Part shown: positions 1-64,000 of the stretch, piece by piece
Position numbering within the stretch: the first letter of the stretch is position 1
How the letters are laid out: each line of letters begins with the position of its first letter
From: Selaginella moellendorffii
Lineage: Eukaryota > Plantae > Lycopodiophyta
Reading direction: 5' to 3'
Assembly (NCBI RefSeq): GCF_000143415.4
Contig: NW_003314339.1
Span: 427,751 to 491,750, forward strand
DNA: 64,000 nt
Notes under the pieces: model-generated
The model's input: the letters and a program-made list of their open reading frames with translations, nothing else
What the model was told of the DNA's origin: nothing
The model's database searches: none
Program-made: the position numbers and the translations under genes

Positions 1-59
1 AGGGCGAGAGGAAGCGCCTTTGTCTAGGAATTTCATGTCGAAAAAGGAAGAGCATTGCA

Positions 60-1786
60 ATGGAGGCGCAGCCCGAGTCCCTGACGCGATTGCTCCAGTT
101 TTCGGTGCTTCCAATCGCCAAAGTTCTGGTCATGTGTGCGCTGGGATTGCTCATGGCCTCCTCCTACATCAACATCCTCAACGCCACATCGCGTAAGCAG
201 CTGAGCAAGGTAAGAGAGAAGCAACCCACTCCATGTAGATCCATCCATGGCTGCCTTGTTCCAGCTCGTCTTCCAAGTGTTCTTGCCGTGTCTCATCTTC
301 ACACAACTCGGAACAGCAGTGACCCTAGAGAAGCTGCTGGAATGGTAGTCAAGAAGCGCTGACTACCGGAACTTACGTGGTCCTTTTTGTCAACAGGTGG
401 TTCATCCCAGTCAACGTACTTATCTCCTCCACACTGGGCTGTTTGCTCGGCCTGCTCGTGGCGCTGCTCATCAAGCCACCGCCGCGCTTCTTCAAGTTCA
501 CCATCGTCATGATCGGCATTGGTATGTTCTTCCTCGCTCGCTTGCTTTTGGGTCCCGGAGCTCCATGAATCATGTCCCCGCAGGAAACATTGGAAACATA
601 CCTTTGGTTCTCGTTGGAGCGATTTGCCGGGACAAGAACAACCCCTTCAACGATCCAGACACTTGCAACACTGACGGCGTTGCGTATATATCCTATGGAC
701 AGTGGGTACGTATTCCAGTTTTGCTCCTGGTAGAGCTCATGGCGTATGTTCCATTGTTTTTGCTTCTGATGTTTTCTCTACTTCTGTATATAGGTGGGGG
801 CAGTGATCGTCTACACGTTCGTGTACAGGATGCTAGCACCTCCTGCTTCTGAAGAGGAAGAAGCCTCCAAGTCGCGAGAGCCTCTCCTTGTTGATCACAG
901 CAGTAGCGACGCAAGCGAAAGCGACAATGTTGTTCCATCCACGAACAGCAAAGTAAGTTGTCAACTCGACTCTTGTGTGAGATCTTCTCAACAGTGCCGG
1001 AAAGTGTCGCAGGCCGTGGCCCGAATCAAGCTGTGGCTACAGAGCGCGAGAATTGGAGACATACTTCAGCCACCGGTTGCAGCATCTGTACGTTGAGAGA
1101 TCGCGTTTTGTTTTCTCGTTTCAGTCGCTGGAAACAGTGGATTTTGTGCAGCTTCTGGCACTGGTGTTTGGAGCAACGCCATTCCTCAAGATGCTCTTCC
1201 TGGAAGACGATGCGGTGTTCTACTTCCTCTCCGACAGCCTCAACATCCTCGGGTATGGCATGGCACTTTTTGTTTTTCTCGTAAGCTGCTTGCTCTTGTG
1301 GATCAGTGGAGCCATGATCCCATGCATCATGCTCGTCCTCGGAGGGAATCTCGTCAAAGGTTGGAGCGATACGAATCCGGAACTTTAGTTTACTCACTCG
1401 CCACTGTTGTTTCCAGGACCTGGAGCGTCCGAGCTGGGACTCAAGACGACGGTGGCCATCACGGTGGTGAGGCTGGTGCTGGTGCCTCCAATGGGCATTG
1501 CCGTGGTTTCACTCGCCGAGAAGCTCAACTTGCTACCACCCAACAACAAGATGTTCCGCTTCGTGCTGCTGCTCCAGCACTCGATGCCAACCTCCATTCT
1601 CGCAGGTAAAATCCAAGGATTTTGGATGAATGGATCGAACTAACACTGCAAATCTTCGCAGGAGCGGTGGCCAGCCTCCAAGGTTACGCCGAGCAAGAAG
1701 CCTCCGCGATACTGTTTTGGGAGCACATAGCGTCCGTGGTCACCATGACCGGATGGTTGGGTGTCCACGTAAACTACCTCTCGTAA
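60..1786 (+). CDS. PILS: PIN-LIKES (PILS) auxin efflux carrier family membrane protein, multi-exon
   Basis: ATG at 60. Spliced exons read LLQFSVLPIAKVLVMC..SRKQLSK / LVFQVFLPCLIFTQLG.. / WFIPVNV..PPPRFFKFTIVMIGIG / NIGNIPLVLVGAICRDKNNPF..GVAYISYGQW / ..AMIPCIMLVLGGNL / ..MFRFVLLLQHSMPTSILA / ..ASAILFWEH; TAA at 1784-1786. These are typical PILS motifs, with ~50 bp GT-AG introns. Confidence 0.92.
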
Positions 1787-2013
1787 CTTCTATTATCTTA
1801 ATATTCAAAGCTGGGCGAATATGCCCCTCGTCCGTCCCATTCACATTGTCCGCGAATTATCTACGTGGCAGCCTTCTCTCCCTCCGATGCGCGCGGCCGC
1901 CACCGTCCATTTAACCCATCTCGTAGCGACCGCTCCCCCCCTCTCTCTGTCTCTCTCTTTTTTTTCCTCGCTCGCTCGCTCTCGTCCAGTTTTGAGAGGA
2001 GCGGAGGGGCAAG

Positions 2014-3459
2014 ATGGGCAACTGGGCGATGTTCGACAGCATGCTGGCGGACACGGGCTACGCCGTCGCACAAGCGGAGCTCCCTCAACTCGCAGATCGA
2101 ATGGAGCGGCTCGAGAGCCTCGGAGTCGAGCGCTTCGATCAGGACGTGGTCCACTCCAACCCATCCGACATCTCCGGCTGGATCGACAGCCTCATCGAGC
2201 AGCAAACCCGAGGTAGTCCGCTAGACTCGCAGCAAGATAACACCAGCAGCAGCCCCTCGCCGCCATCTCTGTTTAGCTCTTGTCCTCACGACTCGAGCAG
2301 GATCGCCACCACCACCAGCGCGCTGCCTCTCCACATGATCCACACCCAGACCGATGACGAGCAGCAGGACGACCAAGAGGCAAACGGGCTCAAGCTCATC
2401 CACTTGCTCTTCGCTTGTGGAGCCTGCCTTGGCCGAGAGGATGACAAGTCTGCCAAGGCCGAGGAGTTTCTCAACCAGATCCGCATGCTGCTACTCTCCA
2501 TGGGTGACAGCGCTGGAGCTATCGGCCGAGTGGCTGCTTACTTCGTCGAGGGTCTCTCTCGCCGGATCCTCTTTGGTTCTCTCCCAGCAGCACAAGCCGA
2601 GGAAGCCGATCCAGCATTCCTCGAGAGCTTCTACCGGACCTGTCCCTTCCTCAAGTTCGGCCACTTCACCGCCAACCAAGCCATGTACGAGGAGCTCGAG
2701 GAGGAGCGGAGCGTGCACATCATCGACTTCGAGTTTGGGCTGGGTGTCCAGTGGCCGCCGCTCATCCAGATGCTGGCTATCCGGCCCGGGGGGCCTCCGT
2801 CCCTCCGCTTGACCGCCATCGCCCCCGACCACCTCCAGTTCCAAGTCCACCACACTGGAAACAGGCTCGCTCGGTTCGCGGCTAGTATAGGCGTCGATCT
2901 CCAGTTCCAGACCGTCAACTCCATCGCCTCCGTCCTGGTCTACCCCGGCGAGGCTCTGGCTGTAAACTCCATGCTACACCTTCACCGCCTCGTTGACGAT
3001 AGCCTCGACTCGGTCCTGGCATCGGTGAGACGCCTGTCTCCCAAGATCTTCACGCTGCTCGAGCAGGATGCCAGCCACAACAGCCCCGACTTCGACAACC
3101 GCTTCAACGAGTGCCTCCACTACTACTCCGCCATCTTCGATTCAATCTACCAGCAGTTCGGTCAAGTGGAGCAAGCGGTTCTCGAGTCCGAAGCCCACCT
3201 GGGCCGAGAGATCGTCAACATCCTTGCGTGCGAAGGCAGAGCCCGAGTCGAGAGGCACGAGCGGCTGGAGCAGTGGACTCGGCGGATGTCCGGCATGGGC
3301 TTCAAACCGAGGCACCTCGGGTCCAATGCTTACAACCAGGCTGCCACCTTCTTGACCATTTTCCCAGGGGGTGGTCACACCATCCAAGAGACTGCCGGTT
3401 GCCTGACGCTCGGGTGGCAGTCGCGTACCCTGTTTGCAGCCTCTGCCTGGCGCTGCTAA
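2014..3459 (+). CDS. DELLA-subfamily GRAS transcriptional regulator (intronless) with a divergent DELLA motif
   Basis: 481-aa ORF with VHIID, FYRTCPFLKFGHFTANQA, RPGGPPSLRLT, ACEG..RVERHE, LGSNAY and C-terminal LTLGW..SAW. The N-terminus FDSMLADTGY..LADRMERLE..VHSNPSDISGWIDSL corresponds to the DELLA/LExLE/VHYNP motifs. Confidence 0.93.
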   Translation: MGNWAMFDSMLADTGYAVAQAELPQLADRMERLESLGVERFDQDVVHSNPSDISGWIDSLIEQQTRGSPLDSQQDNTSSSPSPPSLFSSCPHDSSRIATTTSALPLHMIHTQTDDEQQDDQEANGLKLIHLLFACGACLGREDDKSAKAEEFLNQIRMLLLSMGDSAGAIGRVAAYFVEGLSRRILFGSLPAAQAEEADPAFLESFYRTCPFLKFGHFTANQAMYEELEEERSVHIIDFEFGLGVQWPPLIQMLAIRPGGPPSLRLTAIAPDHLQFQVHHTGNRLARFAASIGVDLQFQTVNSIASVLVYPGEALAVNSMLHLHRLVDDSLDSVLASVRRLSPKIFTLLEQDASHNSPDFDNRFNECLHYYSAIFDSIYQQFGQVEQAVLESEAHLGREIVNILACEGRARVERHERLEQWTRRMSGMGFKPRHLGSNAYNQAATFLTIFPGGGHTIQETAGCLTLGWQSRTLFAASAWRC

Positions 3460-3598
3460 ACGCAAAGCAATGCAACGCAACGCAGCACGAAGTCCTGTAC
3501 ACATTGTAAGTAGCTATATAAAAAGATTGACAATACCAAAACTTTTCTATGATTTTTCTCCCTTTTCTCTTACCTCGACACTTGTATTGGCAGCACGA

Positions 3599-4534
3599 CT
3601 AGCAGCAGCCCGGGTGTTCGTGGCCGTGGTGGTGGTGATGCGAGCAGTGTCCATGTCCGTGCTCCTCGATTTCGTGACCGTGATGGTGATGGCCGTGCGA
3701 GTGATGGTGATGGTCGTGAGAACAGCACGAGTGCGAGTGCGAGTGGTCGTCGCTGTAAACTTCGTAAGACTGCTCGGCTTCGTCCAGTAGCGCTGAATCG
3801 GGCCTGGGAAACCGCAGCTTCAAGCGGAAGGCGTCGACTCCGTTGAGGTAGTACTTGTCCAGCCGCTTGGCTCGCAGGAAACCGAGATTTCCATACAACG
3901 CGAGTGCTCCTACGTTGCTCACTTCTGCCTCGAGCGCCACCTGAAAGAACAAAAAACTATGAGAATTGATAGTGATGCATAGTTGTCCATGATCCACGAC
4001 ACACACACACACACACACAAAGAACAATTTAGAAAAAGAAAAGGAAGAGAAGTCGAAAGAGAAGTCTCCACTAACCTCGTCACACCCAGAGTCCCGCATC
4101 ACCGATACGCACCTCGTCACAAGCTCCGTGGCTGGGAAAACCAAGAGAAAAAGAAGGAAGCATCGCGCTTGTTTGCCAATTTTTTTTGTTCTTACAAACC
4201 TATGCCTTTGCCTCGGTACGCCGTGATCACCACCAGCATTGCAATGTAACCGCGAAAGGAGTTTCTATGGTGGCCCATCTTGCACACTATAGTGCCCACG
4301 CATTTGTCCTTGTCGAAAGCCTGCGATGAGACGATTTCCACGATCATATCGATAGCTTTGAAATTCTAGAGGCGAATTTCTTACCAGGTAACAGAGATTT
4401 GGCCACAAAGTGATGAAATACCGATACGTGAAGATGGAATAGGGCTCGCTCAGCTCGCTGTCGACGAGACTCATCACCAGCGGCAGCTGCTCCTCGCCTT
4501 TGTAGCTCTCGTAGCGAATCGCATCGTCGGCCAT
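3599..4534 (-). CDS. NAA30: N-alpha-acetyltransferase 30 (NatC catalytic subunit, MAK3) with a His-rich C-terminal tail
   Basis: Exons [25 protein letters not shown] / ..[15 protein letters not shown] / ..LVTRCV..M..SGCDE / [41 protein letters not shown], followed by a His/Cys-rich tail. Confidence 0.92.
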
Positions 4535-4622
4535 CGCGGGGAAGCCGCAAGAACAAACCCTAAATCTTCACTTCCCTCTTTTTTATTCCAAAAAATTTGG
4601 AGCTCACTTCTTTTGTCCTAGG

Positions 4623-6055
4623 CTACAAGACGAGCTTCTTGAAAATGAGCACGCAGATCATGAAGACGCACAGTGCGATCAAAACCATGACGCAAAAAAC
4701 CATGTCTCCCTTTTTTTGCGTTCTTTCGGCCTGTTCATTGACACAAAAAGAAGATCTTAGCGTTGCGAGAATGACAAGCGAGAGATCTAACAGACCTGTT
4801 CTAGCTCTCGGACTCCTTGCTCGATCGAGGTGGCCACTTGTTGGACGTTGTAATCGATTCGATCGACTATAGTTCCCTGAGTTTTTTCAAAGAAAATGAT
4901 CGATTGAGAACTTAAGCTCCTGATACCACACGCATACCTGATCGATTACAAGCGTGGAGAGGTCTTTCATGATCTGCGCGAGATCGTTCACAGACTCCAT
5001 TATCTGCACAGACCAGCTGCATTGGAAAACTTTTCCCAAACAACGCAATGAGTAGAGTACCTGTTGGACTTCCTTCTCCCGTTCCTCGCTCAGCACCTCG
5101 GCCTTCTTGAGCCGGGACATCTGTTGCTCGTTGAATCCCTGGAACAAGCCAGTCCACCTTTCAGTTTAGAGAAAAACCAGAAAGTAAACAAGCGCGAGTG
5201 CTTACCGGGTCATAAAACTCGTCCTCTTTTCCCCGCTCGTATGACGCAGTGATGGATGCACGCTGCAAAGCCAAGAAAGAAAGCACCAACACCGTGAGCT
5301 AAAATGCGATCCAGAGAGAAAAAAAAAACACTGACTGACCTCTTGCTGCTGCTGCTGCTGCAAACGCTGTAAGTAGCCTTTCTGATGCTTGCGAAACTCA
5401 ACGGACAAAGTTTGGAGGTCGGTCGCCAGAGATCTCTGCTCACAGCGAAACATGTTGGTCCACCGCAATCCAAGAAAAAGAAGAAAGAATACAAACCTGC
5501 ACATTCACACGCAGCTTCATGTCTTCCGAGTGTCCTCGATCCTGAGAAAGCTGCCTCAGCTTTTGTTCACATTTCTTAAGCAGTCTGGTTATGTCTTGAC
5601 TCATCAATTCTATGTTGTGTTCTTGGCCTTTACCTTTGATGTCATCAAACGTTGGCATGAGCGCTCGAGCATGAGCTTTGGCCAACTCTCCCATCTTGGA
5701 CCGGATCTTCTGCATGTCGATTGCAACTTCTTCCGAGACATCAACCCAAGGCGGTGGCAATCCCACCGATACAACACCTTCCCTGGTGGAGATCAAGCAC
5801 AACAAGAAAAGAGGAAAACGAAGAAGAAGTTTGAGTTGAATCGAGCAAAGAAATCCAGAAAAAAAATTTCTACCTGGAGCCATCCACGTCCACCGTGCTG
5901 AGCCTGTTATATCCGGAAGCAGCCCCTCGCAGGAGGGGCGCATTGGAGAGCTCCACGACAGCGCCTTGTGCCGACGTGGACGCTGACGCTGGCCGCACTT
6001 GCTGTAGGGCAGTGCGGTACTTGCGAAACAGAGCTGTGCGATTGCGCGTGGCCAT
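4623..6055 (-). CDS. SYP4: Qa-SNARE syntaxin of plants 4 (SYP41/42/43, Tlg2/syntaxin-16 family)
   Basis: MATRNRTALFRKYR.. / GLPPPWVDVSEE..ELAKAHARALMPTFDD / RSLATDLQTLSVEFRK.QK.YL / ERE.EV.Q..ESVNDLAQIMKDLSTLVIDQ / GTIVDRIDYN.., ending in a C-terminal TM helix; TAG at 4623-4625. Confidence 0.92.
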
Positions 6056-6650
6056 TGTCGAGCGGCAATCCCAAAACCCTAAAACACTGCCATCGCTCCA
6101 AAGATCTCCTGTGCGTGATCATCAGAGATCCAAGCTAATCCCCCACTCGCCCCCCTCCTCTACATCATTCTAGATTCTAGGTGAGTAGTCCCTCGCGAAG
6201 CCCTAGCAGAAGATCTCCGCGCTCTCCCACCCTACCAGATCCGACGAGAGGGACACCGCAGCTAGCTCCGCATTCTCGCGACCTCAAGCTTTAGGGCTCG
6301 CGGGTGACGTGGCGATGACGCGGGATCCAGGTCACCATTCGCGTCCACGTCGCGTAACAAAAAAGGGAAATAGCGTGGGCTTGTCAAGTAGCATTCGCGC
6401 TTTGCACAAGTTCCATGTTGCCACGGTGGGTGTGATATTTTCCTATCATTTTAATTTTTTTTTTCATGATTAACAGTACTCCGGGAGTGTTACTCTCGTA
6501 TAAAAGATCGTCATTCTCCATCGATCCGTGCGATCACATCTCTTTTCCCCGAAAAGACTCGCAAATATCACAGATCGCGGGCTCGCCAGTTGCCCAGCCA
6601 GATATTTTAAAGATCGAGCTAGAGCCCTCTAGATCGATCAATCGCGCGCG

Positions 6651-7259
6651 ATGAAATCGCGGAGGGACAGGGACAAGGACGAGGCCGCGAGCCTGTGCAA
6701 AGCAGCAGCTTGGGCGTGGCATTTGCACGGTGGAGGAGCAGCAGCGAGCGTCCTTTCCGCCAAAACGATCGAGGAGCGGAGGACTTGGCACACCAAGGCG
6801 TCTCGCTTCCTCGCGGAATCCCGGCGGCGCCAGCAAGCTCCGGTCATCGATGATCATCCCATGATCATACCCAAGCAGCGCTTCACTCCGCGAGCACCTT
6901 ATCTCCTCAAGTGGGATTGCGGCAGTTTGCTCTTCGATTCGTACGAGCTGGTCGCGCTCTCCACGCAGCTGGACCGGGATCTCTCGCCTCCATCGCCCAC
7001 AGCTTGCTCGCTCAAGGCCCGGGAAGCTCATGCTATCCAGGAAGTTCCCGGAGAAATCGGTTGCGATTGCCAGCACGAGGAGATTGGTTTTCAAGATGCC
7101 CAAGACGAAGGGGAAGACAACGATGGCGATGAGGAAATCGCGAGCTGCGGCAAAGCCATGGGCTGTTTGCCCCTGTCCGTGCAGGGGAGAAGGAGAAGTA
7201 GCCTCCTGTCGAGAGCTACGCATCAATCGCTACGGTTGGTGTCGTGTGTGTCGAGCTAG
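6651..7259 (+). CDS. Uncharacterised plant-specific protein (AAAWAW...SRF...WDCGSxLxDSYEL family)
   Basis: 202-aa ATG-initiated ORF with the motifs KAAAWAWH, ASRFLAE and WDCGSLLFDSYELVALSTQL, which I recognise from small uncharacterised land-plant proteins. Confidence 0.65.
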   Translation: MKSRRDRDKDEAASLCKAAAWAWHLHGGGAAASVLSAKTIEERRTWHTKASRFLAESRRRQQAPVIDDHPMIIPKQRFTPRAPYLLKWDCGSLLFDSYELVALSTQLDRDLSPPSPTACSLKAREAHAIQEVPGEIGCDCQHEEIGFQDAQDEGEDNDGDEEIASCGKAMGCLPLSVQGRRRSSLLSRATHQSLRLVSCVSS

Positions 7260-7350
7260 AAAACTTATAAGAAAACTTGAAGCTCCAGATTTAGGGTTCT
7301 TGCGTGAAAACGGTCATTTAAGAGAGGCAAGCCGAGCAAAAGCTCTGGCT

Positions 7351-8470
7351 ATGGCGGACGCTTGGAGCATCCGGAGAGTCTACTTGGCGCTCTACAACTG
7401 CATTCTTTGTGCTGGGTGGTAAGATATATGCCTTTGCGCTTCCTTCGTGTGATCGCTCTCGCAGGGCTTCCGTGCTTGTTCGAGCTCTCGCGGCCTTGAA
7501 CGGATCCGGCTACTCTGCTGTCTATGACTCCATTGAATTGCCCCTCCAGCTCTCGCAAACCGCAGCGATCCTCGAGGTGAGATCCAAGCCTACGTTTCTT
7601 CGTTTCTTCGTTTTCCTGACGTCCAGATGCTTGTGAGCCGTGTAGATAATCAACAGCCTCGCTGGTAAGATTTTTGTGTTCTTGTTTCGTGACTTGTGAG
7701 ACGATGATGAATGCAGGGATTGTGCGCTCGCCCGTCAGTGCAACTCTGCCTCAGATCTCTTCACGCCTCTTCGTTACGTGGGGTGTTCTCTGGAGTTTCC
7801 CAGAGGTAGTAAGATCTTACAAGCTCCCATGAGTTGGGAAGAAATAAAAAGGAACTTTTTTTTTGGTGTTCTTACTTTTCTTTGTTGCACAGACGAGGTC
7901 GCATTGGCTTGTGACGCTTCTCGTTCTCAGCTGGTCGGTAACAGAGGTAATTCGCTACTCGTTTTTCGCTGCAAAGGAGGCTTTTGGCTTGACACCCGGT
8001 TTTCTGCATTGGCTACGGTGAGTGAGATCTCAGATCTTTGACAAACTGGGTGGTTTTTCTAACATTTTTTTTTGGATCGATGTCTCCAGGTACAGCACTT
8101 TCTTCGTCTTGTATCCAACCGGAATCTCTGGCGAAGTGGGTCTCACCATGCTTGCTCTCTCTCACATGAAGGTTAGTCAGTAAAAAATCCAGTTTTGGAA
8201 GAAGCAAAATCTGGATTTGATCCCATCGATGACCTTTGGTTGTCGCAGTCCTCGAAGAAGTACTCGATCGAGATGCCCAACGCCTTCAACTTCGCGTTTT
8301 CATACTACTACACGTCCCTGCTCGTGCTCTTGCTCTACGTTCCAGGTATTTTACGAAGAAAAAGAGCGCACTCTCATTCTTTGTGGCCTCTAGGTGTCCC
8401 TTTTCTCTACACGTACATGATCGGCCAGCGCAAGAAGAGCTTGGCCAGGACAAGCAAGAAAGTTGCCTAG
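7351..8470 (+). CDS. PAS2: Very-long-chain 3-hydroxyacyl-CoA dehydratase (PASTICCINO2/HACD/PTPLA)
   Basis: MADAWSIRRVYLALYN.. / ..QTAAILE / GIVRSPVSATLPQI.SRLFVTWG / ..SWSVTEVIRYSFF / RYSTFFVLYPTGISGE / KYSIEMPN.FNFAF.Y / P.LYTYMIGQRKKSL; TAG at 8468-8470. Confidence 0.92.
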
Positions 8471-8548
8471 AGCGCTCAAGCTTTTTGTCTGTGGTGTTCT
8501 AACTTCCATTTGTTTGAAAGCTCTTTACCCACATTCTCACTTCCAAGG

Positions 8549-8556
8549 TAGGGTTT
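8549..8556 (-). promoter_or_regulatory. Telo-box (AAACCCTA) just upstream of the SPO11-3 ATG; similar boxes at 4555-4563 and 6074-6082
   Basis: TAGGGTTT lies 4 bp before ATG 8561. AAACCCTAA lies within 30 bp of the NAA30 and SYP4 start codons. Confidence 0.5.
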
Positions 8557-8560
8557 TTCC

Positions 8561-9808
8561 ATGGCGCCGAGGCGCGGCGGCGATGGCGGCAATCCTGGTG
8601 GCGAGCTGCGCAAGCGCCTCAAGACGGACGGCTCGATCCTGCAGATCATCAAGGACTTCGCCGAGGCAACGGCGAGAGCCGGCATCCGAGGTGAGAAGCG
8701 CAGCTTGAGCGATCTAGCCCTGGAGGAATCGTGTAGGGAGGTGGCGGAGCTGGGCAGCGGCGAGGTGAAGGAGGAGATCGAGAAGCTCGTTCTGTCCGTG
8801 ACCAAGTCGATCCTCCAAGGCCAGGGCCTGGCTTACACGGTCCCGTCGCGGACGAGCGCCAACCAGCTCTACGTCGAGGAGCTTGACAGGATCGTTCTCA
8901 AGGACAAGACCTCCATTCGCCCCTTCGCGAGCAGCTCCACCGTGAAGAAGACCGCCATCACCACCCGGATCCTGGAGCTCGTCCACCAGCTTTGCTCCAA
9001 GCAGATCCACGTTACCAAGCGCGATCTCTTCTACACGGACGTGAAGCTCTTCACCGAGCAGGCCCAGTCGGACACCGTCCTGGACGACGTCTCGTGCATG
9101 CTGGGCTGCACGAGAACCAGCCTCAACGTGGTAGCGTCGGAGAAAGGCGTGGTGGTGGGACGCCTGGTGTTCGTCGAGGACGGCGACCGGATCGACTGTA
9201 CCAAGATGGGCGTCGGCGGCAAGGCCATCCCGCCCAACATCGACAAGATCCAGGACATGGAGAGCGACGCCCTCTTCATTCTCCTGGTGGAGAAGGACGC
9301 GGCCTTCATGCGCCTGGCCGAGGACCGCTTCTACAACCGGTTCCCGTGCGTGATCGTCACCGCGAAAGGCCAGCCGGACGTAGCGACTCGACTCTTTCTC
9401 CGCAAGATGAAGATGGAGCTGAGGCTTCCGGTGCTGGGCTTGGTGGACAGCGATCCTTACGGCCTCAAGATCTTGTCGGTCTACATGAGCGGCTCCAAGA
9501 ACATGTCCTACGATAGCGCGAGCCTCACCACCCCGGATATCAAGTGGCTGGGAGTCCGGCCCTCGGACTTGGACAAGTACCGGATCCCGCAGCAGTGCCG
9601 GCTGCCCATGTCGGAACTGGATGTCAAGACTGGACGGGATTTGCTGGAGGAAGATTTCATCAAGAAGGATCCTCGGTGGTACCAGGAGCTGGAGCTTATG
9701 GTGAAGAACAAGGAGAAGGCCGAGATCCAGGCGCTGAGTAGCTTTGGCTTCCAGTATCTCTCGGAGGTTTATCTCCCCATGAAGCTCCAAGAGAGGGATT
9801 GGATTTGA
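8561..9808 (+). CDS. SPO11-3: DNA topoisomerase VI subunit A (SPO11-3/RHL2/BIN5 type), intronless
   Basis: 415 aa with the catalytic-Tyr motif [19 protein letters not shown] motifs VEKDAAF and [11 protein letters not shown], and KAEIQAL. Confidence 0.96.
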
Positions 9809-9876
9809 CAGTCCTAGAAAGAGCTAGCTAGCTAAGTTGTGAGTTTTCCGCGAAGAGCCCTAGGAGGGAAAGAATC

Positions 9877-10232
9877 ATGGCGCGAGGGGATCGAGACGAG
9901 GAGGCGCAGGCGCAGGCGCAAATGAGCCCCGACGAGGTGAATGCTCTCGTGGCGGAGGTTGTACGGCATATGTTGTTTAGGAACTTCCAGCAGCCGGGAG
10001 TTCCTGTGAGGCGGGAGGAGCTTAACCAGATCGTCACCCGGAGCTACAAGCAGCAAAGGGGGCTTTCGGGTGTGGTGATCGACAGGGCGCGCAAGAAGAT
10101 CGCGAGCGTGTTTGGGATGGAGATGCACGAGCTCCACAAGTTACCGCGGCAACACAGTGCCCGAGGTGGTGGCGCTGGTTCCCAAGGAGGTAATGCCGTG
10201 TGTAGTGTACCACTCGCGCACAACTTGGAGTG

Positions 10233-10283
<51 letters not shown>

Positions 10284-11109
10284 TTTCCGCTTCCTCGATC
10301 ATTCACTCTCACTCACACTATGGCACTTGCAGCGAGTAGCGAGCCGTCACGGGAGTATTTCGTCAAGAGCACCGTCCCCCTGGAGGCTCGCCGGGAGTTT
10401 GTGGACGCTCCAAGTGCGGTGGCGCTGCGGGGCCTGGCGCTGGCCATCGTCTCGATAATTCATCTCTCCCCCGGGAGGAGTTGCAAGCAAGGTGGGTTCT
10501 CTCCATTTCGCTTGCTACTCGAAAGAATCATGTTCTTTCTCTCGGCAGAGGACTTGTGGCTTCACCTGGGGAAGCTGGGAATCGAGGAGGACGACGAGAG
10601 GCACCCGGTGTTTGGGAGCATCAAGCACACCATGGAACTCCTCCAACGGCAGAGGTAAAGTGTGAGAGAGAGTTCTCAAACAAGTGTGTGATTCTTTCTC
10701 GGCTCCAGACACTTCCACAAGGAGAGGAGCGAAGATGGTTTCGTGTACACGCTGGCCGAAAGGTCCCTGGAAGCAAATGTTGCGAAGAAGATCAGCACCT
10801 GGATACCCAAGGTATGTTTTGTGCTCTGCTCATTCATACACACGACAGGCTTTGGCGAGCAGAATCTAACGAGCGCTGCTGGTCTTGCAGTTTATGGAAT
10901 GGGACATGTTCGCCCACGATAGTGACAGTGACGATAGCGATGACACTGCTGCTGCTCCCGCTGATACTGCTGCTGCTGCTACTGCTACTGCTGCCGCTTC
11001 GCAAGGTGCTGCTGCTAATGGCGATGGCGATGGCGATGAGGGCGACGAGGAGGAGGAGGAGGAGCACGGCCATGGCGACGAGGAAAGGGAGAGCTTAGAG
11101 TCAGAGTAG
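9877..11109 (+). CDS. NSE3: MAGE-homology protein, probable SMC5/6 subunit NSE3, with an acidic C-terminal tail
   Basis: LVAEVVRHMLF....GVPVRREEL....VIDRA..K..SVFGMEM.EL / EYFVKS / LWLHLGKLGI....HPVFG......L..QR / Y..K.......YTLAERSL matches the MAGE winged-helix pattern. The last exon is D/E/A-rich. Confidence 0.8.
10235..10280 (+). repeat. (CT)n microsatellite in intron 1 of the MAGE/NSE3 gene
   Basis: About 23 perfect CT units visible. Confidence 0.95.
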
Positions 11110-11438
11110 TGGCAACGTAACCACGACTAACGCGAACGCAGCCAGATTCTATACTGCTGTCTGTCTGGCCAGCTAAACAGGAGAGCTCCGTCCGCATCAT
11201 CCAAAAGTTTGAAGCAAGCATTTTGTTCTAGGCCTAGACACGCACAGAAACATGAATGATCAACTTGGTTACATTCTAACAAGCTTTGCTTTGCTTCGAG
11301 CTCTTCAAAGAGAGAATATATGTACGCCTAGACAAGACAAGAGGAAGAACGAAGAGCTTATTTTATCACGCACTTCGTACTACTTAGAAGGAGAAAACTG
11401 TGATCTCAACGTTTCCAAGCACAAAATCCTTGAAAGAT

Positions 11439-12297
11439 TTACTTGTATCCCTTGCCAACCAGCTCAACGTCAAACAAGAGCACCGAGTTTGGAGGAATGA
11501 CGCACGATTTACCTGCAAGACCTTGTAACTTAAGTCGCTATTCAACCTCATTGAGTTTGGAGAACTTCACCTCTACACCCAGCTCCTCTCTCGCCATAGC
11601 CAAGCTTGGGAGGAATTCTAAGCTTGCGCTTCCCTCCTGGGCTCACATAGACAAAGAGTTACTTATCAAACTGGTCGATCCATCCCGGGGACAAGATAAA
11701 CACCTGTTAGCATCGGTGGCACATCACTTCCTCCCAAGATTCCCTCGTCCCATCCTCTGATCACCTACATGTCATGGCAAAACCCGTGAAGAAAAGACCA
11801 ACCTCCGAGCGTATACGTACGTACCTGTCCTACACCCACGTTGAAGCTCAGTGGCTTTCCCCGCTTGTAGCTACTGTCAAATACGGTGCCATCTTCCAGC
11901 GTTCCAGTGTAGTGCACCTGTCTCAAGATAGATCTCTCAAGATTTCATACTAAAAGTTACTGGATGATCCCACCTTGATGAGAGCACCCTTGGCGATTGA
12001 TTCGCCAGTCCCGACCATTGTGTCGCAGTACTCGAGCCCCGACGCGGATGTCGTGTACCCTTGTTGATCTTGAGCTGCAGCTGGTGTGGCGGTGGCGGTG
12101 GTAGCAGCCACCAACGCCAGCAATGGTACCACCACTCCTCTCCTGCTCAACTTTGCTGTGATCGTCGTCTTGCTCATGGCTCTTGGATTGTTCCTTGAGC
12201 TGCTGCTAGCATACGCGCTGCTGCTGAGACGACGAGGCAACCCAATTCTGATACCCACGAAGCTACTCGCCAAATGCACGGTAGCGGTGGTCGCCAT
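11439..12297 (-). CDS. Thylakoid-lumen FKBP-type peptidyl-prolyl isomerase (FKBP13-like)
   Basis: Transit peptide with twin-Arg SRRG; SGLEYCD..VGTG / VHYTGTLEDGTVFDSSYKRGKPLSF.VGVGQ / VIRGWDEGILGG..VPPML / GGKRKLRIPPKLGYGERGAGC / CVIPPNSVLLFDVELVGK; TAA at 11439-11441. Confidence 0.88.
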
Positions 12298-12367
12298 TGC
12301 CTAGGGGATTCAAGCCCCTGTTTTTCTAGGTAGGGCGCGCGAAGATTTTTCTTTCGCTTTTGTGGCT

Positions 12368-13324
12368 ATGGCGATACTTCAACCCAATCCAAGTCCGCTG
12401 CTGCAAATGCTTCGTCCTGCGCGGAGCAGCACCATCGCGGTGGGAAATGCGAATGCAAATCCACCAATGCAGCAGCATCAGCAGCAGCAGCAGCAGCACG
12501 AGACCATGAGATTAGTGATGGGGCGACGGGAGGCATCGATGGTGGCATTGACGTCGTTGCTATTGAGCGGCGGAGTGAGATTGGCGGCAGCGGCGGAGGA
12601 AGAGGCGCCGCTGCAACAATTGCAAGAGACACAACAAGTAGAAGAGCTGCAACCGCAACCGCAAGCGCAAGAATGCGAGTGGAAGGTGATGGAATCAGGG
12701 CTGAGTTTCTGCGACCTTGTCGTGGGCACAGGCACAGCACCAGTCAAAGGGAACGTAATTCGGGTGAGCGGAGCTTGCCTTTTAGCTTCGATTCAATCAC
12801 AGCCATCGTGTTCTGTGCTCTTGTGCAGTTACACTACCAGGGGAGGAGAGAAGATGGGTTTGTTTTCGACAGCAGCTATAATCGGGGCGAGCCTTTCTCG
12901 TTTCAGCTCAACTCCGCGGGAGTGAGTTCTCGATTCAAGTTTCTATGCTAGATCAAATAGGATACATGGTTCTATACAGGTGATGAAGGGGATCTATGAA
13001 GCAATCTTGGGCTCTGGCGATGAATTCCCACCAATGCGGCCAGGTATATGTTAGCTTGTGTGATTGTGTGTTACACAGCATAAGCGCAGGAGGCAAGCGT
13101 AAAGTCCGTGTTCCACCGGAGCTTGGTTTTGGAAAGAACCCAGGAATGTGCCCCAGATTTTGGAGTGGTGAGTAACTATCGATAAACAATGGCTTTGCTT
13201 GATCAAAGTGGAATTTACAGGACCATGCACTGTACCAGCTAATTCTGTGCTCCTGTATGATTTAGAGTATTTGGGCTTGTGGAAATTTGAGGATGACACT
13301 CGCCCATTCCATTTGTTCACATAA
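12368..13324 (+). CDS. Second thylakoid-lumen FKBP (FKBP13/FKBP16-2 family paralogue)
   Basis: Twin-Arg GRRE signal; CEW...ESGLSFCDLVVGTG / LHYQGRREDGFVFDSSYNRGEP / VMKGIYEAILGSG..PPMRP / GGKRKVRVPPELGFG / CTVPANSVLLYDLEYLG; TAA at 13322-13324. Confidence 0.85.
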
Positions 13325-14490
13325 AATTACATAGTTCTCACTGTGACATTATTTTAAGCATATTCTTATTAATCTATTATGATTTTCCCCTTAAATCATC
13401 AATAGTTTTCTCATTTATCTTAAATAATTTCAAAAAAGAACTATATTTATATTTGTTTTTTCACAAACATGGCAAATATTAGCCTTTTTAGAATGTTTAA
13501 CTTTACCTTCACATATATTTTTTACAAAACGTGTTTATGGTATAAATTTAATAAGTTTATATATAAAGATTACCCAAAGGAGTTTACTCTAAATTTATCA
13601 ATTAAAAAAAATTAATAACTTTCAAAAAGTTATTTACAAAATTTAATTTCTATCAGTTGTCTATTTATTTCTATATTTCAAAATGAATTTAGAACTTAAA
13701 GTTCATAATAAAGTTCTCTCACTCAAACTAAAATACTATATTTAATAAAGAAATTTAATTTTAGAATTATTTTAATATTACATATTTTTAATTTAGCTGT
13801 ATTTATTTAAATATTTAAATTATAATTAAAAAATTTCTAATTGAAATATCTAAATTTATCTTCAATTTTTAATATATAAAATACACTCCAAAATTATTAT
13901 ATAGCCATAAAGATAGTTTTAACTTTCTTTGCAAACTATAATAATATTAAAAACATTATTGATAAAATCTACTAGTTATTAGAGCCAACTCTTAATTTAA
14001 AGTATTGGAATAAAAGCTTAAAATTATGAACTTATGTTATAATTACTACAAATGAAGCATATAAATAGAGTTCTAGATCTACAATTTTTTAATAGTCAAT
14101 TAATTAATTAAGTATAGATAGCATATGATGGTTATTATCTCCATTAACTAAACATATTCAGTATTCAATAACTAATTACTAAATTAAATTAAATATCCAT
14201 TGAATATTGTGGGAGTTGTGCTAGCATAATGAGATTATAGCTAAAACGTTTGTGATGTGATGCTTAAAGATTTTTATCTAAATTCTAAATATTACATTTT
14301 TTATTTAATTTCAATTGAATATCAATAACTGCACTCGTGGATTTAATGAAAAAATGTGATATCTTAAATAATACATATAATTCACAGTTATTATATAAAG
14401 ATGGGATTTATGTGATTTTTATTTAATAATAAATTATACATAGTTTATGTTTTTATATTATTTGCTGTGCATTGCATACAGCAATGATAA

Positions 14491-14985
14491 GTTTATAATT
14501 ATAAACACAAGATTAATATTATTGAATATCAACCATTAGATGGTAGAATAAACTAGAATATACCAGGAAGTGTTTAGCAAAGTTTATACATTATAAACAT
14601 GTTTATAAATTATAAATACATGATTAATCTAAATGAATAACAATCATTAGATGGTAGAATATCCTATAATATCTAAGCACTATAGGTTTGCTTAAGGAAA
14701 AAAAAAATATAAAGGTACCATTAAAAGCAGCTTTTAAGTTTCTTAATAAATATGGTTTTTAGTTTGGTTAAGCAAATTTGTTGATAGTGGATATACCTAG
14801 AAAAGACTCGAATATTCTAGAATATTTTATCATCTAATGGTTATTATTTATTTAGATTAATCTTGTATTTATAATTTATAAGCATGCTTATAATTTATAA
14901 ACTTTCTTAAACCCTTTCTAGTATATTCTTTTTTATTTTATCATCTAATGGAATAAGATTAATTTTGTGTTTATAAATTACAAAC
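14491..14985. repeat. AT-rich imperfect long inverted repeat (fold-back/MITE-like element)
   Basis: ~14491-14665 is approximately the reverse complement of ~14820-14985 (e.g. ttataaattataaatacatgattaatctaaat vs atttagattaatcttgtatttataatttata). An inner tttgcttaa/ttaagcaaa pair is also present. Confidence 0.7.
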
Positions 14986-16689
14986 ATGCTTATATTTATA
15001 AACTCTATTTGATCAATTTGATTAATAAGTAACAATATTAAGCAAACCAAGCGGTGCTACATGCAACTTGTAGCAATTTATTAAGTTTATTTGTTCTTTT
15101 AATATATTCACAGAGTAGAGCTTGAGCTCATTACAGATTGGCTTTGCATACAAGTAACATTTGGATTACGCTCTTTGTACAAAATCTAGTTGTTGAATTA
15201 AAACAGTGTTCTAACTTGTTACATCTTTTTCCAATTATACAACTTCACCTGCCCTAAGAGCTGATTGTTTTCTTGTGAGTAATACAAATCACCTTTACAA
15301 GCTACATTCTCCAGTTGAGTGTTCTACAAAACATCCAAGACAGAGCAATAGAGCTGTCTTGGGTTCAATTCCTTTTCAAACTAGTTCCCTTCTTTAGAGT
15401 TAGCTTATCAAACTTTGATACAGAAGAGCAAAAGTGAGGAGGGGAGGGTGGTGGGAGCGAGAAGACAAAAGGAAAAGCTTCCAAACTTTTTTGCAGTCTC
15501 ATACTTCTTGTTGGGTACTGCAAGACTGCCAAAACAGAATATTGTAGTCCAACTTCACTCACTCACTCAACTCAAACACACCAAGCACCAAGTTCATCTC
15601 TTTGGAACTTTCATTGATTGAAACAGGGTTACATTTAAACATCAATTGGCTCAGTGACAGCTGGGTTCAAGAGTTCTTCCAAGATTTCTCTCATCATTCA
15701 TTACCACACTTGACCATAGGTGGGGCAGTGAGTCACCAAGTCTGCTTCAATTGAATGCTTAGTCTCTATATTACCTGGGGCACTCTCCAATTGCAGGTGA
15801 TACAATTGCAGATCACATAAAGGGACTCTATGCTGCCACTCCATTTCCACGCACCTGTTCCACTCCCAAATAACTCAATACTTGAAAAGATTCTAAGAAT
15901 ATCCCCTCTGGAACCTCCCAAAATATTTCAATACAGAATATTCTAGCTTTAAACACTCCACAAGTTTCACTCCTACAATTTCAACTTAAAATATCTTTTG
16001 ATCCACATGTACAATTTCAATTTAAAATATCTTTTGATCCACATGTCCAATCTTCTTGATCTTGGCTTGTTGGAAAGCCCTCACTGAGCTCTTCACCTCT
16101 GAAATCCTCATTGCATGCGAGATAATTACCAAGAACTTCTCAGCTCTAAAACCACTTGAACTTCATCAACTTCAGCTGCATCTCCCCTCTAGGGCTCTAC
16201 CACACTACTTCACTTCCTTTTGCACTTCTTCTAACTCACAAACCACACAAATCTTTGAAAAACAAGGGAAAAAAGCAAAGTGAGTCAAACTTCTTGATTA
16301 ACAAATATAGATAGATACTCCCACTCCCAATTCCACCATAGCACCTCTATAGTTATAGCACCAAGCACAACTGTGTTACTTCTTTTCTTTGAGCTTTGAA
16401 ATAAAGCTTTACTGGTTGAGAAGATGGTAGAGTCCAACCGAAGATTGCAGCAAAGCATGAAGAAGAGTTCACTGACATTCATCTATCATTTTCACATCTC
16501 TCAGCCTCTTTAAGTAAGCCACCCGATAATTCCACTGCCCTATCCTGCCGCAAGAAAGTTCATCTCGGGTCCCTCCTGATGGCTTGATCGTCGCTAGCAC
16601 TTACGATCCAGGGATACTCCTGATTGCGTGAACAGGCACCTTCTCGTCTTGTAGTTCCAGACCTTGGACAAGATCAATTGAAACAAAGA

Positions 16690-17480
16690 TCAAAGATCTT
16701 CAAGCTCGAAAGAGAGAGGCCGGCTTATACAATCAGTGCGGGGGTGCTGTATTACGTCAAAGAAAAGGCTTTGAGGACTTACGACTTTGCCACTTCAGAG
16801 GACACATCACTGATAAACATTCGAAGAGCGGGGCTGAATCAGAGAACATTGTCTTGCAATCCAGCGGAGAACGCCGTGCTTTTATGCTCGGACCGTCACA
16901 ACGGTACGTACAAATCCCGAGAAGTAATGACACTACGGCCGAAGAAAGCCAGCGGGTCGTGGGGTGTTTCGTGCCCCGCAACCGCTTTGCTGTTCTGGAC
17001 AAGGCGCACGGCTTGATTCTAGTCAAGAATCTGAAGAACGACGTCTCCAAGAGAGTCGAGGCTCCATCGGCGAAAGTTGACGCCATCTTCTATGCGGGGA
17101 CGGGATCTTGGAGCCTTCGACAGTGCAATGCGCCTTCTACTCGGCAACTCGGGATCAAAAACTTCGCGCCGGTTTTTTGCGACCTCCAGAGCTCGCTCGG
17201 GGCCCTCAAGCAGATTGATCGGATGGTCTTTAGAATCGCCCTCGAGATCACGCGAGCATCTTGACGTATGCCCTCGAGAAAGGCTGGTCGGACTCGCCGC
17301 CGCCAAACGTCCGCAACGGTCCAGCGCTCATCTACAAGCTCAACACCGAAGGTACCGCTCCACACCGTCCCGGTGGACAGCCGCACAGAGGTGATCGGCA
17401 AGAGCAAGACCTGGCATCCCAAAACAGAAAGATGCAATCTAAAACATCATATGAAAGCGTAGCTGCTCGTGCCAGATGTG
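16690..17480 (+). pseudogene. COPA: Coatomer alpha (alpha-COP) pseudogene fragments, internally deleted and frameshifted
   Basis: IFKLERERPA....LYYVK..LR.YDF..., TLS.NPAENAVLLCSD, RNRFAVLDK....LVKNLKN...DAIFYAGTG, then jumps to the C-terminal AFDSAMRLL..QLGIKNFAP and LEKGWS...PNVR..PAL. The pieces lie in different frames. Confidence 0.8.
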
Positions 17481-19002
17481 CCGCGAGAAGTCATGATCGA
17501 GGTCTTCACCCGCCAAACAAATATCACAAATATCCTTGAGACACTGTGAATAGAAGCGCCGTGATCGGGAGAATTTTATTCTTTCTTTGTGCTTTCACTC
17601 ATATTTAATTTTAGCTATGGAATGATTGTTTCAAGAGATCATGAGAGAAATGGGCTTCTAAACGCCCAGAATCTGAAATGAAAAGCGATTCTTGAAACTC
17701 TGGTGCGCGAGTTGCTCCAATGCGCATTTCTTCGAAGTTTTCATGGGGAAAATAGCGATTCCATTCCTGCGATTATCAAGTAAAGAAGAGGAAGCTAGGA
17801 AGCTAAGAATTTACAAGCGAGAGCGATTATCAGTAGCCAAGAAGAGGAATCTCAAGTTCTATTCCAACATGAGGAAAGAATTCACAGGTAGAAGCGGTAG
17901 CGAAACCTCACATCAAGCTGCCTTGGCCGTTTTGGTTGGCTGCCTTGGCTCCTACTTCTGCTCGCCAACAGCAGCAGCCAGAAACAACGGTGGCAGGTAA
18001 TACATTTTTTTCATCATCATACCTCTTGTTCTTGTGCTCCCAGCCAGACTGATTTTCTTTGAGGGATGATCTCATCTCTCCAATGAAAGCTACAAAATCT
18101 CTACCTCCACGTACCTTACGGACCTATACCTTACGGCCTTACGGACCATAAAATATTTTTTTCACGTGCGGCGGCGTTCTGCCATGTTCTTGGGTGATCA
18201 CTCTTCGATCCAATCTTTGACAATGCAGCGAATGGAGGGAGCTCGAAAGGCGCTACAGGTAGTCTCTAGTGGTGCGATGGGACGCCCAAGGGCATGGAAT
18301 TCGGCCAGCCAGATAGGGGGAGAAAAGCTAAAGGAAACCAGCGCACTGAGAAAGCAAAACTTGGGATAAAAAGAAAGCAGCGACAGCACTGAGAAAGCAA
18401 AACCAGGGAGAGAAGAGAGGCGCTGGGGCTGGGGCTTTTAGATGACGAATATGGTATATTCGGAGTGGAAACTACCATGGCTCCAGCGTGTGGCCCGCTA
18501 TATTCTTCTAGTCTTGTGTGAGCTGGGAGACAACGAGAATTGGAGTGTGCTGCGTCACAAGGAAAGAATAAATCCGGGCCGGCATTATAGCGAATGAGTT
18601 TTGAATTTGATCGTTCCGAGCAGCTCAGATGTAAGAATATTTTCAAAGAAATGGCAATCGCTACCGCCAGGATCTCGTCTCTTCCACTGCTGACTCAGAG
18701 AGGATTTGGCAGATGATCTCTTGGAGAACTGCGATCAGTGAGTGTCCCGGAGACTAAACTTGCCCAGAGCGGGAATCTGGACCGATGCCTCCGAAGATGC
18801 CCGCGGCATTGTATTTTAAAAATTGATAATGCAAATGTATGAAACGCGTCAATATAAGAAGATTTTTCTGGAAGAATTCCAAAGAAAGATAGACACTCGT
18901 GAAACACGGTGGCTTCTGCATATGCCCATTCGCGCTATCTTGTTTGAATCTTTGATGGTAGAATCCACGAACTTTGGGAATGGTGCACAATCCTCCCCCG
19001 CT

Positions 19003-19270
19003 TAATGACCAGCACACAAGCCAGGATGCATCAGCATAAGTCACAAACGCTGCAAATCTGCCCGGCCACCTCCGGCACGAACCGGACAGCGCAGCAGGGG
19101 CACGACACCGCCCGCGTAGATGGGCGTTGCTCCCCACACCACAAACGGGTTCCTCTCCGTCGTAGTTGTTCCTCTCGCACGCCTGGAGGACCTGCTTCGA
19201 ATTGGCGATGCCGGTGTGGTTTCGATTCGTGTCTCGCAATCGCCTCGCCAGCTGCGTCGCTGTGAATTGG
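19003..19270 (-). pseudogene. COPA: alpha-COP extreme C-terminus fragment (opposite orientation)
   Basis: LARRL.DTN......KQVLQACERN..., VSCPCCAVRFVP...GQICSVCDL and ADAS.L.C match the alpha-COP C-terminal Cys motif; frameshifted. Confidence 0.75.
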
Positions 19271-19324
19271 AGTGTGCTGCGTGTCAGGAGCAAAATGAAG
19301 TTGTAAATATTCCAAGGGACCTTC

Positions 19325-20060
19325 AAACAGACGGCTCAGATGTTCCTTATAGATCCTATCTTTTAGAATTCCACTGTGTCTTTGGCATTAGGTGCAGCTG
19401 TGAGTATGTTCAAAGATCCTGTTCAAGATTGATTTTATTCTGTTTGTCAGGTGGGCTAGATGAGCACACAAAGCGCTATGGCACTCTTTCTTGTGGAGCA
19501 TGCACAGGGTAACGGACACACAAATTTTCGGACAGTTAATTGCGACGAATCTCTCTACAACAGTCTCATCATGTTCCTTGGCAAGGTCCATTCGAGGTCA
19601 ACGATGTTTTTGCCATTGTGAACGCAGTCCCCGCGATAGCTCTCATGTCTTACGGATTCTCATACAAAGGACTCCTTCCTGGCCTGTGCTTTGGAGCAGT
19701 AAGTAATGGAAGCATTTCTTGTAGCTTTGAAAATATTGCATGTCACGTCAGTGCCTGGGCATCACCATCTTCGGGATGGCCTACATGTCTGTTCACGACG
19801 GCCTGGTGCACCAGCGGTTTTCAGTTGGCCGATGTGCCATATTTTCAGAAGGTAGCTGCTGCTCACCAGGTTTGTCCATAAATCATTCAGCTCTACATTC
19901 ACCATCAAACCTGGCGTTCCGTACGGTTTGTTCCTGGGCTGAAGGTGAGCGAGAGACTGGAAACCAAACTTTTGACGGATTCATTGCCCTGATAGCAGCC
20001 GGAAGCGGTTGGTGGAGAATTGGAGCTGGAGAAGCTGGTGTCAAGTCGCCTCACCAAAAG
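19325..20060 (+). pseudogene. BCH: Beta-carotene hydroxylase (non-heme di-iron BCH/CrtZ) pseudogene
   Basis: WAR*AHKALWH..LWSMH (TGA at ~19461 in place of Trp) / SHH.P..GPFEVNDVFAIVNAVPAIAL.SYGF..KGL.PGLCFGA / GITIFGMAYM.VHDGLVH.RF..ADVPYF.KVAAAHQ / GVPYGLFLG. In-frame stop and frameshift, with no clear N-terminus. Confidence 0.82.
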
Positions 20061-20374
20061 ATTATTTTTATTATTACTTTATAGAAAAAGCCGCAAATCG
20101 GACATAGAAAACGTGCGTTTTTTTAAAAACTGGCGGGTGGCCGCATATGAAAAAGACTCTGTCCTAGCAAGGTTTGTACGCAGCTCGGACTAAACCACGG
20201 ACTTCGTACCCCAGTAGGAGGAAGGAAGAGCAGTGTCCCACGCCCCGCGCACATCCATCTCGGGTCGGTCCCTTGTTTGTGAGGAGGCTTTCTGAAACGT
20301 ATCGCTGCAAGGCGGTTGCTTGCAACTTGAATGAAAAGTGTAGCTGCGGCTTGAAGGGGGACAAGAAGGAGCAG

Positions 20375-21739
20375 ATGTTTGCCAGTACCACGACTTCGCA
20401 TCGGCTTGTTCGAAGAGTGGCAACAACCAGTACTGGGCCGAATGTGAAGAGCAGGAAGCCGCTATGCGGGAAGAAGAGCGAGAAGATGATTGCCAGTACC
20501 ACGGCTCCGCCCCCGCTTGTCCGAAGTGTGAAGAATGTAACAACGACAAGTACCGGACCGGGATTCAAAGTCAATGCATTGGGCTTGCTCCTGGGGACGT
20601 GTTTGCTCTTGCACCCAGCAAACCATGCTGGAGCTCTGGACATCGAGACTGCTCAAAAAACATGGAAATGTCTTCTGGGTGGATGCAGGTGCTGTTGTGC
20701 TCCCCGGGTTTCATTGTTTATTTTGAATCCACCTGATCTCATAGTTGTGCATGTTCTTCAGCTCCGAGCTGGTTCGATGCGTGGGAGATCCTTCATGCGC
20801 TGCCAATTTAGTTTGTCTGGAAACTTGCAGCCCAGGAGACTTGAATTGCCAAGTATTATTTGATTTTATACGATCAAGTTGCTCACTCTGTTTCTGTTCT
20901 CTCGTTTTGTATCGGAACATAGGTCAGATGCAGAGACATTTTCCAGAACAAGGTCGTAGAGGAATTCAACACATGCCTCCTGAGCAAAAAAAAGTGCATC
21001 CCTCAAAGTGCCAACAACGGCTCCTACCCGGTACCTCCAGACTGCGGTTTGGTGGAAAAGTTCAACACCCAAGACTTCACAGGCACATGGTATATTACCA
21101 GCGGTCTTAACCCCCTTTTCGATCTCTACGATTGCCAAGTCCATGAGTTCTCGGCCGGTCCCCACAAGCTCACCGGAAAACTGACGTGGAGGGTGACCAC
21201 CCCCGACGGCGGCTTCATCACACGCCACGCGATACAAAATTTCGTGCAGAAGAATCCCAAACGCCCGGGTGTGCTCTCCAATCATGACAACGAGTACCTC
21301 AATTACAAAGACGATTGGTGAGTGTTTCGCAAGCTTCCAAAGCTTCTGTGTACGTAGGTCCGGTGCGTGATGCCAGCATAGCTGCGAATCCTAAATGAGC
21401 AATTGACGCATTGATTGGTGGCTCTTGCGCAGGTTCATCGTCTCCGCCCGGCTCAACAAGCAACCGGATGACTACGTGTTCGTGTACTACAATGGGTCCA
21501 ACGATGCATGGGACGGCTATGGTGGGGCTGTCGTCTACACACGGAGTTCAAGCCTCCCCAAGTCCAATTTCCCAGAGCTGCGGCTTGCTGCTGCTAAAGT
21601 CGGCTTGGATTTTGACAACTTCAAGATGACTGACAACAGTTGCGGTCCACAGCCATCTTTGTTTGCTAGAGTCCACAAGAGATTGTTTGAAGGAGAGAGA
21701 GCTCTTGCTACAAACCGTAATAGTCCTAGCTATGTATGA
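20375..21739 (+). CDS. VDE: Violaxanthin de-epoxidase-like lipocalin lacking the C-terminal Glu-rich domain
   Basis: Cys-rich domain KCLLGGCR/.EL..C..DPSCAAN..CL.TC....CQ/..C.D.F.N.VV.EFN.C..SKKKC; lipocalin F.G.WYITSGLNP.FD..DCQ.HEF..NHDNEYL.Y.DDW / DDY.FVYY.G.NDAWDGYGGAVVYTRS..TDN.CGP. The start codon is uncertain. Confidence 0.85.
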
Positions 21740-24700
21740 ACTTGCTACGTTAGATCAGACATAAGCTCTAGGGAGAATTTTCTTGGAACTGAAAAAAGAA
21801 AGCAAATTTATAACATATCTCTCTACTTTAGCAAGAACTTCTACAATCAACCGCATGGAGACTTTTGATAAGACTTGTGTGCGAACCGGATAATGAGACC
21901 ATCTTTCTATGTTTACTAAAGTATATTTTGCCACCATTGTCTACTATAGGAATCAAATCTCACATTTCTACTCATACTATTTGAACCCAAGAGCCATATA
22001 TATAAATCAGTAACTCATCCTAGATTAGTTTAAGGTTGGACTATATTAATTTCTAAAGAAGTTGTTCAATTATTTTCTATTGTCTTTATTTATAGTTTTT
22101 CATCATCTTCCCTTCTCTTTCTAATATTATATAGAGAATAATTTTGGCATTGAATTAAATATCATAACCAAAATATTATAATATAATGGATTTAAATATT
22201 TATAAATAATTGATATTTGGCATATATAAATATATATTTAATATATACTTATTCTTGTATTAGCTTTGTACTGGCCATAATTCACAAAAATGGAGAGTGT
22301 TGCATTGAAGAATGTTTAGAGTTATTATAAGCAAACTTAGCAGAAGGAAGAAAATTAACCTAATCATCCTGTTGGTGAGAAATAAAATATTAAAAATACT
22401 ACTCAAGAGTTTAAATAGGTATCAATTTGAGGATGATAAGAAGTTAACAATTCTTTTTGATATAAAGGAAGGAAAAAAACTAATGTTAAATGGTGGAAAA
22501 TAATTAAGGACCACAATCAATGATAATATCACATAAAGATGAAAGATCTCCTTTTAGATAAGTTTAATTGACTACTCTCCATAAATTATCTTCTGATAGG
22601 GCAAGAAATGTGCTATTTTGAAAAATCAATTGATTGCAATATTCAAAAACAATGTTCAAATCTTAAGAGGTGGAAGATTGGTCAGGAAATTAATAAAAAT
22701 ATTTCTAAAGCTCTGGAGTAAGAAGAATTTTGAAGAAGACTAGATAGAGTATGTCAAGGCATTTTGGTTCATTAATACATATTGTAAGTATAGATAAAAT
22801 TTTCAATATACTTTTGCATATGAAACACTAACAACAGTGTCTTGGTTATGAGCAAAAGATTGGTATGTCAACAAAATTTGATGGCATGTAATTTAAGTTC
22901 TATGGCTTCCTTAATCAAGTTAGACTTTCGAATGCTATATAACTTGATTGATATTTCATTCTAAATTCTTATATGGAATTGATTGGACTATTTTTTTTAT
23001 TGGGATGCTATAAGTAATAAAAATTTTCATTCTAATTTAGTCACTTAACCATGCCTTATACCACTTAGAAGAGTTTCACTCACAACTTCTATATATCTTC
23101 ATTCTAATTTAGGGCATTTGTTAGCCCCCAGAGGTGATATCAAAATCACACCAACTTTATATTTGATCCAAGTGTTTTATATGTCCAATTCTACTTTAGA
23201 CACCTAAAGGTACTATTGAAGTACTAGTTATTATCTCTATTGGCATTGGATGCAAAAGCTTGAGTGAAGGGCTTTTTATGGTTTTAGCAAATAAGACTTT
23301 GTTGTAGTGCATGTGGTTTTCACCCTATGGTGATTTACCATATGATAACCATGAAGTGGAACCTAAACCTTTTATATACCATATGTCATGTGCCATGTTG
23401 TCACAAATGTAATTACAGGTAATGAAAGTTACTTGTCAGCTAGTATTTTCATATATTCTTTCCTTATTGCCACAATGGTAGGAGATCGGTATTGCTAGAC
23501 TTGTTACCAGTTCCCACTTGAGTTAATTGAGAAATTGGTTAATGGCCATGCACTTAAATTGGATAAACATAAAGTAAGAGCCCTATATGTTTCTTGTTGA
23601 GCATATTCGACCTAGTTTGAGAAACTCTTGTCATTGGCTTGCACTGGCAAGTATCAAGAAGCCCCGCAATATTGAGTTTAGTTCATCAATATTCGTTAAA
23701 TGATAGTTTACCGTGTCTGTCAAACACCCTCTCTATCATGCCCTTTATGTTAATCTCATTTCAGTCTTAAATGATATTTATGGAAAGTGTTTAGATTTGT
23801 TTATTTGGCATATCTACAGAATGTAAAGATTGTCTTGAACATAATGGTGTTCGTCCCGTGTTCCAATTCACAATCTAAGGACATTCCATATTTAGTAAGT
23901 TTCAAGCTTGTCCCAGAGATTAACTTCTAATACTAAGGGAGGCTTGGGGTGAAAGCCCAAAGCATGTGTTCCTCAAGTGGGAGGGGGGGGATATGGGGGG
24001 TTCCAAATGTATAGTAGGGATAGTGGGTAGGTCAGGTATGGCTGACCAACCTAAGGCATAATCTAACTCTTGCTTACGTGCCTGTTCTTGTTTTGCATCC
24101 GGCTTGGATCTAAGCCTAAGTTCCATACCATGTTAGTTGGTGGAGTACCCATATCCCTGTGTTAGGCCACCGGTATACTGAAATAGTGCCAAGTGCCAAA
24201 CTTCGTTTGGCTCCGTTTTGCATGCTGGTCCTGGCATTGGGATGCTAGATATTCTAGGACTGTTCCAAATCGCTCTATGCTTCTATCCCTTCACTCCTTG
24301 GGCTATACGCTCAAGAGTCACTCCGTGCTTTGGTTCTTTCGCTTCTTGGCTTTAGGCTTAGGAGTTTGGCTCTGTTCCTTCATTTAGTGGTCCAAGGCCT
24401 TGAAATTTGGGTTCTGCACCACTATCATTTGGACACATGGCATATGGCATGTGGCATGTAACACGTGGCACATGGAGGGTTTAGGTTCTATTTTGTGGTT
24501 ATCTTATGGTAAATCACTATAGGATAAGGGGTAATGTGAGACACAAAATCCCTAGGCCTGAAAGTGGAGCCGAAAGGGTACCACGTGGTAGTGGCTGAAG
24601 TGAAAGCCAAACGAGCATAACACGTTTGGACTAAAAGCTCCGACTTGAGAGGTCGAGAGTGGGAGTGGAACTCACAACGAAGTGCTCGAGGAACAAGCAC

Positions 24701-24763
24701 AAAGCAAACAATAAGTGAGTCTCTAGAAAAGGGACCCGAGATGGAGTCTGAGATGGACCCGAG

Positions 24764-27700
24764 TGTAAGCCACAAATTTTTCCTTTCCAATTTGCCAGCT
24801 TACCCTGTCTACCCGTCCAACACTGCCTTGGCTTTTGCTAAGTTCCCTCGCCAAGGTTCCCGCCTATAGTACCAGCTCCTACTTGGTCCTACTTGGTTTC
24901 AACTACTCACTGCACGAGCAATAGAGTGTTAGCCATCCATCCACGGATTCCCAATTCTCTCTCAATCCCCCTCCTCAGGTTAGACTGGACTTAAGGTTCG
25001 GCTACACTCCCCGCAGGCACAAGCAGCCAAGCACACTAAGCCTCCAGGTTCCTAACACCCCTTGGTACCACAAGACTTGATCATGGGACCCTCTAAATCC
25101 CAAGTCTTGGGGTGCAACACTTGCTTCTGGACGCCGGGGCAAAACACTGTGGCCTAACGGCCTGGTATGGGTACCTCTACGCCCCCCACTTCCATCCCGA
25201 AGGAAGGCCCAAGCCCCTAGGAAGGGCGAGGACCAATGAGCTGCATGGTACTCAAGTGGGGCACCACTCCACATGAGCCGGGAGCATCGCAGTCGGTTTC
25301 CCTTTCGGGAGTGGGAGCTGCTCTTGAGCACTTCCTGGACTTCCTGGGTGGCCCCTCCGGCACCACCCAAGTCTATGCTCACTCCCACCCAAGGCCTCTC
25401 AGTCCCAGTCTCAACCTCAAGTCAGTTTGAAAGCACCATTGCAGAGTTCCTTCAAGATTGGTTCCTGGACCTCACTATCCCTACTATATTTTGGGAACCC
25501 CCGGAAGCCCCTTCCCCCCCCCCCCCCCCCCCCGCGGGAGACACACGCTTTGGGCTTTCACCCCTTGACCCGTATTAGTACTCGGACTCGATCTCGGACC
25601 CGACTTCGGACCCGGTCTTGGACTCGATCTCGGACTCGATCTCAGACCCGATCTCGGACTCGACTTCGGACTCGACCTCGGACTTGGTCTCGGACCCAAT
25701 TTGGATCTCGGACTTTGTCTCAAACTCGGTCTTGAACTCGGTCTCGAACTCGGTCTCCGATTCGGCCTCGAACTTGATCCCGGACTCTATCTCGAACTCG
25801 GTCTTAGAGTCGGTCTTGGACTCAATCTTCGACACGGTCCCATCCGATAAACTCTTTGTCATTTTGGTCATGCTTTCGGGGATCTTTTAGCCTACGACAC
25901 CTTGGCGAGTTGGTTCCTTATAACTCCACCACCCATAGAAGAAGTTCGATGCCCACATCGAATGTCTCTTTTTTATCCTACGACTTGTTGACCATGTCTC
26001 CGGGGGCATCCCCCCACTTAGCGGTGTGCCTAAGTTAGCCTCCCTGGCCAAGAGCCCATGACAACGGAGTATAGGTGTCCCTATACTCCTCACCTCACCT
26101 CGCCCTAGTATGGGGTTGGGACTTGAACCTAGCCTTGTTTTACTAGGGGGTTGGGACTCAAACCCAACCTCTATAGAATATGTCTACGGATTCGACATCC
26201 CCGCGGGGAGTCGGGCGTAGTTCCCTACGCTTGGTCGACCTAGCTAACCCATGCTAATTAGCTTACCTTTGGCGCGCCTTCGGGTCCCAATATATGCCAT
26301 TGCTCAACTTCACAAATTGATACTTTAATTGAACTTTGTATAAGTACATAGAGTTTTGCCTTGCAGAAATTCCTCTACTAGACCTCGCGCATTCGCTAGG
26401 TTCTCCTCTGGTTCCCATGTTGCTTCGCAGTGTGGAAATCCTTTCCACTTCACATGAAACTCTCTCACGTCGTGTCCTTGTCACTTGCTCTTGCACGCAT
26501 TGAGGATAGCCTCGACTTCGTATTCCTCTTCCCCTTGGATAACCTCAGGTAAAGGTCTTACTTGGTCCTTGCGAAGCAGATCCTCAAAATATGGTTTGAG
26601 TAAGTTCACATGGAACACGGGGTGCATCTTCCCCATCTCTCGAGGAAGTCGAAGATGGTAAGCCACTTTACCGATTCAAGCCTCAATCTCATAAGGCCCC
26701 GCAAACTTGTTTAAACAACTCAAGATCAATTCGTTTATAGGAATATATGCATTTTTACCTTTGGGTCAACTTCTGGCTGATCCCACTTGGTAGCCTGAGG
26801 TTCTTGGTGTTCAGCCACACCTTCTCCCCAGTTTGGAACTCTACATCCCGACGCTTCTGGTTCGCATACTTGGTTTGCCTTTGTTGAGCCCGTTCCAAGG
26901 AATCCCTCACTAGATTCCAAATGTTGAGTCTTTCTGCCGTGAATGCCTCCACTGTGGGTAACTCTCCATGATACTCGGCTACGCCGGGTTCCACAGGACC
27001 TTCAATAGCTTGCCCATTGATGACTTCCCATGGACTCACCCCGATACTCGAATGTGGTGAGTTGTTATAACACATTTCCGCAAGTCCCAGATGACTTACC
27101 CAATCAGTCTGGTCTCCCGAGACATAGCATCGCAAATAATCCTCCAGCTGCCTATTCACCCTTTCCGTTTGTGAAGAAGTGTTAGTGCCATCCAACTTGA
27201 CTTAATACCCATTACTTGTCTGTGGGTGATAGGCTGTGCTGAATTTCAACTTGGTGCGATACTGTTCCAGGAGTGTTCTCCAGAACCTACTAGTGAAGAT
27301 CTTATCTCGATCTGAGATAATCTCTTTTGGCCTTCCCCGCACTCAAACCACTTGTTCGAAAAACAGCTTCGTCACACCTTCTGCATCCACTTCCGTTGTG
27401 GTGGGTATGAAATGTGCCATCTTCGAAAATTGATCCACCACCACGAATATCGCATCGAACCCCCCGCTTGGAGGGAGTCCCATGATGAAGTCCATCGTAA
27501 GACATTTCTATGGATGATCTGGAATTGGGATGCTTTGTAACAAGCCCCCACTAGCCTTAGTCACGGCTTTGACCTGCTGACATGTTGGACATGTCTTTAC
27601 ATAGTTTTGGACGTCTTTAGCCATATCTGGCCAGTGGTACTTCCTCTTGAGTAAGCCCATTATCTTGGGCACTCCGCCGTGTCCCGCAAGAGGTCCATCA

Positions 27701-30700
27701 TGACACTCTTATAAGGCTACCTTCCTTAGTTCCCCTTCTGGAACATACACCCTCGTTTGCTTGTAATATATGAGTCCGTTGCGTTCCGCATAGCTTGTTT
27801 TCTCTTTTGTTGGCAGCTCACCTCTCTGGTGAGCTTCCCGTGCCTCTAGATTCCTCAGCAACACTTCTTGTGCTAGACCATCGTTCTCGTATGCGGTCTG
27901 CACATCATCCCAAAAGGTTGCTGTCACGCTGGATATCGCCAACTTCAAGCTCGCTTTTCAACTTAGCGCATCTGCCACGATGTTGCTCTTCCCAAGCTTG
28001 TACAGAATCTCGCAATCAAACTCGGCCAAAGCATTGGCCCACCGACCTTGTTTTCCCCTCAGGTCAGGCTGTGACAAGAAGTGTTTTGTTGCCATATTGT
28101 CCGTGTAAACCTTGAAGTGTCTCCCAAGGTAGTGTCGCCACTCCTTGAGCGCCTTGACCACCGCAAACAGTTCCTTCTCATGGGCAGGCCACTTCCGTTG
28201 AGCCTTGTCCAACTTCTTCGAGAAGAACACTATTGGATGGTTGTCTTGCTTCAAAACTGCGCCCAACGCAAAGTCTGAAGCATCCGTTTCTACCTCAAAG
28301 TCCTTACCAAAGTCTGGTAGCGCCAACACGGGAGCCTTCCTCAACTTCCCCTTGAGGTGGACGAATGCCGCCTTGCATTCTGCTGTCCATACCATCTTCC
28401 CTTTTCCCGTTTGGTCTGTTAAGGGCAGGGCTACTCTTGAATAGTGTCTGATAAACTTTTGATAGTAGTTGCATAGCCCCAAGAATGCCCTTAACTCGTG
28501 TACATTCGATGGTCGCTCCCAATCCTGGATCGCTTGGACCTTCTCAGGGTCCACCTTGAGCTCGTCCTTGCCCACCACATGCCCGAGAAACTTTACCTCT
28601 TGCTGAGCAAAGTCACATTTGCTTTCTTTAGCATACAGCTGGTGTTCGCTTAGTTTCTCAAACACCTTCGTCAAGTGTTTAGCATGCTCCTCTAGCGTTT
28701 CGCTATAGATTAGGATGTCGTCAATATAGACGACCACAAAGTGATCCAGATAGGGTACAAAGATATGGTTTACATCAACGCCGAAAACGTTGCCGGCGCA
28801 TTGCATAGCCCGAAGGGCATCACCAGAAACTCGAAGCTCCCATACCTTGTTCGACAGGTTGTCTTCTCGACATCTTCCTCTGCTACCCTGATCTGGTAGT
28901 ATCCTGACCTTAGGTCAATCCTTGAGAAGTATTTTGCCTTTTTCAACCTATCGAACAGGTCCTCAATCCTTGGCAAAGGGTACTTGTTCTTCTTTGTATA
29001 TTTGTTGAGCAAGTTTATGCACATGCGCATAGATCCATCTTTCTTTTTCACAAATAGCACTGGCGCCCCATACGGCAATTTGCTCAACCTAACATACCCT
29101 TTGTCCACCAACTCCTCTAGTTGGCGCTTGAGCTCCGCGAGTTCTTTTTTGTTCAAACGATAGGGAGGGCGAACCACCGCTTTAGCACCCTCAACCTTAT
29201 GTTCTATCGGTCGTGCGGGGGGCAACCCCGCCAGTAGCTCCTCCGGCATGGTATCCTGGAATTGGTCCAACACCTGCTGGATCACTAAAGGTACTTCTTC
29301 CGTTCCTGTCTTTTTGTCACTCCTCACCGAGAGTAACCACAAAAATGCAGCCTTGGTCCCTTTAGTGAGTTGTCCCCTCATGTACACCAGGTTTAGGCAG
29401 GAATCTTTGGCCTTGCATTGCCCTACCTTTAGATCCTGGGCCTCCACCTTGGATCTTCTTCCTTGGGCATTCGCTAGTACCATAAGGTTTCTACCTTGTC
29501 CCCTCAAGGTTACCACGAACCGATTGAACCAATCCATCCCAAAGATAATGTTAAATCCCGCCATGTCCAACACGGTGAAATCCATGTCTACTTTCCAAGT
29601 CTCTACTTCGACTCTCGCTTGTCGAAGTACCTCATCAGTGCTTTGGCTACCTTGAACAAACTCTATAGTCCTTGGTTCGCCTAGCTACTGCACCATTAGT
29701 CCGGCTTGCCGGACTATGTCTGCAGCCACAAAATTATCCGAAGCACCCATGTCAATAAGGATCTTAACAAAGCTACCCCCAAGCTTCCCTCGGAGGGTTA
29801 GTAGATGTCGCGAACGACTCTCTACCAAAGTTGCTTGTGTAATGAGTAACTTTGAGCTAGGGACTGGATCACATATTTCAGTTTGGACTTCACCTGACTT
29901 AATGGCCATATTGGCTTTGGCCTTCTTCGGGTAGGGACATTCCCTCGAAAAGTGTCCCGCTTCACCGCAGTTGTAACATATGTTATTTCCCACGCTGCTA
30001 AATGAGTTGACCTTCTTATCCGTGGGTTTATCTCTTTTTGCTTGACTCCCCCACGTACTCGCTCGCTGGCCCCCGGATTTGCCCTTGCGAAACCCCGAGG
30101 ACTCATTCTTAAAGAAACTCTTCTTGAATTTCCCTTTGCTATACATTCCCCTTAGTTTGTCCCCTTTGCTAAATGTGGACCCCGACCCCGTCGCGTTCCC
30201 CTTTCGCAGGTTATCGTTGAAATGCACCTTGATGGCTGCATCCAACGCTTCCTTGTAGTTGGTCGGGTTCCAGCACATCACCTGACCGCGAGCCTAAGTT
30301 TGCAAACCTGATATGAAGGCATGGAATGCATCCATATCCCCCACGTCCGTGACAAGTATCCTCTTTGCTATAAAACCATTCACATACTCCTGAATGGTTC
30401 CGGTCTACTTCAGCCTACTCAACTCGTCTCTTAGATGCAGAGTAGCATTCGGAGGAACGTAGGTTGCGCGGATCCTCGCCTTCATCATGTCCCAAGTGGC
30501 CACCGGTCCTTCGTTGGCCTCCGTCGTTCTCCACCAAGACTTGGCATTATCTGCTAAGTATGGTTTTGCACATAGGACTTTCTTCGAGCTCGGTAATCGC
30601 AACGCTCGGAAGTAGTCCTCCATATCGTAAAACCAATCCTCCATCATCTTACAGTCATTCACTCCCTTGAAGACAGATGGGGGCTTTGGTTTATACTTGG

Positions 30701-32255
30701 GAACTGCCTGAGGGATTGATTCCACTTCGGTCTGTTCGACCTTGTTTGGTTCTGGCTTAGTCCCTCCCGAAGGGTCCGCACCTTCTGCGCTGCCAGCATC
30801 CGCAGTCTTTCGCTTTTTCTTCCGCTTCTCATCACGCTTTAACTTGCGTACGAGAGTCTCTAGCAGGGCATTGGTCTGTGCGAACTGTCCTTCTAGAATG
30901 TCCAATCGAGCCTTGAATGACCGAACCTCGCCACCGGACTCCTGTTTAGAAGTTTCCTCACTGGAGTCCTCTTCATGCAAGGATTCCTCATCCATAGCCT
31001 CTCGTTTGACCAGAGGCTCCAACTCTGGAGGAGGTTCTGTCTCCGCCTTGGTTCACTTCTGCCCTGCCTTTGCCATCTCCCAGAAATCCGCCTCTATCCT
31101 TCACTAAAACTGAGGAAAAGGCTCCGATACCAAATTGTAAGCCACAAATTTTTCCTTTCCAATTTGCCAGCTTACCTCGTCTACCCGTCCAACACTGCCT
31201 TGGCTTTTGCTAAGTTCCCTCGCCAAGGTTCCCGCCTATGGTACCAGCTCCTACTTGGTCTTACTTGGTTTCAACTACTCACTGCACGAGAAATAGAGTG
31301 TTAGCCATCCATCCACGGATTCCCAATTCTCTCCCAATCCCCTTCCCCGGGTTAGACTGGACTTAAGGTTCGGCTAAACTCCCTGCAGGCACAAGCAACC
31401 AAGCACACTAAGCCTCCAGGTTCCTAACACCCCTTAGTACCACAAGACTTGATCATGGGACCCTCTAAATCCCAAGTCTTGGGTGCAACACTTGCTTCTG
31501 GACGCCGGGGCAAAACACTGTGGCCTAACGGCCCGGTATGGGTACCTCTACCCCCCCACTTCCATCCCGAAGGAAGGCCCAAGCCCCTAGGAAGGGTGAG
31601 AACCAATGAGCTGCATGGTACTCAAGTGGGGCACCACTCCACATGAGCCGAGAGCACTACAGTCAGTTTCCCTTTCGGGAGTGGAAGCTGCTCTTGAGCA
31701 CTTCCTTGGGTGGCCCCTCCGGCACCACCCAAGTCCATGCTCACTCCCACCCAAGGCCTTTCGGCCCCAGTCTCAACCTCAAGTCAGTTTGAAAGCACCA
31801 TTGAAGAGTTCCTTCAAAACTGGTTCCTGGACCTCATTATCCCTACTATACTTTTGGAACCCTCTGCAGCCCCCCCCCCCAGGAGACGCACGCTTTGGGC
31901 TTTCACCCCTTGACCCGTATTAGTACTCGGACTCGGTCTCGGACTCGATCTCGGACCCGACTTCGGACTCGGTCTCGGACTCGATCTCGGACCCGATCTC
32001 GAACTCGACTTCGGACTCGACCTCGAACTCGGTCTCGGACCTGATTTGGATCTCGGACTCTGTCTCAAACTCGGTCTTCGATTCGGCCTCGGACTCGATC
32101 CCGGACTCGATCCCGGACTCTATCTCAAACTCGGTCTCAGAGTCGGTCTTGGACTCGATCTTCGACTCGGTCCCATCCGATGAACTGTTTGTCATTTTGG
32201 TCATGCTTTCGGGGATCCTTTAGCCTACAACACCTTGGCGAGTTGGTTCCTTACA
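24764..32255 (-). mobile_element. Full-length but decayed Ty3/gypsy chromovirus LTR retrotransposon (family A)
   Basis: Two ~1.1 kb direct LTRs (24764-25922, 31136-32255), 5-bp TSD CCGAG (24759-63 / 32256-60), PBS complementary to tRNA-iMet (31121-31132), PPT-like GGGTGGTGGAG next to the 3' LTR, and gag-pol on the minus strand. Confidence 0.95.
26263..31076 (-). pseudogene. gag-pol polyprotein (Gag, zinc knuckle, protease, RT, RNase H, integrase, chromodomain) with stops and frameshifts
   Basis: CYNCGEAGHFSRECP; LIDMGASDNF; [24 protein letters not shown]; VYIDDIL; ETDASDFALGAVL; FSTAYHPQT..QTERVN; HPVFHVNLLKPY; chromodomain YEVEAIL..FHVKWKGF..ATWEPEENL. Confidence 0.93.
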
Positions 32256-33928
32256 CCGAGATGGAGTCCGAGATGGATTCTGAGATGGAGTCCGAGATGG
32301 AGTCCGAGATGGAGTCGAGATGGAGTCTAAGATGGACCCAAGATGGAGTTCGAGATGGATCCGAGATGGAGTCCGAGATGGAACCGAGATTGAGACCGAG
32401 ACCAAGACCGAGTCCGAAACTAGGACTAAGATCGAGTCTGAGTTCGAGTTTGAGTTTGAGTTTGAGTCCGAATACTAATACAGACTATTGGGTGAAAGCC
32501 TAAAGTGATCATCCCCCAGGGAGGGGGGGGGGGGGGGGGGGCTACGGGGGATTCCAAAAGTATAGTAGGGAGAGTGTGGGTGTTGGAGCCTAGTGGAGCC
32601 AGTTTGGCCAAGAACGGTCAGTTTGGCCCAAGAAGGCTGTACCCAGGTGTTGGGTGATGAGCTGACCACTGGGAAGTCCAAGACTAGAGTGAATACGGAC
32701 CGACAAGCAGGGTAGCTTTGTGAAGTGTTCAAGAGCCGGCTCTAGTTCCCCTAGGAGATCAAATGGTCGATGCTCCCAGTCCAAGTGTGGGTGGCACTAC
32801 TTACTTGGATACCTAGTGTAGCTCAATGGAACCTCGCTCTAAGCCCATGGCTAGAGCACCCAAAGGTGGAAGGTGGGGAGAGTACCCATGAGGCTCGCAT
32901 AGGGCCACGGTGTTTCGAAATGTTGTCCCAAAGGCCTAGATTGTGGAAAGAAAGAGGAGTAGTCCTCTTGTGTAGTGACCAAGGATACAGCTGTGTGGTG
33001 AGGAAGTCCCAGAGTACCGTGGGACTTAGTGGTCGGGCCTGTGGGCCTCGATCTAGTGGCAGTGTTGGCGAATACGGCCATGGGCAGAAAGGGACTTGGT
33101 GGGGACCGGAAAAGGGATATTGGGAAAGGCTATTCCTCATGTCTGCAGGCATCCTAAGGATGCTAAGGAGTGGATTTGGGATGTTCACTCATGGACAAAT
33201 GGCCCATGTGACCAAGGTGAATGGGCAAGGCCTTAGCGTAACGGGCTAATATGTTGGTGGTACCTTGGGGTGTCGGTCATGGGATTGGACATGTGGAGCA
33301 CTTAGACCAAGTGTAATGGTTGAGTGGCATGGATGCCATTCTTGGGGCTAGCAAGTCCCTAAGTCCAAAATAGGACTTACGGAGGTTGTGAGTGAGACTC
33401 CTCCAAGTGGTTGGAGGTGTGGTTAAGTGACTAAAGTAGAATGGAAAATTTAATCGCTTACAATTTGGTATCAGAGTTGTTCCTTAGTCTGACTTTTATT
33501 GGTGCTTAAGTATATCACCACTGGTGTTGGTATCAGAAGGTTCTATGAGTGGGCCTATCCTTGAGGAGTAGCAGGTCGGGAAGACATGGCTTTCCATTAC
33601 AGTTCATGTGTGAATTTGTAAGCAAGGTGGTGGATAGAAAAGGGCCAATAATGGAACGACTTTGGGATCTTGGGAACAGTATAAGGGTTTCCTTAGAGAG
33701 TTGAGGATGTGACCTAGATGAGTGTTTGACTTAGCAAACTGGCTAATGTAGTTGTGATAAACAACTATAATTGGGATCACGGGAAAGATAGAGACTCCAA
33801 AGCAATAAAGGAGTCACAAGATTATCCTCATATAGTTGAGGTTAGTGCTCATAAATGTGAGACCAAAAGTAATGACCGCGGGAGGTCAAATACAGAAGAG
33901 GATACGAGTCCTTGAAATGGTAGTCGGG

Positions 33929-35101
33929 TGTGAGACACAAAATCCCTAGGCCCCAAAGTGGAGCCAGAGGGGCGCCACGTGGTAGTGGCCGAAGCGAAAG
34001 CCAAACGAGCGTAACACATTTGGACTAAAAGCTCCACCTTGAAAGGTCGAGAGCGGGAGTGGAACTCCCAACAAAGTGCTCGAGGAACAAGCATAAAGAG
34101 AGCAATAAGCGAGGCTCCAAAAAGGGACCCAAAAGGACCAACACATGACACGTGGAAGTGTCCAAGATGGACCTGAGTTGGAGTCCGAGAAGGACCTGAG
34201 TTGGAGTCCGAGAAGGACCCCGAGATGGAGTCCGAGGTGGAGTTCGAGGTGGACCCGAGATGGACCCGAGATGGAGTCCGAGCTGGAGTCCGAGATGGAC
34301 CCGAGATGGAGTCTGAGATGGAGTCCGAGATGGACCCGAGATGGACCCGAGATGGGACCCAAGATGGACGCGAGATGGAATCCAAGATGGAGTCCGAGAA
34401 GGACTCGAGATGGAGTCCGAGGTGGAGTCCGAGATGGAGTCCGAGATGGACTCGAGATGGACCCGAGATGGAGTCCGAGATGGAGTCTGAGATGGACCCG
34501 AGATGGAGTCCAAAGTTGAGACCGGGACCAAGACCGAGATCGGGACCGAGACCGAGACCGAGATTGGGACTGAGACCGAGAACGAGGCCGAGTCCGAGTC
34601 CGAATCCGAATCCGAGTCCGAGTCCAAGTCCGAGTCCAAGTCCGAGGCCGAGTTCAAGTTCGAGTCTGAGAGGGTGAAAGCCCGAAGCGTTCGTCTCCCA
34701 GACCCTGGGGGGTTTGGTGAGCTCCAAAAGTATAGTAGGGGGAGGACTGCAGTGGAGCTAGTTTGGCCAGGAAAGGCCAGTTTGGCCCAGGAAGGCCGGA
34801 CCCAGTGTTGGGTGATGAGCTGCCCACTGGGAAGTCCAAGACTAGAGTGAACACGGACCGACAAGCGGGGTAGCTTGGTGAAGTGTTCAAGAGCCGACTC
34901 TAGTTCCCCGGGGAGATCGACTGGCCGATGCTCCCAGTCCAAGTGTGGGTGGCACTACCTACTTGGATACCTAGTGTGGCTCAACGGAACCTCGCTCTAA
35001 GCCCATGGCTAGAGCACCAAAAGGCGAGAGGTGGGGAGAGTACTTATGAGGCTTGCGTAAGGCTACGGTGTTCCGCCAAGTACCTTCCTATCCATGGCCG
35101 T
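33929..35101 (+). mobile_element. Family-B LTR copy truncated by the assembly gap
   Basis: TGTGAGACACAAAATCCCTAGG start, CCGAGATGGAGT/GAGACC arrays, and the same downstream sequence as the other copies. Confidence 0.85.
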
Positions 35102-35201
35102 NNNNNNNNNNNNNNNNNNNNNNNNNNNNNNNNNNNNNNNNNNNNNNNNNNNNNNNNNNNNNNNNNNNNNNNNNNNNNNNNNNNNNNNNNNNNNNNNNNN
35201 N
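35102..35201. other. Assembly gap (100 N)
   Basis: Run of N. Confidence 1.
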
Positions 35202-38200
35202 TACGCAAGCCTCATGGGTACTCTCCCCACCTCTCGCCTTTTGGTGCTCTAACCATGGGCTTAGAGCGAGGTTCCGTTGAGCCACACTAGGTATCCAAGT
35301 AGGTAGTGCCACCCACACTTGGACTGGGAGCATCGGCCAATCGATCTCCCGGGGGAACTAGAGTCGGCTCTTGAACACTTCACCAAGCTACCCCACTTGT
35401 CGGTCCATGTTCACTCTAGTCTTGGACTTCACAGTGGGCAGCTCATCACCTAACATTGGGTCCGGCCTTCCTGGGCCAAACTGGCTCCACTGCAGTCCTC
35501 CCCCTTACTATACTTTTGGAGCTCACCAAACCCCCAAGGGTCTGGGAGACGAACGCTTTGGGCTTTCACCCTCTCAGAATCGAACTCGGACTTGGACTCG
35601 GACTTGGACTCGGACTTGGACTCGGACTCGGGCTCGGACTCGGGCTCGGACTCGGACTCGGACTCGGGCTTGAGCTCGGGCTCGGTCTCGGCCTCGGTCT
35701 CGGTCTCGGTCCCGATCTCAGTCTCGGTCTCGGTCCCGGTCTCGGTCTCGGTCTCGACTTCGGACTCCATCTCGGGTCCATCTCGGACTCCATCTCGGAC
35801 TCCATCTCGTGTCCATCTCGGACTCCATCTCGTGTCCATCTCGGGTCCATCTCGGACTCCATCTCGTGTCCATCTTGGACTCCATCTCGTGTCCATCTCG
35901 GGTCCATCTCGGACTCCATCTCGGGTCCATCTCGGGTCCACCTCAGACTCCACCTCGGACTCCATCTCGGACTCCATCTCGGACTCCACCTCGGACTCCA
36001 TGTCGGACTCCATCTCGGGTCCATCTTGGACTCCATCTCGGGTCCGTCTCGGACTCAACCTCGGATCCATCTCGGACTCCACTTCGGACTCCATCTCGGG
36101 GTCCATCTCGGACTCCACTTCGGACTCCAACTCGGGTCCATCTCGGACTCCACTTCGGACTCCAACTCAAGTCCATCTTGGACACTTCCACGTTTCATGT
36201 GTTGGTCCTTTTGGGTCCCTTTTTGGAGCCTTGCTTATTGCTCGCTTCGTGCTTGTTCCTCAAGCACTTTGTTGGGAGTTCCACTCCCGCTCTCAACCTT
36301 TCAAGGCGGAGCTTTTAGTCCAAACATGTTACGCTCATTTTGTTTTCGCTTCGGCAACCACCACATGGCACCCTTCCAGCTCCACTTTCGGGCCTAGGGA
36401 TTTTGTGTCTCACAACTCCACCACCCATAGACGAAGTTTGATGTCCTCATTGAACAGTAAACCCTTTCATAAAGTAACACCCGCATGTGTTACCATTTCC
36501 ATCCTTCGCACCCAACCAATATCTGTCTATGGTTTGACACCAAAGGCTTACCATGCCTTGTCCATCCTCTAAGGAGCATAGCCTCTCCAACTTAGAGGCT
36601 CATTTGACCACTTGTGGTGGTTCTCTCCTTTTATTGGTTTAGTTCTCACTAAACCTGTTAGAGACACCTTCTCTAGCTTGATCCCATTACTCGTTCTCGA
36701 GTGGTCTCACTTTCCAGCGCTATAACCCTTGCACTTTGGAACTTTTAATTCTGACTTCTCGAAGTCAATTTCCTAGGTGTCTTCGACACCTTGCATTGCA
36801 CATATTGTGCAACTCCACTTCCTCATCCTAGGAAGTTCTCCACTTGAGGGCACCATCATCCTCTGTTCGATTTCATGCCACCTTTGGCACTGAGTTCCAG
36901 TTATCATATTTTGTGCTAGGGCTGTCCACGGCCCTATCTTTTGGCTACTTTTCCGCTCCCTCACTTGGAGCTTTTACTTCGCCAAATTGGAGCACTTACG
37001 AATCCATCCTTGGAAGTCCACTTCCTTTCCCACAAGCCGTTAGCATAAAACACATTAGTATTCCTTGGCTAACTTTGCCATTTGGATCCCTTCCATTAAA
37101 TTCCATGGCCCAAACTTGGCCACTAGTCCTTGGCTCCTATCCTTGATTGTTGCACTTAGCAACACAAGATCGTTACCTCCATTTTTGAGGTATCCCTTCG
37201 GTTCCATAGCAAAGACTCTTCTTTGCCAAGTCCGGAGGATGTTCACTCCTAGTACATCCCTTTAACATCTTCTGCTATGGGCTTTATCCACGGCCCAACT
37301 TCGTGACCCTTCCATGGGTCCCTTATAGAGACTACTTTCCTCAGACTCACTATGCTATCGCACGGACACAGCTTATTTCCCTTAGGTGCTCTTCCCACTT
37401 GATCACTTTGACCAGCCACACCATCTTAAATAGTTCAAATCAACATTTTGAACCAGGAACTTCCTTCCTTAGCCAACCAAGGACCTTGTCCTTATTTGGC
37501 CATAAGATCACCTAGTGATCTCACCTTGGCACCTTAACAGAGTTGCCAAGAGATACATAGTCTTCTAGACCTTCAAGTTGTTGACCATAACCCCGGGGGC
37601 ATCCCCTACACTTGGCGGTGCACCCAAGCCAGCCCTTATGGCCAAGGGTCCATAGCAACTGAGATTAGGTGTCCCCATTTCACTCACCACATCCTTGGTG
37701 CCACTTGCACCAAAGCGTTCAAGTTAGATATGCCGAGCTTTCACACTAAGCAATCTAACCGTGCATCACGACTCCAAGGCATCCCTCGCTTGGCGGTGTG
37801 CCCAAACCAGTCTCCCCACTGAGAGTCCATGACCACCGAAATATGAGTGTCCTCATATTCCAAACCATCACCTCGCCCTAGTGAGTTGGGACTCGAACCC
37901 AAGCACTAGAGGGTCGGGACTTGAACCCAACCTCCGTATATGCATCTACGGATGGCATCACCCAGGATACCTGGCGTGACTCCCCATGCCGGTGCACCAA
38001 CTTTCATTTAAAGCGCGCTATAGATCACAGCTTAGGAACCTAGTTCCTCCACACTACTAAGTCCTCTCACTTGACATGTTTGTGATCATGCATGGACTCC
38101 TCCATGCTTGGCCCCATGGGCCACCCTTTTTGAAGTTAACACCTTTAACTAGGGTATTTGTTCCCCCCGACTTGCCAATCTCACTTAGCAAGTCATCCGG

Positions 38201-38462
38201 CCACCATAACATGGTTCATGCATAAGCATGAAAGTCCTTAACCATTGACTTTCGTTCAAAGCCCTCTCTTTGAACACTCAGGAACTACTTCCCCAACCTT
38301 GATAGCCTCGCCTCATGGCAAGCTTCAAGACCACACTTCTGTTGCGCCACTCTAATTTCACGCATTCTATGAACCATTTACACTTGGCTTTCTAGGTATG
38401 TAGTTACCTAGAATTGTTTTTCGGGAACCTTTCAAAGGAACTCTATCCCTTTAGCTTGCCAA
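35202..38462 (-). mobile_element. Family-B element fragment: 3' LTR part (to 36414) plus non-coding internal region, interrupted by the DNA transposon
   Basis: LTR end ..GTGTCTCACA at 36414 followed by the PPT complement ACTCCACCACCC. The internal sequence is collinear with 52405-54540 and continues at 51844 after the transposon. Confidence 0.85.
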
Positions 38463-38904
38463 AAGCTCTATTTCGTTAAAGTGGGAATTGTCATTATCCC
38501 ACTTGTAAAATAAGGTTTCCAAACCTTTATATAGTATATAAATATAACAAAATTCAACTGCATTGAGGCACATGCCATTTTATTTTAAACAAGGAAATGT
38601 CTACTCAATCACTTCTCCTCCCCCTGCCACTGCTTCACCTCTCTCTTCTCCTTGTCATCGTCGTCCAATTTCTTTCCATCCTTTTAATATTGGCTCAGTT
38701 GCTCCGAGTCTAGGTGGAGCCCAAGTCCCCATTCAATCTTTACTTTCCCCTTATTAATAAAACAACTTCGTAGACTTCCAATAACATGCTGTAACACTTC
38801 TAGTATAATGCAAATCCTTTCAAAGAATTGTCTTTTAATATTAATACAATGGCATGGAACCCCATGCCATAATAAGTTACATTTTTAAATAAATACATGC
38901 CATC

Positions 38905-41900
38905 TCAGACTGTTATTTTTTGCCTCCAACGCCTATACAATAATCTTGGAATTTCATCACTCTCCACACTATCAGGATTTAAACCCAATAGTAATGCCAT
39001 CTCTTCTCTAATACGTCCACGCTCATGTTTAGTGGTCGAAGAACCCATCCGGTTGAGCAGATTATGGAGATGCGGATAGTGCTTGGCTAGACAATATACA
39101 TGCCATAAATGATGACTGGTGTCTGTCCGATCAAATGGCTTCTGATATACCGTTCCATCTGCCATTTGGTTGATTTCTGCAGCCACCTCCTGGACTGGCC
39201 GGTTCTCTATCACCATCGCTTCAAGCCGTTTTGCAAGGTCCCCCAGAACATACGGTTTCTTCTCCCTAGTTTCCATACTGCAAGAGATGGGGTGCACTGC
39301 ATATGTGTGCGTGTTCGCTGCAGTTTTAATCGGCGAGTCATCGATGATGAGGATTTCACTTGACCTAGCAGTCCGGTTCATCACTACAGCCTCTGCCTTG
39401 ACGAAGATGGGCTTGCTACCCCTCACATGGACCATAGTCAAGCAATCCTCCTGCGTTAGGAGAAAGTCAAATGGTAATATTACTCGCGTCTGATCGTGCA
39501 TCATCTGTAGCAACGTTAATGCATTGTGGCGCATCATGGATGTCCAAACTCCCAATTGCAAATTGAACCTGGCCCTCTGTTTTAAGTGTCGCATGGTCAT
39601 TATTAGATCCCGCAGTTTCTCCCGTGTGATTAATGTGAATCTGTCTCTTTTGACCAACTTGCGACCGCAGGCTTTGGAGGGTGCAGTGACATTCGAGGAC
39701 GAGCCACGCTCATGGGAGAAAAGGACACCGTTCAGATCAAAAACGATACAGTACTTTCGCCGTGACTCTGAAATGAAATGCGTCAGCATAAAAAATGGTA
39801 CAAGTCAATTTTACCATCTACAATATTAGCGAATGGTGCTCCCGATGGTCGTTCAGAGGGTTTTGGTCGAGGAAACGTGAAGGGCGGAAATACTCTCCTC
39901 TGCAATGTGGGGTCAATCGCATCCGATGGCGTGTGGGCACATGCCATTTCAGCTGTAGACTCTGGTACAACTGGCTCAACAGTGGCATGGGGTGGTTCCG
40001 ATGGCGTGTGATCACACGCCATTTCAGCTTGTGCCTCCGTTGGCAAAGTGGACATGACCGAACAGGCAGCAGGGGCGGTGTAGGGAGGTTCCAACGGCGC
40101 GTAGTCAGACGATTGGGCACACGTTGGAAATGAGGATACGACCGGCTCGGCGGCTGGGGCGGCCTCATGCGGGTCCAATGGCGCCTGGTCACCGTCAGTT
40201 GGATACGTGGACAAGATTGACTCAGTGGTATGGGCAGCATCAAGTGGAGCGTGGTCAGCTTGCTTGGCGTTGATATGGATAGTAGCCTCCACCAGCTCTG
40301 ATGACTCTTGCAGGCAAGTAGAGTCCACTGGCGGATCCATATGCATGTCCAAATATCTCCCTTCGATTGAGATGGTATCCTCCCGTGCTACTAAAAACAA
40401 ACTCATTAGCACATTGAATCGACTATACTGTATTTACCATCAACTGCTATTGAGGAACTAGGACCGATATCACTTGGGCGCACTGCTGATTCTGAAGGAT
40501 TGGACATACGTTTCGACCCTTGCTTGGCACTATCCTTCCTCGACACTAAAGGCTAGAGTTTGTATCTTAATTCAACTGAATAATCTCTACTTACCATTTC
40601 TTCTGCGACCTACATGGACAATGTTAGAAATGGTAAAAGGTTAGGAATGGATGCACTATTATTTACCTGATGGTTTGTCTTGTATGACCTTCCTCCGCCG
40701 CTCTTTGGCCACCTCAGGCTGGCCATCGTCGTCATCATCGTCATCGTCGTTATTGTGATCGTCACCATTGTGAGGACCATCCAAGTCCTCTTCGTCCTCC
40801 TCTTCTTCATCCTCCTCTTCTTCGTCCTCCTCTTCTTTGTCCTCCTCTTCGTCCTTTTGCTCTTCCTGCTCATTATCTTTCTCTGGCTCCTCATCCCCCT
40901 CTTGCATTTCTTCCATAGGCTGCTCAGGCTGGATTGCTTGTTTTTCCAGGACCATCTTGGAAAAATCATCTGGCCGAGTCTCCATCTCAAAATACAAGAC
41001 ATCCATAGCCTGTTTTAGTGCGTGACCTAGGACCGTATCCTCACCCGACTGTCTTAACATGGTTTCTGCACGTTCTTGCACCCTTCGAAGACGACAAGAT
41101 GAGAAAAACGTGGCCCTGACTTGAAAAGCATCCCTCATCCATTGTACCTCTCCATTGAGATTGGGGAAGGGGAGTCCGCCATAGGAATCTGAGTCAGAAG
41201 GTGGTGACTGGCTCCTTTCACTCAGCCCTTGATCTGCAATGAATGGCATGAGCACACACGCCATAACCGCGAGGCATTACCTATCATCTTTTCGTTGCCC
41301 TTCTTCCTTTTCGAATCAAACGCCTCTGATCCCGACGACTGTCCAACGTGCTTTCGCTTTTTATGACCACTGTCAGTTTGAGCTTGGCTGGTGCTTGCCT
41401 GTTTTGCCTTTGAAGAAGTGTCTCCTGCAAGGAATGGCATGAGACCACACGCCATTGCAAATATAATTTGTACCTCCTTTTTTCCTATTGCTTGTCTGTT
41501 TGTCCTTCTTCGACGCGCCACCAGTGCGCTTTTCAGTCCTCGTGTCTGAATATTCACAACGATCTATAATCAAAATGGCGTGAGGCCTCACGTGACCTTA
41601 CCTTGTGCAGGTTGTGACCTCGGCCTAACATCAGTAGCTGTTAATGCCGTTTCAGCATCTAGGGGTGGCCACGCTCCTGCATACAGAGCTTGTGAGATAA
41701 CATTTAAACTTAAAGTGCGTACTCACCAGGTTCGTAGAGAAGATACTGTTTTTCTTTGGCAACTGTAATTATATGCTCCATTGAAGTCACCTCTTCAATG
41801 GAGTTTGTCACCGCAACACATGGGACACCCTTGAGTAGTGCGGCTCGAAAGAATAGTCCGCCGCAGTTGTACTCGACAACGCATTTGCCCTTGGAGTCAC

Positions 41901-44510
41901 CCGCTATTGCGTTGAAGACCCAGCTGAGCATTTCCCATGCTGCACCTGGAGCTTTCTTTGGATTCGAAAGCTCCATAGCCGTCTTCAGTTCCTCAGGCAC
42001 GGGTAAATTGACCTCCCTCAGATCAATTCGATCGGCTTTGTTGAACAAAGCTGGGAAGTCACTCCAGTCCCACTCTGCTGCAGGACCAATAACAAGGGCG
42101 ACTGTGAAGATGCGGACATTCGTCGGTATCTTCTTCTTAGCCATTATCCCATGGATCTCCCGCATCTCCTTGCCTTTCAACCGAGCCTTCACCTCGTTCA
42201 AGGCCTTCCAGAACTTGTGATAGGATTCGGAGTCGTAGATCATATAGTGGACTGAAGATTCCACCTCCGCAAGTCCCACCATTAAGTCAATGATGGAGCT
42301 GACTTCGTCTGCATGAGTGATCTCCTCGTTTGTGAAGTCCATCACACAAAAGATGTTCTTGACCTGCTCATCTCCGTGGGAAACGATGCTCCTCCACCTT
42401 TGATCCTCATCCGAATTCACGTATACCCGGTAAGGTTCTCGATAGGCCTCTGCTGCGGGGTCGAGCTGTTTCTGAAGCCGGCGGTTGACATCCCTCTTAA
42501 TGAAATTTGGATACTGATCCAACTTCTCAGCTTTACTTTTCGTGGCATCCCGCAGCAGATCGATGAACTTGGGGGCCCCCTTCACGTACTCGTCGATGTC
42601 TTCATTTGACAAGTCCAGCTCTTCCATCATCTCTTGCGTGGTGTCGATGCTCACCCTCGCCACGGCCACTTGCTCGAAGATCCAATCCTTCAATAGCGCA
42701 CGAGCTCTCAGAGTCGTGCACAAGTCCTCGTATGTCACAATATGGCCGGGAGTCATTTTGGTCTTGTTGAAGACTACCTCACCACGTAGAAGAGCATTAG
42801 CCACTGTCAGAAGGTCGTCGTCGTCTAGAGACCGCGAGAAACGCAAGGCGTTGAGCTTCAAATCATTGGGCTTCCGGCCGTCCTCCACACCCATTGAGTT
42901 TAGCAACTCCTCGTCATGGTACCTCCTTAGCACATCTACCCATTTGTCAAAAACAACTTTTGTCGCGAGTAGAATGTTATGGATGCTGAGTGTGTCATTG
43001 ACCCCCAGTGTTTTCGAGAGAAGACTCGAGAATTCCTGCAATGGAAATGGCGTGAGGCCACATGCTATGCCACATGCAACGAGGCTTACCTGCCAGGCGC
43101 TAGTTGCTAGTGCACGTCCTTGTCTTGGTTTTTGTGGCTTCTTCAGTTGAACCCAGAGCTTCCGTGTTCGTGCCAATGTCTCGTGCAGACCTGATTTGTA
43201 GCACGTTTCTTGCTTGACATTCTGCGTGTGGGAGATGTATATGATAGATCGGAGGGGCGAGTTGCCTTTTATCAGGCGGACAACTCTTGTCTTGAAGACT
43301 TTCTTCACCTCCTCGCCCACCATAATATCCACAACTATCTGTTGCATCGCCAAGCTAGAATGCTGCCCGGAGACGGCATAGAACCGGATGTTCTGATCGT
43401 CCAACACCTTCCTATTGATCAAGTCTGGAAACCTCGTCTCGCCCTTCATTGTTCGGTAGTAGGGGATCACGTCTGCGATGTCGGGTGTTACTGGACTTGC
43501 CAGCATCTTCTGCTTCAGTTTCTCCACCCACTCATCAGATACTAGCCTGTGGTTGTATTTGCTTTGGATCTCGATACGGCTCACGTCGATTGTATATACT
43601 TTGTTGGAATAGTAACAAGTACTATTATCTGCGACGATTTTTGCTGCCTCTTCTTGCTCTTTCTGCTCTTTGCGGCTCTTCTTTTTGGTGGGTGTAGTGT
43701 TCGAACCCGAGGCAATGGCATCACCGAGTAGCTTCTTTTTTGGAGCAGCAGAGTCGGACGTCGGCTTGAGCTTGACCACCCTTTTCTGCTTCGGGGTAGT
43801 TTCCAGATCGACCCCCTTCCCCTTCGCTTCACAAACTGGAGGCACTCTCAACGGCTCAATGTTGGAATATAGTTTTTGAACATCACCGTAGGTGAAGTCC
43901 GTGGATTCCATGTGATCTTTATAGACCCGCAGCGTCTTTGAAATTGTGGGCCTCCTGGACAACCTCTCCCTAGCTCCCTCTAGGAATTCCTCATAGCCGC
44001 TGCCCCCCTCCGGGAAGCCGCTAGGATGTGCAAGGTGGATCTTGAAGGCGGACGCTGTCTCTACCACAAGTGCCAGTCCATATTCTTGCATGGAACTGCA
44101 TGGAGTGTCTGTCACTTGGATGAGGATCCCTATGCATTCTTTTCTCCCACCATCTGTGTTGTACAGCCTCAGATCCTCACCTTCCATCCCGAAAGTCCAA
44201 CTAGTGAGCTCCTCCCCCTTCTCTGCATCCACATTGACAGTGGCTGGAAGAAGAACGCAATTCCTCGCCTGTTCAGAAATGCACAACAATTAGAGCTGAC
44301 AGATGAAAAGCTAGCAGCTGGAAATAACGTGAGGCCACACACCATTCACCACTGCATCAGATGTCTTGAGGCTACATCCTAAGATGGCGTGAGGCTACAC
44401 GCCATCTGTAACCGGACTGCACTCGAGAGCCCAATCGGTGCATGCCAATGTTGCTACTGAATGGCATGTGGCCTCATGCCATTTTCTACTTCGTCTAAAA
44501 GACTTACCAT
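38905..44510 (-). CDS. Transposon-borne multi-exon protein (~1600 aa): ParB/Srx-like domain, degenerate amino-MTase-like fold, acidic/basic linker, FCP1/NIF-like HAD phosphatase domain
   Basis: Manual splicing with GT-AG introns 43036-43089, 41677-41726, 41546-41601, 41425-41473, 41234-41280, 40610-40666, 40546-40594, ~40391-40509 and 39768-39814 keeps one open frame joining the 859-, 201-, 209- and 294-aa ORFs. Motifs: FYAVSGQHSSLA; VVEYNCGGLFFRAALLKG..CVAV; IVFDLNGVL..VWTS..IIDDSPIK. The start ATG at 44510 is tentative. Confidence 0.7.
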
Positions 44511-46090
44511 TTGAAGCCGAATGGAGGCCGTGACAATCGAGGCCGGACTCGCTGGCGAATGTGCACTGTGTGTGCAGCGGATCGTAGCAGCAAGGCTACT
44601 CTGCCACTTACAGTTGGAGAGTGGCGCTGAAATCTCCTAGGACGCCAAGTGGGCTGCGTGTGGGTGGCGGAGTGGGCGGCGGAGTTGGCGGCGAAGTTAC
44701 AAACTGGGTGTGTCTTGAAGTGGACGCCGATGCACACGAGCGCGATGCGAGCGCGAGTGTGATGCAAGCGCGAGTGGACGCCGATGCACACGAGAAACCT
44801 GTAGAGAAGTGAGCGTGATCGCGAGTGGGAGCGCGAGTGTGATGCGAGCGCGAGCGCGAGTGTGCGAGCGCGAGTACAAAGCAAAATGCAAAACCTAACC
44901 TCACACGCGCGAAATGTCACAACGGTTGGTAATCCCGCCACGTCATCATTCCTCAGACTTGGGCGCCACCATTAATTTCTGGATTGCCGCGCGCATGCAA
45001 GCACGCAAAATCCAAAAGAAATCCGCAACATCATCATTCCTCGGACTGCATGCACGCGAAATCCAAAAGAAAGATCATGATTGGGATATCATTTAATATC
45101 CTCACTATATTTATACCATGCATGATTGGATATTCCAAAGCATCTTGTATTTCCAAAAATGGCAGATGTTCAGCTAAATAAAGAAATTCTATCTGTTTCT
45201 ATTTTTCTCTCAAATCAATATTATAGCGTGTGGGCTCATGCAATTTTGAACCAAAGAAACCCAAAAAACGTTGGACCCAAAATATTTTGAAAAAGCCCAA
45301 AAAACCCTAAACATTTTAAACCCAAAAATCCAGGCGTCCTGTGGCGTTATTCCTTCAATGGCGTGTGGGCGCATGCCATTTTCAGGGCCAAATGCTGAAT
45401 GGAGAAAAATTCCCTTTCAGTGCAAATGCTGCAAGAGGCAGATGCCAAGCACAAAGGACTGTAACTACCTCACATGACACAGATAAACTTTTCTCTATTT
45501 GGCAAAGATAAACTTTATAGCGTGTGGGCTCATGCAATTTTGAACCCAAGAAATGCACCAAAAAATTCTCGGCGTCATCTGGCATTATCTCTTGAATGGT
45601 GTGGGGCCGCATGCCATTTTCAGGGGCACATAGGAGTATATTCCTAGGATATTCTGACACGCGCGAGATTTTTTTGAGTTTTCTAGAGATCCAACCGTTA
45701 GATCGCAACTAGATTTTACAGAATGGTATACAATGTCTTTCTTGATGACCCTGCAAAGAAGCATCTCGATCGGACACCACATGAGACCACACGAGCCTTA
45801 CAATGTTTCAGGGGCATTTGCCATAGATCCGACCGTTATTTTGCTCCAAGATTTTATAGTTTGGTGTGCATTGACCTTTCCATCGAAACTGCAAAGGGAC
45901 ATCACAATCAGATGCGGGATCACAAGAAACTAACTTCACTAACTCTGGTTTCACCAAGATCTACGTAAGGAGTTATGAAATGAAAGGACCCTCTCTATTG
46001 AAATGTGTTTATGGTCCTAGGGGCATTGTGACATATCAAAGGATTTTGCATCAAGTTTTGTATTTGCATGTTTATCAAGCTACTGAATTG

Positions 46091-46117
46091 CTAAACCCTA
46101 AACCCTAAACCCTAAAC
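46091..46117 (+). repeat. Short interstitial plant telomere repeat (CCCTAAA)~4 / telo-box cluster
   Basis: ctaaaccctaaaccctaaaccctaaac, in the region between the two divergent transposon genes. Confidence 0.85.
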
Positions 46118-47411
46118 ATGTGGCAAATGCTGCGTGAAGAAAGATGCCCTTTCTGGGCAAATGCTGTAAAAGGCAGATGCCGAGCAGATGTATCTCAGGC
46201 TAGCGAAGGGGACAAACGAAAGCTAGCTATAAATATGACGGGATGCAAATAGATTACTAGGCTGGTCCTACGAAAATCAAAAACCATAATTGAAAACATT
46301 GAAAATGCAAAAAGAAAGGTTTATAATATTTTTGAATTTTAGGCAACCAAAGGAATGTAAGTAGGGCATGTGTTTGTAAGTTTAAAAATGCCTCAACCAC
46401 TTAAATTCCCAAGTAAATAAAGCTGTTTCTATTTTTGGTACAGGTAAACTTTATAGCGTGTGGGCTCATGCAATTTTGAACCCAAAAATGCACCAAAAAA
46501 TGCTCGACTAGCATTATTCTTTGAATGGCGTGTGGCCTTATATTGCCATAAATGGACGTACACACACAGCATAATTATTCCTTTACACGGCGAATAATCT
46601 TGGCGCGGATCGCTGACATGGCATGGCAAAGTTCGAATCACTGACATGGCACAGCTGGATCGAGGCAAGGACATGATGTGACAAAGTTCAACCTCCGATA
46701 GCAAAGTCTAGAAGCTACTCAGTTTGAAATTTGTCAGAGGAATCATAAGATCTGGTTTGTCAGAGGATTTGATGTGACGTTCAAGCGTGTGTTATTTTTG
46801 AATTCTCGAACTCATTCCTAGGTCTATCATTTTTGTGCGCCGTGTTCTTGGTTCCGCTGAGCGCAGTGAGCGCTGCTTGTGTAAGCGGCGTTGTGGGCTG
46901 TGGTTTATGCGTTTACGAGCGGTTGCGGCATTGCGAGCGCCATTGCGAGCGGCAGTTTATGCGAGTGGCAGTTTGTGCGAGCGGCGCTACGAGCAGTTGC
47001 GGTGTTGCGAGCGGCGCTACGAGTAGTTGCGGTGTTGCGAGCGGCACTGTCTTTGGTGTGGCTACCGCTTCCTCTTGATATTCGGCACTTGTGCTTCCTG
47101 GTATGTTCACCATGGAATGGCTTAGGACCACATTTAAAAATGGCATGAGGCCACATGCCATCTTGGGCCCTTGCAATTTCATGGCTAGCGTATTGTCATG
47201 TATGTTTTTACTTGCCTGCAGCTGTGTGTATATCAAGATGGCATGAGGCCTCATGCCAATTTTGTGAATGCGAAATTTCACGTGGGTGTCAATAGCATGT
47301 TTGAATAATGGCATGTGGCCTCATGCTATTGAGGTTGTTTGGTATGTTATGATTTAGGCCATTCTCCAATCATTTTTTGTATGGTCTTAACTTCTTTTCT
47401 GCACTTTCAGA

Positions 47412-50400
47412 ATGGCCTTCAGGGTTGGGGAAAAGGTTTACATTTTGAATGGTGGGAAGAGAGTTGCAAAAGGGACCCTTGTGTCTATGGATCGGAACTT
47501 TGTTATACACTGTCAAAGGCTTGGGGAAGGCAATGCTGCTGTATCAGTAGAGACTGTCTTCGATGGGAATGTGGTCGCTATTGAACGAGGAGAGATGGTC
47601 GTCGGGGTAAATGTTGTTGTTGCCTTGAAAAATCTTCAGAAGAAAGCAGATGTTGGGGACAGCGCAAGTGCGACGCATGTTCCCTCCGTGGATCTTAAGA
47701 ACCGTGCTACATGGATTCAGGCAAAAGTGTTTCTAAACAACCCCGAGGGGGAGGTGGTAGCTGAGGGCTTAGCCACAGTTGTCGATCCAAGAGATGCGGT
47801 TGCTAATCAAGAATTGGGCTGGGATGATATTGGAGTTGCGATTTTAGAGGTTGTTGACACAGAAGAAAACAGTCTGACTATTGGAAGCATTGTGCGGTGG
47901 AAATTGAGGCACTTAGTGTTTGAGAATGTGAAGGATTCACAATCAAACACCACTACAACTGATGACAAAACATCTCTTCATGGGAAAAGAAAGTACACCT
48001 TCCTAAAGCGCAGCCAAAGGGATCTGAGCAACGAACCGAAAAGGCAGAAAATGGCGATGGAGGTTCGAATGGTCTCGACAGTTGCTTGTTGCAAGAGGAG
48101 GTGCTGTCAACATGCTGATTGGGATGCTATTGAAGAGGAGAGAGCAAGATACAAGACATTGTCCTGGAAGGCAGCTCGCAATTTTGTGTATGAGGCATTA
48201 CGGTCATCTGTTGATGCTTCAGAACATCAGGTGGGGGGCATGGTCTTCCAGAGGGGTTTGGTCTGCATGAAGGCATGGAGAATCATTTATGGAGTCCCTC
48301 GAACCACATTCTACAGAATCAAAACTGAGTTCGAGGAACAAAGGGTTCAACAGGCAGTCCATGGGAACGACGGTACGCACAAAACCAGGGGTCATGTTGT
48401 ATATGGAGAGGCAATCTTCAAGAGGTTTGTCGAGACATGTAGCGAGCAGCAACCACATAAAACCCGCCTCTTGGAAGATGGAACACGAGACACCCAACGA
48501 GTTCTCCCTTCCATGTATACCAAGGGGGCCATATTGGAAGATGTGAATCGGGAACTCCAGAGTAATGGCTACAGGAAGCTGAGCTAATCTAGATTTAGTA
48601 GATTGTGGAGCAACAGGTTCAGGGATGTGAGTATAGGAAAGTACTCCAGCTTTTCAAAGTGTGACGAGTGCACTGCTATCAAAATGGCTTTGTCGAAGAA
48701 TTCTTGCAGCGCTCAAGAGCGAGAGACGTTGGTTAGAAGGCGGCTCGACCACAACATCGAGCAGAGAAGCTGCAGGACTGCATATTATCATAACAGGATT
48801 CTCTCCATGGAGAGACCTGACTCTTACCTCTGCATCATCCATGACAAAATGGACCAGAAAAAGACGTGCTTACCTCGACTCAATCCTGCCCCCAAGCTGC
48901 CTGTGTCTCTGTTTGGCATAATCGCTCATGGGCATGGTGCCCAGAACTATGGGAACTTCTTTGTACCTCTATGGGGTGGCGGGGGTGCAAACATGATGAT
49001 TGCGTCCCTAGCAAAACACTTAAGGTCTCTGCAAAGTGCGCAGACTGAGCTGAAAGGCCAACCCTTGCATAAGGCCCTTGTCGATCGAACCCCATACAGG
49101 GTTCAGCTGGAGGAGGAGCAAAGGCTTGCAGTATCGCGTGGGGCCCCATGCCATCCCAGTGAATATGTTGGCCGTCAGATTGTAGGGTTATCACGTGAGG
49201 CCTCATGCCATTCCGACGAGGCTGGTCGCCCGGTGAATGCACAGCCTCATCCAAACGAAGCAGAATCTCAAGGAAGTTTTTGCGGCCGATGTGGCCTTCC
49301 ACCCCATCTTCTGCTCCAAACAGACAATGCTGGCAGTGAGAACAAAAACATGTACGTCTTCGCGTACTTGGCGATGCTTGTTGCCAAAGGCATATTTGAA
49401 ACGGTTACACTTGGCTTTCTCATGGTTGGGCACACTCATGAAGACGTCGATGCCATGTTCAGTCACCTGGCAGAGTCCCTCCGGCGATCCAATGTCCTCA
49501 CCCTCCCACAACTCTACGATGAATTCCAAAATTGCATCAAAGGCACTGTTGAAGCTGCACTTCTGACAGAGGTTCCAGACTTTAAGGGGTTTGTAAGAGG
49601 CTACATCAGGGATGGATCCGAAACGCTGATTGGCCACTCCAAGCCTCTTCAGTTTCATTTCAGCATGTGTGACGGTGCTCTAGTGATGAGGTACAAGATG
49701 AGAGAATGGGACACAGTGTGGCTGCCAATGGACGGCATTGAACTCTTCAAGAGAGATCCCATAACTGGGGAACCTATGATTCCTTAGGGTTCCCCACGGC
49801 CGATGCACCCGGATGGACTCAAAGACCAGGAAAGTATAGTGGCCGGGATTAGATAGCATATTGCCTTCTGGAAGAGGGGGTTGGTGTTTGGTGGAGAATC
49901 CTATTTTCAGAGGTGCAAGCCTTTGCTCGAATACTGGGAGAAGATTATATCTGCTATCCAAAATGGGCCGGTTGTATATGAAGAATTGGAAGAGTCCTTT
50001 TGGCCAGAACCCAGAGCACCAGATAGTAGCGGAACAATGTCCTCTGGAAATGCAGTGACAGATAACGATGTTGAGGATCACTATTGTGGGCCGAGGAACA
50101 AGAAGCCGGATTCAGCATTCAATCCAGTACAGGTCTGCAAAGGAATGGTCGTGCTTGTCAGACCCAGTAATAAAAAACAAATGATATGGGTGGGGCGCTG
50201 CATCACTGATGCAGAGGAGGACGCGGAAACTAACTCCTTCAATGTAACTGTGGAGTGGTTCAAGCCAAGTTTCGGATATACGAACGATTGCCTAGAAAAG
50301 AGATGGGTGCTGAATCCAAGGGATCCCAGCATGAGCATATCAGTGGATAATGTTGTGCATGGTTGGATGCGGAAGCAGAATGCCACCATCACCTTGCCAG

Positions 50401-50459
50401 ACCATGCAAGAGATGCAGCAAGAGCATTCATAACCCGGGTTCAAGGTGAGATTCATTAA
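47412..50459 (+). pseudogene. DDE/D transposase (Sola-like) with three premature stops
   Basis: One frame of ~1015 codons broken only by TAA 48585, TAG 49785 and TAG 49854. Motifs FSKCDEC..H, IIHDKMDQKKT.LP, LQTDNAGSENKN and FLMVGHTHEDVDAMFS. Superfamily assignment is tentative. Confidence 0.85.
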
Positions 50460-51992
50460 TATTCCTTTACTAAGTTTCTAATGTATTTTATTTCAAGGTG
50501 AACAATCCGAATCTGAATCAGAGGAGGCGTGATGGCATGTGGCCTTACGCCATTCCTAGGTGAGATGATACAAATAACAAGTATAAATTCTTAGTTGTTC
50601 TAGCAAATCTTACTTAAAGTTCAAGGTGAACAAGCCGAATATGAATTCATCGGATTGTTATAACAAATTGCGAGGTGATGGCATGAGGCGATACGCCATT
50701 TGAGAGTGGTAGCCATTCCTATATGAGGTGAGTGAAGTATTTATTAGAAATACCTCATTCAATTGTGCACTTCTAAGTCTTGGTCCACTTAGTACTGTTT
50801 GCATGTTTTTATTTTAATTCTTTCTCTAAAATGTTATTTAGCATGTGGCTTCATGCCATTGCTCTCCACAATCATGCATTGAATTTCTATCCTTGCATAA
50901 TACTTCTCCATATATATAGCATGTGCGCACATGTGATATGGTTCATTAGGCCTGATATAGTGTGTGAGGTAAAACAAAGATGATGTGACATATGCATTTA
51001 CCAATCACACGTGCATAAATCTAATAATATGGCGTGTGGCCCATATTAATGGCACATAAACCCATATTGTGGGCTTACGTGCTTTATGTACCATCATTCC
51101 CTTGCAGCGTGTGTGTTGGTTTCCTTTTATAACACAACGAACTCCATATTTTAGGGTGAAGAGCGTTCTCATGGCAAGCACAAAATCTGTAAGTGAGGCA
51201 GAAAAGGAGACGGAGAAGGAGATAGGTGAAGATGTAGAATATATAAGTCTTCCAAACTCCCCGTACTATACTCCAGGTGATCATTTTTCTGAACAAACGG
51301 CAACATTAACAACTATCGAGAACGCCCCAGTAACGTCAGAGACAACAATCCAAAGCAAAACAACTGACCCGGAGAAGGATGATAGTACCGCTGAGAGTAC
51401 CAAAAAGGAGGTGTCCACTAGCGCTTAGGCTTATAATGGCGTGTGCCCTCATGCCATTTACTTGATCACCAAATACCTTTTTCCCTTTGCACTAGTATAT
51501 CTTAATACCGGTCTGAGAAATAGAATGGCATGTGCCTGGCTAATAGGAATGATGTTCATCTTGGAAAGCTCACCACACGCTCAATGAACAAACAAATAGT
51601 GTGTGCGCGCATGCCATCGCTCTTCTTTAGCTTCAGATTCGGCTTGTTCACCTTGACAATGAGATTTATTATACAACTAGATGGACTCAGTCTGGACATA
51701 AGGTCACCGCGCTAGTCACCATGCCCCAGATATGTCTAGCCCCTGGACAAAAAACATATAATTTCACGTCATTTTCAAATACTTGAAAATTTGTACCTAG
51801 TCCCATTTTACTGAATAAATCCCACTTTAACGAAATAGAGCATCCAAGGCCTCTCCTTTCGCAAGTTTTCCAATTGCCATATAGTCTTATATGGACAATC
51901 CCATGTTTTTGACTTTCAATGGCATCTTGGTTGCTAGTAAAAACATGTTTGAGTGCCCACTTGATTCTCCACTCCCAACTTGCATAACCACC

Positions 51993-54900
51993 CTCGGGTC
52001 CATCTCGGGTCCACCTCAGACTCCACCTCGGACTCCATCTTGGGTCCATCTCGGACTCCATTTCGGACTCCATTTCGGCTCCATCTCGGGTCCACCTCGG
52101 ACTCCACCTCGGACTCCATCTCGGGTCCATCTCGGACTCCATCTCGGACTCCATCTTGGGTCCATCTCGGACACTTCCACGTGTCATGTGTTGGTCCTTT
52201 TTGGGTCCCTTTTTGGAGCCTCACCTATGGCTCGCTTCGTGCTCATTCCTCGAGCACTTCGTTGGGAGTTCCACTCCCACTCTTGACTTTTCAAGTCGGA
52301 GCTTTTGGTCCAAACGTGTTACGCTCGTTTGGCTCTTGCTTTGGCCACTACCACGTGGCGCCCTTCCAGCTCCACTTTGGGGCCTAGGGATTTTGTGTCT
52401 CACAACTCCACCACCCATAGACGAAGTTCGATGTCCTCATCGAACGGTAAACCATTTTATAAAGTAACACCCGCATGTGTTACCATTTCCATCCTTGGCA
52501 CCTAGCCAATATTTCTCAATGGTTTGACATTGAAGGCTCACCATGCCTTCTCCATATTCGTCAATGGTTTAACATTGAAGGCTCACCATGCCTTTTGCAT
52601 ATTCCTCAATGGTTTGACACCAAAGGCTCACCATGCCTTGCCTATCCTCTAAGGAGGGTAGTCTCTCCAACTTAGAGACTGATTGGACCATATGTAGTGG
52701 TTCTCTCCTTTTATTGGTTTAGTTCTTGCTAAACCTCTTAGAGACCCTTCTCTAAGTCAATCCCACTACTCCTTCTCGAGTAGTCTTAATTTCCATCTAT
52801 TGAACGTTTGCACCTTGGAACTTTTACTCTTTTGACTTTTGGAAGTCAATTTCCTAGGTGTCTCCAACACCTTGCATTGCACAAATTGTGCAACTCCACT
52901 TCCCCATCCTAGGAAGTTCATTACTTGAGGGCACCCTCATCCTCTCTTCTATTTCGTGCCACCTTGGGCACTAACTTCCATTTATCATATTTTGTGCTAG
53001 GGCTGTCTATGGCCCTATCATTTGGCTACTTTACCATTCCCTCCCTTGGAGCTTCCACTTTCGCCAAATCGGAGCAATTCGGAATCCATCCTTGGAAGCA
53101 CACTTTCTTTCCCGCAATTTGTTAGCGTCCAACACATTAGTGTTCCTCGCCTAACTTTGTCACTTGGATTCCTTCCAAGGGATTCCACGGCCCTATCTTG
53201 GCCACTCATCTTTTGCTCCTATCCGTTGATTGTTGCACCGAGCAACATCGAATCTCTACCTCCCTCCTTGAGGTATTCTTTTGATTCCATAGCAAAGGCT
53301 TTGCTTTGCCAAGACTAGGGTGTTCACCCCTAGTAAGTCTCTTTAGCATCTTCTGCTGTGGGCTCTATCCACGGCCCAACTTTGTGACCCTCCCATGGGT
53401 CTATTTAGAGACTACTTCCCTTGGACACACTATGCCATCGCAATGACATAGCTCATTTCCCTAAGGTGCTTTTCCCACTTGGTCACCTTGACCAAGCCAC
53501 ACCATCATAAATAGTTCAAATCAACACTTTGAACTAGGAACCTTATTCCTTCACCTCACAAGGACCTTGTCCTTGTTTTTAGCCATAAGATCACCTAGTG
53601 ATCTAACCTTGGCACCTTAATAGGTTTGCCAATAGGTAATAGGTCTCCTCGACCTTTAAGTTGTTGACTATGACCCCGGGGGCATCCCCCACACTTGGCG
53701 GTGCGCCCAAGCCAGCCCTTCCAGCCAAGGGTCCATAGCAACTGAGGTTGGGTGTCCCCATCTCATTCACCTCGTCCTTGGTGCCCCCTTGCACTAAGGT
53801 GTTCAAGTTAGATATGCTGAGCTTTCACACTAAGCAATCTAACCGTGCATCACGACTCCGAGGCATCCCTCGCTTGGCGGTGTGCCCAAACCAGTCTCCC
53901 CACTGAGAGTCCATGACCACCGAAATATGAGTGTCCTCATATTCCAAATCATCACCACGCCCTAGTGATTTGGGACTCGAACCCAAGCACTAGAGGGTCG
54001 GGACTCGAACCCAACCTCCGTATATGCATCTACAGACAGCATCACCTAGGATGCCTGGCGTGACTCCCCACGCCGATGCACCAACTTATACTCAAAGCGC
54101 GCTATAGATCACAGCTTAGGAACCTAGTTCCTCCCCACTGCCAAGTCCTCTCACTTGACATGTCTGTGATCATGCATGGACTCCTCCATGCTCGGCCCCA
54201 TGGCCCACCCTTTTTGAAGTTATCACCTTCAATTAGGGTATTTGTTCCCCCGACGTGCCAATCTTGCTTGGCAAGTCCTCCGACCACTGTAACATGGTTC
54301 CTACATAAGCGTGAAAGTCCTTGACCATCGACTTTCGTTCAAAGCCCTTTCTTTGAACACACGGGAACTATTTCCCTAACCTTGATAGCCTTGCCTCATG
54401 GCAAGCTTCAAGACTACGCTTCTGCTGCGCCACTCTAATTTCACGCGTTCCATGAACCATTTACACTTGGCCTTTCTAGGTACTAAGCTACCTAAAATCG
54501 TCTTTGGGAACCTTGAAGGAACTCTGTCCCTTAGCTTGCTAAGGCCCCCCCTTTTTGCAAGCTTTCCAATTACCATATAGTCTAACATGGACAATTCCAT
54601 ATTTTAGACTCTCCATGGCATCACGGTTGCTAGCGGCAACACCCTTGAGCCCCCACTTGATTCTCCACTCCCAGCTGGCATAACCAACCTTGGTTATGCC
54701 CTTCAATTCCTATGGTTCGGTTCTATCCCCTTACTTCTTGCTTTTGGCTTCACACCTTTCCTTCGGTCATTCTCCTCCAGACCAGGAGGATAGCTTTGCA
54801 CTTTCTATCATGCCTTAGCAAGTATTTTTAGGGATGAACCTACCCGATAGCCTAGGGAGTGGTTCCTCAATCCAGGTATGCTCACCCTATAATCCCACAC

Positions 54901-57616
54901 ACCGGGATTACGTTGTTGCTTACGGGCCTTTGCATGCCCATCGCTAGCCTTGCCAAAATTCCATTTTTGGCTTTGTCCAATTCGAGTAGACAGTCTTCTC
55001 CTGTCTCCGCCACCTTGGACATTTGGATAGCACCTACTATCCCTCATTCGTTAGGGCCTTAGTCCCTTAGGCCTTATCTACTGCCCTCGCGACATCAAAC
55101 ACCACCTCCTGGTGTTCTAAAGTGTTCAGGTGTCCCAATGATGGCTTCCTTGACAATGAGTATTTCCTTTTATGACATTGACTTACTATATCGCAATATA
55201 AGCAACTTATCCCCTGTAAAGGTATATCCAACTTCCCTAGGCCATTAAGAAGGCTTGGGTAGCTACCTTCTACCCGTTTAACCAATTATTTTACACCTCT
55301 TGCTTAGTTGCCTCGTAGTTCTCAAGTCCTACAACTCATTGCTGGTGCTTCCACACCTCCATCATTATCTGGGTCACCACACTCCAACTGCATGCTCTGC
55401 AGCTTAGGCTATGCCATTCCCATTTCTATTGGGATTCTTTTGGCAAGGGGTTCTCATGAACCCACCAACACAGCCTCAAGGTATCACACCTTGGCACGTT
55501 TGGTGTCTCCACACCATCGGCTCCACAAGCCTACCTCTATGACACTTCTTCTTTGTGTCTAAGTCTTTGCCAAGACCAATACCACTCTTTCTCATGCCAA
55601 CAATTCGTTAGCACTGCATTATAGAGGTCACACACAACTTTGTGTCAAAGTTGTTTTCTTTTTGGGAACACCTTTCCCACGACTTTAGCTTGGCACATTT
55701 TGCCATCGATGAGATACCCTCTGTTCTCATCCTTGGATCCTATGATCCCCCCCCATCCTTTGTGGGGTACAACACACCTCAGTCCAAATGCTTCCATCAG
55801 TCCTTTTAGGACCATGCCTTGACTCTACTTGAGTCATCCAGCAGTTTTGGACATGGTTAATCCACAGACCCGTAAGGTCTTACTTGTGAGGCACTAGCTC
55901 ACTGGAATACACTTCTTGCAATCCTGCCCTACTCAAAAGGCCTATTTTCACAAGTGTTACTCTGACACTTGATTTTGTTCTTTGGGGGCAACCTTTGCCC
56001 CTTAGGACTACTTGTCCATGTGATGAGAATACCAACTCATCTCCAAGTACACCCCCCCAACTCCTTGGGTTTTTCCAGCATTTATTAAAGGTAGCCCCGG
56101 CTACCATTTCAAGGACTTCAGTCCTCTTCCGTATTTGACCTCCCACGGTCATTACCTTTGGTCTCACATTCATGAGCACCAACCTCAACTATATGAGGAT
56201 AATCTTGTGACTCCTTTATTGTTTTGGAGTCTACTTCTTTCCCGTGATCCCAACTTTAGTTGTTTATCACAACTACATTAGCCCGTTTGCTGCGTCAAAC
56301 GCTCATTTGGATCACATCCTCAGCTCTCTGAGGAGACCTTATACTGTTCCCAAGATCCCAAAGTCGTTCCATTATTGGCCCTTTTCTATCCACCACATTG
56401 TGCCCAAGTTCACGCATGAACTTGAGTGGAGAGCCATGTCCTCTCGACATGCTACTCCTCAAGGACAGGCCCACTCCTAGGACCTTCCGATGCCAACATC
56501 AATGGTGATATACTTGAGCACCAATAAAAGTCGGACTAAGGAACAGCTCCGATACCAAGTTGTAGGCGACTAATTTTTCCATTCTACTTTAGTTACTTAA
56601 CCACACCTCCGACCATTTGGAGGAGTCTCATTCACAACCTCCATACGTCCAACTCAGGACTTGGGGTTTTCTAACCCCGAGAATGGCATACATGCCACTG
56701 AACCTTAGCACTTGGTCCAAGTGCTCCACGTGTCCGATCCCATGCTCGACACCCCAAGGTACCACCGACGTATCAGCCCGTTACGCTAAGGCCATGCCTA
56801 TTTACCTTGGTCACACTGGTGGTCCAACACCACCTGCATTCCAATCCCGTCTCTCAAAGGTTGGGTCATCCGTCCATCAGGGATCATCCCAGATCCACTC
56901 CTTAACATCCTTAGGATGCCTACAGACATGGGAAATAGCCTTCCCCAATATCTCTGTTCCGGTCCCCACCAAGTCCCTTTCTGTCCTTGGCTGTGTTCGC
57001 CAACACTGCCACTGGATCAAGGCCCACCGGCCCGACCACTAAGTCCCACTATCCTTTGGGACTTCCTCACCATGTGACCATATACTTGGTCACTACATTA
57101 GAGGCCTACTCCTCTTCCCTTTCACTGTTTGGGACTTTGGGACAACATTTCGGAACACCGTGGCCTTACGCAAGCCTCATGGGTACTCTCCCCGCCTTTC
57201 GCCTTTAGGTGCTCTAGCCATGGGCTTAGAGCGAGGTTCCGTTGAGCCACGACAGGTATCCAAGTAGGTAGTGCCACCCACACTTGGACTGGGAGCATCG
57301 GCCAGTCGATCTCCCGGGGGAACTAGAGCTGGCTCTTGAACACTTCACCAAGCTACCCTGCTTGTCGGTCTGTGTTCACTCTAGTCTTGGACTTCCCAGT
57401 GGGCAGCTCATCACCCAACACTGGGTCCGGCCTCCTGGGCCAAACTGGCTCCACTGCAGTCCTCCCCCTACTATACTTTTGGAGCTCACCAAACCCCCCA
57501 GGGTCTGGGAGACGAACGCTTTGGGCTTTCACCCTCTCAGGCTCGGACTCGAACTCGGACTCGGACTCGGACTTGGACTCGGACTCGGCCTCGGCCTTGG
57601 CCTCGGCCTCAGTCTT

Positions 57617-57650
<34 letters not shown>

Positions 57651-58045
57651 CCGGTCTCGGTCTCGACTTCGGACTCCATCTCGGGTCCATCTCGGACTCC
57701 ATCTCGGACTCCATTTCGGGTCCATCTCGGGTCCACCTCGGACTCCACCTCGGACTCCATCTCGGGTCCATCTTGGACTCCATCTTGGACTCCAACTTGG
57801 GTCCATCTCAGACACTTCCACGTGTCATGTGTTGGTCCTTTTTGGGTCCCTTTTTGGAGCCTCACCTATGGCTCGCTTCGTGCTCATTCCTCGTGTACTT
57901 CGTTGGGAGTTCCACTCCCGCTCTTGACTTTTCAAGTCCGAGCTTTTGGTCCAAACGTGTTACGTTCGTTTGGCTCTCGCTTCGGCCACTACCACGTGGC
58001 GCCCTTCCGGCTCCACTTTGGGGCCTAGGGATTTTGTGTCTCACA
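51993..58045 (-). mobile_element. Family-B non-autonomous LTR element: 5' LTR 56561-58045, PBS, ~4.1 kb non-coding internal region, truncated 3' LTR 51993-52404
   Basis: TG..CA LTR ends, PBS complement GCTCCGATACCA at 56546-56557, PPT complement at 52405, and no long ORF in the internal region. Confidence 0.85.
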
Positions 58046-61000
58046 GTGGTGTTTGGTGTCATGAGGACAATGGATAATGCCCAAGGGACAAAGTCCCTAG
58101 CGAATGATGGATAAAAGGTGCTATCCAAATGTCCAAGGTTGCGGTGACGGGAGAAGTCCGTCTACCCAAATCGGACAAAGCCAAAGACAGGATTTTGGCA
58201 AGGCTAGTGATAGGCATATGAAGGCCCATAAGTAACAATCGTAATCCTAGTATGGGGGATTACAAGGTGAGCAAACCCGGATTGAGGAACCACTCCCTAG
58301 GCAGTCAAGTAGGTTTATCCTTATGAATACTTGCCAAGGCATGGTAGAAAGTGCAAAGCTATCTTCCTAGTCTGGAGGAGAATAACCGAAGGAAATGTAT
58401 GAAGCCAAAAAAGCAAGTAATATAAGGATAGAACCGAACCATAGGAATTGACAGGCATGACCAAAGGTGGTTATGCAAGTTGGGAGTGGAGAATCAAGTG
58501 GGTGCTCAAGCATGTTATTACTAGCGGCCGGGTTGGTTGGCTAAGGAAGGACGTTCCTGGTTCAAAATGTTGATTTGAACTATTTAAGATGGTGTGGCTG
58601 GTCAAAGTGATCAAATGGGAAGAGCACTTAAGGGAAATAAATTGTGTCCGTGCGATGGCATAGTGAGTCTGAGGAAAGTAGTCTCTATAAGAGACCCATG
58701 GGAGAGTCACGAAGTTAGGCCATGGATAGAGCCCATAGTAGAAGATGCTAAAGAGACGTACTAGGGGTGAACATCCTCTGGACTTGGCAAAAAAGAGTCT
58801 TTGCTATGGAACCAAAGGGATACCTTGAAAATGGAGGTAGCGATCCTATGTTGTTGGGTGCAACAATCATGGATAGAAGCAAAGGACTAGTGGCCAAGTT
58901 TGGGCTATGGAATTTAATAGAAGGGATCCAAATGGCAAAGTTAGCCAAGGAACACTAATGTGTTTGATGCTAACGGCTTGTGGAAAGGAAGTGGACTTCC
59001 AAGGATGGATTCGTAAGTGCTCCAATGTGGCGAAGTGAAAGCTCCAAGTGAGGGAGCGGCAAAGTAGCCAAAAGATAGGGCCATGGACAGCCCTAGCACA
59101 AAATATGATAACTGGAACTCAGTGCCAAAGGTGGCATGAAATCGAACAGAGGATGATGGTGCCCTCAAGTGGAGAACTTCCTAGGATGAGGAAGTGGAGT
59201 TGCACAATATGTGCAATGCAAGGTGTCGGAGACACCTAGGAAATTGACTTCGAGAAGTCAGAATTAAAACTTCCAAAGTGCAAGGGTTATACAGCTGGAA
59301 AGTGAGACCACTCGAGAACGAGTAGTGGGATCGAGCTCGAGAAGGTGTCTCTAACAGGTTTAGTGAGAACTAAACCAATAAAAGGAGAGAACCACCACAA
59401 GTGATCAAATGAGCCTCTAAGTTGGAGAGGCTATGCTCCTTAGAGGACGGGCAAGGCATGGTGAGCCTTTGGTGTCAAACCTTAGACAGATATTGGCTGG
59501 GTGCCAAGGATGGAAATGGTAACACATGCGGGTGTTACTTTATGAAAGGGTTTAACGTTCGATGAGGACATCAAACTTCGTCTATGGGTGGTGGAGTTGT
59601 GAAACACAAAATCCCTAGGCCCCAAAGTGGAGCCGGAAGGGTGCCATGTGGTGGTGGCCAAAGCGAAAACCAAAGGGGGAAGCTCGAGAGGCTCGAGGAG
59701 TGGCAGAAAGCATGGATACCATGTTTTGGTAGAGGAGATCACAAGGAGGTTCGTTGGAGATGGCACCCCCCGGAGTCGATATTGCGGTCAGCACGAAGGG
59801 GGGACGTGGATCTGGACGCGATACGACGGAGACGACCGCAGCCGCTTTTACTGCAGGCCTAGTCTCACTTTAGATGAGGGAGATCCCACTAGGTAACATG
59901 AGATTTGGGCAGCATGCCCAGTTTTTGTATTAGTCCCTACGGGACATTGGGGAATGTACATACACGTTTCACCAAAGCGAAAACCAAATGAGCGTAACAC
60001 GTTTGGACTAAAAGCCCCGACTTGAAAGGTCGAGAGCGAGAGTGGAACTCCCAACAAAGTGCTCAAGGAACGAGCACGAAGCGAGCAATAAGCGAGGCTC
60101 CAAAAAGGGACCCAAAAGGACCAACACATTACACGTGGAAGTGTCCGAGATGGACCCGAGTTGGAGTCCAAAGTGGAGTCCGCGAAGGACCCCGAGATGG
60201 AGTCTAAAGTGGAGTCTAAGAAGGACCCCGAGATGGACCCCGAGATGGAGTCCGAGGTGGAGTCTGAGGTGGACCCGTGATGGAGTCTGAGATGGATCGA
60301 GATTGAGTCTTAGACATACCCGAGATGGAGTCTGAGATGGACCCGAGATGGAGTTTGAGATGGACCCGAGATGGACACGAGATGGAGTCCGAGATGGACC
60401 CAAAATGGAGTCCGAGATGGAGTCCGAGATGGACCCGAGATGGATTCCGAGACGGACCCGAGATGGAGTCCGAAGTCGAGACCGAGACCGAGACCGAGAC
60501 TGGGACCGAGACCGAGACCGAGATCGGGACTGAGACCAAGACCGAGACCGAGGCCGAGGCTGAGACCGAGCCCGAGCCCGAGTCCGAGTCCGAGTTCGAG
60601 TCTGAGAGGGTGAAAGCCCAAAGCGTTCGTGTCCCAGACCCTGGGGGGTTTGGTGAGCTCCAAAAGTATAGTAAGGGGGAGGACTGCAGTGGAGCTAGTT
60701 TGGCCAGGAAAGGCCAGTTTGGCCTAGGAAGGCCGGACCCAGTGTTGGGTGATAAGCTGCCCACTGGGAAGTCCAAGACTAGAGTGAACATGGACCGACA
60801 AGCGGGGTAGCTTGGTGAAGTGTTCAAGAGCTGGCTCTAGTTCCCCCGGGAGATCGACTGGCCGATGCTCCCAGTCCAAGTGTGGGTGGCACTACCTACT
60901 TGGATACCTATCGTGGCTCAATGGAACCTTGCTCTAAGCCCATGGCAAGAGCACCTAAAGGCGAAAGGCGGGGAGAGTACCCATGAGGCTTGCGTAAGGC

Positions 61001-64000
61001 CACAGTGTTCCGAAATGTTGTCCCAAAGTCCCAAACGGTGAAAGGGAAGAGGAGTAGGCATCTAATGCAGTGACCAAGGATATGGTCACAGGGTGAGGAA
61101 GTCCCAAAAGATAGTAGGACTTAGCGGTCAGGCTTGCGGGCCTTGATCCAGTGGCAGTGTTGGCGAACACGCCCATAGACTAAAAGAGACTTGGTGGGGA
61201 CTGGAAAAGAGTTGTCGGGGAAGGCATCCTAAGGATGCTAAGGAGTAGATCCTAAGGATCCTGTAGGCATCCTAAGGATGCTAAGGAGTAGATCTGGGAT
61301 GATCGCTCATGGACAGATGGCCTAGTATTTAAGAGATGGGATTATGATGCAGGTGGCATTAGACCACTAGTGTGACCAAGGTGATTGGGCATGGCCTAGC
61401 GTAACGGGCTGGTATGTCGGTGGTACCTTGGGGTGTCGGTCATGGGATCGGACACGTGGAGCACTTGGACCAAGTGCAAAGGTTGAGTGGCATGGATGCC
61501 ATTCTCAAGGCTGGCAAGCCCCAAGTCCTAACTGGGATTTGTGGAGGCTGTGAATGAGACTCCTCCAAGTGGTTGGAGGTGCAATTAAGTGACTAAAGTA
61601 AAATGGAAAAATCAGTCACTGACAAAAGCAACCTTGGTTCAGAGTTGTATGCAAACACTATGGTGTAGTGTTAACGGATAGTTGGCATGAGAAACACTGT
61701 ATTGGTCTTGGCAAAGACCTAGACACTAATAAGTAGTGTTATAAAGGTAGGCTCGTGGAGCCGATTGTGTGGAGACACCAAATGCGCTAAGGAGTGATAC
61801 CTTGAGGTTATGTTGGTGGGTTCATAAAAACTCCTTACCAAGGGAATTCGAATGGAAATGGGAATGGCATACCCTAAGCTGGAAGGTATGTGGTAGAGTG
61901 TGGTGACCCAAACAATGATGGAGGTGTGGAAGCACCAACAATGAATTGTAGGACTTAAGAACTATGAGGCAACTAAGCAAAAGGTGCAAAATGATTAGTT
62001 AAACCTGTAGAAGGTGACGACCCAAGACTTCTTTTTGGATAAGGAAGTTAGATATACCCATATAGGGGGGATAAATTGTTTATGTTGCGATATAATAAGT
62101 CAATGTCGTAAAGGGAATACTCATTGTCAAAGAGGCCATCATTAAGACACCCAAACACTCTAGGACACCAAAAGGTGGTGTTTGGTGTTGTGAGGGCAAT
62201 AGATAAGGCCCAAGAGACTAAGTCCCTAGTGAATGATGGATAGAAGGTGCTATCCAAATGCCTAAGGTTGCGGAGACTGGAGAAATCCATTTACCCAAAT
62301 TGGATAAAGCCAAAACTGGGATTTTGGCAAGGCTAGTCATGGGCATATAAAGGCCCATAAATAACAACATTAATCCCGGTGTGTGGGATTATAAAGTGAG
62401 CATACCCGGATTGAAGAACCACTCCCTAAGCTATCGGGTAAGTTCATCTCTACGAATACTTGCTAAGGCATGGTAGAAAGTGCAAAGCTATCCTCCTAGT
62501 CCAAAGGAGAATAACCAAAAAAAAGGTTTGAGGCCAAAAGCAAGTAGTAAAGGGATAGAACTAAACCATAGAAATCAAATGGGCATAACCAAGGGTGGTT
62601 AGGCAAGCTGGGAGTGGAGAATCACGAGAGGGCTTGAGCATGTTATTGCTAGCAACCGTGAGGCCATAGAGAGTCTAAAGCATGGAATTATCCATGTTAA
62701 ACCATATGGCAATTAAAAAGCTTGCGAAAGGGGAAACTTTAACAAGCTAAGGGACAGAGTTCCTTCAAGGTTCCTAAAGACAATTCTAGAAAGTTTAATA
62801 CCTAGAAAGCCAAGGGTAAATGCTTCATAGAATGCGCAAAATAAAAGTGGCATAGCAGAAATGTGGTTTTGAAGCTTGCCATGAGGCAATGATATCAACA
62901 TTGGGGACGTAGTCCTCAAGTGTTCAAAGGGATGGCTTTAAACGAAAGTCGATGGTCAAGGACTTTCACGCTTATGCATGAAACTATGTTACGTTGGTTG
63001 GATAACTTGCTAAGCGAGATTGGCAAGTCAAGGGAACAAATCCCTTTATTGAAGGTGCTAACTTCAAAAGAGGTGGCCCATAGGGCCAAGCATGGAGGAG
63101 TCTATGCATGATCACAGACTTGTCAAGTGAGAAGACTTGGCAATGCGGAGGAACTAGATTCCTAATCTGTGATCTGTAGCGCGCTTTAAGCATAAGTTGG
63201 TGCACCAGCGTGGGGAGTCACACCAGGCATCTTGAATGATGCCTTCCATAGATGCATATACGGAGGTTGGTTTCGAGTCCCGACCCTCTAATGCTTGGGT
63301 TTGAGTCCCAACTCACTAGGGCACGGTGATGGTTTGAAATATGAGGACACTCATTTTTCAGTGGTCATGGACTCTCAGTAAGGAGACTGGCTTGGGCACA
63401 CCGCAAAGCAGGGGATGCCCCGGAGTCGTGACGCACAGTTAGATTGCTTAGTGTGGCTCAGCATATTTAACTTGAACACTTTGGTGCGAGTGGCACCAAG
63501 GACATGGTGAATGAGATGGGGACACCCAGTCTCAGTTGCTATGGACCCTTAGCTAGAAGGGCTGGCTTGGGTGCACCGCCAAATGTGGGGGATGCTCTCG
63601 GGGTTATGGTGAACAACTTAAAGGTCTGGAGGACTTAATACCTATTGGCAAACTTGTTAAGGTGCCAAGGCTAGATTGCTAGGTAATCTTATGGCTAAAA
63701 CAAGGACAAAGTCCTTGTAAGATTAAGGGATAAGGTTCCTAGTTCAAAGTGTTGATTTGAACTATTGATGATGGTGTGGCTTGGTCAAGATGACCAAATG
63801 GAAAGAACACCTAAGGGAAATGATTTGTGATAATGCGATGGCATAGTGAGTCCGAGGAAAATAGTCTCTATAAGAGACCCATGGGAGGGTCACAAAGTTG
63901 GGCCAAGGATAGAGCCCACAGTAGAAAATGCTAAAGAGATGTACTAGGGGTGAATACCCTCTGGACTTGGCAAAGCAAAGTTTTTGCTATGAAACCGAAA
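58046..64000 (+). mobile_element. Nested family-B fragments: internal pieces, LTR 59598-61624, then internal sequence running off the window
   Basis: Reverse-complement homology to 36414-37480 and 53300-55650. PPT GGGTGGTGGAGT before TGTGAAACAC at 59598; LTR end ..GTCACTGACA at 61624. Confidence 0.82.
59675..59971 (+). mobile_element. ~300-bp 5'-truncated non-LTR (LINE-like) insertion with a 17-bp TSD
   Basis: CCAAAGCGAAAACCAAA is duplicated at 59658-59674 and 59972-59988. The insert is absent from other LTR copies and carries a Trp-rich ORF end (..EEWQKAW..WRWHPP..LLLQA*) followed by UTR-like sequence. Confidence 0.7.

What the first reader, a model, noticed from the sequence alone, without database searches (positions are those of the whole stretch)
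38463..51843. Giant plant DNA transposon pairing a ParB-like protein with more than 20 parS-like palindromes: a candidate self-recognition or anti-silencing system
Seen: a cleanly bounded 13.4-kb TIR element (22-bp TIR, CCAA TSD, empty-site paralogue at 54531-54560) with two divergent genes, and a 22-bp palindrome ATGGCRTG-N6-CAYGCCAT scattered along its length that I did not find elsewhere in the window. Known: bacterial ParB CTPases load on palindromic parS sites and spread, and Arabidopsis VANDAL transposons use VANC proteins that bind short motifs accumulated in their own non-coding DNA to remove silencing sequence-specifically. Inference: the accessory protein binds the palindromes as a dimer and marks its own element family, either to counter methylation or to assemble the transpososome over a long element. 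I am not aware of such a ParB/palindrome system described for a Sola-like plant transposon.
Basis: partly seen in the sequence, partly recalled or inferred. Interest (0 to 1): 0.95.

Follow-up and report, generated by a model that had tools for sequence, protein, structure and literature searches.

The report
Spikemoss transposon studded with private palindromes
A 13.4-kb cut-and-paste transposon in the spikemoss Selaginella carries 23 copies of its own 22-base palindrome plus a large second gene built from three apparently disabled enzyme-like domains. This looks like a built-in self-recognition system, but similar transposon genes were already reported in algae in 2025 and the protein that binds the palindromes is still unknown.

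Summary
The element has a perfect 22-bp TIR, a CCAA duplication and an empty-site paralogue. It holds 23 copies (2 or fewer mismatches) of ATGGCRTGWGGCCWCAYGCCAT, all inside the element (0.04 expected by chance).

The + gene is a DUF7869 (Sola1-type) DDD transposase, here broken by one in-frame TAA. The - gene encodes three domains:
- a ParB/Srx-fold N-domain (Z 11.7 to ParB), with the CTP-binding GERR motif replaced by GQHS and no ParB helix-turn-helix detected;
- a beta-class DNA-methyltransferase-like domain with degenerate motifs;
- an FCP1/NIF-like domain with DxNxV instead of DxDxT.

The palindromes avoid conserved coding sequence (p = 2e-4). They fill tiny 47-54-nt introns, UTRs, the intergenic region and disordered coding linkers. 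Relatives in the liverwort Riccia and in four metagenome contigs each carry a different private palindrome. One intron at a conserved position holds the Selaginella palindrome here and three Riccia palindromes there.

The best reading is that these are dimer-binding sites for an element-encoded protein, a self-addressing system like VANDAL/VANC. The ParB-like protein is the likelier binder, but this is not shown and the transposase remains a rival. RNA-seq shows the family essentially silent.

This scan found the same family repeatedly on other DNA of this genome. Algal papers from 2025 describe the gene type and adjacent inverted-repeat arrays, so this is a new variant of a known kind.

The parts
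38459..38462 (.). left target-site duplication CCAA
38463..38486 (+). left end; perfect 22-bp TIR at 38465-38486
38849..51617 (.). 23 copies (2 or fewer mismatches) of the 22-bp palindrome ATGGCRTGWGGCCWCAYGCCAT. Starts: 38849, 39926, 40001, 41243, 41434, 43047, 44384, 44461, 45223, 45358, 45517, 45596, 46453, 47140, 47238, 47308, 49133, 49190, 50532, 50678, 50838, 51436, 51596. A half-site lies at about 38565-38580.
38905..44507 (-). accessory gene (multi-exon; model inferred from ORFs and splice signals, without RNA support): ParB-N fold, helical middle, MTase-like domain, acidic/disordered linker, NIF/FCP1-like domain
38905..39804 (-). NIF/FCP1-like HAD phosphatase exon; catalytic DxDxT reads FDLNGV at 39724-39741
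   Evidence: (PF03031, E 3e-6)
39815..40390 (-). disordered linker exon; two palindromes (39926, 40001) lie in frame in a 75-bp duplication and are read as 'EMACxHTPS'
41234..41280 (-). 47-nt GT..AG intron made almost entirely of one palindrome (inferred)
41425..41473 (-). 49-nt GT..AG intron with one palindrome (inferred)
41713..42400 (-). beta-class N6/N4 DNA-methyltransferase-like domain; motif IV-like VMDFTN at 42328-42345, motif I-like VVEYNCGG at 41857-41880
43036..43089 (-). 54-nt intron after the W-Q codon, at a position conserved in relatives, with one palindrome; it stays in frame, so the 859-aa ORF reads through it
43201..43602 (-). ParB/Srx-fold N-domain; invariant SGQHS at 43357-43371 in place of ParB's GERR
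44508..47411 (.). divergent intergenic/promoter region with 8 palindromes
47412..50456 (+). Sola1-type DDD transposase gene; CCKRRCC at 48087-48107; D motifs at 48834, 49311 and 49428; DUF7869 at about 49296-49706; in-frame TAA at 48585-48587
51820..51843 (-). right end; TIR at 51820-51841
51844..51847 (.). right target-site duplication CCAA
54478..54600 (+). paralogous empty site (single CTAA at 54539-54542)

Best explanation
This is a recently inserted copy of a Sola1-type cut-and-paste transposon of Selaginella moellendorffii. Its own transposase is now disabled. The 22-bp palindromes are double-stranded DNA sites for a dimer of an element-encoded protein. They have accumulated wherever coding constraint allows, so the whole 13 kb is tagged with a private address. 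The most likely binder is the accessory protein, a eukaryotic descendant of phage/bacterial ParB_N-DNA-methyltransferase fusions with an added FCP1-like domain. All three of its enzyme-like domains have altered catalytic motifs, so it would act as a site-specific scaffold, not as an enzyme. A plausible outcome is family-specific control of the element's chromatin or transcription, as VANC does for VANDAL, or bridging and compaction of a long element for transposition. Shown here: the boundaries, palindrome enrichment and confinement, the ParB-N fold, the MTase-like and NIF-like homology, lineage-specific palindromes, and turnover of the palindrome within an intron at the same position. Inferred: that a protein binds the sites, which protein it is, and what follows from binding.
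For: 1. All 23 sites lie inside the element (0.04 expected).
2. Only 4 of 23 sites lie in the 55% of the element that is ORF-supported coding (binomial p = 2e-4). Those 4 sit in disordered or variable linkers. Three tiny introns of 47-54 nt consist largely of one site each.
3. The centre GGCC is conserved, while positions 6/17 and 9/14 vary independently between the two arms. There is no stem covariation, so the unit looks like a dimer site on duplex DNA and not a hairpin.
4. The TIR is unrelated to the palindrome.
5. Relatives have the same layout with different palindromes: Riccia L001 (34 copies) and L012, TCGGGAYGCRTCCCGA; L002, CAACGCSGCGTTG, including about 15 tandem copies just upstream of the ParB-like ORF; L006, CCCACGGGTGWWCACCCGTGGG, 18 copies; L011, ATGGACGGSCCGTCCAT, 25 copies; L010, GTATCGGCGGNCCGCCGATAC, 19 copies.
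6. The intron after the W-Q/K codon is conserved in position. It holds 1 Selaginella palindrome here and 3 Riccia palindromes in Riccia.
7. In all 4 loci where the accessory region is available (window, L001, L012, L002), the ParB-like gene and palindromes occur together. Two loci with full flanks but no ParB-like gene (L008, L009) have no palindrome.
8. ParB-N fold: Z 11.7. MTase-like: profile hit to M.RsrI, E 2e-4. The Atlas model of the paralogue P0001 resembles ParB_N + N6_N4_Mtase fusions.
9. Literature: ParB-like accessory genes with adjacent inverted-repeat arrays occur in transposons with an unrelated transposase (bioRxiv 10.1101/2025.02.11.637652). VANC is a precedent for lineage-specific motifs accumulated in non-coding TE DNA (PMC5735166).
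Against: - No binding data exist.
- The ParB similarity is limited to the nucleotide-binding N-domain. No ParB-type HTH was found, and no other DNA-binding domain was identified; the middle region (residues about 419-640) gave no Pfam or Atlas match.
- GERR is replaced by GQHS, so CTP-dependent clamping is doubtful.
- L006, L010 and L011 have palindromes next to the transposase with no detectable ParB-like or MTase-like sequence in the DNA available. In all three the region where the divergent gene should lie is cut off.
- The co-occurrence count is small (4 versus 2 loci) and not phylogenetically independent.
- In three RNA-seq runs (about 1.4 Gb read from each) only 8, 1 and 7 reads lie on 38850-44550, and none is spliced. 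Neither expression nor the intron model is supported by RNA.
Confidence: 0.5

Rival explanations
1. The palindromes are binding sites for the Sola1 transposase itself, for example its N-terminal region with the CCKRRCC motif. They would act as internal enhancers of transpososome assembly or as autoregulatory sites, and the ParB-like protein would do something else.
For: Transposases commonly bind repeated internal or subterminal motifs (established knowledge: Ac, Mu). L006, L010 and L011 show private palindromes around a related transposase gene with no ParB-like sequence detectable in the DNA available. No DNA-binding domain was identified in the accessory protein.
Against: The TIR, which the transposase must recognise, has no similarity to the palindrome. 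The sites are spread over the whole element and are not concentrated at the ends. Inverted-repeat arrays accompany ParB-like accessory genes in transposons with an unrelated (Plavaka) transposase (bioRxiv 10.1101/2025.02.11.637652). Transposase-only loci L007, L008 and L009 show no palindromes.
Confidence: 0.25
2. The palindromes recruit a host factor, such as a dimeric transcription factor or a chromatin protein, and work as promoter or enhancer modules for the two divergent genes.
For: Eight of the 23 sites lie in the 2.9-kb divergent intergenic region. In L002 and L006, tandem arrays sit directly upstream of genes.
Against: Each lineage has a completely different palindrome. That is hard to reconcile with conserved host factors. 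Many sites are in introns, 3' UTRs and the 3' end of the element.
Confidence: 0.1
3. The palindromes act as hairpins in RNA or single-stranded DNA, for example in splicing control of the tiny introns, as small-RNA precursors, or as cruciforms during transposition.
For: Several sites occupy most of 47-54-nt introns, 9-11 nt from the 3' splice site. The unit can form an 8-9-bp stem.
Against: There is no compensatory change between arms: positions 6/17 are complementary in 8 of 23 sites and positions 9/14 in 6 of 23. The would-be loop GGCC is conserved. Most sites lie outside the inferred introns: in the intergenic region, the 3' ends of the element and in-frame coding linkers. No small RNA or splice data are available.
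Confidence: 0.08
4. The palindromes are selfish or by-product mini-repeats with no function for the element, spread by gene conversion, slippage or a mini-insertion mechanism.
For: Some copies lie in larger local duplications: a 75-bp duplication at 39922-40029 and 70-78-nt repeats at 45181-46488.
Against: The sites are strictly confined to the element and avoid conserved coding sequence. The pattern has arisen or been kept, with different sequences, in at least five other lineages. Flanks of most copies are unrelated and no target duplications are seen.
Confidence: 0.07

Closest known systems
Sola1-1_Ec32 of Ectocarpus (Genome Biol 2025, PMC12477816)
   Same: A giant Sola1 DNA transposon with an accessory gene on the strand opposite the transposase. 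That gene encodes a ParB-like domain plus an N4C/N6A-type DNA methyltransferase domain. The authors propose that such proteins bind and modify their own transposon.
   Different: That paper does not mention palindromes or inverted repeats (0 text hits). It mentions no FCP1/NIF-like domain and describes the methyltransferase as predicted active. Here the MTase motifs are degenerate, and the host is a land plant.
Plavaka PAG3 of the red alga Bostrychia moritziana (bioRxiv 10.1101/2025.02.11.637652)
   Same: A ParB-like N-terminal domain in a transposon accessory protein, with arrays of inverted repeats next to the gene. The authors suggest the protein binds its own element.
   Different: The transposase superfamily is different (Plavaka/CACTA-like). 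The partner domain is a 2OG oxygenase, not MTase-like plus NIF-like. The repeats are tandem arrays adjacent to the gene, not sites dispersed through introns, UTRs and coding linkers over the whole element.
VANDAL21 / VANC21 anti-silencing system of Arabidopsis (Nat Commun 2017, PMC5735166)
   Same: An accessory protein of a DNA transposon works with short motifs accumulated in that element's non-coding DNA. The motifs differ between related families, which gives family-specific recognition.
   Different: VANC is unrelated in sequence and fold. Its motifs are short and not palindromic, and binding and loss of methylation were shown experimentally. Here nothing functional has been shown.
Bacterial ParB-parS (and Noc, KorB) CTP-dependent clamps
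   Same: The N-terminal domain has the same fold (Z 9-12), and the DNA partner is a palindrome of 13-22 bp present in several copies.
   Different: The CTP-binding GERRxR motif is absent (GQHS). No ParB HTH or C-terminal dimerisation domain was found. There is no Pfam ParB hit even at E of 10 or less. There are tens of dispersed sites instead of a few clustered ones.
Phage/bacterial ParB_N + N6_N4_Mtase fusion proteins
   Same: The domain order is the same (ParB-N, then a beta-class MTase). They are the nearest structural neighbours of the Selaginella paralogue P0001, and the family profile hits M.RsrI motifs X and I.
   Different: Motif IV DPPY is replaced by D(F/V/A)T(N/H), and motif I in the window is EYNCGG. 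There are also a long helical insert, introns, and a C-terminal FCP1-like domain.
En/Spm TnpA and its 12-bp subterminal motifs
   Same: A second element-encoded protein binds repeated motifs, often in inverted pairs, and affects both transposition and silencing (established knowledge).
   Different: TnpA motifs are subterminal, not spread across the whole element, and the protein is unrelated.

Membership tests
Sola1 superfamily of DDD DNA transposons | 4-bp target-site duplication and terminal inverted repeats | tested here: met
   CCAA on both sides, a 22-bp perfect TIR and an empty-site paralogue
Sola1 superfamily of DDD DNA transposons | DDD transposase of the Sola type | tested here: met
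   PF25273 DUF7869, E 4.6e-43. There are 52 homologues, nearly all with DUF7869, in liverworts, a stramenopile alga and a bivalve. Three conserved Asp motifs lie at 48834, 49311 and 49428. That they form the catalytic triad is inferred.
Sola1 superfamily of DDD DNA transposons | clusters with reference Sola1 (not Sola2 or Sola3) transposases | not testable with these tools
   No Repbase or reference Sola sequences were available. The Sola1 label rests on earlier scan notes and on the analogy with Sola1-1_Ec32.
ParB/Srx fold superfamily | N-terminal domain fold | tested here: met
   AF2 with a 13-sequence alignment, pLDDT 79. All but the last of the 50 listed Foldseek hits are ParB/Noc/KorB/PadC/Srx/SbnI-type chains. 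VIA-align Z 11.7, rmsd 1.9 A over 95 residues.
ParB CTPase clamps (ParB, Noc, KorB) | GERRxR CTP-binding motif | tested here: not met
   SGQHS is invariant in 13 family members (G, Q and H invariant); both arginines are absent.
ParB CTPase clamps (ParB, Noc, KorB) | helix-turn-helix parS-binding domain after the N-domain | tested here: inconclusive
   Structural matches stop at ParB residue about 132. The following region has no Pfam or Atlas match.
ParB CTPase clamps (ParB, Noc, KorB) | sequence-profile membership (Pfam PF02195) | tested here: not met
   No hit even at E of 10 or less. The family profile against PDB sequences gave no ParB hit.
beta-class N6A/N4C DNA methyltransferases (PF01555) | motif X / motif I (FxGxG) SAM-binding region | tested here: met
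   The family profile hits M.RsrI residues 217-269, E 2e-4. PF01555 matches below threshold in Riccia and L003 relatives. Relatives read DFFSGG; the window reads EYNCGG.
beta-class N6A/N4C DNA methyltransferases (PF01555) | catalytic motif IV (D/N/S)PP(Y/F/W) | tested here: not met
   The aligned position reads DFTN (window), DVTH, DATH and DLAR in relatives. Assignment of this position as motif IV is by spacing and alignment only.
FCP1/SCP (NIF) CTD-phosphatase-like HAD domain | Pfam PF03031 match | tested here: met
   Window E 3.2e-6, 27.4 bits (cut-off 21.8). Riccia exon E 7e-11.
FCP1/SCP (NIF) CTD-phosphatase-like HAD domain | catalytic DxDx(T/V) motif | tested here: not met
   The window reads D-L-N-G-V, with the second Asp replaced by Asn. 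Relatives were not resolved.
VANC-type sequence-specific anti-silencing systems | accessory protein binds its own element's motifs and removes DNA methylation | not testable with these tools
   This needs binding and methylation experiments. Only the pattern of lineage-specific motifs in non-coding TE DNA is shared.

The most novel reading that the evidence does not exclude
Land-plant Sola1 transposons carry a portable addressing system. A scaffold protein built from three inactivated enzyme folds (ParB-N, DNA methyltransferase, CTD phosphatase) binds as a dimer to a private palindrome. The element seeds that palindrome into every tolerant position, even inside 50-nt introns and disordered coding linkers. 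Protein and palindrome co-evolve, so each family coats only itself, either to escape or redirect silencing or to fold a 13-kb element for excision. This would be a ParB-derived counterpart of VANC that arose independently.
Probability: 0.3. Interest if true: 0.85.

Novelty: new variant of a known kind. Interest (0 to 1): 0.58.

Why it matters
How transposons tell 'self' from other repeats and counter host silencing is known mechanistically for very few families, VANDAL/VANC above all. This family offers a compact, directly testable candidate: a defined 22-mer, a defined protein with separable domains, and natural variants in liverworts and other lineages that carry different palindromes. That makes specificity-swap experiments possible. 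The family also shows that a phage/bacterial ParB-methyltransferase module, so far reported in algal transposons, persists in land plants, with its catalytic motifs altered and a CTD-phosphatase-like domain added. That points to a binding or scaffolding role, not an enzymatic one. Finally, binding sites packed into tiny introns and even into coding linkers are an unusual example of selection for site density on a mobile element.

Tried and rejected
- Word-index protein search with the 859-aa ORF found nothing. An exhaustive phmmer search found only 17 weak hits, three of them spurious low-complexity matches (P0003, P0004, P0007).
- Single-sequence AF2 of the whole ORF was useless, pLDDT 33.
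- The profile of the ParB-like region against PDB sequences gave no significant hit. Only structure comparison revealed the fold.
- A JGI metagenome scan with the ParB-like alignment found no confirmed locus.
- RNA reads gave too few reads and no joints, so the intron model and expression stay unconfirmed. The X1 contigs behave like DNA because they cover an inferred intron.
- I tried to use L006, L010 and L011 as 'palindromes without ParB' counter-examples. I rejected this as inconclusive because the divergent gene runs off the fetched DNA in each. HMM and tblastx found nothing in what is available.
- I searched for Riccia TIRs and for TIR similarity across loci and found none.
- I tested whether the R/Y positions reflect CpG decay. 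It is plausible (19 of 46 half-sites keep CpG), but it cannot be separated from tolerated variation without other copies.
- The Atlas feature search of the middle region gave no usable hit.
- I considered an introner-like origin for the tiny introns. I rejected it for the 43036-43089 intron, because its position is conserved in relatives that carry other palindromes.


Full report
**1. Observation**

The element is real and sharply bounded.
- The 22-mer GCTCTATTTCGTTAAAGTGGGA occurs exactly twice in the 64-kb window, in inverted orientation, at 38465-38486 and 51820-51841.
- Both ends are flanked by CCAA (38459-38462 and 51844-51847).
- A paralogous sequence at about 54478-54600 joins the left and right flanks around a single CTAA.

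This is an insertion with a 4-bp target-site duplication into another repeat.

The pattern ATGGCRTG-N6-CAYGCCAT has 10 exact copies and 23 with 2 or fewer mismatches. All lie between 38849 and 51617, against 0.00 and 0.04 expected from dinucleotide shuffles. Of 41 exact half-site 8-mers in the window, 38 are inside the element. The 'spacer' is itself conserved as WGGCCW, so the unit is a 22-bp palindrome with consensus ATGGCRTGWGGCCWCAYGCCAT. It is the dominant repeat of the element.

**2. Host and state of the copy**

Host ORFs in the window (a GRAS/DELLA protein and topoisomerase VI subunit A) cluster at 90% identity or more with Selaginella moellendorffii proteins. The window is therefore from this lycophyte or a near-identical haplotype.

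The + strand gene (47412-50456) has:
- PF25273/DUF7869 (E 4.6e-43);
- 52 homologues, nearly all with DUF7869, in liverworts, a stramenopile alga, a bivalve and many metagenome contigs;
- three conserved Asp motifs.

With the 4-bp TSD this fits a Sola1-type DDD transposase. I could not compare it with reference Sola1-3 sequences.

The reading frame carries an in-frame TAA at 48585-48587. Riccia and L006 relatives align straight through that position with a sense codon, so this copy's transposase is probably broken, despite identical TIRs.

Contigs of another sample cover parts of the accessory gene at 95-99% identity, so other copies or alleles exist. Three raw RNA-seq runs of the species (about 1.4 Gb read from each) put only 8, 1 and 7 reads on 38850-44550, with no spliced joints. 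In those samples the family is essentially silent. My intron model therefore rests on sequence signals and homology only.

**3. The accessory gene (- strand, about 38905-44507)**

*ParB-like domain.* Pfam finds nothing in the 859-aa ORF, even at E of 10 or less. An exhaustive phmmer search of 1.8 billion representatives gave 17 weak hits. The true relatives align over residues about 200-400 and share an invariant 'SGQHS' (alignment A1). They come from Riccia sorocarpa, unnamed ENA/Logan assemblies, and a host-like Selaginella gene.

Folding this region with A1 gave pLDDT 79. All but the last of the 50 listed Foldseek PDB hits are ParB, Noc, KorB, PadC, sulfiredoxin or SbnI-type chains. VIA-align gives Z 11.7, rmsd 1.9 A over 95 residues to M. 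xanthus ParB. The ParB/Srx fold is therefore confirmed.

The match covers only ParB residues about 37-132, the nucleotide-binding N-domain. The parS-reading helix-turn-helix is not matched. The CTP-binding GERR is GQHS. The 'parS-like' analogy therefore has no direct structural support.

*Methyltransferase-like domain.* Four lines of evidence point the same way for the C-terminal third of the ORF:
- A 5-sequence family profile hits M.RsrI motifs X and I (E 2e-4).
- Riccia and L003 relatives hit PF01555 below threshold.
- Atlas features point to N6_N4 methyltransferases.
- The Atlas model of the Selaginella paralogue P0001 is structurally closest to phage/bacterial ParB_N + N6_N4_Mtase fusions.

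The motifs are degenerate. The position expected for DPPY reads DFTN (DVTH, DATH and DLAR in relatives). Motif I is EYNCGG in the window, against DFFSGG in relatives.

*Phosphatase-like domain.* The last exon matches NIF/FCP1-like phosphatases (E 3e-6; Riccia E 7e-11). Its DxDxT reads DLNGV.

All three enzyme-like modules thus carry altered catalytic motifs. That suggests a binding or scaffolding protein. This last step is inference.

**4. Where the palindromes sit**

Only 4 of the 23 sites lie in the 55% of the element that is ORF-supported coding (binomial p = 2e-4). Those four are in disordered or variable linkers:
- Two lie in a 75-bp duplication and are translated in frame as 'EMACxHTPS'.
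- Two lie between the first and second Asp motifs of the transposase.

Three sites make up most of tiny GT..AG introns of 47, 49 and 54 nt (41234-41280, 41425-41473, 43036-43089), each ending 9-11 nt before the 3' splice site. Two sit in a 5' intron and one in the 3' UTR. Eight lie in the 2.9-kb divergent intergenic region and five between the transposase stop and the right end.

The two arms vary independently. Positions 6/17 are complementary in 8 of 23 sites and positions 9/14 in 6 of 23, while the centre GGCC is conserved. This fits recognition of duplex DNA by a symmetric dimer better than a selected hairpin. The TIR shares nothing with the palindrome.

**5. Relatives**

- A Riccia sorocarpa locus (L001) has the same divergent layout: transposase, then ParB-like, MTase-like and NIF-like genes. 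It carries 34 copies of a different 16-bp palindrome, TCGGGAYGCRTCCCGA (0.01 expected). A second Riccia copy (L012) is the same.
- L002 has CAACGCSGCGTTG in about 25 copies, including about 15 tandem 26-bp units directly upstream of its ParB-like ORF.
- Three further Sola1-type loci have their own palindromes: L006 (18 copies), L011 (25 copies) and L010 (19 copies). In all three the divergent gene runs off the available DNA. Whether they encode the ParB-like protein is undetermined.
- Transposase fragments in L007, Heterosigma (L008) and Calypogeia (L009) have neither palindromes nor the accessory gene.

The intron after the W-Q/K codon is conserved in position across the family. ORF-called relatives read into it as 'V...', and the RefSeq model of P0001 joins WQ to an EF-containing exon. 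In Selaginella this intron holds one Selaginella palindrome. In Riccia the intron at the corresponding position (11681-11876) holds three Riccia palindromes. The sites have therefore been replaced in place. That argues for selection tied to a changing recognition specificity and against a one-off insertion.

**6. Mechanism**

I judge it most likely (about 0.8) that the palindromes are protein-binding sites that give the element a private address.

The accessory protein is the favoured binder, at about 0.5 overall:
- It co-occurs with palindromes in every locus where it can be assessed.
- Its ancestors are DNA-acting proteins.
- Inverted-repeat arrays accompany ParB-like accessory genes in transposons with an unrelated transposase (Bostrychia preprint; scan notes on a Selaginella MULE, which I did not test).

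The transposase N-terminus is a serious rival (0.25). Host-factor sites, hairpins and non-functional mini-repeats are less likely.

What binding achieves is open. Anti-silencing as in VANC (PMC5735166), transcriptional control through the CTD-phosphatase-like module, or compaction and end-bridging of a long element are all possible.

**7. Novelty**

The gene type is published. Ectocarpus Sola1-1_Ec32 has a ParB-like + DNA-methyltransferase gene on the strand opposite the transposase (PMC12477816). Bostrychia Plavaka PAG3 has a ParB-like domain with adjacent inverted-repeat arrays, and the authors propose self-binding. I found no paper on Selaginella or liverwort elements of this kind.

This scan had already noted and followed up the same family on several other pieces of this genome, with similar conclusions.

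What appears new:
- occurrence in land plants;
- the added FCP1-like domain;
- altered catalytic motifs in all three domains;
- element-wide dispersal of sites into tiny introns and coding linkers;
- lineage-specific replacement of the palindrome at a conserved intron.

I class it as a new variant of a known kind, and it is well suited to experiment.

Noticed in passing
L005:10001-11425 (S. moellendorffii GL377575.1; protein P0001 = EFJ30523 / XP_024528744): A 451-aa host-like gene lies among ordinary genes (ArfGap, VQ) and has no palindromes nearby. It is homologous to the middle and MTase-like part of the accessory protein and has the same degenerate motif I (EYGCGG). It may be a domesticated or stranded fragment of the transposon gene. 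A second allele or paralogue exists (EFJ23012).
   Followed up: partly
window:48585-48587: An in-frame TAA splits the transposase frame into 391-aa and 394-aa ORFs. Relatives have a sense codon here and no intron.
   Followed up: yes
window:39922-40029: A 75-bp tandem duplication carries two palindromes inside an open exon, giving a repeated peptide AEMAC(D/A)HTPS. Binding-site DNA is tolerated as coding sequence in a disordered linker.
   Followed up: partly
window:52000-58000 and 24000-32000, 36000-38400: The element is inserted in another repeat family. Flanks with strongly negative GC skew recur, and the empty-site paralogue lies only 2.7 kb downstream. I did not characterise this repeat.
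   Followed up: no
window:2014-3459 and 8561-9808: Intact host genes (a GRAS/DELLA-family protein and topoisomerase VI subunit A) identify the genome as Selaginella moellendorffii.
   Followed up: yes
L006:929-1323 and 9272-9490; L010:19-817: In two metagenome-derived Sola1 relatives the private palindrome forms tandem arrays (periods of 47-59 bp). The arrays sit upstream of the divergent genes and are separated by 7-8 kb of AT-rich repeats, unlike the dispersed pattern in Selaginella and Riccia.
   Followed up: partly
window:40720-40914: A long acidic (D/E-rich) low-complexity coding stretch in the accessory gene linker shows up as 9-15-nt periodic direct repeats.
   Followed up: no
window palindromes, positions 6 and 17: The only strongly degenerate half-site position toggles CpG with TpG/CpA (19 of 46 half-sites keep CpG). 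The Riccia palindrome varies in the same way (ACGCGT/ATGCAT). This could be decay of methylated CpG inside the binding site, or tolerated variation.
   Followed up: partly
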